Assembly: GCA_964423465.1 (NCBI GenBank)
Contig: CAYRFK010000006.1
Coordinates: 1 to 49,612 of the forward strand
Reading direction: 5' to 3'
Source: an uncultured Verrucomicrobiota bacterium
Lineage (GTDB): Bacteria; Verrucomicrobiota; Kiritimatiellia; PWTM01
DNA: 49,612 nucleotides
Below are positions 1-49,612 of the stretch, piece by piece. Position numbers and translations under genes: made by a program. Position 1 is the first letter of the stretch. Every line of letters starts with the position of its first letter. The notes beneath the pieces are model-generated. The model did no database searches, was not told where the DNA came from, and worked only from the letters and a program-made list of their open reading frames with translations.

Positions 1-1
1 T

Positions 2-601
2 GGAACCATGATCTGGCACTTCTGCCACATCATGGCCGGCGCGCGGATCGGCGAGCGCTGCGTGTTCGGGCAGAACGTAAACGTCGATGGCGGGGTCGTC
101 ATCGGCAACAACGTGAAGGTTCAGAACAACGTGTCCATATATACGGGCACCCGGATCGAGGACGACGTGTTTCTGGGGCCCTCGTGCGTCCTGACGAACG
201 TCACCAATCCGCGCAGCCAGGTGAACCGTCACAGCCTCTACGAGCCGACGCTCATCCGGCGCGGCGCCACGGTCGGCGCCAACGCGACGATCGTCTGCGG
301 CGTCACGCTCGGCCGCTACTGTTTCATTGCCGCCGGCAGCGTGGTGACGAAGGATGTCCCCGACTACGCCTTGGTGATGGGAAACCCTGCGCGGCAGAAA
401 GGCTGGATGAGCCGCCACGGGCATGTGCTGCGGAATCCGGGTGCAGACGGCGCGATGACGTGTCCGGAAAGCGGCCTGCGCTATCGCGAGGTCGAATCGG
501 GCGTCGTGCGGTGCCTGGATCTCGACGAGGACGCCCCTTTGCCGGAGGCGCTGATGAAGGGCGGCCAGGGCTACCGGCAGCTTAAGCAGGAGAGGGCATG
601 A
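2..601 (+). CDS. wbpD: Hexapeptide-repeat N-acetyltransferase, WbpD/WlbB-like (5' truncated by window edge)
   Basis: Left-handed beta-helix repeats (IGERCVFGQNVNV, IGNNVKVQNNVSIY, VFLGPSCVLTNVTNPRS, GATVGANATIVCG); frame is open to the window start. Confidence 0.8.
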   Translation, partial: GTMIWHFCHIMAGARIGERCVFGQNVNVDGGVVIGNNVKVQNNVSIYTGTRIEDDVFLGPSCVLTNVTNPRSQVNRHSLYEPTLIRRGATVGANATIVCGVTLGRYCFIAAGSVVTKDVPDYALVMGNPARQKGWMSRHGHVLRNPGADGAMTCPESGLRYREVESGVVRCLDLDEDAPLPEALMKGGQGYRQLKQERA

Positions 602-620
602 CGGTCGGCGCACGGAGCCG

Positions 621-2102
621 GTGGCCTGCATGACGTCGCGAACGCACAAGGTGTTCGCGCTTTCGTTGGGTCAGGCGATTGCGGCCATGGTGGCGTTGGG
701 GACCGGCATGGTCTTGTCGCGCGAGCTTTCGCAGGCGGACCTTGCGACCTACCGGCAGACCTTTCTCGCCTATGATGTGGCCGGCCCGCTCCTGTCGCTC
801 GGCCTGACGACAGCGCTCTACTACTTTCTGCCGGGCGAGACTCGCCGGGGGCGCGGCGTGATCGTAGACGCGCTTGTGATGATGGCCGTGGTGGGGCTGC
901 TCTACGGCCTGTTCATCCTGCTCGGTGGCAACCGCCTGCTCGCCACGCGCTTCACCAATCCTGCGATCGCCGAGACCCTTCGATATCTGGTGCCCTATCC
1001 GATGGTGATGATGCCCGCCGCGCTCCTGCCGGCGGTCATGGTCGCGCGGGACCGGACGGTGCAGTTGGGTGCGTACAACATAGCGAACGGCCTGGTGCTC
1101 GGCGCGGGGATCATTGCCGTATGCCTCCTGGTAAAGTCGCCTGGGGCCGTGGTGGCGATTCGAGTGTCAATCGCGATCGTGGCCGGGCTGGTGGCGGTGG
1201 CCATGATGCTGCGCGCGGCACCGCGGGACGATGCGCGGCCGGACTGGTCCAACATGAAGGCGATGGTCCGCTACGGTCTGCCGCTGGCCCTTGCCTCGAT
1301 GCTGGGCAGCCTGTGTCTGCAGGTGGACAAGCTCGTCGTTTCTTCGTTGTGCAGCCCTTCGGAGTTTGCCGTGTACTCCAACGGGGCTGTCGAGGTTCCG
1401 ATGATCGGCATGATCACCGGCGCGATTGCGACGGTCGTCCTCGTCGACATGGCCGCCTCGTGCAAGGCTGGCCGGACCGACGAAGCCCTCGCGCTATTTC
1501 ATACCGCCGCAGTGCGGAGTGCGTGGATGCTGTTTCCCGTCGCGATGTTCCTGATGGTCCATGCCGACGATCTCATCATTGTGCTCTTTTCGGCCAAGTA
1601 CGCCGGGAGCGCGGAGCCGTTTCGTGTGCTTCTCGGTCTGCTTCCGGGCCGGATCGTGCTGTACGGGTCGGCGCTGATGGCGCTGGGGATGTCCAGGGTC
1701 GTCCTCTACCGGAGCGTCGGCGATCTGGCGGTCAATGCGGTCCTCTGTTGGGTGCTGGTCCGACACTGGGGCATGATCGGCGGGGCATGGGCCACACTGC
1801 TGATGTTCTTCGGATGGTGCGTGCCCTTCAACCTCGTGGCCATCGGCCGCGGATTCGGATGCGGCTGGCGGAGGGTTCTCCCTCTCCGTCGTCTCGCCGC
1901 GCCGGCGGGGGCCGCGATGCTTGCCGGAGGCGCCGCTTGGGGGCTGGCCCGGACCACGCATTCGCTCGGCCATTTGCTCGCGCTCGGGGCGGGCGCCGCG
2001 GTCTTCGGAGTCGTCTATGCCGTGGTCGTGTGGGGCCTGTCCGGCGAGTTGCGAATGCTGGTACGGACGCGATGGATACAGTTCGCCGGACGCCCAGGCT
2101 GA
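621..2102 (+). CDS. wzx: Wzx-type oligosaccharide flippase
   Basis: About 490 aa with many hydrophobic segments; YGLPLALASMLGSL..QVDKLVVS and EFAVYSNGA patterns; polysaccharide locus context. Confidence 0.85.
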   Translation: MACMTSRTHKVFALSLGQAIAAMVALGTGMVLSRELSQADLATYRQTFLAYDVAGPLLSLGLTTALYYFLPGETRRGRGVIVDALVMMAVVGLLYGLFILLGGNRLLATRFTNPAIAETLRYLVPYPMVMMPAALLPAVMVARDRTVQLGAYNIANGLVLGAGIIAVCLLVKSPGAVVAIRVSIAIVAGLVAVAMMLRAAPRDDARPDWSNMKAMVRYGLPLALASMLGSLCLQVDKLVVSSLCSPSEFAVYSNGAVEVPMIGMITGAIATVVLVDMAASCKAGRTDEALALFHTAAVRSAWMLFPVAMFLMVHADDLIIVLFSAKYAGSAEPFRVLLGLLPGRIVLYGSALMALGMSRVVLYRSVGDLAVNAVLCWVLVRHWGMIGGAWATLLMFFGWCVPFNLVAIGRGFGCGWRRVLPLRRLAAPAGAAMLAGGAAWGLARTTHSLGHLLALGAGAAVFGVVYAVVVWGLSGELRMLVRTRWIQFAGRPG

Positions 2103-2129
2103 CGGCACGACAGGGGGAGGGGGGTGGGC

Positions 2130-2984
2130 ATGCAACTTGAGCAACGCTACTACGAGAACCCGGAATTATGGGCGGATGAGCGTTACGGGGCCGCCGACAG
2201 GGAGCGGGTGGCTGCCGCCGCCGAGCGCATCCCCCCGGGGACCCGATCCCTTCTCGACGTGGGGTGCGGCAACGGCCTGTTCCTGAACTTTCTGCAGAAG
2301 GCGGTCGCGGCGGGGACGTTCGACCGTCTCTGCGGAATGGATCGCAGCCATGCGGCACTGGATGGCGTCGGGGTGGAGAAATGCGCGGCCGACATCACGA
2401 ACCTGCCGTTCGCCGATGCGGAATTCGACGTCGTCACCTGCATGGAAGTCATTGAGCATCTGCCGTACGACTCGCTGGTTCGCGCCCTCGGGGAACTGGC
2501 GAGGGTTGCGCGGCGGAGTGTCATGATCACCGTGCCCTACCGCGAGGATCTGGAGTCCGCTCACGTAGAGTGTCCGGCCTGCCGATGCAGATTTCACCGC
2601 TACTATCACATGCGGGCCTTTGACGAGCGGGCGATCGCAGGATTGATGGATGCGCAGGGGTGTTCCTGTCGCGAGGTTTTCCACCTTCGTCGGGAGAAGC
2701 GCATGCCGCCGCTCTTGCTGCGCGGCATTTCGGCGCTGGCGACGCTGCGCCGCCGTGCGCTCGGTCTCGACGTTCCGCCTCTTGCGGCGGGATGCATCTG
2801 TCCGCTCTGCGGATGGCAGGGTGCCACGGCGTCGTCGGGGCCGGCGGTTCCCGATGTGTCGGGCCGGGCTCCGCCGCGGAGGCGCCGGGCCATGCGATGG
2901 CTGAATATGTCCCGCTCGTGGCACTGGATCGGCGGGCTTTACGATGTGAAGAGGGGAGAGGAGCTTCCGCCATGCGTTTTGTGA
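2130..2984 (+). CDS. Class I SAM-dependent methyltransferase
   Basis: LLDVGCGNG motif I; ADITNLPFADAEFDVVTCMEVIEH; two CxxC pairs. Confidence 0.8.
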   Translation: MQLEQRYYENPELWADERYGAADRERVAAAAERIPPGTRSLLDVGCGNGLFLNFLQKAVAAGTFDRLCGMDRSHAALDGVGVEKCAADITNLPFADAEFDVVTCMEVIEHLPYDSLVRALGELARVARRSVMITVPYREDLESAHVECPACRCRFHRYYHMRAFDERAIAGLMDAQGCSCREVFHLRREKRMPPLLLRGISALATLRRRALGLDVPPLAAGCICPLCGWQGATASSGPAVPDVSGRAPPRRRRAMRWLNMSRSWHWIGGLYDVKRGEELPPCVL

Positions 2985-4045
2985 CGATCGTCGGGGCGCG
3001 ACCTCAGTTCATCAAGGCGGCGCCGCTGGGCGAGGAACTGCGTCATCGCCACGACGTGGTGCTGGTCCACACCGGGCAGCACTACGACGAGAACATGTCG
3101 GAGGTCTTCTTCAGGGAACTCGGCATCCCCGCGCCGGACCGCAATCTGGGCGTCGGTTCCGGGCCGCAGGGCGCGCAGACGGGTGCGATGATGGAACGCA
3201 TCGAGCAGTGCCTCGCGGAGGTCCGCCCCGATGCGATGATCGTTTTCGGCGACACGAACTCGACCATGGCCGGCGCGCTGGCCGCCGTGAAGATGGGTGT
3301 CCCGGTCGCCCACGTCGAAGCGGGTCTTCGCAGCTTCAACCGCTCGATGCCCGAGGAGATCAACCGCGTTGTCACCGATCATGTCTCGACCTGGCTGCTC
3401 GTGCCGTCGCAGAACTCCGCGCGACAGCTGGCCTCGGAGGGCATCATGCGCGGTGTCCACGAGGTCGGGGACATCATGGCCGACACGGTGCGCAAGTTCG
3501 CGCCGAGGGCTGCGCGTCAGTCGGCTGTGCTGGAGCGGATGGGTCTGCGGCCGGGCGGCTATGGCGCGGCGACCGTGCACCGGGCGGCGAATACGGATGA
3601 CGCAGCGCGGCTGGCCGGCATCTTGGAGGGGCTGGGCGCCGTGGGGATGACTGTGGTCCTTCCGCTGCATCCCCGCACGCGGGAGGCAATCCGCCGCCAC
3701 GGGCTGCAGGCGGTCCTCGACCGGCAGTCCGGCAGGGTCCGTATCACGGAACCGCTCGGTTATCTTGACATGCTTCAGCTGCAGCAGAACGCCGCCGTTG
3801 TGCTTACGGATTCGGGGGGCATTCAGAAGGAAGCCTATTACCTGGGCGTGCCGTGTGTGACGATGCGGGACGAAACAGAGTGGACGGAGACCGTGGTCTC
3901 CGGCTGGAATCGCCTGGCCGGGACGGATCCGGCGGCGATCTGCGCGGCCGTCAACGAAGTGTCCTGCCGCCGCGGGACCCCGCGCCCCGATCTGTATGGT
4001 GACGGGCACGCGGCGCGTCGTATCGTGGAGATCCTCGAGTCATGA
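2972..4045 (+). CDS. wecB: Non-hydrolysing UDP-GlcNAc(3NAcA) 2-epimerase (WecB/WbpI)
   Basis: TIVGARPQFIK, HTGQHYD, GDTNST, HVEAGLRSFN, PEEINR, TDSGGIQKEA; ATG 2972 follows GAGGAG. Confidence 0.93.
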   Translation: MRFVTIVGARPQFIKAAPLGEELRHRHDVVLVHTGQHYDENMSEVFFRELGIPAPDRNLGVGSGPQGAQTGAMMERIEQCLAEVRPDAMIVFGDTNSTMAGALAAVKMGVPVAHVEAGLRSFNRSMPEEINRVVTDHVSTWLLVPSQNSARQLASEGIMRGVHEVGDIMADTVRKFAPRAARQSAVLERMGLRPGGYGAATVHRAANTDDAARLAGILEGLGAVGMTVVLPLHPRTREAIRRHGLQAVLDRQSGRVRITEPLGYLDMLQLQQNAAVVLTDSGGIQKEAYYLGVPCVTMRDETEWTETVVSGWNRLAGTDPAAICAAVNEVSCRRGTPRPDLYGDGHAARRIVEILES

Positions 4046-5373
4046 CGGGGGGCGTATCCATCGGATCCGAGATGCGCGGCAGGGTGCTGTTTCTCTCGCG
4101 CGCGTTTCCGCCCGCTCCCTGGGTGGCCGCAGTGCGCACGGGGAACATGGCGCTTTTCCTCCAGAAGGCCGGCTGGCAGGTGGATGTGGTCACCCTCGAT
4201 GCGTCGCTTCTATCGGAAAGCAGCCACGCTGGCGAGCTTGCCCGTGTGCAGTCGGCGGGGGTTCGCATCCGTCCCACGGGATACCGCTGGGCCCTGTTCT
4301 CCGGTGCCGTCCGGTCACCGGGCGGCGCCGCGCGGCGGTTGGCTGCTCGTGTGGCGCAGGCGCTGGTGCAAAGGCTGGAGATCGACGACGGCTTCGGATG
4401 GATCCGGCCGGCCATGGAAGCATGCCGTGATCTCCGCCCGGGCGACGTGAGCGTGGTGATGGCAAGCGGTTCGCCGTTCTTTTCGTTTGGCATTGCCCGC
4501 CGTCTGGCTGCGCGGCTGCGGTGCCCGTATGTGCTCGACTACCGCGATCTCTGGAATCTGTCGCCCCACCACAAGCCCTGCTCTCTGCAGCGGCCCCTCG
4601 AGCGGCGCTGGGCCAGGGATGCGGCCCGCCTGATCTTCGTGTCCCGCGGATGCCTCGAGCCGATGGCGCGCTGGCTCGGCATGCCCGGGCGGATGTGCGT
4701 GGTCAGCAACGGCTACGACGCCGACGAATTCGCGGGCATCGATGCACCGCGCGCCGAGCGGCCCGTCGTGGTGTACGCGGGCCGCTTCTACCCCCCCCTG
4801 CGGGTGCTGACCCCGGTGCTCGCGGCCATGCAAAGGCTGCGTCCCGGCAGCCTGTGTCCGGACTTGCACTACTATGGGCCGCACGGGGCTATGGTGGAGG
4901 GTGAGGCAGGACGTTTCGGCGTCACAGAGCGCGTGCGTGTGTTTGGCCAGGTTTCTCGAAGGGATGTCCTCGTGGCCATCCGGAGGGCATGGGCCGCCGT
5001 GGTGATTACGACGATCGAGGCGGAGGGCTCGGTTGCCGACCAGGGCATTGTGACGGCGAAGGTCTTCGAGCCGATTGGGTTGAGGACGCCGGTGCTGCTC
5101 ATCGCCCCCCGTCACAGCGATGCGCGGGTCATCGTCGAGCAGGCGGACGCGGGCCGGTCCTACACCGGCGATGATACTGAAGGCATCGCGGGCTTCCTGA
5201 CCCGTATCGCCTCCGGCACGGAGCGATTCGGGTTCGCGGGTGCGGATCGGTTTGCTTGGCAGGATATCGGGTGCGGACTGTCCGATATCCTCGGCGAGGT
5301 CGTTCTGGAGGACCGGACGGCGCGCCAGGCCCGGGCGACCGCCATCCGCGTCAGGGGAGGAGATGCCACGTGA
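4042..5373 (+). CDS. Glycosyltransferase family 4
   Basis: VLFLSRAFPP, VLDYRDLW, VVSNGYD, VVYAGRFY, AKVFE; ATGA overlap with upstream gene. Confidence 0.8.
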   Translation: MTGGVSIGSEMRGRVLFLSRAFPPAPWVAAVRTGNMALFLQKAGWQVDVVTLDASLLSESSHAGELARVQSAGVRIRPTGYRWALFSGAVRSPGGAARRLAARVAQALVQRLEIDDGFGWIRPAMEACRDLRPGDVSVVMASGSPFFSFGIARRLAARLRCPYVLDYRDLWNLSPHHKPCSLQRPLERRWARDAARLIFVSRGCLEPMARWLGMPGRMCVVSNGYDADEFAGIDAPRAERPVVVYAGRFYPPLRVLTPVLAAMQRLRPGSLCPDLHYYGPHGAMVEGEAGRFGVTERVRVFGQVSRRDVLVAIRRAWAAVVITTIEAEGSVADQGIVTAKVFEPIGLRTPVLLIAPRHSDARVIVEQADAGRSYTGDDTEGIAGFLTRIASGTERFGFAGADRFAWQDIGCGLSDILGEVVLEDRTARQARATAIRVRGGDAT

Positions 5374-6545
5374 ATCGCGCCGATATTGTGGTGGGCGGCG
5401 ACCTGTGCCCGTTCGGCGGGGTCGCGGGTCCGCTGGCCGAGGGCGATGTCGAGGCGGTCTTTCACGATCTCCTCCCGGTCTTGCGGGATGCCACGTTTGC
5501 GCTGGTAAATCTGGAGTGCCCGCTCACCGACGTGGCCACCCCGATCGCCAAGGCCGGGCCCGTCTATGCCGCCGATCCGCATTGCGCCCCGGGCCTGCGG
5601 CATGCCGGGATCCGCGCAGTCAATCTGGCGAACAACCACATCATGGACCACGGCGCGGACGGGTTGCGGAGGACGATTCGGGCTTGTGCGGCGGCCGGCA
5701 TCGAGGTCGTCGGTGCCGGGCGGAATCTGGCCGAAGCGAGCCGTCTGCTCGTGCGGGACATCGACGGACTTCGCGTGGCGTTCCTCGGCATGGCCGAGCG
5801 GGAGTTCTCCATCGCCGGCACCGACGCATGGGGTGCGCAGCCGCTCGATCTTATCGACTTTCTCCGTATTCTCCGTGACTCGCGCGACACTTTCGACCGG
5901 CTCGTCGTTCTGCTGCACGGCGGTGCGGAGCTTTATCCACTTGCCAGCCCCGGCCTGCAACGAACGTGCCGGTTCCTGGTGGATCAGGGCGCCCACGCCG
6001 TGATCTGCCAGCATTCCCATTGCGCGGGCGCCTGGGAGTCCTATCGCGGCGCTCCGATTGTCTACGGGCAAGGCAATCTGTTACACGATCTGGCCGGGGT
6101 GCCGGACATGTGGTATTCGGGCTATCTCGTGCGCCTTTCTGCATCCGAGGGCGCTCCCGGCCTGTCGATGGAACTGGTTCCGTATGAGGGATCGCGTCAG
6201 GACGGTAGTGTCCGGCGCATGGCCCCGGCCGCAGGAGAACTCTTCCTGGCAGGACTTCGCCGATTGGGGGAGAAGCTTGCCGACCCGGTCGAGCTTGAAC
6301 ATCAATGGCTGCAATTCTGCAGGGAGCAACGAGCGTCCTACTTCAGCCACCTCCGCGGCCATGGCCGATGGATGCGACGGATCAACCGCTACATTGAAAC
6401 GAGCCGCTTCGTCTTCTCCCGAGATGATCTCCTCGCTCTGCTGGACCTGTTCCGGAGCGACACGCATCGCGAGGCACTGGAAGCGATCCTGAATGACGAG
6501 TCCGGTCGCGGTCGGCGAGCGACACATCCCCGGTCGCCCCGATGA
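5370..6545 (+). CDS. CapA/PGA_cap family metallophosphoesterase
   Basis: GGD, VNLECP, NLANNHIMDHG, LHGGAE, QHSH, YGQGN motifs; GTG start overlaps upstream stop. Confidence 0.85.
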   Translation: MNRADIVVGGDLCPFGGVAGPLAEGDVEAVFHDLLPVLRDATFALVNLECPLTDVATPIAKAGPVYAADPHCAPGLRHAGIRAVNLANNHIMDHGADGLRRTIRACAAAGIEVVGAGRNLAEASRLLVRDIDGLRVAFLGMAEREFSIAGTDAWGAQPLDLIDFLRILRDSRDTFDRLVVLLHGGAELYPLASPGLQRTCRFLVDQGAHAVICQHSHCAGAWESYRGAPIVYGQGNLLHDLAGVPDMWYSGYLVRLSASEGAPGLSMELVPYEGSRQDGSVRRMAPAAGELFLAGLRRLGEKLADPVELEHQWLQFCREQRASYFSHLRGHGRWMRRINRYIETSRFVFSRDDLLALLDLFRSDTHREALEAILNDESGRGRRATHPRSPR

Positions 6546-7891
6546 CAACGGTTAACTTCACGCGTCCCGGTCCGCGATGGCATCGCGCGGCCGGTGGCGC
6601 CGGGGTGAACTCCGCGATTCGGTCGGAGACAACCGGTGCGACACAGGGTGACGCGCGCTCGGCGCTGGTTCTGAAGGTTGTCATCGTGGCGACGGCGGCG
6701 ATGTCCTCGATGGCCAGTTCGATCTCGCCGGAGTTTGCGACCCGCGCTCTGAAGATGCTCGGCGCCGTCCTGATCGGCTGTCTTGTCTGGCACTTGCGAC
6801 GCCGCCCGACCATGCTTGCGGAAGTGCGGTTCTACTTTGCCTTCGTCGTGTGGGCGTTTCTCAGCGGGCTTGTCGTCTCAGTGGACTTATCGTTGACGTT
6901 CCGGGCTGCATGGACGGCGACGCAGATGGGGATCCTGTTGTGGGCCGCTACCGTCGCACACCGGGCGAAACCCGATCTCACGGTGATCATGGCCGGAGTT
7001 TGGGCAATCGGGATGTTGCACTCGGGTCTCGCGGTCATGGGACAGGCGGTCGATTCAATCTCCAAAGAGACCGGCGGCCGAATGATTGTCATGGGACAGA
7101 ACCCCAATTCAACGGGACAAATGCTGCTCTTTGCCGGATTCGCAGCCCTGTATCTGGCCGATCGGTTTTCGTCGTGGCTTGTTAAGATTCCGATGTTCGG
7201 CAGCCTCCCGGTGCTCTTCGGACTGCTCCTGTTCACGGGATCACGGAAGATGCTCCTCGGAGCGGTGCTCGTCGGAGGACTCTGGGTTGCCGCGAGCCTC
7301 ATGAGACCTGCGAGAAACCTGCGCGGATTTCTGGGAAAGATCCTCGTGGTCGCGTGCATGGTGACATCGGCGGGAGTCGTCGGGCTATGGTGGGAGGACT
7401 CGCCCGTGGCGCAGCGGTACGAAGAGAGGCATCGCTCGGTGGACGAGAGGATGTCGCTCTACCAGGACGGCCTTTCGTTGTTCGTCGAGAGCCCAGTCGC
7501 CGGAGTGGGTCTGATGAATCAGGTTGTACTCATGTCCGGGGAGGCGCATTGCGATTTCGTCGACGTCCTGTGCTCGACAGGTGCGGTGGGCGCATTCCTG
7601 TACTTCTCGCTCTATGTGGTGGCCGTGATCCGGTCATGGCGCGCGTGGCGGAATCCGCATGAAGCGGCTGCGATCGGACGCCGGTACTTCTACATCTATA
7701 TCGTTCTAATCTTCTGGCTGATGTTCGGATTCTCCCGCTATCTGGATCTGCTGCATATTGTGGTGTTCGGATCGCTGATCGGCGCCATTGCATGGTCGGT
7801 GGATTCCGCCGACGCCGGAGGCGGGGCGACGAAGCCCGGCGTCCCCCTGCGGTTCAGGGGTGTGGCTGCGGCAACCGTCGGGGGGGCGTGA
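6542..7891 (+). CDS. wzy: Wzy O-antigen polymerase/ligase family membrane protein
   Basis: Multi-TM protein; NPNSTG, FTGSRK, R..LYQDGL..F.ESPVAGVG, EAHCDFVDVL.STGAVG (Wzy_C pattern); visibly lower GC. Confidence 0.75.
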   Translation: MTTVNFTRPGPRWHRAAGGAGVNSAIRSETTGATQGDARSALVLKVVIVATAAMSSMASSISPEFATRALKMLGAVLIGCLVWHLRRRPTMLAEVRFYFAFVVWAFLSGLVVSVDLSLTFRAAWTATQMGILLWAATVAHRAKPDLTVIMAGVWAIGMLHSGLAVMGQAVDSISKETGGRMIVMGQNPNSTGQMLLFAGFAALYLADRFSSWLVKIPMFGSLPVLFGLLLFTGSRKMLLGAVLVGGLWVAASLMRPARNLRGFLGKILVVACMVTSAGVVGLWWEDSPVAQRYEERHRSVDERMSLYQDGLSLFVESPVAGVGLMNQVVLMSGEAHCDFVDVLCSTGAVGAFLYFSLYVVAVIRSWRAWRNPHEAAAIGRRYFYIYIVLIFWLMFGFSRYLDLLHIVVFGSLIGAIAWSVDSADAGGGATKPGVPLRFRGVAAATVGGA

Positions 7892-7893
7892 TC

Positions 7894-9642
7894 ATGGGCG
7901 CGATCTTCCTATACGATCCCAATGCGGGGATGGATGTTTCGGGCGCGAAGACGGTCTTCGCCCGCAAAGGTCTGGTGTTGTCCGAGGAAGTGCCGATTGG
8001 GGCATGGCGTCTGCTGTTGTTCGCGAAGATGTTGGGCGGCGGCGCACGGTCGTTTCGTGACAGCCAGGGCCGCTTCGCGTGCGCGGTGGGGACCTTGTCG
8101 TATCGGGGACTGGGTTCCATGAGGTCGGTGGAGCGGCTCTGTCACGATTTCGCGAAGGGGACGATCGACCCCGCCGAATCCGCAGGTGCATATGCGGCGA
8201 TTCTCTGGGATGGCGAACGATTGGCCATGGTTGGCGATCGGCTGCGGATGAAGCACGTGTTCGTCAACGATGCGGGCACCTGCATTTCGACCTCATTCCT
8301 TGCGATGGTTGCGGCATGTGCGGACTCCCAACCCCTGAATCGTCTCGCAGTTCACGAGATGCTGTCCACCGGGTTCGTGGTGGGGCCGGATACTCTGGTG
8401 GGTGGAATTCGGCAGCTCACCGGAGATCAGGACGCATGGATCGAATCGACCGCGGGGATCCGTATCCTGACAGGCGCTGTTCCGGCCGGCGACAGCCCGC
8501 CGCATGGGCGGGACTTCCATGCCAGCGTCGCCGCGCAGATCGAGGTGCTCCGATCGTACGTGCGGAGGACGTCGCCGTTGGTTCTGGAAACGCACGCGGA
8601 GTTGGGGCTGTCGAGCGGCTTCGACAGCCGGCTGGTTCTCTCGATGTACCGCGGCCTTCCGCATCCGCTCCCCCTGCACATCCACCTGACCGTCGGCGTT
8701 CACGAGTCGGAACTGGCGGTCGCGCGCCGGCTGGCCGAGGTCCGGGGGCACGCTCTGAGGACCGTGCCGACGCATCGGATCGAGGATCACGACGAGTCGG
8801 CCCGCCGCCGGATCCTTGCGGACAATCTCTACCTGTTCGACGGACGGTGCATTCACGACATGGGGCACTGCAGCGAGACGTATGGCGCGGAGTACCGCAT
8901 CCGGGTCATGGGGGAGAGCCGGATGAGCCTTCATGGCCTCGGCGGGGAGATCTACCGCAACGTTTACGCCACGCCGCCGGATCGGTTCCGTTGGGCGGAT
9001 TGGGAGGCGTATGCGGTGCTCTTCCCGTTCGCGCGCGAGGCCTGCGGCTCCGACGACGTGTTCGACGCCATGCGAAACCGCCTGCGCGGGAAGGTATCGG
9101 CGCGCCTCGGGACGGACCTGTCGCATCCCGTCGACATGTTGGTCACGCGCCGCTACTACGGACTGGTCCGGATGCCCGCATGCGCCGGGAATGTGGGGGA
9201 TGCGTACCAGCAGGTGTCCGATGTTCTAATGCCGTTCGTCGAGCCGGAGGCGGTTGAGGAGGCCCTCCGCGCGACGCGCCACATCGGCCCCTACGGGGAC
9301 TATGAGGCGGCCATGATCCGGTCGCTGGCGCCCGATTACGCCGCCGTTCCCTCCCAGTACGGGCATGCATTCGATGCCGTGCCGGCCCGGTTCCGGTGGA
9401 AGGCGCGGATGGTCGCCGCGCTGCCGCTCCCGCTTCGGGTCGAGCGCCGCCGCCGGCACGCCGCCGCGGGGGCGCCGGGCGCCGCGCACTCGCAGGGATG
9501 CCTGCGGGAGCTGACGGAGGCGCTGCGCGCGGCCTTCCCCTCGATCGACTGGACCCTCGTGTTCCGCGACGAGAATCAGCGGAGGGTCGGTCTGTTCCTC
9601 GCTTCGTTTCTGACGGAGTTCGGCGGCAAGGTTCGGATCTAG
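7894..9642 (+). CDS. Asparagine synthetase-like amide ligase/amidotransferase
   Basis: LGLSSGFDSRLVL PP-loop; GAYAAILWD..GDRL Ntn-like segment; HGLGGEIYR; lacks the N-terminal Cys. Confidence 0.65.
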   Translation: MGAIFLYDPNAGMDVSGAKTVFARKGLVLSEEVPIGAWRLLLFAKMLGGGARSFRDSQGRFACAVGTLSYRGLGSMRSVERLCHDFAKGTIDPAESAGAYAAILWDGERLAMVGDRLRMKHVFVNDAGTCISTSFLAMVAACADSQPLNRLAVHEMLSTGFVVGPDTLVGGIRQLTGDQDAWIESTAGIRILTGAVPAGDSPPHGRDFHASVAAQIEVLRSYVRRTSPLVLETHAELGLSSGFDSRLVLSMYRGLPHPLPLHIHLTVGVHESELAVARRLAEVRGHALRTVPTHRIEDHDESARRRILADNLYLFDGRCIHDMGHCSETYGAEYRIRVMGESRMSLHGLGGEIYRNVYATPPDRFRWADWEAYAVLFPFAREACGSDDVFDAMRNRLRGKVSARLGTDLSHPVDMLVTRRYYGLVRMPACAGNVGDAYQQVSDVLMPFVEPEAVEEALRATRHIGPYGDYEAAMIRSLAPDYAAVPSQYGHAFDAVPARFRWKARMVAALPLPLRVERRRRHAAAGAPGAAHSQGCLRELTEALRAAFPSIDWTLVFRDENQRRVGLFLASFLTEFGGKVRI

Positions 9643-9651
9643 GAGGACGGT

Positions 9652-10776
9652 ATGAAGAGAATGCACAGGGTGATGAAGCGCGTGGCGCCGTTGATCCCCG
9701 AGGGGGTCAAGGAAGCGATACGCGACCGGGTTCCGATGAAGGCCTACGATTTCGAGCGGCAGCGTGAAAGCGCGCCGGTCGCCGAGGAGACCCGGTACGA
9801 CGCGCCCGGCAGCCGCTACCGGTTCGGCATCGTGGAGGATGCCTACCGGGACCATCAGTACTACATCTCGGCCTGCCGGGAGATGGGGCTCTCGTACGAG
9901 GTGGTCAACCTGCTCGGGAACGACTGGATCGAGCGATTCCGGGCGGGAGCCTTCGATGCGGTCCTGGTCTGGCCCAGCAGCGCCACATTGATGGCCAAGC
10001 AAGTGTACGACTACCGGCTCCGCATTCTTGAACACGACCTGGGCACGCTTGTCTACCCGACGTGGCAGGAATGCTGGCTGACCGAGCACAAGCCGCGGTT
10101 GCGCGACTGGATGGATGCGCACGGGGTCCCGCATCCGGCGACATGGGTGTTTCACGAACCAGGCGAGGCGCTCGATTTCGCGGCATCCGCGGTACTGCCG
10201 GTCGTGGCGAAGACGGCGACGGGTGCGGGCGCCAGCGGCGTTTCAATCCTTCGCCGCCGCTCGGATCTTGTGCGTTTCATCCGCCTGGCCTTCGGACCGG
10301 GAATCCGGGCCAAGCGATTCGACGCATACGACCGCCAGCGTGGATTCGTCTACTTGCAAGAGTATCTTCCGGATGCCGAGGAATGGCGCATGGTCCGCAT
10401 CGGGGAATCCTTCTTCGGCTACCGGAAGGAACGGGGGCCGAACGGCCTGCACAGCGCATCGCACAAGTGGAGCTGGATCGATCCCGGCATCGCGCTCCTC
10501 GATCTGCTGGAAACCGTGACGGATGCCGGCGGATTCACGAGCATGAACGTGGACGTGTTCCGGCCGCCCGACGGACGCCTTCTCGTCAATGAGCTCCAGA
10601 CCGTGTTCGGCTGCACCACGCCCGCCATCTACATGAAGGTGGACGGCGTCGAGGGGCGCTATCTCCGCAGGAAGGGGGCATGGAGCTTCGATCCCGGCGA
10701 CTTCTGGCGGAATCACATGTGCAACCTCCGTCTCGATTATCTGCTCAAGGTGCTGGATGCGCGGAGGAAGCGCTAG
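9652..10776 (+). CDS. ATP-grasp (RimK-like) ligase
   Basis: PVVAKTATGAGASGV, YLQEYLP, EWRMVRIG, MNVDVF, LLVNELQ; RBS AGGAGG. Confidence 0.8.
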   Translation: MKRMHRVMKRVAPLIPEGVKEAIRDRVPMKAYDFERQRESAPVAEETRYDAPGSRYRFGIVEDAYRDHQYYISACREMGLSYEVVNLLGNDWIERFRAGAFDAVLVWPSSATLMAKQVYDYRLRILEHDLGTLVYPTWQECWLTEHKPRLRDWMDAHGVPHPATWVFHEPGEALDFAASAVLPVVAKTATGAGASGVSILRRRSDLVRFIRLAFGPGIRAKRFDAYDRQRGFVYLQEYLPDAEEWRMVRIGESFFGYRKERGPNGLHSASHKWSWIDPGIALLDLLETVTDAGGFTSMNVDVFRPPDGRLLVNELQTVFGCTTPAIYMKVDGVEGRYLRRKGAWSFDPGDFWRNHMCNLRLDYLLKVLDARRKR

Positions 10777-10845
10777 CATGATTTCGATGGTGGAGTCGGC
10801 AGGGTTGCGTGTCCGTCAACGGATCGCCCCGGGGACCGGTGTGTC

Positions 10846-11835
10846 ATGAAGCGGACGGATCCCGGGGCTGTTCAGGGACCGGTCGTGCGGGAGTTGGGCC
10901 CCGACGACGCGCCGGCCGTTGCGGAGATCCGCCCGACGGTGGTGACGGCCGGGACATGGCCGTCCCCGCCGGACGCGCGCATCGCAGTGTACGGCGTGTT
11001 CGACAAGGACCGCATCGAGGCGGTGTTCGCGCTGCAGTCGCGGCGGCGGTGGGGGCTCACGCTGTGGAGCCAGCCGTCGATGGCGCCTCACTGCGGTCTT
11101 GTCTTCCGGGATGCAGCGGGACCCGGCGAGAAGCGCAATAGCGCCCACAAGCGTGCGGTGGCGGCTGTTGCGGAGTTCCTTGGCGCACAACGGGCCTCGA
11201 TTGTGTCTGTCGTCTTCCCCGACAGTGTCGCAGATCTCCAGCCGTTCCTGTGGCAACAGTTCAAGGTGTCCGTGTCCTACACCTACCAGATCCGCCTGCC
11301 GGGAGCGTCCGATGCCGATCTCCTGGCCCGTATGAGCGGAAACCGATCGCGCGAAATCCGGGGCGGAGCGAAGCGCAACCTCCGGTGCGAACCATGTACG
11401 GACCTTGCACTTGTCGAACGGCTTGCGGGAATGAGCCTGTCGCGCCAGGGCGTGGGTGGCGCCGAAGCGCAGATGCGGGAGATCGTGGGCCGGTTCGCAA
11501 CACCGGCAAGTTCATTCGCTTACGCCACATGGCTTGGCGAAGCGCCGGTTGCGGTCTGCTTCTGCATTCACGACTGCCAGCGAGCGTACTACCTCGTCGG
11601 TGGGGTCGACGCAGCAAAGGACGAGACCGCGGCTTCGCCGATGGCGATCTTCGCCGGCATCCGCCACGCACGGGATCTCGGGCTGGAGATCTTCGACTTT
11701 GAAGGCTCCTCGGTGCCGGGCATCGAACGGTTCTTCCGTGGCTTCGGCGGCGATCTTGTGCCGCAGTTGCGGGTCGTGAGGGCGCCGCTGCTGGTCGAGA
11801 TGGCGCTGAAACCGTTCAAACGATCGCTCTTCTGA
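10846..11835 (+). CDS. GNAT/FemAB-like acyltransferase
   Basis: DLQPFLWQQFKV.V.YTY, AYYLVGG, FDFEGSSVPGIERFFRGFGG. Confidence 0.8.
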   Translation: MKRTDPGAVQGPVVRELGPDDAPAVAEIRPTVVTAGTWPSPPDARIAVYGVFDKDRIEAVFALQSRRRWGLTLWSQPSMAPHCGLVFRDAAGPGEKRNSAHKRAVAAVAEFLGAQRASIVSVVFPDSVADLQPFLWQQFKVSVSYTYQIRLPGASDADLLARMSGNRSREIRGGAKRNLRCEPCTDLALVERLAGMSLSRQGVGGAEAQMREIVGRFATPASSFAYATWLGEAPVAVCFCIHDCQRAYYLVGGVDAAKDETAASPMAIFAGIRHARDLGLEIFDFEGSSVPGIERFFRGFGGDLVPQLRVVRAPLLVEMALKPFKRSLF

Positions 11836-11851
11836 TGCCGCGGACACCGTC

Positions 11852-13030
11852 ATGATCCGATCCCTTGTCATCCTGACCGACGGCTATCCGTGCCGTACGC
11901 GCCCGGTGTGGCTGATCTTCGTCCGCCACATCGCGCACGCCATGGCGCGGCAGGGCGTCAAGGTCTCGGTGATCTGCCCGCTGTCGGTACACCGCGCCTG
12001 GCGGGGGCGCGATCCCGTGGTGGAGCGCGAGGACGCCGGCGACGGTGCGTTCGTGACCGTCCATCGCCCGCGCTTCGTCTCGTTCTCGAGCCGCGGCATC
12101 GGCCGATGGAACACGCTGTTCCTGACGCTGGCGGCCGTCGAGCGGAAGACCCGCGGCGTCCTGCGGCGGCACTTCGCGACGCCCCCCGACGCCTTCTACG
12201 GCCACTTCCTCTATGCCGGCGGGGCGCTGGCCGTGAAGCTCGGATGCGAGACGGGGGCGGGCTCGTTCCCCGCGGTGGGCGAGGGATCGTTGACGACTCT
12301 CGACATCGTCGGCCGGCCGCGCGCCGCCCGCGAACTCGCCGGGGCCGACGGGATCATCGTGAACTCATCGCATCTCGTCGGACTGGTTCATGAACAGACC
12401 GGGTATCCCGCCGACCGCATCGGCGTCTTTTCGAACGGCATCAACCGGTCCGTCTTCCGTCCGCTCGACCGGGCGGAGTGCCGGCGCCGCTACGGGTTTC
12501 CGCCGGATCTCTTCCTCGTGGCCTCCGTCGGGACCTTCTTCTTCCAGAAGGGCGTTGCACGGGCCGCAGAGGCGATCCGGGGACTGCCGGGTGTCGGGGG
12601 GGTCTTCGTTGGATCCGGCCCGGTGCCGCCGGTGGCGGAGAATACGGTCTTCAACCGGCGCGTCGGTCATGAGGAACTTCCGGCGCTTCTCTCCGCCTGC
12701 GATGCCTTCGTCCTGCCGACGATGGACGAGGGCTGCTGCAACGCGATCCTCGAGGCGATGGGCTGTGGCCTGCCGGTGATCAGTTCCACCGGGGCCTTCA
12801 ACGACGACATCCTGAATCCCGACGTGTCGATCCGCACCGACCCGCTCGACGTGCCGGCCATCCGCGCCGCGATCGTGCGCCTTCGGGACGATCCCGCCAT
12901 GCGGTCGCGCATGGCCGCGGCCGCGCTGGCGTGGTCCGCCCGGTTCGATGCCGACCTGCGTGCGCGCCGCATCCTCGACTTCATGGCGGCGCGGATTGCC
13001 GCCCGGCCCGCCGGGGGAGCCCGTCCATGA
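11852..13030 (+). CDS. Glycosyltransferase family 4 (TuaC-like)
   Basis: NGINRSVFRP, QKG, DAFVLPTMDEGCCNAILEAMGCGLPVI (ExxxxxxxE motif). Confidence 0.9.
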   Translation: MIRSLVILTDGYPCRTRPVWLIFVRHIAHAMARQGVKVSVICPLSVHRAWRGRDPVVEREDAGDGAFVTVHRPRFVSFSSRGIGRWNTLFLTLAAVERKTRGVLRRHFATPPDAFYGHFLYAGGALAVKLGCETGAGSFPAVGEGSLTTLDIVGRPRAARELAGADGIIVNSSHLVGLVHEQTGYPADRIGVFSNGINRSVFRPLDRAECRRRYGFPPDLFLVASVGTFFFQKGVARAAEAIRGLPGVGGVFVGSGPVPPVAENTVFNRRVGHEELPALLSACDAFVLPTMDEGCCNAILEAMGCGLPVISSTGAFNDDILNPDVSIRTDPLDVPAIRAAIVRLRDDPAMRSRMAAAALAWSARFDADLRARRILDFMAARIAARPAGGARP

Positions 13031-14175
13031 CACGCCCCCGAATCTGCATCGTCGAGCCGTGCCACAGCCACGAGGAGGTGGTGCTCCCGCTCGTAGACCT
13101 CCTGCGGGACGACTGGGAGGTGCATGTCGCGGCGCCGGACTCCCTTCTGACGGTCGATCTGCTGCGCGACACGCGCGGCATCTACGCCGCCCATTCCGTG
13201 CGCTGGGATCAGCGGCGGCCGCGCTGGCGGCGTCTGGCGGACATGCCGCGCAAGTACCGCGAGCTGCGGCGGATCGTCGACGAGGTCAGGCCGGAGTTCG
13301 TCGTGTTCAACTCCACGTACGGCTTCGCGGATCTCGCCTGCATCGTGCACGCATTCCGCGGCGTGCGAAAGGCGCAGGTCATCCACAACGCGGACGTCTT
13401 CGCCCGCGCTCCGGCGCGACGCTGGGCGGCGGAGTTCGATCTGAACCTGGTGCTCTCCGAGGAGGTTCACGCGCATCTTGTCGCATCCGGCGGCGCGATC
13501 CCGGGGCTGGACCATGTCCTGCCCATCGTCTTCGAGTCGTTCGAGGCCCTGAATCCGGCGGATCCGGCTCCGGGCGGTGACGTCGGTCCGTTGCGGCTGG
13601 GCGTTTTTGGATCCGTGGACGCGTCGCGGCGGAACTACCGCGGCCTGCTCGACCGCCTGGCGGCATGGCGGCGGCCGGGACGCGCGTGCGGCTTCACGAT
13701 CGACATCGTCGGCGCGGCCCCGGCGTGGCTCCTGGAGTCGGTCGTCCGGCACGGGCTGGACGATGTGGTCCGGTGCGGGGCCGGCTTTGTGCCCTTCGCC
13801 GATCTGTTCCGGATCCTCCGCCGTACGGATCTGGTGCTGTTCCTGGTCGATGCCTCGGTCGACGACTGCGCACGCTACAACCGGACCAAGATCACCGGCA
13901 GTTCGACACTCGTGAAGGCGTTTCGCAGGGCGTCCATCGCGTCGAACGACTTCCGGCTCGACGCCGTCCTGGCTGATGCGTGCGTCCGCCACGACGGCGA
14001 CCGGATCGACGACGTCTTCGAGGCGATCGCCTCAGGCCGGCTGACCCGGGCGGATGCCCGCGCGATGGAGCGGACCCACGATGCGAATCCCGCGTTGTCC
14101 CGCGAGGCCCAGAAGACCCGGTTGGCCGCGGCGCTGCGCCGGGCCATGGCGGTTCACGGGAGGGCGTCTGCGTGA
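13027..14175 (+). CDS. Divergent GT-B fold glycosyltransferase-like protein
   Basis: LGVFGSVDASRRNY, GFVPFADLF, TKITGS; translationally coupled on both sides. Confidence 0.55.
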   Translation: MTRPRICIVEPCHSHEEVVLPLVDLLRDDWEVHVAAPDSLLTVDLLRDTRGIYAAHSVRWDQRRPRWRRLADMPRKYRELRRIVDEVRPEFVVFNSTYGFADLACIVHAFRGVRKAQVIHNADVFARAPARRWAAEFDLNLVLSEEVHAHLVASGGAIPGLDHVLPIVFESFEALNPADPAPGGDVGPLRLGVFGSVDASRRNYRGLLDRLAAWRRPGRACGFTIDIVGAAPAWLLESVVRHGLDDVVRCGAGFVPFADLFRILRRTDLVLFLVDASVDDCARYNRTKITGSSTLVKAFRRASIASNDFRLDAVLADACVRHDGDRIDDVFEAIASGRLTRADARAMERTHDANPALSREAQKTRLAAALRRAMAVHGRASA

Positions 14176-14996
14176 AGGCCATTGTCTCGCACGACGTCGA
14201 CCACCTGACGGCATGGGAGCATGTCCGGGATGGCGCGCTGCTGCGCTTCCTGGCGCGCAGCACGATGCAGGCCGCGACACGGGGCATCCCGGCGCGGGTG
14301 GCGGCCGGCCGCCTCTCGGAGATCGCGCGGAACCGCTGGCACAACCTGGATGAACTGGCGGAGTTCGACCGGCACATGGACATTCCATCGACGTTCTTCT
14401 TCGGCATGGCGCGCGGCCTCGGCATGTCGTACGGCGCCGCCGCGGCACGGCCCTGGATCCGGCGGCTGAAGGACGCGGGGTTCGACGTCGGCGTACACGG
14501 CATCGCCTACGACGATGCGCCGGGCATTGGCGCCGAGGCCGCCGCCTTCCGCGAGGCCTCAGGGATCGCGAGCTTCGGCATCCGCATGCACTACCTGCGC
14601 CATGCGCCGGAGACGCCGCGCCTCCTGGAGGCCGCGGGCTACCTGTTCGATTCGACGCGCGAGGCGCTCGGGGCTCCGTGCGTGCACGGGCGCATGGTCG
14701 AGTTCCCGGTCGCCGTGATGGATGCCCGGATCATGTACCCGAGCGGAGGGCTGAATCCGGTCCCGCTCGACGAGGCGAAGGCGGCGACCCTGCGGATCGT
14801 GGCGCGCGCGGAGGCTGCGGCGCTGCCGTACCTGACCGTGCTGTTCCATGACCGCTACTTCTCGGACCGTTTTCCAGAGTGGCGCGCGTGGTACGTCTGG
14901 CTCGTCGACCACCTGCGCGAGCGGGGCATCCGGTTCGCCGGATTCCGGCAGGCCGTGGCCGAGGTGCGCGGCATGGCCGCGGAGGCGGCGGCATGA
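14172..14996 (+). CDS. Polysaccharide deacetylase family protein
   Basis: SHDVDH, STFFF, DVGVHG, GIRMHYLR, YLFDST, TVLFH (NodB/CE4-like motifs). Confidence 0.75.
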   Translation: MKAIVSHDVDHLTAWEHVRDGALLRFLARSTMQAATRGIPARVAAGRLSEIARNRWHNLDELAEFDRHMDIPSTFFFGMARGLGMSYGAAAARPWIRRLKDAGFDVGVHGIAYDDAPGIGAEAAAFREASGIASFGIRMHYLRHAPETPRLLEAAGYLFDSTREALGAPCVHGRMVEFPVAVMDARIMYPSGGLNPVPLDEAKAATLRIVARAEAAALPYLTVLFHDRYFSDRFPEWRAWYVWLVDHLRERGIRFAGFRQAVAEVRGMAAEAAA

Positions 14997-16282
14997 ACGT
15001 GTGGCTGATGACGGTGGGCGAGCCGCTTCCGATCGATCCGGACGGCGACCGCCTGCATCGCACCGGCATGGTGGCCGAGCGGTTGCTGGCGGAGGGACAT
15101 TCCGTCGTGTGGTGGACCTCGGCGTTCGACCACAACCGCAAGCGTGTGCGCTGCGACGCCGATGCCTGCGTGCAGGTCGGCGAACGCTACCGGATCCGGA
15201 TGCTGTACGCGCGGCCCTATCGGAGGCACGTCTCGATCCGGCGGATCCTCAACCACCGTGGGGTGGCCGCGGCGTTCCGGCGGCACGTGGCGGAGGAGCC
15301 GCGTCCCGACGTGATCCTCTGTTCGCTGCCCCTGATCGAACTGGCCGATGCCGCCGGACGTTACGGTCGCGCACACGGCGTGCCCGTGATCGTCGATGCG
15401 CGCGACATGTGGCCCGACATCTTCGCGGAGCTCGCGCCGCCGTGTCTTCGGGGCCTTGCGCGCGCGGCGCTGTTTCCGATGTTCCGTGCCGCGCGCCGGG
15501 CGTGCCGGAACGCCGCCGCCCTGACCGGCATCACGCCGCCCTTCGTCGAGTGGGCGCTGGCGAAGGCGGGGCGTGCACGGTCGGACGCCGACCGCGATTT
15601 CCCGCTGGCCTACGACGGCCGCGGGACGGCGGCCGCCGCGACGGAATCCGTGCGCGAACGCTGGCGGCCCCGGCTGGCCGGGAACGGCGCGTTCACGGCC
15701 TGCTTCTTCGGCACCTTCGGCCGCCAGTTCGACATCGAAACCGTCCTCGGCGCCGCGCGGCGGCTCTCGGGCGGCCCGCGGCGGTTCCAGTTCGTTCTGT
15801 GCGGAAACGGTGACCGGTTGCCGCAGTATCGCGATCTGGCCGCCGGGTGCGGCAACGTCCTGCTGCCGGGCTGGGTCGGGGCGGAGGACATCGCGTACCT
15901 CATGAGCCGTGCGTCGGTCGGACTCGCCCCCTACCGCAGCAGTCCGAGCTTCGTCGTGAGCATCCCCAACAAGGCGATCGAGTACCTGTGCGGCGGGCTG
16001 CCCGTTCTCTCCAGCCTTTCGGGGGAACTGGAGCGGGTGCTGTCCGAAGGCGGATGCGGATTGACCTATCCCAACGGCGGCGAGGTCGAACTCGCCGACA
16101 CTCTGGTCCGCCTGTACGACGATCCGGCCCTCGTCAGGACGATGGGGGAGCGGGGCCGCACGCTGTTCGAGCAACGCTTCGAGGCCCGCCGCGTCTACGG
16201 CGACATGGTCCGCCATATCGAAACGATCCACCAGAACCATTGCGCCGCGGGTCGTCCCGCGGCGGACGCAACCCGAGGGTGA
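14993..16282 (+). CDS. Glycosyltransferase family 4 (WbuB-like)
   Basis: VIVDARDMWPD, PNKAIEYLCGGLPVL. Confidence 0.85.
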   Translation: MNVWLMTVGEPLPIDPDGDRLHRTGMVAERLLAEGHSVVWWTSAFDHNRKRVRCDADACVQVGERYRIRMLYARPYRRHVSIRRILNHRGVAAAFRRHVAEEPRPDVILCSLPLIELADAAGRYGRAHGVPVIVDARDMWPDIFAELAPPCLRGLARAALFPMFRAARRACRNAAALTGITPPFVEWALAKAGRARSDADRDFPLAYDGRGTAAAATESVRERWRPRLAGNGAFTACFFGTFGRQFDIETVLGAARRLSGGPRRFQFVLCGNGDRLPQYRDLAAGCGNVLLPGWVGAEDIAYLMSRASVGLAPYRSSPSFVVSIPNKAIEYLCGGLPVLSSLSGELERVLSEGGCGLTYPNGGEVELADTLVRLYDDPALVRTMGERGRTLFEQRFEARRVYGDMVRHIETIHQNHCAAGRPAADATRG

Positions 16283-16285
16283 CCC

Positions 16286-17212
16286 ATGGAAGAGCGAAGC
16301 ATCTGGTTCCGCGGCTCGATCGTACCCGCCCGGGACGCGACGGTGAACGTGCTGTCGCCCACGGCGCAGTTCGGACTCAACGTGTTCGAGGGCATCCGCT
16401 GCTACTGGAATCCGCGTCGGCAGCAACTCTACGCCTTTCGTCTGGCCGAGCACTTTGCGCGGCTGCAACGCTCCTGCAAGCTGATCGGCCTGCCGTGTCC
16501 GTATGGGGCCGCCGAGATGGAGGGCTTCATGGTCGCGGTTCTCCGCCATAACGGATACCGCGAGGATGTGGCGGTCCGGATGACCGTGTTCGCCGACGGC
16601 GAGGGTTCGTGGAGCTCGACCGGGCCGGTGGACATGTTCATCGCGCCCGCCGCGCGGCGAAGGACCGACCTCCAGACCCTGAAGGGGCTTGCGGGCTGCG
16701 TCTCCACCTGGCAGCGGATAGGGGACACCTGCCTCCCGCCGCGGATCAAGGCCGGCGCCAATTACATCAACGGGCGGTACGGTTTCCTTGAGGCGAAACG
16801 CAACGGCTACGACGTGCCGGTCTTCCTCGCGGCGAACGGCAAGGTGTCCGAGTCCGCGGGGGCCTGCCTCTTCCTCGTCCGCGACGGCGTGCTGGCGACG
16901 CCGCCGTTGACGTCCTCGGTGCTGGAGAGCATCACCCGTGCGACATTGATCGACCTCGCCGCCGGCCTGGGGATCCCGGTGGACGTCCGCGAAGTCGACC
17001 GCACGGAGCTCTACATCGCCGACGAGGTGTTTCTCTGCGGCAGTGCGGCGGAGGTGACGCCGGTCGTGTCGATGGACAGGATTCCCGTGGGCTCCGGCGC
17101 GCCCGGCCCGGTGACCGTCTCCCTGCTGAAGGCCTACCTCGATCACGTTTCCAACGAACCCGGAGCCCGCTCCGAATGGCTGACACCGATCCATCCCGCA
17201 GGCCTTCCGTGA
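16286..17212 (+). CDS. ilvE: PLP fold-type IV aminotransferase (branched-chain type)
   Basis: FGLNVFEGIRCY, RLAEHFARL, KAGANY, ESAGACLF, LESITR, ADEVFLCGSAAEVTPV. Confidence 0.85.
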   Translation: MEERSIWFRGSIVPARDATVNVLSPTAQFGLNVFEGIRCYWNPRRQQLYAFRLAEHFARLQRSCKLIGLPCPYGAAEMEGFMVAVLRHNGYREDVAVRMTVFADGEGSWSSTGPVDMFIAPAARRRTDLQTLKGLAGCVSTWQRIGDTCLPPRIKAGANYINGRYGFLEAKRNGYDVPVFLAANGKVSESAGACLFLVRDGVLATPPLTSSVLESITRATLIDLAAGLGIPVDVREVDRTELYIADEVFLCGSAAEVTPVVSMDRIPVGSGAPGPVTVSLLKAYLDHVSNEPGARSEWLTPIHPAGLP

Positions 17213-17838
17213 GCGGGCGCAACGGACCTCCGCTGTCCGATGCGTTGAAGCGGGCGATGGATCTCGCCGGTGCGACCGTCGGACTTCTGGTGATGCTGCC
17301 GCTGTGGATGGCCGTGGCGGTCTGGATCAAGCGCGACTCGCCGGGCCCCGTGCTGTTCCGTCAGGGGCGGCTGGGGAGGGGCGGGCGCGTTTTTCAGATG
17401 TGCAAATTCAGGACCATGGTCGTGAACGCCGAGAAGGTGGGAACCGGGCTCTTCAGCTACGAGGACGATCCGCGCGTGACGCGGTCGGGCTGGATTCTGC
17501 GCGCGACCAGCCTGGATGAAACGCCGCAACTCCTGAACGTTCTGGCCGGCAGCATGTCGCTCGTCGGACCGCGTCCGCCGGTGACGTACGAGTTGGGCGA
17601 CTACGACGCGATGCCGGAGTCCATGAAGGAGCGGTTCCGCGTGAAGCCGGGCATCACGGGACTGGCGCAGGTGTCGGGGCGCAACGATCTGAGCTGGGAG
17701 GAGAAGATCGTCCACGATCGGGAGTACCTGCGGCGGTACCGGCGCCACGGGATTCTGGAGGACATCCGCATCCTGGCCCTGACGCTCGTCGTGGTGGCGC
17801 GGCGGAGCAGCGTGGTCGAGAAGCGGCGGGAGGCCTGA
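17209..17838 (+). CDS. Monotopic phosphoglycosyl transferase (PglC/Bac_transf), initiating sugar transferase
   Basis: [66 protein letters not shown]. Confidence 0.92.
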
Positions 17839-17841
17839 GAC

Positions 17842-19071
17842 ATGGACTGGAACGAGGCACAACGGCTGTCGGAGCTGCACGGCGACGGGTTCTTCCTGTA
17901 TGACGAGGCCCGCCTTGCGGCGAACTTCGCGGAGATTCGCGACGCCTTCGCCGCCGCGTACCCGGCGACGCGCGTCGCCTACTCGTACAAGACCAACTAC
18001 ACCCCGGCTGTCTGCCGCTGCATCGACCGACTCGGCGGCTACGCGGAGGTCGTTTCGCACATGGAGTACGGGCTGGCGCGGCGGATCGGCGTCGATGGGA
18101 GCCGGATCATCTACAACGGCCCCTGCAAGTCCGAGGATTCCGTCCGCGAGGCGCTGCTGGGAGGATCGATCGTCAACATGGATTCGTGGCGTGACTGCGA
18201 TCTCGTTCTGCAGACCGCCCGCGGCGCGCCGCGCCGGATGCTGAACGCATCGATCCGGTGCAACTTCCCGGTCAACGAGGGGCCGCGCTCGCGCTTCGGC
18301 CTCGAGGTCGACGGCTCCGAGTTCCGGGCGGTCCTCGGGGCGATCCGCGACGCCGGGAACCTGCGCTTGGCCGGCCTCCACTGCCACTTTCCCAGCCGCG
18401 ATATCGAGTCCTACGCCGTCCGCGCAGACCGGATGCTGGAGCTGGCCTCCGCGCTGTTTTCCACGCCGCCGGACTTTCTGGACATCGGCGGGGGGTTCTT
18501 CGGTCACGTTCCTGACTCGATGCGGGCCGGCCTCAAGGTGAGGGTGCCGTCGTTCGCCGAGTATGCGGACGTCGTGGGCGGGCGGTTCCGGCGCGCCTAT
18601 CCCGCCGGCGGTGGAACGCCCGTGCTGTTCATCGAGCCGGGGACGGCCATCGTCGCAGACACCTTCACTTTCCTCACGAAGGTTCTCGACCTCAAGACCG
18701 TGGCAGGGCGGAGGATCGCAACGGTCGCCGGGAGCATCTTCAACATCAGCCCCAACGCCCGGTGCACCACCCTCCCGGTTACGGTGCTTCGCCGGACCGC
18801 AGATGCCGACCCCGAAGCCGACGGGCCGGTCGATGTGGCTGGCTATACGTGCATCGAGAGCGACTATCTCTCGCGGTCTCTGCCAGGGCCGCTGTCGGTC
18901 GGGGATTTCCTCGTCTACCACCAGGTGGGCTCGTACTCCGTCGTCATGAAGCCGCCCTTCATCCTGCCGGCCACGCCGATCCTCAAGCGGGAGGGCGACG
19001 GCGGGGGGTGCGTGCCGGTGAAACGCCGCGAGACGTGCGACTACGTGTTCGAGAACTTCACGGTGCCCTGA
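17842..19071 (+). CDS. PLP fold-type III decarboxylase (diaminopimelate decarboxylase-like)
   Basis: YSYKTN, IYNGPCK, SRFG, GLHCH, LDIGGGF, IEPGTAIV, GYTCIESD, VGSY. Confidence 0.85.
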   Translation: MDWNEAQRLSELHGDGFFLYDEARLAANFAEIRDAFAAAYPATRVAYSYKTNYTPAVCRCIDRLGGYAEVVSHMEYGLARRIGVDGSRIIYNGPCKSEDSVREALLGGSIVNMDSWRDCDLVLQTARGAPRRMLNASIRCNFPVNEGPRSRFGLEVDGSEFRAVLGAIRDAGNLRLAGLHCHFPSRDIESYAVRADRMLELASALFSTPPDFLDIGGGFFGHVPDSMRAGLKVRVPSFAEYADVVGGRFRRAYPAGGGTPVLFIEPGTAIVADTFTFLTKVLDLKTVAGRRIATVAGSIFNISPNARCTTLPVTVLRRTADADPEADGPVDVAGYTCIESDYLSRSLPGPLSVGDFLVYHQVGSYSVVMKPPFILPATPILKREGDGGGCVPVKRRETCDYVFENFTVP

Positions 19072-19970
19072 TGGACTTCATCTACATCACCAACGACCCC
19101 GTCCGCGCCCGGGCGGCGGACGGAGCGGGAGTGGATCGCGTGATGGTCGATCTCGAGATCCATGGCAAGGTCGCGCGGCAGGGGCATCGGAACACGGTGA
19201 TCTCGCGGCACACGCCCGAGGATGTGAGCGTGATCCGGCGGGTACTTCGGACGGCGCGGCTGATGGTGCGAGTCAACCCCATGCACGCTGCACTGGCGGC
19301 CGAGGTGGACGACGCGGTGGATCGCGGCGCCGACATCCTCATGCTGCCCATGTTCACGTCGGCCGGGGATGTCCGCGAGTTTGTCCGCATGGTCGGCGGG
19401 CGGGCGCGGGTCTGCCTGCTGCTGGAAACCGGGGCGGCCTTGGCGCGCGCGGATGACGTCGCATCAGTTTCGGGCGTCGACGAGATCCACATCGGGCTCA
19501 ACGATCTGCACCTCGCGCTCGGCCTCGACTTCATGTTCGAGCTTCTGTCGGGCGGACTGGTGGACCACCTTGCGTCGATCCTGCGCGCCCGTCGCGTGAA
19601 GTTTGGATTCGGCGGCGTCGGGCGACTGGAGAGTGGACCGCTCCGTTCCAACTGGATCCTCTCGGAGCATTGCCGGCTCGGGTCGTCGATGGTGATTCTG
19701 TCCAGGGACTTCAACCGGGTCTTTGAAGACGTCTCCGAGGAGGATGGCATGCGCGGATTCCGCGGGGAGGTGTCGCGGGTGAGGGGCTTCGTCGACGGTT
19801 TGGCGTCGGCACCCCCGGTTGAACTGGCCGCCAACGCGGAACGGCTCAGGACCGCCGTACGGGCGATTGCGGCGGATCTGCGAGAGGGCGCGCCATCCGG
19901 GACAGGGGATTCCGGCACGGCTTCGGCCGCGAGCCTCCCAATGGGCGTCCGATATGCAGGTGCGCCATGA
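19071..19970 (+). CDS. HpcH/HpaI aldolase / citrate lyase family protein
   Basis: VMVDLE, VRVNP, GADILMLPM, LLLET, IHIGLNDL; TGATG coupling to decarboxylase. Confidence 0.8.
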   Translation: MDFIYITNDPVRARAADGAGVDRVMVDLEIHGKVARQGHRNTVISRHTPEDVSVIRRVLRTARLMVRVNPMHAALAAEVDDAVDRGADILMLPMFTSAGDVREFVRMVGGRARVCLLLETGAALARADDVASVSGVDEIHIGLNDLHLALGLDFMFELLSGGLVDHLASILRARRVKFGFGGVGRLESGPLRSNWILSEHCRLGSSMVILSRDFNRVFEDVSEEDGMRGFRGEVSRVRGFVDGLASAPPVELAANAERLRTAVRAIAADLREGAPSGTGDSGTASAASLPMGVRYAGAP

Positions 19971-22879
19971 CGGATGGAGGGCAGGACGGCTGGCGCGCAT
20001 CGCTTCTCGCGGTCCCGGTGAGGATCCGCTGGGCGGCGTGCGTCGTGCACATGGCGGCTGTCGCGGTTCTTTCGCTGCTGCCCGTAACGTCGTTCCCGTC
20101 GTCGGTGTCGTGGCTCCCCGGTGCCGACAAGCTGGTGCATGTCGCGATGTATGGGGCGCTGGGGGCGCTGTTGCGGTGGGCGGTGGACCGGGGCGGGGCG
20201 GAGGTGGCGTTTTCGCCGGAACTGCTGCTCCCTGCGGCGGCCGGATACGGGTTGTTGATGGAGATCCTGCAGTCGTTGTTCACCAACGGCATGCGGGCGT
20301 TCGGGTGGGACGACATGGTGGCGAACGTGGTCGGCGTGCTGGTCTTCTGGCGGCTCGCCGAGCGCTTCTTTCGGGGCGGGGTCCGGAACGGGAGGGGGAT
20401 GGTTATGAGCCTTGACAGTCTGCTGGAACTTCTGCCGCGATGGCGGCGGGCCGTGCTGCTGGTCATCCACGCGGTTCTGGCCGCGCTGGTGTACTACGGG
20501 GCTTTCGCCCTTCGTTTCGACATGGCGCTGAGCGGCGATGCACTGCACGTGTTTGCCGTGACGCTGCCGGTCGCGGTGGCCATCAAACTGATCGTGTTCC
20601 AGTTCTTCCGTCTCCACTCCGGCATCCTGCGCTATGCGAGCGTGGGCGACCTGATCCGGATCGCGCAGGCCGCCACGCTGTCGACCCTCGTGATGATCGC
20701 GGCGATGGCGGCGTGGTTCCATCTCGAGGGATACTCGCGGAGCGTATTCGCGATCGACTGGCTGGGTACGATCTTCACCTTCGGCGGCTGGCGGCTCGCG
20801 GTCCGGATCGTCCGGGAGGGCCGCCTTCCCCGGTGGGACAAGGCCTCGGGCATCCGGACGCTGGTGATCGGCGCGGGCGGCGCGGGCGCGATGGTGGTCC
20901 GCGAATCGCGCCGGGATCCGGAATGCGCCCGCGAGTTCATCGGCTTCCTCGATGACGATCCCGCCAAGCTCGGTCTCGCCATCGACGGTGTGAATGTGCT
21001 CGGACCTCTGGCATCGGTACGTGAAACCGTCGAGGCTCGCAAGGTCTCGGAAGTGCTGATTGCGATCCCCTCCGTCGGGCGGAAGCTGACCCAGCAGGTC
21101 GTCGAGGCCTGCGCGGGGCTGGATATGAAGCTCCGGATCGTCCCCTCGTTCTCCGCCGTCGTCGAGGGCCGTGTCGAAATACGGTCGATCCGGGATGTGA
21201 ACGTGGAGGACCTGCTCGATCGCGATCCGATCCAACTCGACCGTGGCGCGGTGGTCGGTGCGTTTGCCGGGAAACGGGTGCTCATCAGTGGGGCCGGCGG
21301 TTCGATCGGCGCCGAACTCGCCCGCCAGGCCGCAGCGCTCGAACCGGCGCAGCTTATCCTTCTCGATGTGGCGGAGACGCCGTTGTTCAACATCGACCAG
21401 GAGCTCGGGCGAACCCATCCGCTCGTGCCGCGCACGGCCGTCATCGCGAACATCTCGGACCCGATCCGGGTGGAGCGGGTGTTCACGCAACACCGCCCCG
21501 ACTACATTCTGCACGCCGCCGCCTACAAGCACGTGCCGTTGATGGAGTCGTTCCCCTGCGATGCCGTGCACAACAACCTTCGCGGTACGCGGGTTCTCGC
21601 CGAGGCCGCGCGGCGGCACGGGGCGAAGAAGTTTGTCATGATCTCGACGGACAAGGCCGTCCGACCCTCCAATGTCATGGGCGCCACGAAACGGCTGTGC
21701 GAGATGCTTGTGGGATCCATGAACGGGGGCGGCACGCACTTCGCCTCGGTCCGGTTCGGCAACGTGCTCGGCAGCAACGGCAGCGTCGTGCCCACCTTCC
21801 GCCGGCAGATCGCGGCCGGCGGACCTGTGACCGTGACGCATGCGGAGATGACCCGCTACTTCATGACGATCCCGGAGGCGGTGTCGCTCGTGCTGCAGTG
21901 CGCGTCGATGGCGGCCGAATCGGATGTCTATGTGTTGGACATGGGGACGCCGGTCAAGATCATGGATCTGGCTCGGACGATGATCGCGCTCTCTGGATTC
22001 CGCGTGGGGGACGATATCGAGATCGCCGTCACGGGCCTCCGCCCCGGCGAGAAGATCCACGAGGAGCTCGTCACCTACGGCGAGGCGGAGCAGAATACGG
22101 ACGTGCCCAAGGTTCGCGTGCTCCGCCGCGAGGCCGACGTCGTCGCCCCCGACCTCCTCCGCCGTGCCCTGCTGCACATGGAGGAGGTTGCGCGGCGCCA
22201 GGATCCCGATGCGACGCTTAAGGTGCTCTGGAAGATCATCGGGCTCGACGGCGAGGTCGGCACCGTGGCCTCGCATCCCGCCGGGCGTGTGCGGGTCGAG
22301 ACGCTGCGCGCCGAGTGGGAGACGATGCTCAACGAGACGCTTGTGGAGCCGGCGGAACTGCCGGTCCTCCGGTCCGGCGGGCGCATCCTGGTTGTGGACG
22401 ACGACGAGGCGCAGCTCTCCCTCGTCGTCCGCATGATCGAGCGACTCGGCGTCGGATGCGTGTCGGCCACGAGCGGCCGGGCGGCCGTCGAGACGTTCAG
22501 CAGCATGGCGCCGTCGGGCATCCTGTGCGTCGTCTGCGACTACTTTCTTCCGGATATGAATGGCGACGAAATCCTCCGGCGCATCCGGGACGTCGAACCG
22601 GACGTCCCCTTCGCCTTTATGACCGGCTACGGACGCGGCAGTCGCGAGGTGTCCGCCATCGCCGAACTGCCGGGCGTCGTGACGGTTCTTCAAAAGCCGT
22701 TCGGCCGCGCGACACTTCAGAAACTCCTCTCCAGCGTGCCGCACCAGGGCCGTGGCCCGTCCCGCGCCGATCCGGTCTCGCGCGCCGGCCGGCGAGTCCC
22801 TCCAGGAGGAATCGCTATGTTGATTCCGGAGGGTTCGGCGATGGGTCGGGACGAGAATCTGGCGATCGAAAAAGATTGA
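19967..22879 (+). CDS. Fusion ORF: VanZ-like domain + PglF/CapD/WbpM UDP-GlcNAc 4,6-dehydratase + C-terminal response-regulator receiver domain
   Basis: VanZ: DKLVH..MYG, MEILQ, DDMVANVVG. Dehydratase: GAGGSIGAEL, HAAAYKHVPLME, ISTDKAV.P.NVMGATK, RFGNVLGSNGSV, GLRPGEKIHEEL. REC: ILVVDDD, VCDYFLPDMNG, FMTGY, QKPF. Possible internal start near 20399/20405 after GGGAGGGG. Confidence 0.85.
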   Translation: MTDGGQDGWRASLLAVPVRIRWAACVVHMAAVAVLSLLPVTSFPSSVSWLPGADKLVHVAMYGALGALLRWAVDRGGAEVAFSPELLLPAAAGYGLLMEILQSLFTNGMRAFGWDDMVANVVGVLVFWRLAERFFRGGVRNGRGMVMSLDSLLELLPRWRRAVLLVIHAVLAALVYYGAFALRFDMALSGDALHVFAVTLPVAVAIKLIVFQFFRLHSGILRYASVGDLIRIAQAATLSTLVMIAAMAAWFHLEGYSRSVFAIDWLGTIFTFGGWRLAVRIVREGRLPRWDKASGIRTLVIGAGGAGAMVVRESRRDPECAREFIGFLDDDPAKLGLAIDGVNVLGPLASVRETVEARKVSEVLIAIPSVGRKLTQQVVEACAGLDMKLRIVPSFSAVVEGRVEIRSIRDVNVEDLLDRDPIQLDRGAVVGAFAGKRVLISGAGGSIGAELARQAAALEPAQLILLDVAETPLFNIDQELGRTHPLVPRTAVIANISDPIRVERVFTQHRPDYILHAAAYKHVPLMESFPCDAVHNNLRGTRVLAEAARRHGAKKFVMISTDKAVRPSNVMGATKRLCEMLVGSMNGGGTHFASVRFGNVLGSNGSVVPTFRRQIAAGGPVTVTHAEMTRYFMTIPEAVSLVLQCASMAAESDVYVLDMGTPVKIMDLARTMIALSGFRVGDDIEIAVTGLRPGEKIHEELVTYGEAEQNTDVPKVRVLRREADVVAPDLLRRALLHMEEVARRQDPDATLKVLWKIIGLDGEVGTVASHPAGRVRVETLRAEWETMLNETLVEPAELPVLRSGGRILVVDDDEAQLSLVVRMIERLGVGCVSATSGRAAVETFSSMAPSGILCVVCDYFLPDMNGDEILRRIRDVEPDVPFAFMTGYGRGSREVSAIAELPGVVTVLQKPFGRATLQKLLSSVPHQGRGPSRADPVSRAGRRVPPGGIAMLIPEGSAMGRDENLAIEKD

Positions 22880-22888
22880 TATAGTATC

Positions 22889-22919
22889 TTGACATACGAT
22901 CCACAACGTTGCATTGTGG
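22889..22919 (+). promoter_or_regulatory. Putative sigma70 promoter with overlapping inverted repeat upstream of the precursor peptide gene
   Basis: TTGACA at 22889-22894, 17-nt spacer, weak -10 CATTGT; CCACAA-N7-TTGTGG at 22901-22919; local AT-rich patch. Confidence 0.5.
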
Positions 22920-22949
22920 TGTGCATAAACGAGGGAAGGAGTACCGAGG

Positions 22950-23135
22950 ATGCAAAAGAAGGTGTACGAGAAGCCGGAAGTTGTGCGAGTTGCGCTGAGC
23001 TCCGAGGAGCGTCTTGCCGCGTGCGACTTCTTCTACAAGACGGGGTACAGCGGGTCGGGCTGCCGGACGTCGTTCTATCCGGACGACAATCCGGCCACCT
23101 GCACGATCATGATCACCCCGGAATCGGCGAGTTAG
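22950..23135 (+). CDS. Putative RiPP precursor peptide (61 aa)
   Basis: Strong RBS (GGAAGGAG..GAGG); leader KKVYEKPEV (YxxP RRE-binding type); Cys25/38/51; C-terminal Ser; first gene ahead of the RRE + rSAM operon. Confidence 0.8.
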   Translation: MQKKVYEKPEVVRVALSSEERLAACDFFYKTGYSGSGCRTSFYPDDNPATCTIMITPESAS

Positions 23136-23155
23136 TCGTCCGCCCGCGCAGCGTA

Positions 23156-23193
23156 TTCGCCCCGCGCCCCGCGTCCTGCGGGGGCGGGGCGGA
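23156..23193 (+). terminator. GC-rich stem-loop after the precursor gene (no U-tract; attenuator or mRNA stabiliser)
   Basis: CGCCCCGC(G)CCCCGC-GTCCT-GCGGGGGCGGGGCG: 14-bp stem with one bulge. Confidence 0.55.
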
Positions 23194-23205
23194 GCGCATG
23201 TCACT

Positions 23206-24042
23206 GTGTCAACCTGCCTTTCCATTGCCGGTCTCCGGATTCGGTGTGATTCCGGGGATCCGATGCCGGACGGCTTCGAAGGCTTCGCCTGCGATGCCGG
23301 AGCGTCGCACGAGATGCTCTTCCATGTGAAGGCGTGCACGGATGTGGTCTTCGGGGGGACGCGACTGGGCAGGGCGGGGCACTTTACCTTCTGGTTGGAC
23401 GACGGTCTCGAGCATGTCGTTCTCGAGACCTTCAACGGGGCCGCGATCGGCTGCGTGTCGATGGATCGCGACTGGACCTGCGCCACGTTTCAGATCGTGA
23501 TGTCCGCGGATCGCGTCACGGTGTTCCGCATCCTGAGCGAGGTGGTCTTCCGGACGCTGTTGATCCGGAGGGGCCGCGGGCTCGTCCTGCATGCCGCCGG
23601 AATCAGCTGCAACGGGCGCGGGCTCGCGCTGGTCGGCCGGTCCGGGACGGGCAAGTCCACGCAGGCCCGGCACTGGGTCGCAACGAAAGGGGCGGTGGTC
23701 CTGAACGAAGACCGGCCCGCGGTGACGCTGGGACCGGACCGCGCGACGGTGCATGGGACTCCCTGGAGCGGTTCGTCGCGGAACCACCGGGCGGCCTCCG
23801 CACCCCTCGCGGCCGTCGTCCTGCTCGAACAGGGCCCCGCCAATGAGGCCCGGAGAATCGCCCGAACCGAGGCGCTGCCCCGGATCCTGCCGCGCGTATT
23901 CATGCCCTACTGGAGCGCGGCGGGAATGGACGACGCCCTGGCCATGGTCGAACGCTTGGTGACCGAAGTCCCGATCATCCATCTCCGGTGCCTGCCGGAT
24001 GCGGGAGGCGTCGCGGAGCTGGAGCGAGCCCTCGACGTCTGA
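23206..24042 (+). CDS. HPr kinase-related P-loop protein (ScmC/PadeK-like peptide kinase)
   Basis: LVLHAAGI, Walker A GRSGTGKST, VLNEDRP, HGTPWSG, LEQGPAN. Confidence 0.75.
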   Translation: MSTCLSIAGLRIRCDSGDPMPDGFEGFACDAGASHEMLFHVKACTDVVFGGTRLGRAGHFTFWLDDGLEHVVLETFNGAAIGCVSMDRDWTCATFQIVMSADRVTVFRILSEVVFRTLLIRRGRGLVLHAAGISCNGRGLALVGRSGTGKSTQARHWVATKGAVVLNEDRPAVTLGPDRATVHGTPWSGSSRNHRAASAPLAAVVLLEQGPANEARRIARTEALPRILPRVFMPYWSAAGMDDALAMVERLVTEVPIIHLRCLPDAGGVAELERALDV

Positions 24043-24087
24043 TTTCCCGGCCGACCGTCCGAACTCCGTGTTCCCCCCGATGGCGCC

Positions 24088-24633
24088 ATGCAATCTGCCC
24101 CCGTACGTCAGCCCGGCGACTGCGCTCCGGTGGACACCGGCGCCATGCACGCCGAACTGCTTTCCACCGTGCGGCGGCTGCCGTTTGCCGCCCTGGTGGG
24201 ACCGATCCGTGATGCCCTGGACAGCGGCGGCCGTGTACGGTTCCGCGTCGAAGGAAACAGCATGCTCCCCTGGCTGCGAGGCGGTGCGGACGATGTCATC
24301 CTGATTCCGGCCGGCGGCCGTGCGTGGGGTGTGGGGGACATCGTGCTGATCCGGGATCCCAAGGACCGGTTCATCCTGCATCGCGTGACGCGCCGCCACG
24401 GCGGTGAGATCTGGCTCATGGGCGATGCGCAGAGCGAGACGGAAGGCCCGTGGGCGGAAGAACGCGTGGAGGCGGTGGTCGAGCGGGTCGTTCATTGGGG
24501 TCGGGACGTTGACATGAGCTCCTTCGAGGCGCGGGCGTTCGCCCGGATCTGGCGCGCGGTTCGCCCCTTCCGCCGCAGACTCCTGGCGCTGGCGTTCGCC
24601 GTGCGCGCCCGAACGCGGAGGCCCCGGCCATGA
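24088..24633 (+). CDS. S24/S26 family peptidase
   Basis: VEGNSMLPWL (catalytic Ser), GDIVL, ILHRV (His), MGDA. Confidence 0.8.
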   Translation: MQSAPVRQPGDCAPVDTGAMHAELLSTVRRLPFAALVGPIRDALDSGGRVRFRVEGNSMLPWLRGGADDVILIPAGGRAWGVGDIVLIRDPKDRFILHRVTRRHGGEIWLMGDAQSETEGPWAEERVEAVVERVVHWGRDVDMSSFEARAFARIWRAVRPFRRRLLALAFAVRARTRRPRP

Positions 24634-26354
24634 ACTGGCGGCGGTGGGATCCGCGACGGAAGAGAGGGGAGATTCGCTGGCTCTGGAGGCAGACGCACGG
24701 CTTCCGCACGGCGATCGTCGCGCTCATGGCGGGGAACGCGGGGCTCTCGCTGTTCGGCGTGGCTTTCGCAGCGGTCAGCAAGCAGCTAATCGACCGGGCA
24801 TCCGGCGCCGCCGCCGGGGGGATGGCCGGCCCTCTCGTCGCGATGGCCGGGCTGGTGTTGATTCTCATCGTCGGCCAGGCGGCACTCGGGCTGCTCGCCC
24901 CGCGGCTTACGGTCCGGATGGAGCACCGCCTCCGCGCCGACCTCTATTCAGGGCTGCAAGCCGCGTCGTGGAACGAACTGCGACGCCACCACAGCGGGGA
25001 CCTTCTGACCCGGCTGACCAGCGACATTGCGTCGGTCGTCCAAGGGGTGACCGCCGTGATGCCGGAGGTTCTTTCGATGTTGGTGCGGCTGGCGGGCGCG
25101 CTCGCCTACCTCGCGTTCATGGATGCCACCCTCGCCGTCGCGGCCCTCGCCGCGGGGCCCTTGTTCCTTATTCCCGGCCGGTTCTTCGCCTCCCGGTTGC
25201 GGGATCTCGAGAAGCAGAACCGCGAGAACGAAGGCCGGCTGCGCGGGTTCGTGCAGGAGTCCCTTCGCAAGAACGAAACGGTGAAGGCGTTCAATTTGGA
25301 GCCGGTTTTCGACGAGCGTCTCGCCGGTCATCAATCCGAGGCGATGCGCCTCCAGATGCGGCGCGCGTGGCTGTCTCTGGCGCCCGGCGTGGGGCTCACC
25401 TCCGGGTACTGGGCCGGCCACCTCGTCGCGCTGGCGTGGGGCGCTTCTCGGATGGCGGCCGGACAGGCCACATTCGGGACGCTGACGGCGTTCCTGCAGT
25501 TGGTCGGCCATGTCCAGGGGCCTTTCCATATTCTCGCCCGATCCGTGCCGCGGCTCGCGTCCATCCTCGCATCGGTCGAGCGTCTGCAGGCGATCGAGTC
25601 GCTGCCGCCGGATCCGGACGACGCGCCGATCGGGCTGCACGAGTCCACCACGCCTACGCCCGGTGCCGTGGATCTGGAGTTCGACAAGGTCACGTTCACG
25701 TACGACAAGGAGCCTGTGCTGCGCGACGTGAGCTTCCGCATCCGCGCCGGCGAGCGCGTGGCGGTGGCCGGGCCCTCCGGTGTGGGCAAGACGACCATCC
25801 TCCGGCTTCTCCTCGGGCTGGTTCATCCCGACTCCGGGTCGGTGCGGGTCCGGGAGGCCGGGGCAGGGGATGCCGGCCGGAGAGCCTCCCGCGCGACACG
25901 CCGCTACTTCGCGCATGTGTCCCAGGGCAACACGCTCTTTTCCGGAACCCTGATCGAGAACGTACTCCTGGGCCGTCCCGGCGGAGGCCCCGAGTCGGCC
26001 CATGCGGCATGCCGGAATGCGTCGGCGGATGGCTACATCCGGCAGCTTCCGGATGCGTACCATACCCGGATCGGGGAGAACGGGGACGGTCTTTCCGAGG
26101 GGCAGGCCCAGCGCATCGCCCTCGCGCGCGCGCTGCTGCGCGACGCCCCGGTGCTGCTGCTCGACGAGGCGACGTCCGCGCTGGACCGGGCCACCGAATG
26201 CGCCGTCCTTGATCACTTGCGCACGAGGGACGGCCGCCGCACACTCATCGTCGTGTCGCACCGGCCGGAGGTGCTGGCGGTATGCGACAGGGTTCTGACA
26301 GTGTCGGAAGGTCGTGTGGACGAGCATGTGAGCACGGAGGCGAAGAGCACATGA
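24630..26354 (+). CDS. ABC exporter, fused TMD + NBD (no C39 peptidase domain)
   Basis: HSGDLLTRLTSD; Walker A GPSGVGKTT; signature LSEGQAQR; Walker B LLLDEATSALD; H-loop VSHR. Confidence 0.92.
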   Translation: MNWRRWDPRRKRGEIRWLWRQTHGFRTAIVALMAGNAGLSLFGVAFAAVSKQLIDRASGAAAGGMAGPLVAMAGLVLILIVGQAALGLLAPRLTVRMEHRLRADLYSGLQAASWNELRRHHSGDLLTRLTSDIASVVQGVTAVMPEVLSMLVRLAGALAYLAFMDATLAVAALAAGPLFLIPGRFFASRLRDLEKQNRENEGRLRGFVQESLRKNETVKAFNLEPVFDERLAGHQSEAMRLQMRRAWLSLAPGVGLTSGYWAGHLVALAWGASRMAAGQATFGTLTAFLQLVGHVQGPFHILARSVPRLASILASVERLQAIESLPPDPDDAPIGLHESTTPTPGAVDLEFDKVTFTYDKEPVLRDVSFRIRAGERVAVAGPSGVGKTTILRLLLGLVHPDSGSVRVREAGAGDAGRRASRATRRYFAHVSQGNTLFSGTLIENVLLGRPGGGPESAHAACRNASADGYIRQLPDAYHTRIGENGDGLSEGQAQRIALARALLRDAPVLLLDEATSALDRATECAVLDHLRTRDGRRTLIVVSHRPEVLAVCDRVLTVSEGRVDEHVSTEAKST

Positions 26355-26623
26355 GACTGAAGCCTGGATTCATGCTGAGGAAAGTGGTCGATACATGGGT
26401 CGTCGTGCCCCTCGGCGAGCGGGTGGTCGACTTCAATGGGATCCTGACGCTGACCGGATCCGCCGCGATGCTCTGGGAACGGCTGTCTGCGGCCGAAGGG
26501 GCGTCCCGCGAGGACCTGCTGGCGCGGATGCTGGACGAGTATGAGGTCGACGCAGCCACGGCGGCGCCCGATCTCGACGCGTTTCTTGCGGCCCTTCGCG
26601 AGGCGGAGCTGATCGAGCCATGA
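26351..26623 (+). CDS. Stand-alone PqqD family RiPP recognition element (RRE)
   Basis: 90 aa; LTLTGSAAMLWERL, LLARMLDEYEVD, DLDAFLAALREAELI; ATGA-coupled both sides. Confidence 0.88.
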   Translation: MRLKPGFMLRKVVDTWVVVPLGERVVDFNGILTLTGSAAMLWERLSAAEGASREDLLARMLDEYEVDAATAAPDLDAFLAALREAELIEP

Positions 26624-27774
26624 CCGCCGTCCGGACGGACCCGGACGCCGAAGCGGCCGGGGAGGCGAAGTACCGGTGGTTCGACACGACGAACCGCCTC
26701 CGCGTCGTCGCCGGGCAGCGCCGGATCCCGCTCATCGGGACCTTTGAACTGACGGCCCGGTGCAATCTGGGCTGCAGGATGTGTTTCGTCCGGCGCGACG
26801 CGGGCGACCGGGAAGCGCTTGCCGCCGAACTCTCCGCCTCCGCATGGATGGATATGGCGGTCCAGGCCCGCGCATCGGGCATGCTTTTCCTGCTTCTGAC
26901 CGGCGGCGAGCCGCTGGTTCGAAAGGACTTCTGGGAGATCTACGAGGCCCTCTGCCGCATGGGGTTCATCCTCACGCTCTACACCAACGGAACGCTGATC
27001 GGGGACGAAGAGGCGGCCCGGTTCGGCCGCTGCCCACCGGGGCGCATTGTGGTGACATTGTACGGCGCGTCGTCGGCGACCTACGGATCACTCTGCGGAA
27101 GTGCCCCCGCCTTTGACCGCGCCGTGGCGGGCGTCCGCCGGCTTCTCGCGGCGGGGCTTCATCCGCAGATCCGCGCGACCGTCTGCCGGGAGAACGTCGG
27201 CGATATCGAGGCGCTGGATGCCTTGTCCCGAGAACTGACGGGCCGCCCGCGGATCGAGACAAGCATGCTGCTCTCCCCCCCGGTTCGCGAGGCCCGGTCG
27301 GAGGCCGCGGACCTGCGGTTGCGCCCGGAGGAGATGGCCGGCATCCAGCGGCGCGACGTGACCTGCGATCCGGAGTCCATCGCCGCCAACGCGGGCGTCT
27401 CGCAGATTCTGACGTCCGCATCCGCGGGGCGCACACCCGCGAAGACCGCCGAGCGCAGGCCTCTTCCCCCCATGTTCTGCTCCGGCGGCCGGGGATCGTT
27501 CTGGCTGGCGTGGGACGGCCGCATGCTCCCCTGCGCGCTGATGGATTCCCCCTTCACGCGTCCGTTCGACGCAGGCTTCGCCCCGGCGTGGGGGGATCTG
27601 GTTGCGCAGACGGACCGAATCCCCGGCGCTGATGAATGCGGGACCTGCGAGCATCGCCCGTTCTGTTCGGTCTGTCCGGGCCGCCTTCAGGCCGAGACGG
27701 GGGACTTCACGAAGCTGTCGCCTCACGTCTGCCGGGCCGCCGAGATCCTCCACACCATGGCCGACCGGGCCTAA
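26620..27774 (+). CDS. Radical SAM/SPASM peptide maturase
   Basis: ELTARCNLGCRMC (CxxxCxxC), LTGGEPL, YTNGTL; SPASM cysteines C..DGRMLPC..CGTCEHRPFCSVCPG..C. Confidence 0.92.
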   Translation: MTAVRTDPDAEAAGEAKYRWFDTTNRLRVVAGQRRIPLIGTFELTARCNLGCRMCFVRRDAGDREALAAELSASAWMDMAVQARASGMLFLLLTGGEPLVRKDFWEIYEALCRMGFILTLYTNGTLIGDEEAARFGRCPPGRIVVTLYGASSATYGSLCGSAPAFDRAVAGVRRLLAAGLHPQIRATVCRENVGDIEALDALSRELTGRPRIETSMLLSPPVREARSEAADLRLRPEEMAGIQRRDVTCDPESIAANAGVSQILTSASAGRTPAKTAERRPLPPMFCSGGRGSFWLAWDGRMLPCALMDSPFTRPFDAGFAPAWGDLVAQTDRIPGADECGTCEHRPFCSVCPGRLQAETGDFTKLSPHVCRAAEILHTMADRA

Positions 27775-29141
27775 TAATCCAGCACCTGCAGATCCGTCAG
27801 CAGGCGCAGTTTCTCCCCGCTCATCCGCTCTGCGCTCCGCACGGTCTGCAGACGCCGCCACAGGACCGCCGGTGGCACGATCAGGCCGCGCGCGATCCGG
27901 TGCGCCCACGCCACCGGCAGCAGCAGAGGGTTCGACCACGCGTACTTGTAGCGCTCCCCAAGATGGCCCCGCACTGGGAACGCCATCCGGGATAGCATCC
28001 GCGCGCGGCTGCCTTCTGCCGCCCCGGATTCAAGTCGTGGCGACGCGTGAGTCCGGTCGCGGTACTTCCCCTGCATCACGGCGGCGAACGCCAACCCACG
28101 ATCCGGCCTCCGGCCCCCATGCACCCCGGCATCCAGGATGTCGCGGGCCAGCATGTCCAGCAGCTCCTGTCGGATCTCCCCGGACCATGCCGATTCCAGA
28201 TCCGCCGGCAGCGGGGCCTGCAGCTTCCTCCGGCACAGGAGCAGCGCCGAGCGTCCAAACCGTCCGGCCCTGTGCTCTTCCAATCGCGCAGCCAGCCGCC
28301 CTGCATCGACTCCCGCCTTGAGAAGAACGGTCAGGTCGGCCAGGTCGCGCGGGCCGAATCCCGTCGCCCGCAGGTGCTTCACCATGTGCAGCACCAGGTA
28401 GACCGCCGAGTCCTCGATCGAAGGTGCGACCAGCCCCGACGTAGGATCGGGTTGTGAACGGTCCAGGATGAGTTGCGTCAGGCCGGTCTCCCCCTGGATC
28501 CGCGACAGCGTGATGAAAAGACGGTGGTGCAGTTCGAACATCGTCCCCGACTCGTGCCACCAACTCTGGACGTTCTCGGTGGCGCCGACCTTCCTCATCC
28601 CGAGTCCCTGGAGGATGTCGCATGCGGGGGCGAGATCCTCCGGTCGGATCAACAGGTCCACGTCGCCCATCGTGCGAAGTTCCGGATGCGGATAGAGCGC
28701 CCGGACGACCACACCCTTCAACCCCACCGCGCGAATACCCTGTGCGCCCAGGGCTCCGGCCACGGCCGCGGCCGCTTGGAATCGCTGCGATTCGCGTATG
28801 CCCGTCTGCATGGCCATCTTGCGCCATCGCTCCAGCCGGTCCCGCGGAGGCCGCCGATCCTGAGGAAGCCCGGCCACGGCCGGAAACAGCAGGCCGGTCA
28901 CGCAGCAGGATTGCGAGAGGGCTATCAATTCGTCCCAGTCTTCCGCATGCAGAGCCGGGACCCCGACCGGTGACGAGTCGTGAAGCGCGGCGGAAAGCAA
29001 GGGCCACAGCGCGCCGGATACCCTGTCAGCCCCGTCGGTTTTCGGCGTGCCCTTCACGTTGCGCGCAGCATCGCGGAAGGCGGCTGACCGTTTCGGTCCG
29101 ACCGCCGCTTCATCGTCCGTGTTTGCCCGACCGCTGCCCAT
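27771..29141 (-). CDS. Nucleotidyltransferase family protein (NTP_transf_5-like)
   Basis: LKGVVVRALYPHPELRTMGDVDLLI, FELHHRL, LVLHMVKH, G.GPRDLADL; RBS GGAGG; stop overlaps the rSAM stop. Confidence 0.85.
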   Translation of the reverse strand: MGSGRANTDDEAAVGPKRSAAFRDAARNVKGTPKTDGADRVSGALWPLLSAALHDSSPVGVPALHAEDWDELIALSQSCCVTGLLFPAVAGLPQDRRPPRDRLERWRKMAMQTGIRESQRFQAAAAVAGALGAQGIRAVGLKGVVVRALYPHPELRTMGDVDLLIRPEDLAPACDILQGLGMRKVGATENVQSWWHESGTMFELHHRLFITLSRIQGETGLTQLILDRSQPDPTSGLVAPSIEDSAVYLVLHMVKHLRATGFGPRDLADLTVLLKAGVDAGRLAARLEEHRAGRFGRSALLLCRRKLQAPLPADLESAWSGEIRQELLDMLARDILDAGVHGGRRPDRGLAFAAVMQGKYRDRTHASPRLESGAAEGSRARMLSRMAFPVRGHLGERYKYAWSNPLLLPVAWAHRIARGLIVPPAVLWRRLQTVRSAERMSGEKLRLLTDLQVLDY

Positions 29142-29342
29142 CCCGCGGCCTCCATCGAGTTGCCGGAACGAGTGCCCGCGCTCCGGAACGCATGGCAGTC
29201 ATCATAGGCCATACGGGTGACAGATAAAGTCGAAACCGATGCAACCCGTTATCCTCCGGCGTTCGGGGCCGGATTCGTATCCGGAACGGGCCGCGGATGC
29301 CGAGTTCACCAAAGCACTTTGGTATTACCGAAAAGGGAGAGA

Positions 29343-29418
<76 letters not shown>

Positions 29419-29436
29419 ACAAGGAGCGCGCGGGAT

Positions 29437-29464
29437 AGCATAGCGGCCGGCGGCGGGGTGTCAA
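29437..29464 (-). promoter_or_regulatory. Sigma70 promoter of tRNA-Phe
   Basis: Minus strand TTGACA-N16-TATGCT, 18 nt upstream of the tRNA. Confidence 0.7.
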
Positions 29465-29559
29465 GGAGGTCGCGCGGCGTGTCGCACGGCGGAGGCGGGC
29501 ACTTTTCATGTTTCCCGGGGCGGCGCAGACGGTACACTGGCGGAATCGGCTTCGGGCTG

Positions 29560-30891
29560 ATGCGGAAGGACTACACGGTGCAGGGACATCGCAAGTTGGT
29601 GGTCGTCGACGTCGCCGCGCTGGGTTGGGATCTGGTTTCATCCCACCGGGCGATGGCGGAGGGACATGGGTTCAGGTTCCGGAGGACGGAGACCGTCTTC
29701 CCGGCACTGACCTGCCCCGTGCAGGCCTCGTTCCGCACCGCCGCCCACCCCGGCGCCCACGGGATGGTGGCGAACGGGTTCTATGCCCGCAGGCTCGCAC
29801 GGCCCTTCTTCTGGGAACAGTCCGCGGGGCTCGTCCAGGGACGGCGCATCTGGTCGTCGTTCCGGGCCGCCGGCGGCCGCGTCGGCATGCTGTTCTGGCA
29901 GCAGAGCCTCGGCGAGGCGGCGGACCTCGTTCTCTCGCCCCGCCCCGTCCACAGGCATCACGGCGGGCTGATCCAAGACTGCCAGTCCGTGCCCGACGAT
30001 CTCTACGCCATCCTGCGCGGCGAACTGGGCCGCGGCTTTCCGCTGCACCGGTACTGGGGGCCGCTGGCGTCCATCGGGTCGAGCGAGTGGATCGCCGACG
30101 CCGCAGGCTCCCTCCTGCGGGATGAGGAACGCTCGCCGGACGTCCTGATGGTCTACCTGCCGCACCTTGACTACGACCTCCAGCGCTTCGGCCCGGCCGA
30201 TCCGCGGGCCGTGCGGGCGCTCGACGAAACCCTCGGGCTGCTCGCCCGCATCTGGGGGGCGGCGCGCGAAGCGGGTGCGGAGGTGCTGGCCTTCGGCGAC
30301 TACGCCATCGCCCCCGTCACGGGCGCCCCGGTCTTCCCGCTGCGCCATCTGCGCCGGCACGACCTCTTCCATGTGCGGCCCGTCCGCGGCCGCCTGTACC
30401 CCGACTTCTTCGGCAGCCGCGTCGTCGCGATCGCCGACCACGAGATCGCCCTCGTCTATGCCCGCGATCCCGAATCGGTGCGCGCCGCGCGCAGCGCGTT
30501 CGAGTCGCTGGACGGCGTCGCACTCGTGCTCGATGCCGAAGCGCAGCGGAATGCGCGGGTGGGCGGAACGATGGGGGCCGATCTCCTGCTCGTGGCCGCC
30601 GAGGGCCGCTGGTTTGCGTATCCTTGGTGGGACGAGCGCCGCGAGGCGCCCGATTTTGCCTCGCATATCGACATTCACAACAAGCCCGGGTACGACCCGT
30701 GCGAGCTGTTCAGTGGATTCCCGCCGACGCGCATTTCGTCCGATCCCGCACGCATCCGCGGCACCCACGGCCGCGCCGGGGCTTCGCGGGCGGTCGCATG
30801 GGCCTCGACCCTTGCGTTCCGGCGGGAGCCGGAGGATCTTCCGGCCCTCGCGCAGGCGGTCGGGAATCACCTCGACGGCCGCGGGGTATGA
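29560..30891 (+). CDS. Alkaline phosphatase superfamily nucleotide pyrophosphatase/phosphodiesterase (EboF-like)
   Basis: VVVDVAALG, FPALTCPVQASFRT, HGMVANG, YLPHLDYDLQRFGP, DIHNKPGYDPCELF, GTHG. Confidence 0.8.
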   Translation: MRKDYTVQGHRKLVVVDVAALGWDLVSSHRAMAEGHGFRFRRTETVFPALTCPVQASFRTAAHPGAHGMVANGFYARRLARPFFWEQSAGLVQGRRIWSSFRAAGGRVGMLFWQQSLGEAADLVLSPRPVHRHHGGLIQDCQSVPDDLYAILRGELGRGFPLHRYWGPLASIGSSEWIADAAGSLLRDEERSPDVLMVYLPHLDYDLQRFGPADPRAVRALDETLGLLARIWGAAREAGAEVLAFGDYAIAPVTGAPVFPLRHLRRHDLFHVRPVRGRLYPDFFGSRVVAIADHEIALVYARDPESVRAARSAFESLDGVALVLDAEAQRNARVGGTMGADLLLVAAEGRWFAYPWWDERREAPDFASHIDIHNKPGYDPCELFSGFPPTRISSDPARIRGTHGRAGASRAVAWASTLAFRREPEDLPALAQAVGNHLDGRGV

Positions 30892-30994
30892 TGGCGCCCC
30901 CGGTGGGTGTATTCGTCGCGGCATGTCCAATGTGCGGACGCCGATGGAAGAGGAGGCGCGCCCGGGAACCCGGGATGGGGTCGCGAAAGGAATC

Positions 30995-32197
30995 GTGAGC
31001 GACGTGAGTTCGAAAATCCAGGAGTTCCGGCAGACGTTCACCGTGCCGTTCGAGTACCCGGTCATCTTCACGCGCGATGTCTTCGCCCCGGGGAACCCGA
31101 TCCTCCGGGACGAAATCGCCCGGCCCGAGCCGTCCCGGCGGCACCGCCTCGCGGTGTTCGTCGACTCCGGCGTGGCGGCCGCGTGGCCGGACCTGGGCGC
31201 CCGGATCGAGGCTTACGCTGCCGCCCACGCCGGATCGCTGGCCCTCGTGCACCCGCCGCGCGTCGTGCCGGGCGGCGAGACGATCAAGGCCGACCTCGGC
31301 GGAATCCGCGATGTCATGCACGAGATCTCGCGTTGGGGTCTGTGCCGCCATTCCTATGTCGTTGCCGTCGGCGGCGGCGCGATCCTGGACGCCATCGGGT
31401 TCTGCGCGTCGCTCGTCCATCGCGGGCTCCGGATGGTCCGCATCCCCACGACCGTGCTGGCGCAGAACGATGCCGGGGTCGGCGTGAAGACCGGCATCGA
31501 CACCGACGGCGGCAAGAACACAGCCGGTACGTTCGCGCCGCCGTTCGCGGTGGTGAACGACCTGAACTTCCTCGCGACCCTCTCGGACCTCGACTGGGTC
31601 GGAGGCGCCGCCGAGGCGTTCAAGGTCGCCATTCTGAAGGACCGCAACTACTTCGCATGGCTTCGCGATCATGCCGCAGCCATCCCGGCGCGCGATCCGG
31701 CCGTCATGGAACGTCTGGTCGTCGAGTGCGCCCGGCTTCATCTCGATCACATCCGCACGGGCGGGGATCCCTTCGAGAGCGGGGCGGCGCGGCCGCTCGA
31801 TTTCGGCCATTGGGCGGCGCACCAGCTCGAGTCGATGAGCGGCTATCGCATCCGCCACGGACAGGCCGTCGCCGCCGGCATCGCGCTCGATTCCTGCTAC
31901 GCGAGGGCGGCAGGCTGGCTCGATGCCTCGGAACTCGAGTCGATCCTCTCGGCGCTGGAGGCGGCCGGGTTCGCGCTCTGGCATCCCGAGTTCGATCGCC
32001 GCGGCCCCGATGGCTCGCTCGCGATCCTCGACGGGCTCCGCAACTTCCGCGAACACCTCGGCGGCGAGTTGTGCGTCACCTTTCCCGACGGTATCGGTTC
32101 GCGCCGCGAGGTCGGCGCCATCGACACCGCGCAGGTCGAGACATGCCTCGGCCAACTCCGCGCGCGCCACGTTTCGTCGCATCCTCCGAAGCCCTGA
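30995..32197 (+). CDS. 3-dehydroquinate synthase-like sugar-phosphate cyclase (EboD-like)
   Basis: PGGETIK, GGGAILDAIG, HRGLRMVRIPTTVLAQNDAGVGVK, RPLDFGHWAAH, HGQAVA, FREHLGGEL; start uncertain (30923 or 30995). Confidence 0.85.
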   Translation: MSDVSSKIQEFRQTFTVPFEYPVIFTRDVFAPGNPILRDEIARPEPSRRHRLAVFVDSGVAAAWPDLGARIEAYAAAHAGSLALVHPPRVVPGGETIKADLGGIRDVMHEISRWGLCRHSYVVAVGGGAILDAIGFCASLVHRGLRMVRIPTTVLAQNDAGVGVKTGIDTDGGKNTAGTFAPPFAVVNDLNFLATLSDLDWVGGAAEAFKVAILKDRNYFAWLRDHAAAIPARDPAVMERLVVECARLHLDHIRTGGDPFESGAARPLDFGHWAAHQLESMSGYRIRHGQAVAAGIALDSCYARAAGWLDASELESILSALEAAGFALWHPEFDRRGPDGSLAILDGLRNFREHLGGELCVTFPDGIGSRREVGAIDTAQVETCLGQLRARHVSSHPPKP

Positions 32198-32308
32198 ACG
32201 GAAGGAATCCGCTGCCGACCCGCGAGACCGCGGCCCCCCGCGATCCACCGTCCCGCCGGGCTTGTCCCGGTGGGCGGGAAAGGCCGATTCCGGCCCGGCG
32301 ACGCGCTT

Positions 32309-35300
32309 CTACTTCGCGTCTCCGGTCTCGATCCGGTATCCGAACGACTCCCCGTCGTGCCGCATGGCCAGCAGGCCGTTCGCCGTCCTGAACTCGACCG
32401 GCTTCGCCTCCGCGGCCGGGTCCATCGGTTCGGCGACAACTGTCCGCACCGAGGCCGGAGCGCCGGGCAGATGGGCGAGTCGCAGGACGATGTCGAACGT
32501 CTCGGATCCGGGCAGGGGGATCAGCCGGACACTTTTCCCCGCACGCTCGATCCGGAAGGCGCCGTCGGTGACCGCCCAACCGAAGTCGGTCTTCGTGCCC
32601 TCCGGATTCATCCACGGCGGCAGGCCGCCCGATCCCTTCGGCGGCTCGAACGTGACGGACGCCAGCGCGCCGTCCGCGGCGCGGCCGACGACCAGCGTCC
32701 CGATCCAGATGCGCCCCTCGCCGTCGTCCTCGCCGAGCAGCGGCCGGCGGCTGTGCTTGTCGTAGATGCCGGTCATGACGCGGAATCGACCTGCCGCGCC
32801 CGCAGGAATCGACGCCGTCCGCTCGAAGCTTATTGCGCCCTTCCACTCCTCGGTCGGCGGCACCGGCTTGAAGTCGTCCTGCCACGCCGTCTCGCCGAAG
32901 CCCGACGGTCCCTCCTCCTTCACGAAATGCACGAAGACCGTGTTGTTCTTCCCGGGTTTGGACTTGCAGTCCCAGGTCATCGTATAGGCCAGCCGGCCGC
33001 CCGCGACGGCTGCCGCGTCGAGCCGCGGCAGGATATGCAAGCGCCGACGATCGCCCTCCAGCGGCATCGTGCGCGCGTTGCAGAACAGGGCGCCGGGCGC
33101 CGAGGCGCGCTCCGCGATGCGGCCGGCGATCCGCTCGACCGACGCCGTCACCGCACCGGATATCACGCGCCAGCCGTTGGGCGGAAGCACCGCACCGCCG
33201 GCCGCCCAGTCGTCGCCGCCCTGGTTCACGTGGACCGTCGCGCCGTTGTCCCATTCCACGCGCTGCCGGTCGAGTCGCGCTCCGTCGAAGGCGTGCGCGG
33301 TGAGGCTGCGTTGCGCGAGCGAGCGGATCGCATCCTGCATCAGCCAGTACTTGCGGACGGCCGGCGCGCCCCACGATCCGGAGTCCACCATCAGGGAATG
33401 GCCGGCGAGCATCTCGCAGGCGAGGTACTCGTCGCTGTGGATGCCGTGTGCAGCGCGGCCGAGGCCGCCCTCGAAGCGGACCGAGTAGCCGGCGCCGTGG
33501 AGGTTGAAGCGGTGGTGGTGGACGGCGGCCATCCACGGCACGCGCGTCCACGAGCCGCACTCGAGGAAGATCGAGTGCAGCGCGGGCCGCTCGGAGGTCA
33601 GCCGCAGCCACTGGCAGTCGGCGCCGTCGAGCCAGCCGATCAACTGGTCGTGCCCGGCCTCGGAGGTGGTCGGCGCGTTGCCGCCGAGGATGTTTCGAAT
33701 CGTCTCGAAGGCCTCGCCCCAGTGACGGCGCGTCTCGGTGGACGGGTGCAGCCGGCCCTCGTGATCCCACGTGTCGATACATCCCTGCGAGGTGAAGACA
33801 TCCACAAAGCTGTGCGTGGCGCCGACACCGTCGCGGATCAGTTTCGTGTTCCGCTTCACGTACGGAAGGATCTCGTCGGGCCGCCACTTGTAGGACAGCG
33901 CGTCGCGCCCCTCGTTGTACCAGGCCCGGTTCGGCCGGCCGTCGCGCGTGAAGTAGATCTTCCGGTACGAGTACTCCGCGGCGTCGGGATAGAAGTCGAT
34001 GTAGTTGTCGTGAAGGCCCCACGGAACGTCGGCGGCGCGACAGACCGCGCCGACTTGGCGCAGGTCGTCCAGGGTTCCGTACTGCGGGTTCGGCGGCCAG
34101 ATGTCGGGCAGGCGGTAGTCGTAGCCCCAGCGCTGCCAGACGTGCATCGTCAGGAATGAATCGGAAAGGCCGTAGCGGAGCATGCGCGTCATGTTCGTGG
34201 CGACTTCGGCGTATCGGCCGCCCCAGATGTCGAAGCACATGCGTCCGGCGATGCCGGCGACGCCTCCGGCCGCCTTGCGGGGGTCGAGCGGACGGTAGGC
34301 GATCGCGCAGTCCATTGCGGTGCGGCCGGGCAGCAGCGTCAGGGTCGCGTCGTGGTGCGACTGCAGCGCATAGAGCAGCGCGGCCGGGTCCACGCGGAGG
34401 AAGTCCGGCGGATTGTCGAACGCCTGCAGCACCGCGAGGCCGTCGAACTCGGCCGCGATGTGGCTCGACGCGAGGCCGTGCCCGCCGAAGCTCTGCTGGA
34501 ACGGCTTCGGGTCGCTGACGCAGAAGCCGTGGCCCCAGAAGACGCGGGGCGCGGTGCGGTCCCACGGGCCGACGCGAAACCGCGTGATCGTGCGCGGGCA
34601 CGAGGCGGATACGCGCAGCGCCGGACCCTCGGCGCGCACGGTCAGCGTCAGGTCGAATGTCTCGCCGCCGCGGGCGAAGGAGTGGACCGTTCGCACGCGG
34701 CCGAACCGGGCGGAGGTCTCGACACCGCGGAAGGCGAACGGGGAGGGGAACCGGCCCGCCGGCGTGTCCTCGATGTCGATCTCGAAGCCGCGGAACGCCG
34801 TCGCGCCGCCGCCCTCGACGGCAAACGCGACGAGACCGTCCAGCAGGCCCTGCGGCCCCGGTTCGAGAACGACCGCCGCCTTCTTCGACGCGGCGGACGC
34901 CTCCATCAGGAACGCCGTTCGTCCGTCCGGTTTCGCGCTGCCGTCGAGAAGGGCGCGCGCCGTTCGAATGGCGGCGTCCGAGTCCCCCGGCGTCGGCGCC
35001 ACGGCCTTCCGTGCGCTCGGCCCGCCCCTGCCGGTGACCAGCGTCGGCTCGGCCCACCAGGAATGGTCGAAGGCTGTGTTCCGTTTCGGCCCCGGATCGC
35101 TTTCCAGCCGCAGCAGGACCCGGCGGCCGGCGTAGGCAGCGAGATCGACGCGACAGTCCTTCCACGCCCGCGCATCGGTGAAGTCCTCGTGGAGGGTCTT
35201 CCAGTCATTAGAGGCCGTGGCATCGGCGACGAGAACGCGGTAGCGGATGCCGTCGCTGCGCTGCTTGTCCGTCTCGCCCGAGTGATGGAGCGCGGTGGCG

Positions 35301-36019
35301 AAGGTGAGCGCAACCGGTCCGTCGGGCGGAAGATCGACGGCCCATTCGACCCAGCACTGGCCCGTCCCGCCGTGGTACGGCACGTGCATGCCCATCGCGT
35401 CGCGCGAGCCGCCGGCGTCGACGGTCTCGATCGAAAGCCCCGCGTGCGTCGCCGGGTCCTGTCCGGTCCATCCCGCCGGCTGCGAACCTGTGGCGCCCTT
35501 GTCCTGCGCCCAGCCGTAGCGATGCGTGCGGCCGATCCACAGCGGGATCGCCGAGTCCGCCTCCAACCGGAGCGCGACAGGCGCGGTGGCCGCGGGGGCG
35601 CGCGGAACAGCAGGGCGCTTCACTTCAAAGATTCGCACGGCGTGGACCGCGCCATCCCCGGAGCCGTCGCGCGAGAGATACGCGTGCACGGGGTAGGGTG
35701 CGTCGAAGACGAACGGGCCGCTCACGATGCTGAACCGTAGATTCGTCGCCGACCCCGGCGCCAGGACGACGTCCGCCGTCGCCGGGCCCCCGGCCTTCCA
35801 GTCATCCACGAAATCGCGCAGCGCCACGGTGCCGCGGAACCCGGCGGCCGCGCCGTTGCTCACCGTGACCGACACTGACGTCGGCGCCGCCGGATCGGCG
35901 ACCGGTGCGATCTCAGCGATCGCGAGTCGCATTCCGTCGACCGTCTCGTCGTACCCCGACCATCCCGCCGACAGAAGCCCCGCCGCCACCGGCACCCACG
36001 CAAATCTCGTTCCGCGCAT
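32309..36019 (-). CDS. Large secreted multidomain protein, putative glycoside hydrolase (DUF5696/GH129/GH101-like barrel)
   Basis: N-terminal signal peptide; HVWQRWGYDYRLPD, WGLHDNYIDFYPDA, FVDVFT, SEAGHD; RBS GGGGAG. Confidence 0.6.
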   Translation of the reverse strand: MRGTRFAWVPVAAGLLSAGWSGYDETVDGMRLAIAEIAPVADPAAPTSVSVTVSNGAAAGFRGTVALRDFVDDWKAGGPATADVVLAPGSATNLRFSIVSGPFVFDAPYPVHAYLSRDGSGDGAVHAVRIFEVKRPAVPRAPAATAPVALRLEADSAIPLWIGRTHRYGWAQDKGATGSQPAGWTGQDPATHAGLSIETVDAGGSRDAMGMHVPYHGGTGQCWVEWAVDLPPDGPVALTFATALHHSGETDKQRSDGIRYRVLVADATASNDWKTLHEDFTDARAWKDCRVDLAAYAGRRVLLRLESDPGPKRNTAFDHSWWAEPTLVTGRGGPSARKAVAPTPGDSDAAIRTARALLDGSAKPDGRTAFLMEASAASKKAAVVLEPGPQGLLDGLVAFAVEGGGATAFRGFEIDIEDTPAGRFPSPFAFRGVETSARFGRVRTVHSFARGGETFDLTLTVRAEGPALRVSASCPRTITRFRVGPWDRTAPRVFWGHGFCVSDPKPFQQSFGGHGLASSHIAAEFDGLAVLQAFDNPPDFLRVDPAALLYALQSHHDATLTLLPGRTAMDCAIAYRPLDPRKAAGGVAGIAGRMCFDIWGGRYAEVATNMTRMLRYGLSDSFLTMHVWQRWGYDYRLPDIWPPNPQYGTLDDLRQVGAVCRAADVPWGLHDNYIDFYPDAAEYSYRKIYFTRDGRPNRAWYNEGRDALSYKWRPDEILPYVKRNTKLIRDGVGATHSFVDVFTSQGCIDTWDHEGRLHPSTETRRHWGEAFETIRNILGGNAPTTSEAGHDQLIGWLDGADCQWLRLTSERPALHSIFLECGSWTRVPWMAAVHHHRFNLHGAGYSVRFEGGLGRAAHGIHSDEYLACEMLAGHSLMVDSGSWGAPAVRKYWLMQDAIRSLAQRSLTAHAFDGARLDRQRVEWDNGATVHVNQGGDDWAAGGAVLPPNGWRVISGAVTASVERIAGRIAERASAPGALFCNARTMPLEGDRRRLHILPRLDAAAVAGGRLAYTMTWDCKSKPGKNNTVFVHFVKEEGPSGFGETAWQDDFKPVPPTEEWKGAISFERTASIPAGAAGRFRVMTGIYDKHSRRPLLGEDDGEGRIWIGTLVVGRAADGALASVTFEPPKGSGGLPPWMNPEGTKTDFGWAVTDGAFRIERAGKSVRLIPLPGSETFDIVLRLAHLPGAPASVRTVVAEPMDPAAEAKPVEFRTANGLLAMRHDGESFGYRIETGDAK

Positions 36020-36121
36020 CGTCGTCTCCCCCTGAAGCCGGCGAGACTACCGCGTCCGCCCCCGCCGCTCAAATCCTCCGTCCGCCGCCCCGCCCCCGCC
36101 GTCCGACTCCGCATTCCAGCA

Positions 36122-36161
36122 TGTAACATTATTCGATGCGGTCGCATCAAATAATGTTACA
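36122..36161. repeat. 40-bp AT-rich palindrome, copy 1
   Basis: TGTAACATTATTCGATGCG-GT-CGCATCAAATAATGTTACA; ends 9 bp before the PaaX-like ATG. Confidence 0.95.
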
Positions 36162-36170
36162 CTTCAAGAA

Positions 36171-36998
36171 ATGGAGGGCGCGGCCATGGAGTGGTTTTAT
36201 CATCCGGATTTCTGCCCGCGGATCGCGGTGCGGAGGGCGGCGGAGGAGTTGTTCGACCTGTCGGTCGGGATGATCGAACTGGTTCTTTCGCGGGGGAGGG
36301 CGGGGCTGGTCGTGCCCTCGATGACGCGGCCGGGCGAGATCCGCTACCGGATGGCGCAGCACCGGCTGCGCAAGGCCGGGTTCATCGCGTACCGCCGGAA
36401 GCGCGGGCAGCCGCCGGTGTTCCGCCTGACGCCGACGGGCGAACGGAAGGTGCCGGATCTTCTGCGCCCCGAGCGCCGGTGGAACCGCAAGTGGAGCGGC
36501 CGCTGGCAGATGCTGATCTACGACGTGCCCGAGACCGAGCGGGCCTACCGGAACCACCTCCGCCTCTTCCTGAAAGGCATGCGGATGGGGCGGCTTCAGA
36601 ACAGCGTGTGGATCACGCCGGATGACGTCCGCCCCGAATTCGCCGACCTCATGGAGGCGGCCGCCGCGAACGACTACGCGATGCTGGTCGAGGCGCGGAC
36701 CGTGCTCGGCAACAAGGGCGGGCACGTCGCGCGGATCGCCTGGGATTTCGACCGCCTGGCGGGCGGGCACGCATGGTATCTCAAGGCGGTCGACGCGGTG
36801 CTCCGCAAGGCGGCGGACCAACCGCCGACGCACGAGCAGGCATGGACGATCGTGCGCGAGGACCTCAACGCCTACCGGGCCGTCATGTGCGACGATCCGC
36901 TGCTGCCGCGTGCGCTGTGGCCCGACGGCTACCGCGGCCCCGAGGTCGCCGCCGCCCACCGCCGCCTCGTCAAAGAAGTCTGGGCCACCGTCCGCTAA
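36171..36998 (+). CDS. PaaX-family transcriptional regulator-like protein
   Basis: wHTH end RLRKAGFI..FRLTPTG; central Cas2-like domain WSGRWQMLIYDVPE..R..LR..GRLQNSVWITP; AWDFDRL; C-terminal DPLLPRALWPDGY. Confidence 0.85.
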   Translation: MEGAAMEWFYHPDFCPRIAVRRAAEELFDLSVGMIELVLSRGRAGLVVPSMTRPGEIRYRMAQHRLRKAGFIAYRRKRGQPPVFRLTPTGERKVPDLLRPERRWNRKWSGRWQMLIYDVPETERAYRNHLRLFLKGMRMGRLQNSVWITPDDVRPEFADLMEAAAANDYAMLVEARTVLGNKGGHVARIAWDFDRLAGGHAWYLKAVDAVLRKAADQPPTHEQAWTIVREDLNAYRAVMCDDPLLPRALWPDGYRGPEVAAAHRRLVKEVWATVR

Positions 36999-37018
36999 CC
37001 GCGCCGCAGGGTGCAAAG

Positions 37019-37058
37019 TGTAACATTATTCGATGCGATCGCATCCAATAATGTTACA
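37019..37058. repeat. 40-bp AT-rich palindrome, copy 2
   Basis: TGTAACATTATTCGATGCG-AT-CGCATCCAATAATGTTACA; starts 20 bp after the PaaX-like stop; 38/40 identical to copy 1. Confidence 0.95.
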
Positions 37059-37136
37059 CATCGGACGCGGGCGTGCGGCTTGCGTGCGGAGGCCGGCGTG
37101 TCCATCATCCGGGCGCAAACGATGGGAGCGGAGCAT

Positions 37137-37949
37137 ATGACGAAGGTTGTCGTGGTGGGTGCCGCGGGGCGCATGGGGCGGGCGTTGATCCGGTTCATCC
37201 GGACCGGAGCGGTGCCGGGCCTTGAACTGGCCGGCGCGGTGGACCTCTGGGACTGCCCGGAGATCAACAAGGATGCGGGCGTCATGGCCGGCGTCGGCGA
37301 GGCCGGCGTGGCCGTGACGAGCAACCTCGCGGCGGTGGCGCCGGGCGCCGACGTGATCGTCGACTTCAGCTCGCACCACGGCACCTCCGGCAACGCGCCG
37401 CGGTGTGCGGAATGGGGGAAGGCGCTCGTCGTCGGCACGACGGGGCTCAATCCGGAGCAGGAGGCCGCGGTGCGCGGCGCGGCGGCGGCGGTTCCGATCG
37501 TCATGGCGCCGAACATGAGTCTCGGCATGAACCTGCTGTTCGCGCTGATGGAGCAGGTCGGCCGGACGCTCAAGGACCGCGGCTACGACGTCGAGATCGT
37601 CGAACGGCACCACCGGCTCAAGAAGGATGCGCCGAGCGGCACCGCGCTGGGGCTCGGGCGCGCCGTCGCGAAGGGCATGGACTGGAACCTCGACGACGTG
37701 GCCGTGAACGGGCGGGAGGGTGTCTCCAAGGACATCCGCCCGGACCACCAGATCGGTTTCCACGCCGTGCGCGGCGGGGACTTCGTCGGCGATCACACGG
37801 TCATCTTCGCGACCACCGGCGAGAGCATCGAGTTCTCGCACCGCGCCACGAGTCGCGAGACCTTCGCCATCGGCGCGCTGCAGGCGGCGAAGTGGGTGGC
37901 GGGGCGCGCGCCGGGGCTGTATTCGATGCGGGATGTGCTGGGGGTGTAG
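37137..37949 (+). CDS. dapB: 4-hydroxy-tetrahydrodipicolinate reductase
   Basis: VVGAAGRMG, VDFS, VVGTTG, APNMSLG, EIVERHHRLKKDAPSGTA, RGGDFVGDH, HRATSRETFA. Confidence 0.97.
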   Translation: MTKVVVVGAAGRMGRALIRFIRTGAVPGLELAGAVDLWDCPEINKDAGVMAGVGEAGVAVTSNLAAVAPGADVIVDFSSHHGTSGNAPRCAEWGKALVVGTTGLNPEQEAAVRGAAAAVPIVMAPNMSLGMNLLFALMEQVGRTLKDRGYDVEIVERHHRLKKDAPSGTALGLGRAVAKGMDWNLDDVAVNGREGVSKDIRPDHQIGFHAVRGGDFVGDHTVIFATTGESIEFSHRATSRETFAIGALQAAKWVAGRAPGLYSMRDVLGV

Positions 37950-37991
37950 CAACAACCAACAACCAATAACCAACATCCAACAGCCAGCAGC
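37950..37991 (+). repeat. Degenerate heptamer tandem repeat (6 units, CAACA.C)
   Basis: CAACAAC CAACAAC CAATAAC CAACATC CAACAGC CAGCAGC directly after the dapB stop. Confidence 0.9.
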
Positions 37992-38004
37992 GGAGGAGGA
38001 AGAC

Positions 38005-38298
38005 ATGCAGGTGACGCTGGTTCATGTGCGGGTGAAGGCGGAGCATGTGGCGGACTTCATTGCCGCCACGTGGTCCAATCGCGAGGCGTCGGTATGCGAG
38101 CCGGGCAACCGGAGGTTCGACGTGCTGCAGGCGCCCGACGATCCGGCACGGTTCATCCTCTATGAGGCCTACGCGACGAAGGCCGACGCGGCTGCGCACA
38201 AGGCGACGGCCCACTACGCCGCCTGGCGCGACGCGGTGGCCGGGTGGATGGCCGAACCGCGCCGGGGCGAGCCGATGGCCGGGTTGATGCCGGAGTAG
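38005..38298 (+). CDS. Antibiotic biosynthesis monooxygenase / LsrG family protein
   Basis: EPGNRRFDVLQ..DDPARFILYEAY..AAAHKATAHY..WRDAV; RBS GGAGGAGG. Confidence 0.88.
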   Translation: MQVTLVHVRVKAEHVADFIAATWSNREASVCEPGNRRFDVLQAPDDPARFILYEAYATKADAAAHKATAHYAAWRDAVAGWMAEPRRGEPMAGLMPE

Positions 38299-38342
38299 CG
38301 GCCGCCCGGGGGAAACCCGGCGGCGCAGGGAGGGATCGGGAG

Positions 38343-39710
38343 ATGAACGGACGATACCGGGTGGCGGTGACGGCGGGGCTGATCGTGACAGCCGGGGCTG
38401 CGGTGGCGACGGATGCGCCGAAGGCCGCGGACAGACCCGACATCGTGTTCCTCCTGGTCGACGACCTCGGGCGCAACGATGTCGGATTCATGGGCGGCGC
38501 GCAGATCCGCACGCCCGAGATCGACAAGTTGGCGAAGGCCGGGGCGGTGCTGACGCAGTTCTACGTGCAGCCGGTCTGCTCCCCGACGCGGGCCTCGCTG
38601 ATGACCGGCCGCTACCCGATGCGCTACGGCCTGCAGGTCGGCGTCGTGAGGCCGACGGCGGACTACGGCCTTCCGCTCGAGGAGCGCATGCTGCCGAAGG
38701 CGCTTCAGGAGGCGGGCTACACGACCGCGATCTGCGGCAAATGGCATCTCGGCAGTTTTGACAAGGCCTACTGGCCCCGTGCGCGTGGTTTCGATCACGC
38801 CTACGGGCATCTGTTCGGCGCACTCGACTACTTCACGCACATTCGCGACGACAAGCTGGATTGGTACCGCAACGGCGAGCCGCTGAAGGAGGAGGGGTAC
38901 ACGACGACACTGGTCGCGGACGAGGCCGTGCGCGTCGTCGAGCGGCAGCCGAAGGACAAGCCGCTCTTCCTCTATGTCCCGTTCAACGGCGTCCACTCGC
39001 CCTGGCAGGTGCCGGAGAGCTACGCGAAGCCCTACGAGTCGATGAAGAAGCCGCGCGGCACCTACGCCGGCATGCTCGCGGCGGTCGACGAGGCCGTCGG
39101 CCGAATCGCAGGCGCCGTCGAGAAGGCGGGCCGCCGGCCGAACACGCTCTTCGTCTTCTCCAGCGACAACGGCGGCCCCTCGCCCGGCACGGTCACGGAC
39201 AACGGTCCGCTGCGGGCGGGGAAGGGCACCGTCTACGAGGGCGGTGTGCGCGTGTGCGCCTTCGCCACATGGGACGGCCGCATCCCGGCCGGCGTCCGAC
39301 GCGACGGCATGATGCACATGGTCGACTGGTATCCGACGCTGCTGAAGCTCGCCGGCGCCCCGCTCGTGCAGCCACTCCCGCTCGACGGTGTCGATGCGTG
39401 GCCGATGATCGCCGGAGACAAGCCCTCCGCGCGCACCGAGGTCCTGTGCAACACGACACCGAACGGCGGCGCGTTGCGCATGGGCGACTGGAAGATCGTC
39501 GTCAGTCCCGGCCGGCGCGCCGCTGCTGCGAAAGGCGGCGGAAAGAAGGCCGCCGCGACGGCAGGCCCGACGGTCGAACTCTTCAACCTTCGCGACGACA
39601 TCGGCGAGACGAAGGACCTCGCCGCGTCGGACCCGGAGAAGATGAAGGAACTTCTCGCCCGCTACGAGCAGCTCGCCCGCGAAGCCGCCCCGCCGAAAAA
39701 CCGCGAGTAG
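38343..39710 (+). CDS. Arylsulfatase (S1, formylglycine-dependent), secreted
   Basis: PDIVFLLVDDLG, CSPTRASLMTGRY, GKWHLG, SSDNG, KGTVYEGGVRV; signal peptide. Confidence 0.95.
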   Translation: MNGRYRVAVTAGLIVTAGAAVATDAPKAADRPDIVFLLVDDLGRNDVGFMGGAQIRTPEIDKLAKAGAVLTQFYVQPVCSPTRASLMTGRYPMRYGLQVGVVRPTADYGLPLEERMLPKALQEAGYTTAICGKWHLGSFDKAYWPRARGFDHAYGHLFGALDYFTHIRDDKLDWYRNGEPLKEEGYTTTLVADEAVRVVERQPKDKPLFLYVPFNGVHSPWQVPESYAKPYESMKKPRGTYAGMLAAVDEAVGRIAGAVEKAGRRPNTLFVFSSDNGGPSPGTVTDNGPLRAGKGTVYEGGVRVCAFATWDGRIPAGVRRDGMMHMVDWYPTLLKLAGAPLVQPLPLDGVDAWPMIAGDKPSARTEVLCNTTPNGGALRMGDWKIVVSPGRRAAAAKGGGKKAAATAGPTVELFNLRDDIGETKDLAASDPEKMKELLARYEQLAREAAPPKNRE

Positions 39711-39808
39711 GTTCCCGTCGTGCCCCGGGCGTGCCGGCCCGGGGATGCGCTTGACGCGCCGGGGCAATCGCGAAACGATGCAGCGGACCGAACCCGGAGG
39801 CCTCCGCC

Positions 39809-42553
39809 ATGCGATCATCGAGCCGCCCGTTCCGTATATCGCTCGCCGCGTTGTTTGCGTTCGCTTCCGTCTTCCTGTTTTCCGTCCTTCCGTCCGTCGC
39901 CGCGGATGCGGCGACGACGCTCGTTCTCCACCGCGTGCCGGCCCCGGCCGCCCCGGGCGGGCTGGAACCCGAGGTGCTTGACCACCGCTATCCACCCGCA
40001 AGCTGGCAGACGTGCATCGGGCTGCCCGACGACCCCTTCAAGACGATCGTCGGCAGCGACGGCGGCCTCTACTACGACTACGGCAAGTCCGGTCCCGGGA
40101 ACTACTCCCTCGGCGCGGGCCGTTTCGGCACGCGCATTCTCGTCTCGCTCGACGCGGCCGGCACGAACGGCCCCGTGCGCCAGTCGCTCCATTCGCCGCG
40201 CGTCCCTGTCGTGACCACGTGGGTCCGCCGCGGCTCGCTGGAGATGCGGCAGGTCGCTTGGGCCGCGGCGCCGGCCGGTGCGGCGGTGGGCGAATGGAGT
40301 CCGGGCCGCACGGACCATCTGTGGATCGCGGTCACGAATGCGGGCTCTGCCCCGGCGGCGGCGCGGTTGCGCTTGGAGGCCGGTGCGACGGTGTTGCTGA
40401 GGCTGGACGGCGCGCGCAACCGGATCCTCGCGGGCGGCGGGCGGACACTGTGCCGGTTCTCCCGTCCGCCCGGCCCGATCGCGGTGCCCGCCGGCGCCAC
40501 CAACGTCACCTCGCGCCACGCACTCAGCCTCAACCGAAACTGGGCCAAGCCGGTGGATCCGTGTGCGGATTTGTTCCGCCATGTGTTTGCTTCGTACCGC
40601 GAGCCCATCGAGATCGATGTCGCCTGCGAGCCGGGCCGACGCCATGTCGTCGCGCTCGGACTGATCGAAGGCTGGCACAAGGAGCCCGGGCAGCGCCCGC
40701 TCGAGATCCGTGTCGAGGGCGCCCCGGTGCGGACCGTTGATCCGGTGAAGGATGGCGGCGCGAACCGGCCCGTGGTGATCCTGGCTCCCGCGTCGGATGA
40801 CAACGGCGATGGACGTCTCGCCGTCTCCGTCGGGACCGTGCCCGACGCAAAGGACCGGAACGCCATCCTGAGCGGCCTGTGGGTCTTCCCGGCAGATGCG
40901 GTCCCCGATGCGGCGAAGGTCCTCTCCGGCGAGGCGGCCGCGCGGGCGGTCGCCATCGTGGATGCGGACCACGTGCCGGAGATGCCGAGGCCCGTGACGC
41001 TCGAATGGGATCTCGGCGAGATCGCGCCGGGACGTACGGAGGAGCTGCTCGTCACCCTTCCGCAGGGCACCGCGGCGCAGGATGCCGATGCGTTGGCCGA
41101 TGCGTCGGTGTCGCTGCGCGACACGATCGCGCGGTGGGAATCCGCCCCGCTGCCCTACGGCCGGATCGAGGTCGCCGATCCCGCGGTGCAGGGGCTGCTC
41201 GATTCGTGCATCCGCAACATCTGGCAGGCGCGCGAGATCAAGGAGGGGCTGCCGGCGTTCCAAGTGGGGCCGACGACGTACCGCGGGCTGTGGGTGGTCG
41301 ATGGATCGTTCATTCTGGAGGCCGTGGCGATGCTCGGACGCGCGGAGGAGGCGCGGCGCGGTATCGACTATCTGATGAGTTTCCAGAAGCCCGATGGCGG
41401 CTTCATGCTGATCGACGGCCACTGGAAAGAGACCGGCATCGTGCTGTGGGCCGTCACGCGCCATGCGCGGCTGACCGGCGACAAGGCGTGGCTCGCGGCG
41501 ATGTGGCCGAAGCTCGAACGCGGCTTCGATTACATCCGCGGCCTTCGCGCCCGCGCCTCGGCCGAACCGGATTCGCCGTCCGCCGGCCTGATCCCGATCG
41601 GTTTCAGCGACGGCGGCCTCAGCGGCCCCGCGTACGAGTACACGAACATCCACTGGACGATGGTCGGCCTCCGCGCCGCCGCCGATGCCGCCCGCTGGCT
41701 CGGCCGGACGGAGCAGGCCGCTGCGTGGACGCGAGAGTACGAGGACTTCCACGCCGCCTTCCGCCGTGCCGCCGCGCGCGACCTGCGCGACGACGGCCGG
41801 GGCAACCGGTGTCTGCCGGTCGTGATGAACGCGCCCGCCGACCTTCTGCCGCAGAAGGCGCAGTGGGCCTTCCTCCACGCGATCCATCCCGGCGGGGTGT
41901 TTGCGCCCGACGACCCGATCGTTCGCGGCAACATGGCCATGCTCGCGGCGTGCGAGAGCGAGGGCCTCGTGCGCGACACCGGCTGGCTGTCAGGGGGGCT
42001 CTGGAACTACTTCGGCTCGTTCTACGGCCACGCATGGCTCTGGCTGGGGCACGGGCCGAAGGCGGCATCGACGCTCTACGCGTTCGGCAACCACGCCAGC
42101 CCTCTCCTCTGCTGGCGCGAAGAGCAGCGGCCGGTGGGGGAGAAGCCCGGCTACGTCGGCGACATGCCCCACAACTGGGCCAGCGCCGAGTTCATCCGGC
42201 TGGCGGTCCACCTGATGATCCTCGAGCGCGGCGACGAACTGCACCTGCTCGAGGGCATGCCTCGCGCGTGGTGCCGGCCGGGCGCTGTGAACCGACTCGT
42301 GGGGATCCCGACCGCGTTCGGGCCGGTCGATCTCGAAGTGCGCATCGAGGCTGACGGTCGGACGGTGACGGTCGCGTTCACACCGCCCGCCCGCGAACCT
42401 GCCTTGCGGACGGTCCTCCATCTCGAATCGTTCGGACGGGCGGCGGAGTCGGTCCGCGTCAACGGTACGCACGTTGCCGGCGACGCGATTCCGCTGCCGC
42501 CGGGCGCGCCGGCGCGGATCGAACTGGAGTTCGCCTCCGCCGCCGGATCCTGA
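39809..42553 (+). CDS. Secreted putative (alpha/alpha)6 glycoside hydrolase with malectin-like domain
   Basis: Signal peptide; LGLIEGW..PGQR..EI.VEG and NAILSGLWVF (malectin-like); YRGLWVVDG, HWKETG, WREEQ, GDMPHNWASAEF. Confidence 0.6.
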   Translation: MRSSSRPFRISLAALFAFASVFLFSVLPSVAADAATTLVLHRVPAPAAPGGLEPEVLDHRYPPASWQTCIGLPDDPFKTIVGSDGGLYYDYGKSGPGNYSLGAGRFGTRILVSLDAAGTNGPVRQSLHSPRVPVVTTWVRRGSLEMRQVAWAAAPAGAAVGEWSPGRTDHLWIAVTNAGSAPAAARLRLEAGATVLLRLDGARNRILAGGGRTLCRFSRPPGPIAVPAGATNVTSRHALSLNRNWAKPVDPCADLFRHVFASYREPIEIDVACEPGRRHVVALGLIEGWHKEPGQRPLEIRVEGAPVRTVDPVKDGGANRPVVILAPASDDNGDGRLAVSVGTVPDAKDRNAILSGLWVFPADAVPDAAKVLSGEAAARAVAIVDADHVPEMPRPVTLEWDLGEIAPGRTEELLVTLPQGTAAQDADALADASVSLRDTIARWESAPLPYGRIEVADPAVQGLLDSCIRNIWQAREIKEGLPAFQVGPTTYRGLWVVDGSFILEAVAMLGRAEEARRGIDYLMSFQKPDGGFMLIDGHWKETGIVLWAVTRHARLTGDKAWLAAMWPKLERGFDYIRGLRARASAEPDSPSAGLIPIGFSDGGLSGPAYEYTNIHWTMVGLRAAADAARWLGRTEQAAAWTREYEDFHAAFRRAAARDLRDDGRGNRCLPVVMNAPADLLPQKAQWAFLHAIHPGGVFAPDDPIVRGNMAMLAACESEGLVRDTGWLSGGLWNYFGSFYGHAWLWLGHGPKAASTLYAFGNHASPLLCWREEQRPVGEKPGYVGDMPHNWASAEFIRLAVHLMILERGDELHLLEGMPRAWCRPGAVNRLVGIPTAFGPVDLEVRIEADGRTVTVAFTPPAREPALRTVLHLESFGRAAESVRVNGTHVAGDAIPLPPGAPARIELEFASAAGS

Positions 42554-42588
42554 CAACAACCAACAGCCCGTATCCAGCCACCAACATC
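42554..42588 (+). repeat. Degenerate heptamer tandem repeat (5 units)
   Basis: CAACAAC CAACAGC CCGTATC CAGCCAC CAACATC directly after the stop codon. Confidence 0.75.
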
Positions 42589-42717
42589 CGATGGGGGATG
42601 ATGGAGGGCCGAGCTATGCGAGGCCGGAGGCGGGGCCACGATAGCGCGTGGTGCGGGCCCGCATCGCTTCTCCTGGTCGCGCTTCGTTTGCCGCGAGGGC
42701 GCGAACGAGTTCGAGGC

Positions 42718-43037
42718 CTTCATCAGGACATCGTCGGCCTTCGTCCGCTCGCGCCCGGCTCTACGCGCATGCAGCTCCGTGCACAACTCGGCGACCTGCC
42801 GGACCTGCACGTCGTGTCGCACACGCCGCGAGGGCGGTGGAGTTCCGGTCCCGGCGCGACGGGGATGTGCACCATGTCGAGGTGCGGATGCCCGCGGGCG
42901 CGGCGGCCGAGCTGGTGCTCCCCGTCGGTGCACCATGCGCGCTGCCTGCTCTGCCGGCCGGGGCGGTCGCCGGGCTTGCCCGGTACCGGCTTCCGGAGGG
43001 CGTCTCGCGGTTCGATGTTCCGGTGGTCGCGTCGTGA
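42718..43037 (+). pseudogene. Frameshifted C-terminal remnant of an alpha-L-rhamnosidase (GH78)-like gene
   Basis: One frame reads LHQDIVGLRPLAPGSTRMQLRAQLGDL..SHTPRG; after a 1-nt shift near 42833 it continues AVEFRSRRDGDVHHVEVRMPAGAAAELVLP to a stop at 43037; no N-terminus. Confidence 0.55.
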
Positions 43038-43083
43038 CGCTGAGCGGATCGCCCCTGGCGGCCCCGCACGGTATTGTCCAGCC

Positions 43084-44841
43084 ATGACAGCACTTCAGCG
43101 GATGAGGGTCGGCGCCGTTGCGTGTGCGCTGCTGGTGGTGGCGGGCGCGGCGGAAGGGGGCGGGGTGCCGCGGACCGGCGTCGCGTTCCGGACGGCGGAT
43201 GCGGGCCTGCAGGGGCTCTTCGACGCGGCGGAGGCGAAGTGCGCGTCAAACGTCGTCCAGTTCACGCCGTCGATGCGGATCCTCGTCGAGGGCGGCGGCT
43301 ACAACAACGCGTGGCTCGAAACGCAGCCGATGGGCGGCGAGATGTACGCGAAGCGCGACATCGAAGTCGCACTGAACAATCAGGTGATCTTCCTGCATGG
43401 ACAGCGCGCCGACGGGCGCCTGCCCGGCATGGTCGTTTCAACCTCCGCCGCCCTGAAGCGCGGGTGCGACACGAATGCGCCCGAGGGATACGTGTGGCTT
43501 CCCGACCCCGGCATCGCCGCCGACTTCGAGATGTTCCAAGGCTACTGCTTTCCCGATCCGGCATGGCGGATGTACGCATGGGCGGGGCGCGACAGGGACT
43601 ACCTCCAGCGCCTGTACAAGGCCCTCGAGGCGCACGACGCGTACCTGTGGCGCACCCGCGACTCCAATGGCGACGGCATCCTCGAAACCTGGTGCGTGTG
43701 GGACACGGGCGAGGACAACAGCACGCGGCTCGTGACGCGCAACGCGCCGACGCGCTGGCCGTTCGAGATCCCGCCGGGCGACCCGCGCACGCCGGACCCG
43801 CAGGATCCCGCGAACATGAAGCGCTACTGGGGCGAGCATGCCAAGGCGAAGCTGCCGGCGCCGCGGCGGGAGGATGTGCTCGTGCCGTTCGCGTCGATGG
43901 ACGTGATGGCCTACAGCTACGAGGGCCGCGCAACGCTGGCGCGGATCGCGCGCGAACTGGGCAACGGCCGCGAGGAACACTGGCTCCGCGAGGCCGCCGA
44001 GGTACGTCGGCGCCTGATCGAGCGCCTGTGGGATCCCGCCCGCCACGCCTGCTTCGACCGCGACCGCACGGGGCGGCGGCTGGACGAACTGGTCCACAAC
44101 AACATCCGGTGCATGTGGTACGGGGTCTTCACGCAGGAGATGGCCGACGCATTCATCCGTCATCACCTGTTCAATCCGGACGAGTTCTGGACGCCGGTGC
44201 CGGTGCCGTCCATCGCCGTCAACGATCCGCTCTACCGGAACGACGAGGGCAACAGCTGGAGCGGCCAGCCACAGGGCCTGACCTACCAGCGAGCGATCCG
44301 CGCCCTGGAGAACTACGGGCACTTCGCCGAGGTGACGCTGTTCGGACGGAAGTTGCTGCCGGTGCTGATCCGGAACGGCTGCAAGTTCGCGCAGCAACTC
44401 GACGCACAGACGGGCAGGCCGTCGGGGCCGAAGGATGACGGCTACGGACCGATGATGCTCGCCGCGCTCGAGTACATCTCGCGGATGCAAGGCATTCACG
44501 TCGACGTTGCGGCCGGCCGGGTCTGGTGGTCGGCGGTCGACGGGACCGGCTTCACGTACACGCAACGATGGGGCGATCGCGAATGGACGCTCGTCTGCGA
44601 GGGCGGCCGCTTCACGGCCCGGCTCAACGGCCGTGACCTCTTCACCTGCACCGCCGGCGTCCGCATCGTGACGGGACTCGACGGCGATGGGATCGAGGTC
44701 GCCGGCATTGAGGCGGCGCGGCGGGCCATCGTCCTGACGGCCGGCGCCGCGCGGCACGAACTCGACGTGGCGCCGAACGAGGTGCACCGGGTCGGCGGCG
44801 CAGCCGCCCCCGCGCTTGTGCGCGCCGTGCCGTTTCAGTAG
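43084..44841 (+). CDS. MGH1/GH63-like glycoside hydrolase, secreted
   Basis: Signal peptide; EGGGYNNAWLETQPMGGEM, RDSNGDG, WDTGEDNS, FWTPVPVPS, WSGQPQGLTYQRAIRALENYG. Confidence 0.7.
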   Translation: MTALQRMRVGAVACALLVVAGAAEGGGVPRTGVAFRTADAGLQGLFDAAEAKCASNVVQFTPSMRILVEGGGYNNAWLETQPMGGEMYAKRDIEVALNNQVIFLHGQRADGRLPGMVVSTSAALKRGCDTNAPEGYVWLPDPGIAADFEMFQGYCFPDPAWRMYAWAGRDRDYLQRLYKALEAHDAYLWRTRDSNGDGILETWCVWDTGEDNSTRLVTRNAPTRWPFEIPPGDPRTPDPQDPANMKRYWGEHAKAKLPAPRREDVLVPFASMDVMAYSYEGRATLARIARELGNGREEHWLREAAEVRRRLIERLWDPARHACFDRDRTGRRLDELVHNNIRCMWYGVFTQEMADAFIRHHLFNPDEFWTPVPVPSIAVNDPLYRNDEGNSWSGQPQGLTYQRAIRALENYGHFAEVTLFGRKLLPVLIRNGCKFAQQLDAQTGRPSGPKDDGYGPMMLAALEYISRMQGIHVDVAAGRVWWSAVDGTGFTYTQRWGDREWTLVCEGGRFTARLNGRDLFTCTAGVRIVTGLDGDGIEVAGIEAARRAIVLTAGAARHELDVAPNEVHRVGGAAAPALVRAVPFQ

Positions 44842-44852
44842 AACCCGCGGAT

Positions 44853-46376
44853 ATGAGAGGCATGATCCGCGCCGTTCTCGCCTTGCTGCTCGCGGTCTCG
44901 CCCGGGCTACGGGCCGCCGGGACGGTGAAGCCGGCGGACCGCCCGAACGTGATCATCCTGCTGGCCGACGACATGGGCTACGGCGATCTGCGGTGCTTCA
45001 ACCCGCAGTCGAAGATCGGCACGCCTCACATCGACCGGCTGGCGCGGGAGGGAATGCGGTTCACGGACGCCCACGCCGCGGGCTCCATCTGCGTGCCGAG
45101 CCGGTATGGGCTGCTGTCCGGCCGGCTGCCGTTCCGTACGTGGAGCGCGAAGGACGCGCAGCCCCGGAGCCGCAACGGGCGAGACATACTCCATTTCCCG
45201 CCCCCGATGATCCAGCACGAGCCGGACCGACTGAACCTCGCGACGATGCTGAGGCGGCAGGGCTATGCAACAGCCTGCGTCGGCAAGTGGCACCAGGGGA
45301 TGTCGCGGGACGCGCAGTCGGACGGCACCTTGAAGACCACGCCGGTGGACGCCGGTTTCGACTACTACTTCGGCTTCGACGCGCCCGAGCAGGCGCCCTA
45401 TGCCTTCATCGAGAACAAGCGCTTCACGGTCGCGCCGACTGCATCCATGGATGACCATCCCGGTACGGATGTCACCAACCCCGAAACCCAGGGCGCGCAC
45501 TGGCGGAAGGGGCCGGCGGCGCCCGGTTGGAGGTTCGAGGATGTCCTGCCCACCCTTGCGGACAAGGCCGACGCGTGGCTGGCGAAGCAAGCGGCGGTCG
45601 GCGGCGCGAAGCCGTTCTTCCTCTACTACGCGTTCCCCGCGCCGCATGCGCCGTGGACGGCGGCGGATGAGTTCAAAGGCAGGAGCGGCGCGGGGCTGTA
45701 CGGCGACTACGTCATGACGGTGGATGCGATGGTCGGCCGGGTGTTGGCCACGCTGGAGAAGGCGGGGCTCAAGGATAACACGCTGATCCTCTTCTCCAGC
45801 GACAACGGGCCGGTCTGGTATCCGGAGGACGTCGCCCGGTTCGGCCACCGCGCGGCCGGTCCGTGGAACGGCATGAAGGGCGCCCTCACCGAGGCCGGCC
45901 ACCGCGTGCCGTTCATCGTCCGCTGGCCGGGCCGGATCGATCCGGGGGCGACATGCGGGGCACTGGTCTGCTTCACCGACCTGATGGCCACGCTCGCGGC
46001 GGTCACGGGGGCGGAACTGCCGGCCGGCGCGGGCGAGGACAGTTTCGATATCTCGCCGCTCCTCCGCGGCCAGAAGCCCGCGCGGCCCGTCCGGGAGCGC
46101 CTCGTGCACGTCAACTACGGCTCGTACACGCTCGCCATCCGCGAGGGCGACTGGAAGCTGATCCTGCCGGAATGGGTCTACACGGCGAAGGACGGCGCGA
46201 TCGCGCCAGACCGCGTCGTCGAGGCTCCCGGTCGCGGCCCCCGGGTTGGATTCCAACTCTTCAACCTCGCGGCCGACCCGGGCGAGGTCAGCAACCTTGC
46301 GGACAAGGAACCCAAACGGGTGGCCGCATTGTTCGAATCGCTGCGGGACATCCTGCGCGAGGGGGTGCAGCGATGA
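44853..46376 (+). CDS. Arylsulfatase (S1)
   Basis: [50 protein letters not shown]. Confidence 0.95.
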   Translation: MRGMIRAVLALLLAVSPGLRAAGTVKPADRPNVIILLADDMGYGDLRCFNPQSKIGTPHIDRLAREGMRFTDAHAAGSICVPSRYGLLSGRLPFRTWSAKDAQPRSRNGRDILHFPPPMIQHEPDRLNLATMLRRQGYATACVGKWHQGMSRDAQSDGTLKTTPVDAGFDYYFGFDAPEQAPYAFIENKRFTVAPTASMDDHPGTDVTNPETQGAHWRKGPAAPGWRFEDVLPTLADKADAWLAKQAAVGGAKPFFLYYAFPAPHAPWTAADEFKGRSGAGLYGDYVMTVDAMVGRVLATLEKAGLKDNTLILFSSDNGPVWYPEDVARFGHRAAGPWNGMKGALTEAGHRVPFIVRWPGRIDPGATCGALVCFTDLMATLAAVTGAELPAGAGEDSFDISPLLRGQKPARPVRERLVHVNYGSYTLAIREGDWKLILPEWVYTAKDGAIAPDRVVEAPGRGPRVGFQLFNLAADPGEVSNLADKEPKRVAALFESLRDILREGVQR

Positions 46377-48040
46377 AAGCCCTCGCCATTCTGCGAGTCT
46401 TCCTCTGCCTTCTTCCGGCCGCGATAGCTTGCGCCGGCGTGCCGCATCCAAACATCGTCTACATCATCGCCGACGACCTCGGGTACGGCGACGTGCAGTG
46501 CCTGAACCCGCAGCGCGGGCGGATTCCGACGCCCAACATCGACCGGCTGGCGCGGGAGGGGATGACCTTCACGGATGCGCACTCGGGATCGTCCGTCTGC
46601 ACGCCGACGCGCTACGGCGTGCTCACCGGGCGCTACGCGTGGCGGACGCGGCTTCAGAAGGGCGTGCTGGACGACTATGTGACGCCGTTGATTGCGCCCG
46701 ACCGCCTGACCGTCCCTGCGTTGTTGAAGCAGCACGGCTACGACACCGCCTGCGTCGGCAAGTGGCACTTGGGATTCACGGTCGACGGCGGGAAGAGCGG
46801 CAAGAAGGGAAAGGGTGGATCCGCCGGGGCGCCGGTCGGCGCGCGGACGGAGGACGGTCCGATCTCGCGCGGCTTCGACCACTTCTTCGGCTTTCACCAT
46901 GCGCGGATGATGAAGTCGCTCTTCGTTGACGATCGCGTCACGGCGCTCGTCGAGCCGGTCGATATGCTGCCGGGGCTTGCCCGGCATGCGGCAGAGTACA
47001 TCCTGCTGCAAACATCGAACACCGAACACCGAACATCGAACATCGAACATCGAACGGCGGACAGCATCCAACATCCAACACCCAACATCCAATCCGGGCG
47101 GCCGTTCTTCCTCTATCTTGCGCTCAGTTCGCCGCACACGCCGATCGTGCCGTCGAAGGCGTGGCAGGGGAGGAGCGGGCTTGGCGACTACGGCGACTTC
47201 GTGATGGAGACCGACGGGGCGGTGGGCGAGGTGCTGGCGGCGCTGGACGCGTCGGGTGTGGCGTCGAACACGCTGGTCATCTTCACCAGCGATAACGGCT
47301 GTTCACCCGCGGCGGGCATCGACAAGTTGGAGAAGCAGGGGCACTTTCCCAGCGCGCAGTTTCGCGGCACCAAAGCGGATATCTGGGATGGCGGGCACCG
47401 CATTCCGTTCATCGTCCGCTGGCCCGGCGCGGTCGCGGCCGGCTCGACGAACGGCGGCCTCGTGTGCCTGACCGACCTGATGGCGACCTGTGCGGATCTC
47501 GTTGCCGTGACGCTGCCGGACAACGCCGGAGAGGATAGCGTGAGCCTGCTCCCCGCGCTGGGTGCGGGGAGGAACGCAGAACACCGAACATCGAACACCG
47601 AACATCGAACGGCGGACAACAGCCAACAGCCAACAACCAACATCCAACGCGAAACGCGGAACCCGGAACGCGGAACCACGGCCACACCGCCATACGGCCA
47701 TACGGCCACACCTCCGGATGCGCCGCCTTCGCCGGGCGCCCGGCCGCCCGTCGTCCACCACAGCATCAGCGGCCGCTTTGCGATCCGGGACGGTCGTTGG
47801 AAGCTGTGTCTCTGCGCCGGGAGCGGCGGGTGGAGCAAGGGCAGGGGGACGGAGTCGCCGCAGCTCTACGATATGGCGGCCGACCCGGGCGAGACGACGA
47901 ACCTCGCCGCAGCGAACCCGGAGATCGTGGCGCGGCTGACGGCGGCGCTCGGACGCATCGTGGCCGGCGGCCGCAGTACGCCCGGCGCGCCGCAGGCGAA
48001 CGATGTCCGGGTCGATCCCGCCGGCGCGGGTGGCCGGTAG
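46373..48040 (+). CDS. Arylsulfatase (S1) carrying two in-frame low-complexity repeat insertions
   Basis: [58 protein letters not shown]. Confidence 0.93.
47010..47096 (+). repeat. Intragenic composite heptamer tract 1
   Basis: AAACATC (GAACACC)2 (GAACATC)3 GAACGGC GGA CAGCATC CAACATC CAACACC CAACATC CAATCCG. Confidence 0.92.
47572..47716 (+). repeat. Intragenic composite heptamer/octamer tract 2
   Basis: GAACGCA (GAACACC GAACATC)2 GAACGGC GGA (CAACAGC)2 CAACAAC CAACATC CAACGCG AAACGCG GAACCCG GAACGCG, then octamers CACGGCCA CACCGCCA (TACGGCCA)2. Confidence 0.92.
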
Positions 48041-48179
48041 GGTTCGATTGACCGGCCGGCGGGCCGCTCGCGGGCGCGGGAACACGATCGGTCCCGGGTC
48101 GCCGCGCTTGACCTTGGGGGGCGGGTTCCGCAGGATGCTGGGCTTTCACGCCATATCCCGAAGGCAGACGGGGGAGATC

Positions 48180-49612
48180 ATGAACGAACAGGCGAACGTG
48201 TCGATGGAAACGCTGGCGTCGCTGTGCAAGCGGCGCGGCTTCATTTTCCCCGGGTCCGAGATCTACGGCGGGCTGAACGGCTTCTGGGACTACGGCCCCC
48301 TCGGCTGCGAGTTGAAGCGGAATGTGCGCGAGGCGTGGTGGCGGATGGTCGTGCAGCGGCGCGACGACGTCGTCGGCCTCGACTCGGCCATCATCCTGCA
48401 CCCGCGCGCCTGGGAGGCCTCCGGCCATGTCGGCGGCTTCGCGGACCCGATGGTCGACTGCCGCCAGTGCCGCAAGCGCTTCCGTGCCGACCAACTCTGC
48501 GAGGAGCAGGGGATGAAGCTCGGAAAGTCGGACGACGGCAAGACGTTCGTCCTGCCCGAGGGTGTGAAGTGCACGGCGTGCGGATCGAAGGATCTGACCC
48601 CGCCGCGCGCGTTCAACCTGATGTTCAAGACGTTCGTCGGTCCGGTCGAGGATGATTCGGCCACCGCCTACCTGCGGCCCGAGACGGCGCAGGGGATCTT
48701 CGTCAACTTCAACAACGTGGTCGACACGGCGCGCGTGAAGGTGCCCTTCGGCATCGCGCAGATCGGGAAGGCCTTCCGAAACGAGATCAACCAGCGCAAC
48801 TTCACGTTCCGCTCGCGCGAGTTCGAGCAGATGGAGCTGGAATTCTTCATCAAGCCGGGCACCGATGCCGAGTGGCACGAGTATTGGGTCGCGGAGCGAC
48901 TGAAGTGGTACCAGACCATCGGCCTGCCCGAGGGCCGCCTCCACCGCTACGTCTACCCCAAGGAGGAACTGGCCCACTACGCGAGCGCGTGCGTCGACGT
49001 GATGTACGAGTTCCCCTTCGGCACGCAGGAGCTCGAGGGCATCGCGGCGCGCGGCAATTTCGACCTCAGCCGCCATCAGGAATTCAGCGGCAAGTCGATG
49101 GAGTACTTCGACCAGGAGAAGAACGAGCGATTCATCCCGCACGTCGTCGAGCCGTCCGCCGGCGTCGACCGCATCACGCTGGCTGTCCTCTGCGAGGCCT
49201 ACCGCGAGGAATGGGTGCCCGCGGGCGACACGCCCGGCGGCGTGCTCCCGGCCGAGCCGGGCAAGCCCGCTCCGCAGGGCTACGAGGTCCGCACGGTCAT
49301 GAAGTTCGCGCCCTGCGTCGCGCCGATCAAGGCGGCCGTCTTCCCGCTGCTCAAGAACAAGCCCGAGCTGGTCGCGAAGGCCCGCGAGATCCACGAGACG
49401 CTCAAGCGCCGCTGGAATGTGTTCTACGACCAGACCGGCGCCATCGGCCGCCGCTACCGCCGTCAGGACGAGGCTGGAACGCCGTTCGGCATCACGGTCG
49501 ACTTCCAGACGCTCGAGGATGGCACCGTCACCCTGCGCGACCGCGACACGATGAAGCAGGAGCGCATCCCCGCCGCCGAGCTCACCGCGCGCATCGCGGG
49601 GGCGGTCGAGGG
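48180..49612 (+). CDS. glyQS: Glycine--tRNA ligase, alpha2 (homodimeric) type; runs off the window end
   Basis: Read directly (not in the ORF track): [94 protein letters not shown]; RBS GGGGAG. Confidence 0.97.

What the first reader, a model, noticed from the sequence alone, without database searches (positions are those of the whole stretch)
22950..29141. Apparently complete radical SAM/SPASM RiPP cluster combining kinase, S26 peptidase and nucleotidyltransferase, with no lasso cyclase
Seen: precursor, HPr-kinase-like protein, S24/S26 peptidase, ABC exporter, PqqD/RRE and rSAM/SPASM (the last four linked by ATGA overlaps), plus a convergent NTP_transf_5-like gene whose stop overlaps the rSAM stop. 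Known: stand-alone RREs deliver YxxP-type leaders to maturases. Kinase + nucleotidyltransferase + ABC is the tailoring set of paeninodin/pseudomycoidin lasso clusters, and kinase + PqqD + rSAM resembles the SynChlorMet cassette, whose product I do not know to be characterised. Inference: a radical SAM crosslinker replaces the lasso cyclase and an S26 protease replaces the B2 protease, giving a RiPP class I cannot match to a characterised product. This is the best candidate for an undescribed system here.
Basis: partly seen in the sequence, partly recalled or inferred. Interest (0 to 1): 0.88.

Follow-up and report, generated by a model that had tools for sequence, protein, structure and literature searches.

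The report
Radical-SAM variant of phosphopeptide RiPP cluster
A seven-gene cluster that most likely makes a small exported peptide, cross-linked at its cysteines and phosphorylated; the same enzyme set without the cross-linking enzyme was first described in 2026, so this is an untested variant of a very new peptide family.

Summary
All seven genes are at the stated coordinates, with three ATGA overlaps and a convergent stop overlap.

The 61-aa ORF is a real precursor family. Profile searches found 64 related small ORFs in 124 homologous loci. Tyr6 and Pro9 are invariant in a 29-sequence alignment, and the first Cys usually lies 19-21 residues after the Tyr.

The cluster is not wholly undescribed. 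Popov et al. 2026 (PMC13381572) defined "linear polyphosphorylated peptides" (LPP). [quoted passage not shown] That is this gene set minus the radical SAM enzyme, which the paper's main text never mentions.

Here a SPASM radical SAM gene is translationally coupled to the RRE gene. Across loci, radical SAM presence tracks Cys in the core: 52 of 53 precursors against 1 of 11. Only 2-5 of these contrasts are phylogenetically independent.

The likely product is a Cys-cross-linked, Ser-phosphorylated exported peptide. No chemistry was tested.

Verdict: a new variant of a known kind, and a good genome-mining lead. Interest 0.6.

The parts
22934..22941 (+). Shine-Dalgarno-like GGAAGGAG, 8 nt before the precursor ATG
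   Evidence: Read directly. The promoter scan found no sigma-70-like site here.
22950..23135 (+). Precursor peptide gene (61 aa). The leader has Tyr6-x-x-Pro9 and Glu20-Arg21. The core has Cys25, Cys38 and Cys51 and a C-terminal Ser61.
   Evidence: GC3 0.82. Three orthologues at 85, 80 and 69% identity plus L087 keep all three Cys and the Ser end. It belongs to a 64-member small-ORF family.
23148..23201 (+). GC-rich hairpin between the precursor and kinase genes, with no U-tract. Possibly a transcript-stabilising or attenuating stem; this is inferred.
   Evidence: -45.2 kcal/mol, z -3.37, 1 of 200 shuffles folds as well. The terminator scan did not call it.
23206..24042 (+). HprK-like (ScmC-like) P-loop kinase, the LppK/PsmK counterpart
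   Evidence: weak NCBIfam hits. In 32 sequences H129, G149, K150, T152, W157, D169 and G189 are invariant. The profile hits HPr kinase 1jb1 at E 1.8e-5. The Atlas feature search gives 0.97 to clusters carrying PF27840 ScmC; this is a lead only.
24088..24633 (+). Signal-peptidase-I-like (ER/archaeal type, Ser-His-Asp) leader peptidase, the LppS counterpart. An alternative start lies at 24145.
   Evidence: G-x-S-M-x-P, H-R and G-D are invariant in 32 sequences (45-46 of 46). The profile's best PDB hit is SEC11C at E 3.1e-6, aligning Ser, His and Asp.
24630..26354 (+). MsbA-like ABC exporter (fused permease and ATPase, no C39 peptidase domain)
   Evidence: TIGR02204 E 4.6e-84, MsbA E 2.5e-73; ABC_membrane plus ABC_tran.
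26351..26623 (+). Stand-alone PqqD-type RiPP recognition element (RRE), the LppB / lasso B1 counterpart
   Evidence: PF05402 E 3e-14. Lasso PqqD models hit below cut-off. Best PDB sequence hits are TbiB1 (E 0.014) and TfuB1. D74 is invariant, and Y64 and F78 are at least 90% conserved in 36 sequences.
26620..27774 (+). Radical SAM/SPASM peptide maturase with no fused RRE
   Evidence: C48, C52 and C55, plus C287, C305, C340, C343, C349, C352 and C371, are invariant in 26 sequences. AF2 pLDDT is 84.8. Foldseek's top hits are SkfB, SuiB, BlsE, PqqE and CteB. No NCBIfam model is reached.
27771..29141 (-). PF14907 nucleotidyltransferase-family protein, the LppN/PsmN counterpart. It is convergent and its stop overlaps the rSAM stop.
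   Evidence: PF14907 E 7.6e-45. K142, G143, D160, D162, E203, H205 and H252 are invariant in 49 sequences. The same convergent position is seen in L087.
29343..29418 (-). tRNA-Phe(GAA). It marks the right-hand edge of the variable region that holds the cluster.
   Evidence: Nucleotide synteny with two congeners starts exactly here (window 29343 and 29335 onward, 78-84% identity). Nothing upstream matches.

Best explanation
The region is a complete RiPP biosynthetic cluster of the lasso-derived 'LPP-type' superfamily. [quoted passage not shown] This cluster belongs to a large branch that also carries a dedicated radical SAM/SPASM maturase and has Cys-containing cores.

The precursor is MQKKVYEKPEVVRVALSSEERLAACDFFYKTGYSGSGCRTSFYPDDNPATCTIMITPESAS.

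Proposed pathway:
1. The PqqD-type RRE binds the leader through Tyr6-x-x-Pro9. This is inferred from homology and conserved residues.
2. The radical SAM/SPASM enzyme acts on the RRE-bound peptide. It modifies the three invariant cysteines (25, 38, 51), most likely as intramolecular thioether (sactionine/ranthionine-type) cross-links. This is inferred, and the acceptor residues are unknown.
3. The HprK-like kinase (poly)phosphorylates a serine. The invariant C-terminal Ser61 is most likely, as in paeninodin and pseudomycoidin. This is inferred.
4. The PF14907 enzyme decorates the phosphate, as PsmN does. This is inferred.
5. The Ser-His-Asp peptidase removes the leader. By register with LppA, cleavage falls near Arg21/Leu22. 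This is inferred.
6. The ABC protein exports the product.

The gene identities, the conservation of the cassette and the precursor family are shown. Every chemical step is inferred.
For: Gene identities.

The cassette is conserved. Of 80 loci found through the rSAM, 64 have the kinase-like gene, 50 PqqD, 26 the peptidase, 17 the ABC and 10 the NTase. These are lower bounds, because many contigs end early. All six enzymes occur together in 11 of 124 loci. L087 has the same order and a convergent NTase.

The precursor family:
- 64 small ORFs in 124 loci.
- Tyr6 and Pro9 are invariant in 29 sequences.
- The first Cys lies 19-21 residues after the Tyr in most.
- In the window's own clade, E20, R21, A23, C25, C51 and S61 are invariant in 8 sequences. 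Cys38 is kept in the five closest.

Experimental precedent. In LPP, LppK polyphosphorylates a core Ser. LppS (S29, H68, D93) removes the leader only with the RRE LppB, and LppB D70 hydrogen-bonds the leader Tyr (PMC13381572, sections read). PsmK phosphorylates the C-terminal Ser of pseudomycoidin, and PsmN (D134/D136) adds hexose to the phosphate (PMC6993621, passages).

Matching residues here:
- Peptidase: S, H and D invariant.
- RRE: Y64, D74 and F78 have the same 10 and 4 spacing as LppB Y60, D70 and F74. This is a match of spacing only.
- NTase: D160-x-D162.
- Kinase: P-loop plus D169.

The rSAM is tied to the peptide:
- Its gene overlaps the RRE gene by ATGA.
- 52 of 53 precursors within 6 kb of an rSAM have at least one Cys after YxxP. 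Only 1 of 11 without an rSAM do.
- Its structural neighbours are peptide-modifying SPASM/twitch enzymes.
- One natural rSAM-kinase fusion exists: P0225, whose C-terminal part aligns to the window kinase at E 2e-23.

C-terminal Ser: 30 of 40 precursors end in Ser, against 10.3% of 9,529 background small ORFs.

RRE-precursor complex prediction gave weak support. The score was 0.36, and the best of 3 controls was 0.00. The mark was reached by 58 of 80 solved complexes and 2 of 110 mismatched pairs. At 0.60 or under it was reached by only 7 of those 80 and by both mismatches that passed. The runs agree in at least 72% of contacts, and the partner's pLDDT is at least 47. Similar complexes have been solved, so the pass may come from memory.
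Against: There is no chemical or expression data for this locus or for any rSAM-bearing relative.

The Cys-rSAM association rests on related sequences. On the kinase tree there are only 2 independent contrasts on supported branches (5 on all branches). All go the same way, but the sign test gives p 0.5. In addition, the 80 rSAM loci were selected for having the rSAM.

The rSAM reaches no curated family. Its best NCBIfam hit is the non-RiPP heme b synthase AhbD, at 101 bits against a cut-off of 500. Sequence therefore does not indicate the chemistry.

The phosphorylation site is uncertain:
- LPP is phosphorylated on core Ser3, not at the C-terminus.
- The window has Ala at that register.
- 21 of 53 rSAM-linked precursors, and 25 of 51 kinase-linked ones, do not end in Ser.

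LppN showed no activity in the published heterologous system.

The Pfam and NCBIfam hits for the kinase and the peptidase are below curated cut-offs. Their assignment rests on family profiles.

The complex prediction is only weak support.
Confidence: 0.6

Rival explanations
1. The cluster and precursor are the same, but the radical SAM/SPASM enzyme does not make thioethers. It may perform another radical modification at or near the cysteines. Examples are Cys oxidation of the anSME type, epimerisation, a C-C or C-O cross-link elsewhere with the Cys forming disulfides, or a new Cys chemistry.
For: The rSAM fits no curated sacti- or ranthipeptide maturase family. The StsB model scores 67.9 bits against a cut-off of 625, and the SkfB model E is 1.8e-11. 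Structural neighbours include enzymes with other chemistries: SuiB (C-C), PqqE, BlsE, anSME and the epimerase EpeE. SPASM enzymes are known to catalyse many reaction types (general knowledge).
Against: Cys presence tracks rSAM presence. Cys positions are conserved, with the first Cys at a fixed distance from the leader motif. That pattern is what thioether donors would show. No CxPxR-type sulfatase motif is visible in the core.
Confidence: 0.22
2. It is an ordinary LPP cluster, making a linear phosphorylated peptide. The radical SAM gene is a neighbour serving another pathway, for example the adjacent polysaccharide locus or cofactor synthesis.
For: The best NCBIfam hits are heme and cofactor enzymes (AhbD, NirJ). 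The cluster abuts glycosyltransferase and sugar-transferase genes. One family member is fused to a GT2 glycosyltransferase (P0218).
Against: The rSAM start overlaps the RRE stop. The kinase-like gene accompanies the rSAM in 64 of 80 loci and PqqD in 50 of 80. An rSAM-kinase fusion exists. rSAM-less loci have Cys-free cores. The LPP precursor consensus beyond YxxP is not present here.
Confidence: 0.05
3. It is a member of Haft's SynChlorMet (SCM) cassette, an uncharacterised ScmC/ScmD/ScmE/ScmF system.
For: ScmC, ScmE and ScmF are among the better NCBIfam hits. The Atlas feature search places the kinase-like protein next to clusters carrying PF27840 ScmC, at score 0.97; this is a lead only.
Against: All scores are far below the equivalog cut-offs: 20.9 against 125, 82 against 400, and 87.8 against 400. 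The window has one rSAM gene, whereas SCM has separate ScmE and ScmF models. None of 10 other family members tested reaches an SCM cut-off.
Confidence: 0.05

Closest known systems
Linear polyphosphorylated peptides (LPP), lppAKBSDN of Paenibacillus alginolyticus (Popov et al., Nat Commun 2026, PMC13381572)
   Same: - The same five enzyme types: HprK-like kinase, discrete RRE, archaeal/ER-type Ser-His-Asp signal peptidase as leader peptidase, PF14907 NTP transferase and MsbA-like exporter.
- A YxxP leader.
- A Glu two residues before the predicted cleavage register.
- A location beside polysaccharide biosynthesis genes.
- A patchy distribution.
   Different: - A radical SAM/SPASM gene is added and translationally coupled to the RRE gene.
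- The core has three invariant Cys and a C-terminal Ser instead of the FET-xxS junction with phospho-Ser3.
- The LPP consensus HQxIxFETxxS is absent.
- Relatives occur outside Bacillota, in named loci from Bacteroidales, Armatimonadota, Verrucomicrobiota, Actinomycetota, Chloroflexota and others. The paper calls LPP restricted to Bacillota.
- The host's GC content is about 68%.
Paeninodin / pseudomycoidin-type phosphorylated lasso peptides (PadeK/PsmK, PsmN, B1)
   Same: - A stand-alone B1-type RRE and a Y/WxxP leader.
- An HprK-like kinase, a PF14907-family transferase and an ABC exporter.
- A conserved C-terminal Ser on the precursor, which is the phosphorylation site in those lasso peptides.
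- One relative's leader weakly hits the paeninodin precursor model (E 0.058).
   Different: - No macrolactam synthetase and no B2 cysteine protease.
- The leader is removed by a serine signal-peptidase-type enzyme.
- A radical SAM enzyme is present.
Sactipeptide / ranthipeptide maturation systems (e.g. SkfB, CteB; SPASM or twitch radical SAM thioether synthases)
   Same: - A radical SAM enzyme with a full seven-Cys SPASM region.
- A Cys-bearing core.
- RRE-mediated leader recognition.
- Foldseek hits to SkfB (E 2.3e-13) and CteB (E 6.6e-10).
   Different: - The RRE is a separate lasso-type protein rather than an N-terminal domain.
- No curated maturase family is reached.
- It is accompanied by a kinase, an NTase and a signal-peptidase-type protease.
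- The thioether is unproven.
SynChlorMet (SCM) cassette, NCBIfam TIGR04249-04251
   Same: An HprK-like ScmC-type protein, a PqqD-type protein and rSAM/SPASM enzymes. Its product is also uncharacterised as far as I recall.
   Different: Scores are far below the cut-offs. There is one rSAM instead of ScmE plus ScmF. The window also has a peptidase, an ABC exporter and an NTase.

Membership tests
LPP (Popov et al. 2026) | Archaeal/ER-type signal peptidase I-like leader peptidase with a Ser-His-Asp triad | tested here: met
   S, H and D are invariant in 32 sequences. The profile's best PDB hit is SEC11C at E 3.1e-6. No direct alignment to LppS was made, because its sequence was not on hand.
LPP (Popov et al. 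2026) | Discrete RRE plus a YxxP leader motif | tested here: met
   PF05402 E 3e-14. Tyr6 and Pro9 are invariant in 29 precursors. Y64, D74 and F78 have the spacing of LppB Y60, D70 and F74.
LPP (Popov et al. 2026) | HprK-like kinase, PF14907 NTP transferase and MsbA-like exporter in the cluster | tested here: met
LPP (Popov et al. 2026) | Precursor consensus YxxPxVLxHQxIxFETxxS, with the phosphorylated Ser three residues after the cleavage site | tested here: not met
   Only YxxP and the Glu at -2 of the register are shared. The window reads E-E-R-L-A-A-C there, with Ala then Cys where LPP has Ser.
LPP (Popov et al. 2026) | Linear product, with no cyclising or cross-linking enzyme in the core set | tested here: not met
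   An rSAM/SPASM gene overlaps the RRE gene. 'radical', 'rSAM' and 'SPASM' occur 0 times in the paper's main text. Its supplements were not viewable.
LPP (Popov et al. 2026) | Polyphosphorylation as the primary modification | not testable with these tools
   Needs mass spectrometry.
Sactipeptides / ranthipeptides | Radical SAM maturase with CxxxCxxC and auxiliary-cluster (SPASM/twitch) cysteines | tested here: met
   C48, C52 and C55 plus seven C-terminal Cys are invariant in 26 sequences.
Sactipeptides / ranthipeptides | Cys sulfur to carbon (alpha, or beta/gamma) thioether cross-links in the product | not testable with these tools
   Only indirect evidence: Cys in the core tracks rSAM presence (52 of 53 against 1 of 11), with 2-5 independent contrasts.
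Sactipeptides / ranthipeptides | Maturase falls in a curated, characterised maturase family | tested here: not met
   All 50 NCBIfam hits are far below their cut-offs. The same holds for 10 of 10 other family members.
SynChlorMet cassette | ScmC, ScmE and ScmF at or above the NCBIfam equivalog cut-offs | tested here: not met
   20.9 against 125, 82 against 400, and 87.8 against 400.
Lasso peptides (paeninodin type) | Asn-synthetase-like macrolactam cyclase and B2 transglutaminase-like protease in the cluster | tested here: not met
   PF13471 has 0 matches in the genome, which is 87.8% complete. PF00733 has 5 matches, none on contig C6.
Lasso peptides (paeninodin type) | B1-type RRE, HprK-like kinase and PF14907 transferase | tested here: met
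   (TbiB1 and TfuB1 are the best PDB sequence hits).

The most novel reading that the evidence does not exclude
The rSAM-bearing branch may be a RiPP class of its own: exported peptides that are both radical-SAM cross-linked at cysteine and phosphorylated or phospho-glycosylated on serine.

The HprK-like protein may work hand in hand with the radical SAM enzyme. The two genes are adjacent in most loci and fused in at least one protein. Phosphorylation might therefore gate, or be gated by, cross-linking and leader removal.

The class would be large. About 600 rSAM clusters at 50% identity are found, many from gut Clostridia. It would also be modular, with the rSAM gained or lost several times on an LPP-type chassis, and it would have spread to several phyla.
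Probability: 0.35. Interest if true: 0.8.

Novelty: new variant of a known kind. Interest (0 to 1): 0.6.

Why it matters
If the reading is right, two separately known RiPP strategies are combined in one product. One is radical SAM cross-linking of cysteines. The other is kinase/NTase decoration of a serine phosphate. The pathway would also use the newly recognised signal-peptidase-type leader protease.

The family is not marginal. A library-wide search found 603 representatives at E up to 1e-30. Named relatives come mostly from gut and rumen Clostridia, such as Oscillospiraceae, Acutalibacteraceae and Lachnospiraceae, and one is a cultured Ruminiclostridium. No NCBIfam model names the enzyme.

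The finding widens the LPP family beyond Bacillota and beyond linear products. It also gives a concrete test case with a short precursor, three Cys and one terminal Ser. That case could show how an RRE shares one leader among a radical SAM enzyme, a kinase and a protease.

The products' biological role is unknown. The recurring position next to polysaccharide loci may be a clue.

Tried and rejected
- **Organism names.** Organism names for the closest rSAM relatives (56-70% identity) were not obtained, and the host phylum stays undetermined. The only hint is weak. A same-class genome (L090) shares 74% nucleotide identity over 1.5 kb of the PqqD-rSAM-precursor region with a contig titled Verrucomicrobiota (L068).
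- **Metagenome scan.** Scanning with the window rSAM gave one partial, distant locus (L081).
- **Paper searches without a relevant paper.**
  - The four-term kinase/PqqD/rSAM/NTase query: 0 papers.
  - 'SynChlorMet': 0 papers.
  - 'HPr kinase' + 'radical SAM' + 'RiPP': 1 paper, only on lasso clusters.
  - PF14907/NTP_transf_5: only a phosphonate paper listed.
  - SPASM + HPr + 'precursor peptide': 2 irrelevant papers.
  - The five-term thioether query: 4 papers held the terms, 3 were listed, none relevant by title and abstract.
  - The five-term signal-peptidase query: 0 papers.
  - 'polyphosphorylated peptides'/SipW/RiPP: only the Popov paper relevant.
- **Limits of the literature check.** All ten searches are used. 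Supplementary Data 2 of PMC13381572 (domain co-occurrence) may list Radical_SAM domains that I could not see.
- **Other literature steps.** PMC4919450 (the paeninodin kinase paper) is not held. bioRxiv 10.1101/467670 was read in passages and concerns unrelated streptococcal rSAM clusters.
- **Promoter and terminator scan.** It gave nothing useful inside the cluster.
- **Rejected idea.** I first thought the 622-aa relative P0218 was an rSAM-kinase fusion. It is an rSAM-GT2 fusion.
- **Independent-contrast test.** The rSAM-versus-Cys test had too few contrasts to reach significance.

Full report
**1. What is in the sequence**

Pfam and NCBIfam give strong assignments for four of them:
- the ABC exporter (MsbA-like, E 4.6e-84);
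- the PqqD protein (PF05402, E 3e-14);
- the radical SAM enzyme (PF04055, E 2.4e-17);
- the convergent PF14907 nucleotidyltransferase-family protein (E 7.6e-45).

The kinase-like and peptidase-like proteins hit only below curated cut-offs. The kinase-like protein scores E 5.9e-9 against HprK-related kinase B. The peptidase scores 16.7 bits against Peptidase_S24, whose gathering score is 23.3.

Three ATGA start/stop overlaps link peptidase, ABC, PqqD and rSAM. The rSAM TAA overlaps the NTase TAG on the other strand.

The 61-aa ORF has no family hit. Its third-position GC is 0.82, like its neighbours, and GGAAGGAG lies 8 nt before its ATG. A hairpin of -45 kcal/mol follows it (z -3.4).

No lasso B2 protease domain exists in the genome: 0 PF13471 matches at 87.8% completeness. 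The five Asn-synthase matches lie on other contigs.

**2. The cassette recurs, and the small ORF is a precursor family**

The rSAM has many relatives:
- 801 proteins had E up to 0.001 among the 8,000 candidates scored.
- Identities of 33-41% occur in many Clostridia.

A search of the whole representative library found 603 proteins at E up to 1e-30.

I fetched 80 genome loci through the rSAM and searched their ORFs with the window's proteins. The counts were 64 with the kinase-like gene, 50 with PqqD, 26 with the peptidase, 17 with the ABC and 10 with the NTase. These are lower bounds, because many contigs end near the rSAM.

Starting from the window's 61-aa ORF, an iterated profile found 40 small ORFs in 37 of those loci. 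Each has a YxxP match, although the 5'-truncated L055 ORF matches only at a later site. The first Cys lies 19-21 residues after the Tyr in most. Thirty of the 40 end in Ser, against 10.3% of 9,529 background small ORFs.

Genome G297 belongs to the same class but another family. It has the identical gene order, including the convergent NTase. Its rSAM is 60% identical, and its precursor keeps all three Cys and the terminal Ser.

Three more orthologous precursors (85, 80 and 69% identical) do the same.

That test is therefore passed.

**3. What is already published**

A paper search led to Popov et al., Nat Commun 2026 (PMC13381572). I read sections 6, 7, 8, 11 and 12.

The paper defines linear polyphosphorylated peptides (LPP). 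These clusters encode a precursor with a YxxP-containing leader, the HprK-like kinase LppK, the discrete RRE LppB, the archaeal-type signal peptidase LppS, the MsbA-like LppD and the NTP transferase LppN.

Its experiments showed the following:
- LppK puts several phosphates on core Ser3.
- LppS (S29, H68, D93) removes the leader, and only with LppB.
- The unphosphorylated peptide is cut poorly.
- LppN had no visible activity in the heterologous host.

The clusters often lie in capsule loci and are said to be restricted to Bacillota.

'radical', 'rSAM' and 'SPASM' occur 0 times in the main text. The supplements could not be opened.

For the related lasso peptides, passages of PMC6993621 and PMC9266682 give two further precedents. 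PsmK phosphorylates the C-terminal Ser. PsmN, a member of the same uncharacterised transferase family with essential D134/D136, adds hexose to the phosphate.

**4. Residue-level fit to those precedents**

- **Peptidase.** G-x-S-M-x-P, H-R and G-D are invariant in 32 family members. The family profile's best solved relatives are the Ser-His-Asp signal peptidases SEC11C and SEC11A (E 3.1e-6 and 4.6e-5), ahead of LexA.
- **Kinase-like protein.** The family keeps His129, the P-loop G149-K150-x-T152 and Asp169. Its profile matches HPr kinase/phosphorylase at E 1.8e-5.
- **NTase.** The family keeps D160-x-D162 in 49 of 49 sequences.
- **RRE.** The family keeps Asp74 (invariant) and Tyr64 and Phe78 (at least 90%). 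The spacing is the same as LppB Tyr60, Asp70 and Phe74, the residues that hold the leader Tyr and Pro. This is a match of spacing, not an alignment, because I did not have LppB's sequence.
- **RRE, solved relatives.** The closest by sequence are the lasso B1 proteins TbiB1 and TfuB1.
- **RRE-precursor complex.** The prediction gave only weak support.
  - The score was 0.36, and the best of 3 controls was 0.00.
  - The mark was reached by 58 of 80 solved complexes and 2 of 110 mismatches.
  - At 0.60 or under, it was reached by only 7 of those 80 and by both mismatches that passed.
  - Runs agree in at least 72% of contacts, and the partner's pLDDT is at least 47.
  - Similar complexes are solved, so the pass may reflect likeness only.

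**5. What the radical SAM enzyme probably does**

It has the CxxxCxxC motif and seven invariant C-terminal cysteines, which make a full SPASM region. It has no fused RRE domain: the radical SAM motif starts at residue 48.

The AF2 model has pLDDT 84.8. It is most like SkfB, SuiB, BlsE, PqqE and CteB. No NCBIfam family is reached by it or by 10 of 10 other family members tested.

To learn what goes with the enzyme, I sampled loci through the NTase family instead:
- PF14907 was found in 69 of 400 genomes of one class of small-genome Bacillota.
- I fetched 40 regions.
- Twelve had the rSAM.
- Nineteen had kinase, RRE or peptidase without it.
- Nine had the NTase or ABC alone.

Over all 124 loci the precursor profile found 64 ORFs. 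Of 53 lying within 6 kb of an rSAM, 52 have at least one Cys after YxxP. The exception is a 5'-truncated ORF. Of 11 without an rSAM, one has a Cys, and it sits inside the YxxP motif. Another of the 11 is a spurious fragment.

The raw Fisher p of 8e-10 overstates the case, because the loci are related and 80 of them were selected for the rSAM. On a kinase tree, rSAM-bearing and rSAM-less loci interleave. At least 6 changes are needed, of which 2 are forced by supported branches. Only 2 independent contrasts lie on supported branches, or 5 on all branches. All go the same way, and the sign test gives p 0.5.

One representative protein, P0225, is a natural fusion of this rSAM with the kinase-like domain (E 2e-23 to the window's kinase).

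I conclude that the cysteines are the enzyme's target and that thioether cross-links are the most likely outcome. This is inference.

**6. Where the phosphate goes**

By register with LppA (Tyr at -16, cleavage after -1), the window's leader would end at Arg21. Glu20 matches the conserved Glu at -2. The core would then start L-A-A-C.

LPP's phospho-Ser3 position is Ala here. No Ser near the junction is conserved in the window's clade. The terminal Ser is invariant in that clade and common in the multi-Cys type.

In the small-genome Bacillota type, a junction Ser is kept and the peptides end in an aromatic residue.

I therefore favour Ser61, as in paeninodin. Against this, 21 of 53 rSAM-linked and 25 of 51 kinase-linked precursors do not end in Ser.

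**7. Genomic setting**

Upstream lie two group-1 glycosyltransferases, a class IV aminotransferase, a Bac_transf sugar transferase and a CapD-like Polysacc_synt_2 protein fused to a receiver domain. This echoes the capsule-locus setting of LPP.

Downstream lies tRNA-Phe. Nucleotide synteny with two congeners begins exactly at this tRNA, at 78-84% identity. Nothing upstream of it matches them.

The rSAM was not found in three same-genus genomes (97, 94 and 76% complete). It was found in 2 of 15 genomes of the order and 4 of 401 sampled from the phylum, G000 included in both counts.

GC content in the cluster equals that of the flanks. The cluster is thus an accessory element in a variable region, not a recent import from a low-GC donor.

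**8. Verdict**

The architecture and its lasso ancestry are right. 'Undescribed' is no longer true for the kinase/RRE/signal-peptidase/NTase/exporter chassis.

It fails LPP membership on two tested features: the precursor consensus, and the absence of a cross-linking enzyme. It fails SCM membership on scores. It cannot be filed as a sacti- or ranthipeptide without chemistry.

I rate it a new variant of a known kind.

The limits are these:
- There is no chemistry or expression data.
- The paper library lacks most subscription journals, and supplements are closed.
- The host phylum is not determined.

Noticed in passing
window 11852-22879: A polysaccharide biosynthesis locus lies directly upstream. 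It has two group-1 glycosyltransferases, a class IV aminotransferase, a Bac_transf initiating sugar transferase, a PLP decarboxylase and a 970-aa CapD-like Polysacc_synt_2 protein. The last carries a C-terminal response-regulator receiver domain, an unusual fusion.
   Followed up: partly
window 29335-38277 versus L169 and L170: Synteny with two same-genus genomes starts exactly at tRNA-Phe. The 29 kb upstream, which holds the polysaccharide locus and the RiPP cluster, has no nucleotide match next to that tRNA in either genome.
   Followed up: partly
P0218 and P0225: Two long relatives of the rSAM were found. P0225 (650 aa) is fused to the HprK-like domain. P0218 (622 aa) is fused to a family-2 glycosyltransferase. 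Either could be a gene-calling artefact, because their DNA was not seen.
   Followed up: partly
L133, L135, L136, L139, L140, L146, L156, L161 versus L126, L132, L143-L145, L147, L149, L152, L155, L159: In small-genome Bacillota the rSAM-bearing loci have short cores with a single Cys. It usually sits in a C-G-E-E-like motif five or six residues from an aromatic C-terminus. The rSAM-less loci have Cys-free cores, several of which carry an E-(E/D/T)-I-W-G-like motif at or near the C-terminus.
   Followed up: partly
L011 (Ruminiclostridium cellobioparum subsp. termitidis CT1112): This cultured strain has the full six-enzyme set and three candidate precursors (L011 7455-7670, 9183-9353, 9393-9527). 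It also has a second PF14907 gene on another contig. It would be a practical organism for testing the family.
   Followed up: no
window 23148-23201: A strong GC-rich hairpin lies between the precursor and the first enzyme gene (-45.2 kcal/mol, z -3.37). It has no U-tract.
   Followed up: no
L007, L133, L156: Some loci duplicate parts of the cassette. L007 has two PqqD and two peptidase genes. L133 has two kinase-like genes that fall in different clades of the kinase tree. L156 has two rSAM and two PqqD genes.
   Followed up: no
window 29437-29464 (-): The best promoter-like site in the region (TTGACA, 16 nt, TATGCT) lies upstream of tRNA-Phe on the minus strand. The NTase gene follows on the same strand about 200 nt after the tRNA, so it could be read from that promoter.
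   Followed up: no

Follow-up and report, generated by a model that had tools for sequence, protein, structure and literature searches.

In Escherichia coli, the repressor PaaX acts on its own promoter through a long dyad, the 39-bp PaaX box TGATTC(N27)GAATCA, as described in PMC9493321. Phenylacetyl-CoA causes the protein to leave this operator. A second regulator gene that is physically associated with its own sites is that of phage lambda CI, which lies between the operator sets OL and OR, looped for autoregulation. A further association of a gene with palindromes is the REP/RAYT system, in which a single-copy gene for a Y1 (HUH) tyrosine transposase is flanked by palindromes that are also dispersed in intergenic DNA, with one palindrome class per paralogue and a within-genome evolution that looks concerted. 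REPs themselves are imperfect palindromes of 20-40 bp that form REPIN doublets, are found at the 3' ends of genes, and usually number >100 copies per genome (copy number from PMC2817692).

We analysed a stretch of 49,612 nucleotides (the window), which is contig C6 of a 5.35-Mb assembly (G000; 426 contigs, 88% complete, 66.9% GC) and holds a paaX-like gene between two near-identical 40-bp palindromes. Homologues of the encoded protein, most of them 267-270 aa long, are annotated by their sources as Kiritimatiellae, Pontiella or Pontiellaceae. Kiritimatiellota, which carry hundreds of sulfatase genes, play a major part in the anaerobic breakdown of sulfated polysaccharides, and to our knowledge their regulation is almost unstudied. 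A literature search found no paper linking Kiritimatiellota with PaaX, and no paper on a PaaX/Cas2-like architecture; PMC3506569 mentions Cas2-like proteins and does not mention PaaX. From the comparative analysis below, we consider it reasonably probable that the gene belongs to a set of paralogous, autoregulated PaaX-type repressors with 40-bp long-dyad operators, the 3' copy of which would serve in looping or as a roadblock.

A paaX-like gene between two long palindromes

The features of the locus are as follows.

32309..36019, minus strand: divergent gene of 1236 aa, with a weak DUF5696 match below the cut-off; candidate target of the upstream site
36122..36161, no strand assigned: upstream 40-bp palindrome of class A; the divergent gene starts 102 bp away
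36173..36178, plus strand: candidate ribosome-binding site GGAGGG, 7 nt before ATG 36186
36186..36998, plus strand: paaX-like gene, 270 aa, placed by Pfam domains, homologue lengths and alignment
37019..37058, no strand assigned: downstream 40-bp palindrome of class A, 20 bp past the stop, with the dapB ATG 78 bp further on
37137..37949, plus strand: dapB, co-directional neighbour, for which the downstream site is a candidate operator in this genus alone

The paaX-like reading frame is open from a first ATG at 36171, which would give 275 aa, to the stop at 36998. Its true start is likely the in-frame ATG at 36186 rather than that at 36171, because GGAGGG precedes the former by 7 nt, homologues measure 267-270 aa, and their N-termini align from there. 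The upstream palindrome ends 24 bp before this likely start. The 1236-aa divergent gene is the "hydrolase" of the hydrolase/paaX-like/dapB order discussed further below.

The two palindromes differ only at positions 20 (G/A) and 28 (A/C), and 18/20 and 19/20 of their symmetric pairs, respectively, are complementary. An earlier note on this DNA had described them as 38/40 identical, with one ending 9 bp ahead of the start and the other lying 20 bp past the stop, and as strikingly AT-rich; the coordinates confirm the former (counted from the ATG at 36171), and GC contents of 0.35 and 0.38, against 0.669 for the genome, bear out the latter. The inverted match that the note had reported between the gene-facing flanks does exist (CTT/AAG), but it merely extends the palindrome. 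The note was also right that no phenylacetate genes are nearby, the neighbours being the 1236-aa gene and dapB, and that the E. coli PaaX dyad has a similar span, which is 39 bp there (PMC9493321) and 40 bp here. In both cases short inverted arms stand at the outer ends, as 6-N27-6 in E. coli and as 7-N26-7 in the window (TGTAACA...TGTTACA, with 26 bp between). The likeness is one of geometry, and binding, repression or release by a ligand at the present sites would be presumed by analogy. Unlike the E. coli box, the 40 bp are palindromic throughout and have a conserved CGATCG/CGGCCG core, and the gene is bracketed on both sides.

Within the window, the palindrome pattern occurs at these two places alone, on both strands at each, and it was absent from 100 dinucleotide-preserving shuffles. 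Both copies are predicted to form stable DNA hairpins (upstream, -12.8 kcal/mol, z -6.8; downstream, -14.9 kcal/mol, z -8.6). An Rfam scan of the whole window returned a tRNA and nothing else, and a consensus scan found no sigma-70 promoters around the cassette and its sites, a result that weighs against the operator reading. A repressor gene lying between its own putative operators recalls lambda CI, but the folds are unrelated, and lambda uses arrays of 17-bp sites placed 2-3 kb apart in a prophage, whereas here single 40-bp dyads stand ~0.9 kb apart in chromosomal cassettes and are accompanied by many solo sites.

A predicted PaaX-superfamily protein with a Cas2-like central domain

The window protein shares both PaaX_M (PF20803; E 1.6e-22; 79.8 bits, cut-off 24) and PaaX_C (PF08223; E 1.7e-8; 35.1 bits, cut-off 22) with E. 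coli PaaX, whose structure 8A39 is, together with M. tuberculosis 3KFW, the closest solved relative (8A39: E 1e-5 with the single sequence and 4.6e-13 with a profile). PaaX_M was matched in all four paralogues of G000; PaaX_C had no match at E <= 1e-5 in the other three, yet an invariant DPLLP motif aligns in them. At the N-terminus, the window protein had no match at E <= 0.01 to the Pfam N-terminal PaaX model, the HMMER alignment to 8A39 begins at residue 50-53 and spans a helix-plus-wing-like segment, and ArsR/MarR-type profiles matched weakly (E 1.1-1.5). The layout predicted from these matches is an N-terminal winged-helix region followed by a Cas2-like PaaX_M domain and PaaX_C. Judged by its domains, the protein is a PaaX-superfamily member, but it is not the regulator of phenylacetate catabolism, because it scores 64.2 bits against the NCBIfam PaaX equivalog TIGR02277 (cut-off 264.55) and because no PaaA_PaaC oxygenase was found in the 88%-complete G000. 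The unmatched N-terminal model and the equivalog score far under its cut-off both count against the operator reading.

The central domain keeps a Cas2 signature, namely YD, then arginines, then Q-x-S-V-F/W. All of the 20/20 homologues in the alignment have its Asp113, which lines up with the Asp of the YDI motif of Cas2 SSO1404 (2IVY; profile E 0.077), at the end of strand 1, which we take to be the metal site in Cas2; the corresponding residue is Glu in E. coli PaaX and Thr in 3KFW. Cas2 models matched all four paralogues weakly (E 1e-4 to 8e-3), and all of these matches were below cut-off (20.1 bits for TIGR01573, against a curated 24.5). The protein thus has the strand-helix-strand signature of Cas2, including the Asp, but unlike Cas2 its domain is fused between a winged-helix domain and PaaX_C, a search of the 88%-complete G000 for Cas1 found none, and no CRISPR context was seen.

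Each of four paralogues has its own palindrome class

A PaaX_M scan of G000 identified four genes, on contigs C6 (the window), C89, C270 and C106, and all four are bracketed by two copies of a 40-bp palindrome class of their own, unlike E. coli PaaX.

C6, class A: TGTAACATTA...GCGRYCGC
C89, class B: TGTAACATCC...GTACGATCGTAC
C270, class C: TGTTACA-N5-TGTAACGATCGTTACA-N5-TGTAACA
C106, class D: TTGTCAGA...CCGGCCGG

A search of the genome for further palindromes and paralogues, as had been recommended for this locus, returned these four genes and, with their flanking pairs counted in, 66 sites (six class consensus motifs, <=10 mismatches; A, 16; B, 12; C, 23; C', 4; D, 6; E, 5), and the reversed consensus motifs used as a control returned none. 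Every class consists of an invariant outer box, a variable spacer of 4-6 bp, and an invariant inner box that reaches the centre. Since C' has its inner box in common with C, and E has its outer box in common with D, and since no fifth PaaX-like gene was found in G000, the four proteins plausibly serve four superclasses (A, B, C+C' and D+E), which would give each protein 11-27 sites. The helix-plus-wing segment differs between the paralogues in the alignment.

Identical 40-mers recur at separate loci in G000 (5/12 class B sites and 3/23 class C sites), and sequence similarity between copies stops at the palindrome edge. In class A, the central dinucleotide is asymmetric (GT, AC or AT) and varies between copies.

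Bracketing is widespread in Kiritimatiellota

The gene is present in 10/41 related genomes, G000 included. Outside G000 these hold 17 loci, of which six are bracketed, four have one site (two of the four being cut by a contig end), two have two upstream sites, and five have none. In a wider sample of 70 homologous loci, 66 could be assessed on both sides: 46 are bracketed, seven have an upstream site alone, four have a downstream site alone, and nine have neither. Most upstream sites end 2-35 bp ahead of the match start, and most downstream sites begin 4-70 bp past the match end. Of 107 sites, 62 have ACGATCGT at the centre and 17 have ACGGCCGT, so that the core of the bracketing sites is CGATCG or CGGCCG family-wide, while the arms vary between lineages. 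In the cultured Pontiella sulfatireligans F21, 3/3 paralogues are bracketed, and five sites were counted for one class.

In one conserved context in Pontiellaceae the order is a divergent gene for a PLP enzyme, a site, the paaX-like gene, a second site, and a convergent tRNA-synt_1c gene, which was confirmed by Pfam in 3/3 loci tested; orientations taken from longest ORFs mis-assign high-GC loci in these other genomes and were used solely where Pfam agreed. Because the next gene is convergent, the 3' site in this context is not the operator of a downstream promoter. The best reading of the comparison is that the 3' copy is intrinsic to the cassette throughout the family, since it often lies between convergent genes. 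A plain operator model gives no account of why a 3' copy is kept there.

Sites lie mainly on the 5' side of unrelated genes

By gene calls, the sites of G000 fall into tandem (37), divergent (12) and convergent (7) contexts, with six others inside gene calls and four at contig ends; these tallies are rough, because the caller, a simple ORF/codon score, mis-called loci (it missed, for example, the paaX-like genes on C89 and C106) and was mended solely where Pfam supported a neighbour. The six sites inside calls are read as start over-calls or wrong-strand calls, and the others are intergenic. Convergent regions are under-represented (7/56 by raw calls, against 23.8% expected, p = 0.027), and after Pfam-supported correction, by which several of the seven become tandem, about four convergent sites are left, two of which are the 3' sites of the paaX-like genes on C89 and C270.

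The sites thus stand mainly 5' of genes that are functionally unrelated. Class A sites adjoin genes for two sulfatases, GH127, an M60 peptidase, a pectate-lyase-like protein, GDPD, YceI, DUF480 and dapB; class B sites adjoin those for a sulfatase, Iso_dh, an ABC ATPase, rpoZ, ThiD and carbonic anhydrase; and the neighbours of class C sites include genes for a class II tRNA synthetase, aroQ, fumarase, ResB/CcsA, an ECF sigma factor, radical-SAM enzymes, a sulfatase and others. The 5' placement is as expected of operators, but the genes facing the sites have no common pathway, which speaks against the operator reading.

The cassette is syntenic, and its sites appear to spread by copying

The hydrolase/paaX-like/dapB order is syntenic, collinear and never inverted in 4/4 genomes of the genus. 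In 10/10 genomes of other genera of the family, neither the gene nor such a palindrome was found within 1.5 kb of dapB. Class A sites number 12 in G001, 20 in G002 and 24 in G003, with none for the reversed pattern. In G002, 14 site regions could be compared with G000, which has a site at the orthologous place in six, is contiguous without a site in three, and is unresolved in five; for the 20 regions of G003 the corresponding numbers are eight, three and nine. Class A sites have therefore been kept at orthologous loci in three species amid diverging intergenic DNA. At four G000 loci (on C122, C2, C9 and C162), a site carried by G002 and/or G003 is missing, and at a second place on C2 one carried by G001 is missing. 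No remnant was found at the G000 places that lack the G002/G003 sites (best match, 21 of 40 mismatches). The indels measure 110-250 bp and lie in intergenic DNA that diverges fast, and neither a precise 40-bp insertion nor a target duplication could be delimited in them.

In G001, all 12 sites, including the two at the orthologous cassette, carry TGTATCA...TGATACA arms, and 0/10 of the non-cassette sites are at G000 class A loci. The G001 orthologue differs in its helix-wing segment, for example by Ile/Val to Thr in GE[IV]RY. In a further genome, G027, 11/14 matches are one identical 40-mer with unrelated flanks, for which a plain operator model has no account. Together, the identical copies, the non-orthologous loci and the genome-wide arm switch in one species suggest that sites spread by copying of existing ones, since sites this information-rich would be unlikely to recur by point mutation.

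These observations also bear on a selfish or domesticated system resembling REP/RAYT, in which the palindromes would be short mobile DNA recognised as hairpin or cruciform, the protein would nick or process them through its Cas2-like domain and thereby copy them to other intergenic positions, the gene with its two flanking copies would be an autonomous unit, and regulation would be secondary. Flanking cognate palindromes with solo copies, one class per paralogue, reproduce the layout described for RAYTs and REPs, and the recurrent identical 40-mers, the similarity that ends at the palindrome edge, the arm switch, the sites of G002 and G003 that leave no remnant in G000, and a Cas2 signature with invariant Asp113 in a set of four paralogues that all match Cas2 models weakly would suit such a system. 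We nonetheless regard it as unlikely. The cassette is fixed in place and orientation across the genus, and neither a clean 40-bp empty site nor a target duplication was seen. Copy numbers of 5-27 per class (by single classes, 4-23 in G000, 12-24 in congeners and five for one class in P. sulfatireligans) compare with >100 for REPs (PMC2817692). Whereas RAYTs are tyrosine transposases and REPs occupy 3' ends as imperfect palindromes or doublets, the present proteins are of a winged-helix/Cas2-like regulator type and their sites, which favour the 5' side of genes, are perfect 40-bp dyads. These proteins have no transposase fold, and of four weak Y1_Tnp matches elsewhere in G000 (best, 29.5 bits) none adjoins a site.

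The earlier note had offered as one hypothesis a mobile cassette with hairpin ends, and had advised PCR or read mapping to look for inversion or excision. Two DNA and two RNA runs, searched as Logan contigs, which drop rare variants, contained no excision or inversion joint. Because the gene is syntenically fixed and the motif stands singly before many unrelated genes, the mobile cassette as originally framed does not hold; its copy-and-spread component is retained, given the identical copies, the non-orthologous sites, the arm switch and the Cas2 signature.

The same runs weigh on an invertible or excisable switch, in which the ~0.9-kb segment between the palindromes would flip or leave. Invertase systems have a gene between two palindromic crossover sites, and the present segment, with its near-identical flanking palindromes, a gene for a presumed site-binding protein, and an asymmetric central dinucleotide that differs between class A copies, has a comparable form. 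However, the four genomes of the genus all have the segment in one orientation, no joint was present in the four runs, the protein has no recombinase domain, and the many solo sites would be left unexplained; we therefore consider a switch extremely improbable.

A self-propagating regulator-operator system would combine regulation with spread: the Cas2-type domain, with its invariant Asp, would act on hairpin or cruciform sites and copy them into promoters, and the bracketed cassette would be an autonomous unit that duplicates and diversifies into orthogonal protein/site classes inside a single genome. We advance this only tentatively and regard it as unlikely.

Symmetric positions co-vary, with little sign of an RNA hairpin

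The complementarity of symmetric positions exceeds that of column shuffles in the three classes analysed: 0.834 against a shuffle mean of 0.808 in class A (reached in 48/2000 shuffles), 0.938 against 0.879 in class B (4/2000), and 0.870 against 0.815 in class C (0/2000). A plain operator model does not account for this co-variation. When the 5' and 3' copies of one gene were compared, 76/920 position pairs had changed on both sides (naive independent expectation, 21.5, which ignores rate differences between positions), and 45 of these 76 pairs are complementary in both copies. Such compensatory changes, which keep the dyad, would again favour a REP/RAYT-like element, but quasipalindrome template switching can symmetrise arms without selection. 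The symmetry could accordingly stem from (i) copy ancestry, (ii) a cruciform or hairpin form of the DNA, or (iii) correction by quasipalindrome template switching.

An element acting at the level of RNA would consist of hairpins in the 5' and 3' UTRs that are bound or cut by the Cas2-like domain, or that act independently of the protein as stabilisers or bidirectional terminators; translation or the stability of the mRNA would be what it controls. In its favour, a start codon follows many sites at a distance of 1-30 bp, stable hairpins are predicted, and the frequent position of the 3' site between convergent genes would place the same hairpin on both transcripts. Relative to the gene direction, however, G-T and A-C mismatches number 28 and 35 in upstream sites and 35 and 30 in downstream sites, and the absence of a G-T bias therefore argues against selection on a sense-strand RNA hairpin. 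Two metatranscriptome runs yielded contigs over parts of the paaX-like gene and dapB, including one (36919-37069) that continues from the 3' end of the gene through the downstream palindrome; such RNA-library contigs may include DNA, and they show neither transcript ends nor rare variants. Positions 36122-36190 are uncovered, and the dapB contigs begin at 37122 and 37126, a pattern that we take as no evidence of transcription starts, because both runs come from one sample. Neither window site has a U-tract or a terminator-like call, and a simple hairpin would have no need of class-specific sequences that the 5' and 3' copies have in common and that are paired with paralogous DNA-binding proteins. 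An RNA-level element thus appears quite improbable to us.

A putative operator model and its implications

Under the operator reading, both palindromes would be cognate operators of the PaaX-family protein encoded between them. In a dimer, the two winged-helix domains would contact the outer arms, in the manner of E. coli PaaX on TGATTC-N27-GAATCA, and a conserved portion of the protein would recognise the conserved core (CGATCG or CGGCCG); the variable arms would then give each of the four proteins its own set of 11-27 sites. The site beside the protein's own start codon would mediate autoregulation, and the other sites would place heterogeneous promoters (those of sulfatases, glycoside hydrolases, dapB, rpoZ, aroQ and a tRNA synthetase) under control. 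For the 3' copy, the most likely roles would be (i) a second autoregulatory operator that loops out the ~0.9-kb gene or (ii) a roadblock or insulator at its 3' end, and in this genus the copy also lies upstream of dapB. New sites would arise by copying of existing sites rather than by point mutation.

Consistent with this model are the 4/4 protein/site pairings, the E. coli PaaX-like span, the 5' placement, the retention at orthologous loci, the helix-wing change in G001 alongside switched arms at all 12 sites, and copy numbers of regulon size (five for one class in F21). The other hypothesis of the earlier note, two operators of a PaaX-like protein, fits best in its general form, in view of the four pairings, the PaaX-box span and the 5' placement. 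In its particulars, one operator for the gene itself and one for dapB, it is too narrow: the 3' copy occurs family-wide (46/66 loci), and dapB has no such site in 10/10 genomes of other genera.

Bracketing by a protein's own sites throughout a family is unusual for a transcription factor. The presence of information-rich sites at new loci, and their change in concert, is unusual as well and bears on how regulons are rewired. The highly specific 40-bp sites, with several pairs per genome and with the cultured Pontiella included, make these proteins and palindromes candidate orthogonal regulator/operator pairs. If the Cas2-like domain does act on the palindromes, it would represent a role of the Cas2 fold outside CRISPR. 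And if the self-propagating reading is true, these cassettes would offer a non-transposase route to mobile operators, by which new genes could be recruited and regulons rapidly rewired.

Orientation and tandem arrangement of the palindromic sites

Class A is one of the four types (A to D) of 40-bp palindrome, or site, in the window's own assembly (G000), each of which is paired with one PaaX-like paralogue. Its central dinucleotide in G000 is GT in 9/16, AC in 3/16, and AT in 4/16 sites, and the class A-type centre is AT in most sites of G001, another genome of the same genus. The two window copies differ at this position, with GT at 36141-36142 versus AT at 37038-37039. Because the central dinucleotide is asymmetric, the otherwise symmetric class A site has an orientation; no obvious relation was seen between the orientation of the class A centre and gene direction.

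In G000 and in the congeneric G002, same-class sites are frequently grouped ahead of one gene as pairs or triplets, with a spacing of ~90-135 bp, an arrangement that may reflect cooperative binding or local duplication.

Tandem sites (genome, contig:positions)
G000 C53:15128/15219, site pair
G000 C122:4304/4393, site pair
G000 C76:17566/17701, site pair
G000 C43:6662/6782, site pair
G002 C34:177/284/393, site triplet
G002 C72:23162/23271, site pair

At locus L098 (G002 C44, ~1950-2520), a ~120-bp unit comprising a palindrome, ~60 bp of its left flank, and ~20 bp of its right flank is present in two local copies, ~384 bp apart.

Genomic surroundings of the sites

Four weak matches to Y1_Tnp, the IS200/RAYT-type transposase domain, were detected in G000 (best, 29.5 bits), and none of the four is adjoined by a palindrome. 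The sole Rfam match in the window is a tRNA gene.

Y1_Tnp matches and window tRNA
G000 C271:1648-1866, weak Y1_Tnp match
G000 C8:29042-29263, weak Y1_Tnp match
G000 C10:73-282, weak Y1_Tnp match
G000 C182:4367-4597, weak Y1_Tnp match
Window 29346-29418, minus strand, tRNA gene

In Pontiella sulfatireligans F21 (L181:3303-5750), a paaX-like paralogue is followed by a 3' palindrome and then by a co-directional AEP-TOTE primase/helicase gene, which is a conflict-system gene. At G000 C226:2413-4068, a class C palindrome lies between divergent genes for the N-terminal and C-terminal subunits of fumarase; such divergent transcription of one enzyme's two halves is an unusual layout.

For one class A site, the sequences on either side in G002, G003, and G001 correspond to opposite ends of contig C3 in G000 (~6-1095 and 63809-64951), where the assembly may have broken at a palindrome or the contig may be self-closing. 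The intergenic region that holds a class A-type site in G001 contains, in G000, an unrelated 40-bp palindrome (C2:68788-68827) that is GC-rich, has an AT-rich loop, and resembles a terminator.

Partial PaaX-like matches also occur on contigs labelled as Gammaproteobacteria and Saccharibacteria MAGs (L193 and L194), with palindromes centred on CGGCCG or CGATCG nearby. The binning of these contigs to other phyla could reflect mis-binning or horizontal spread.
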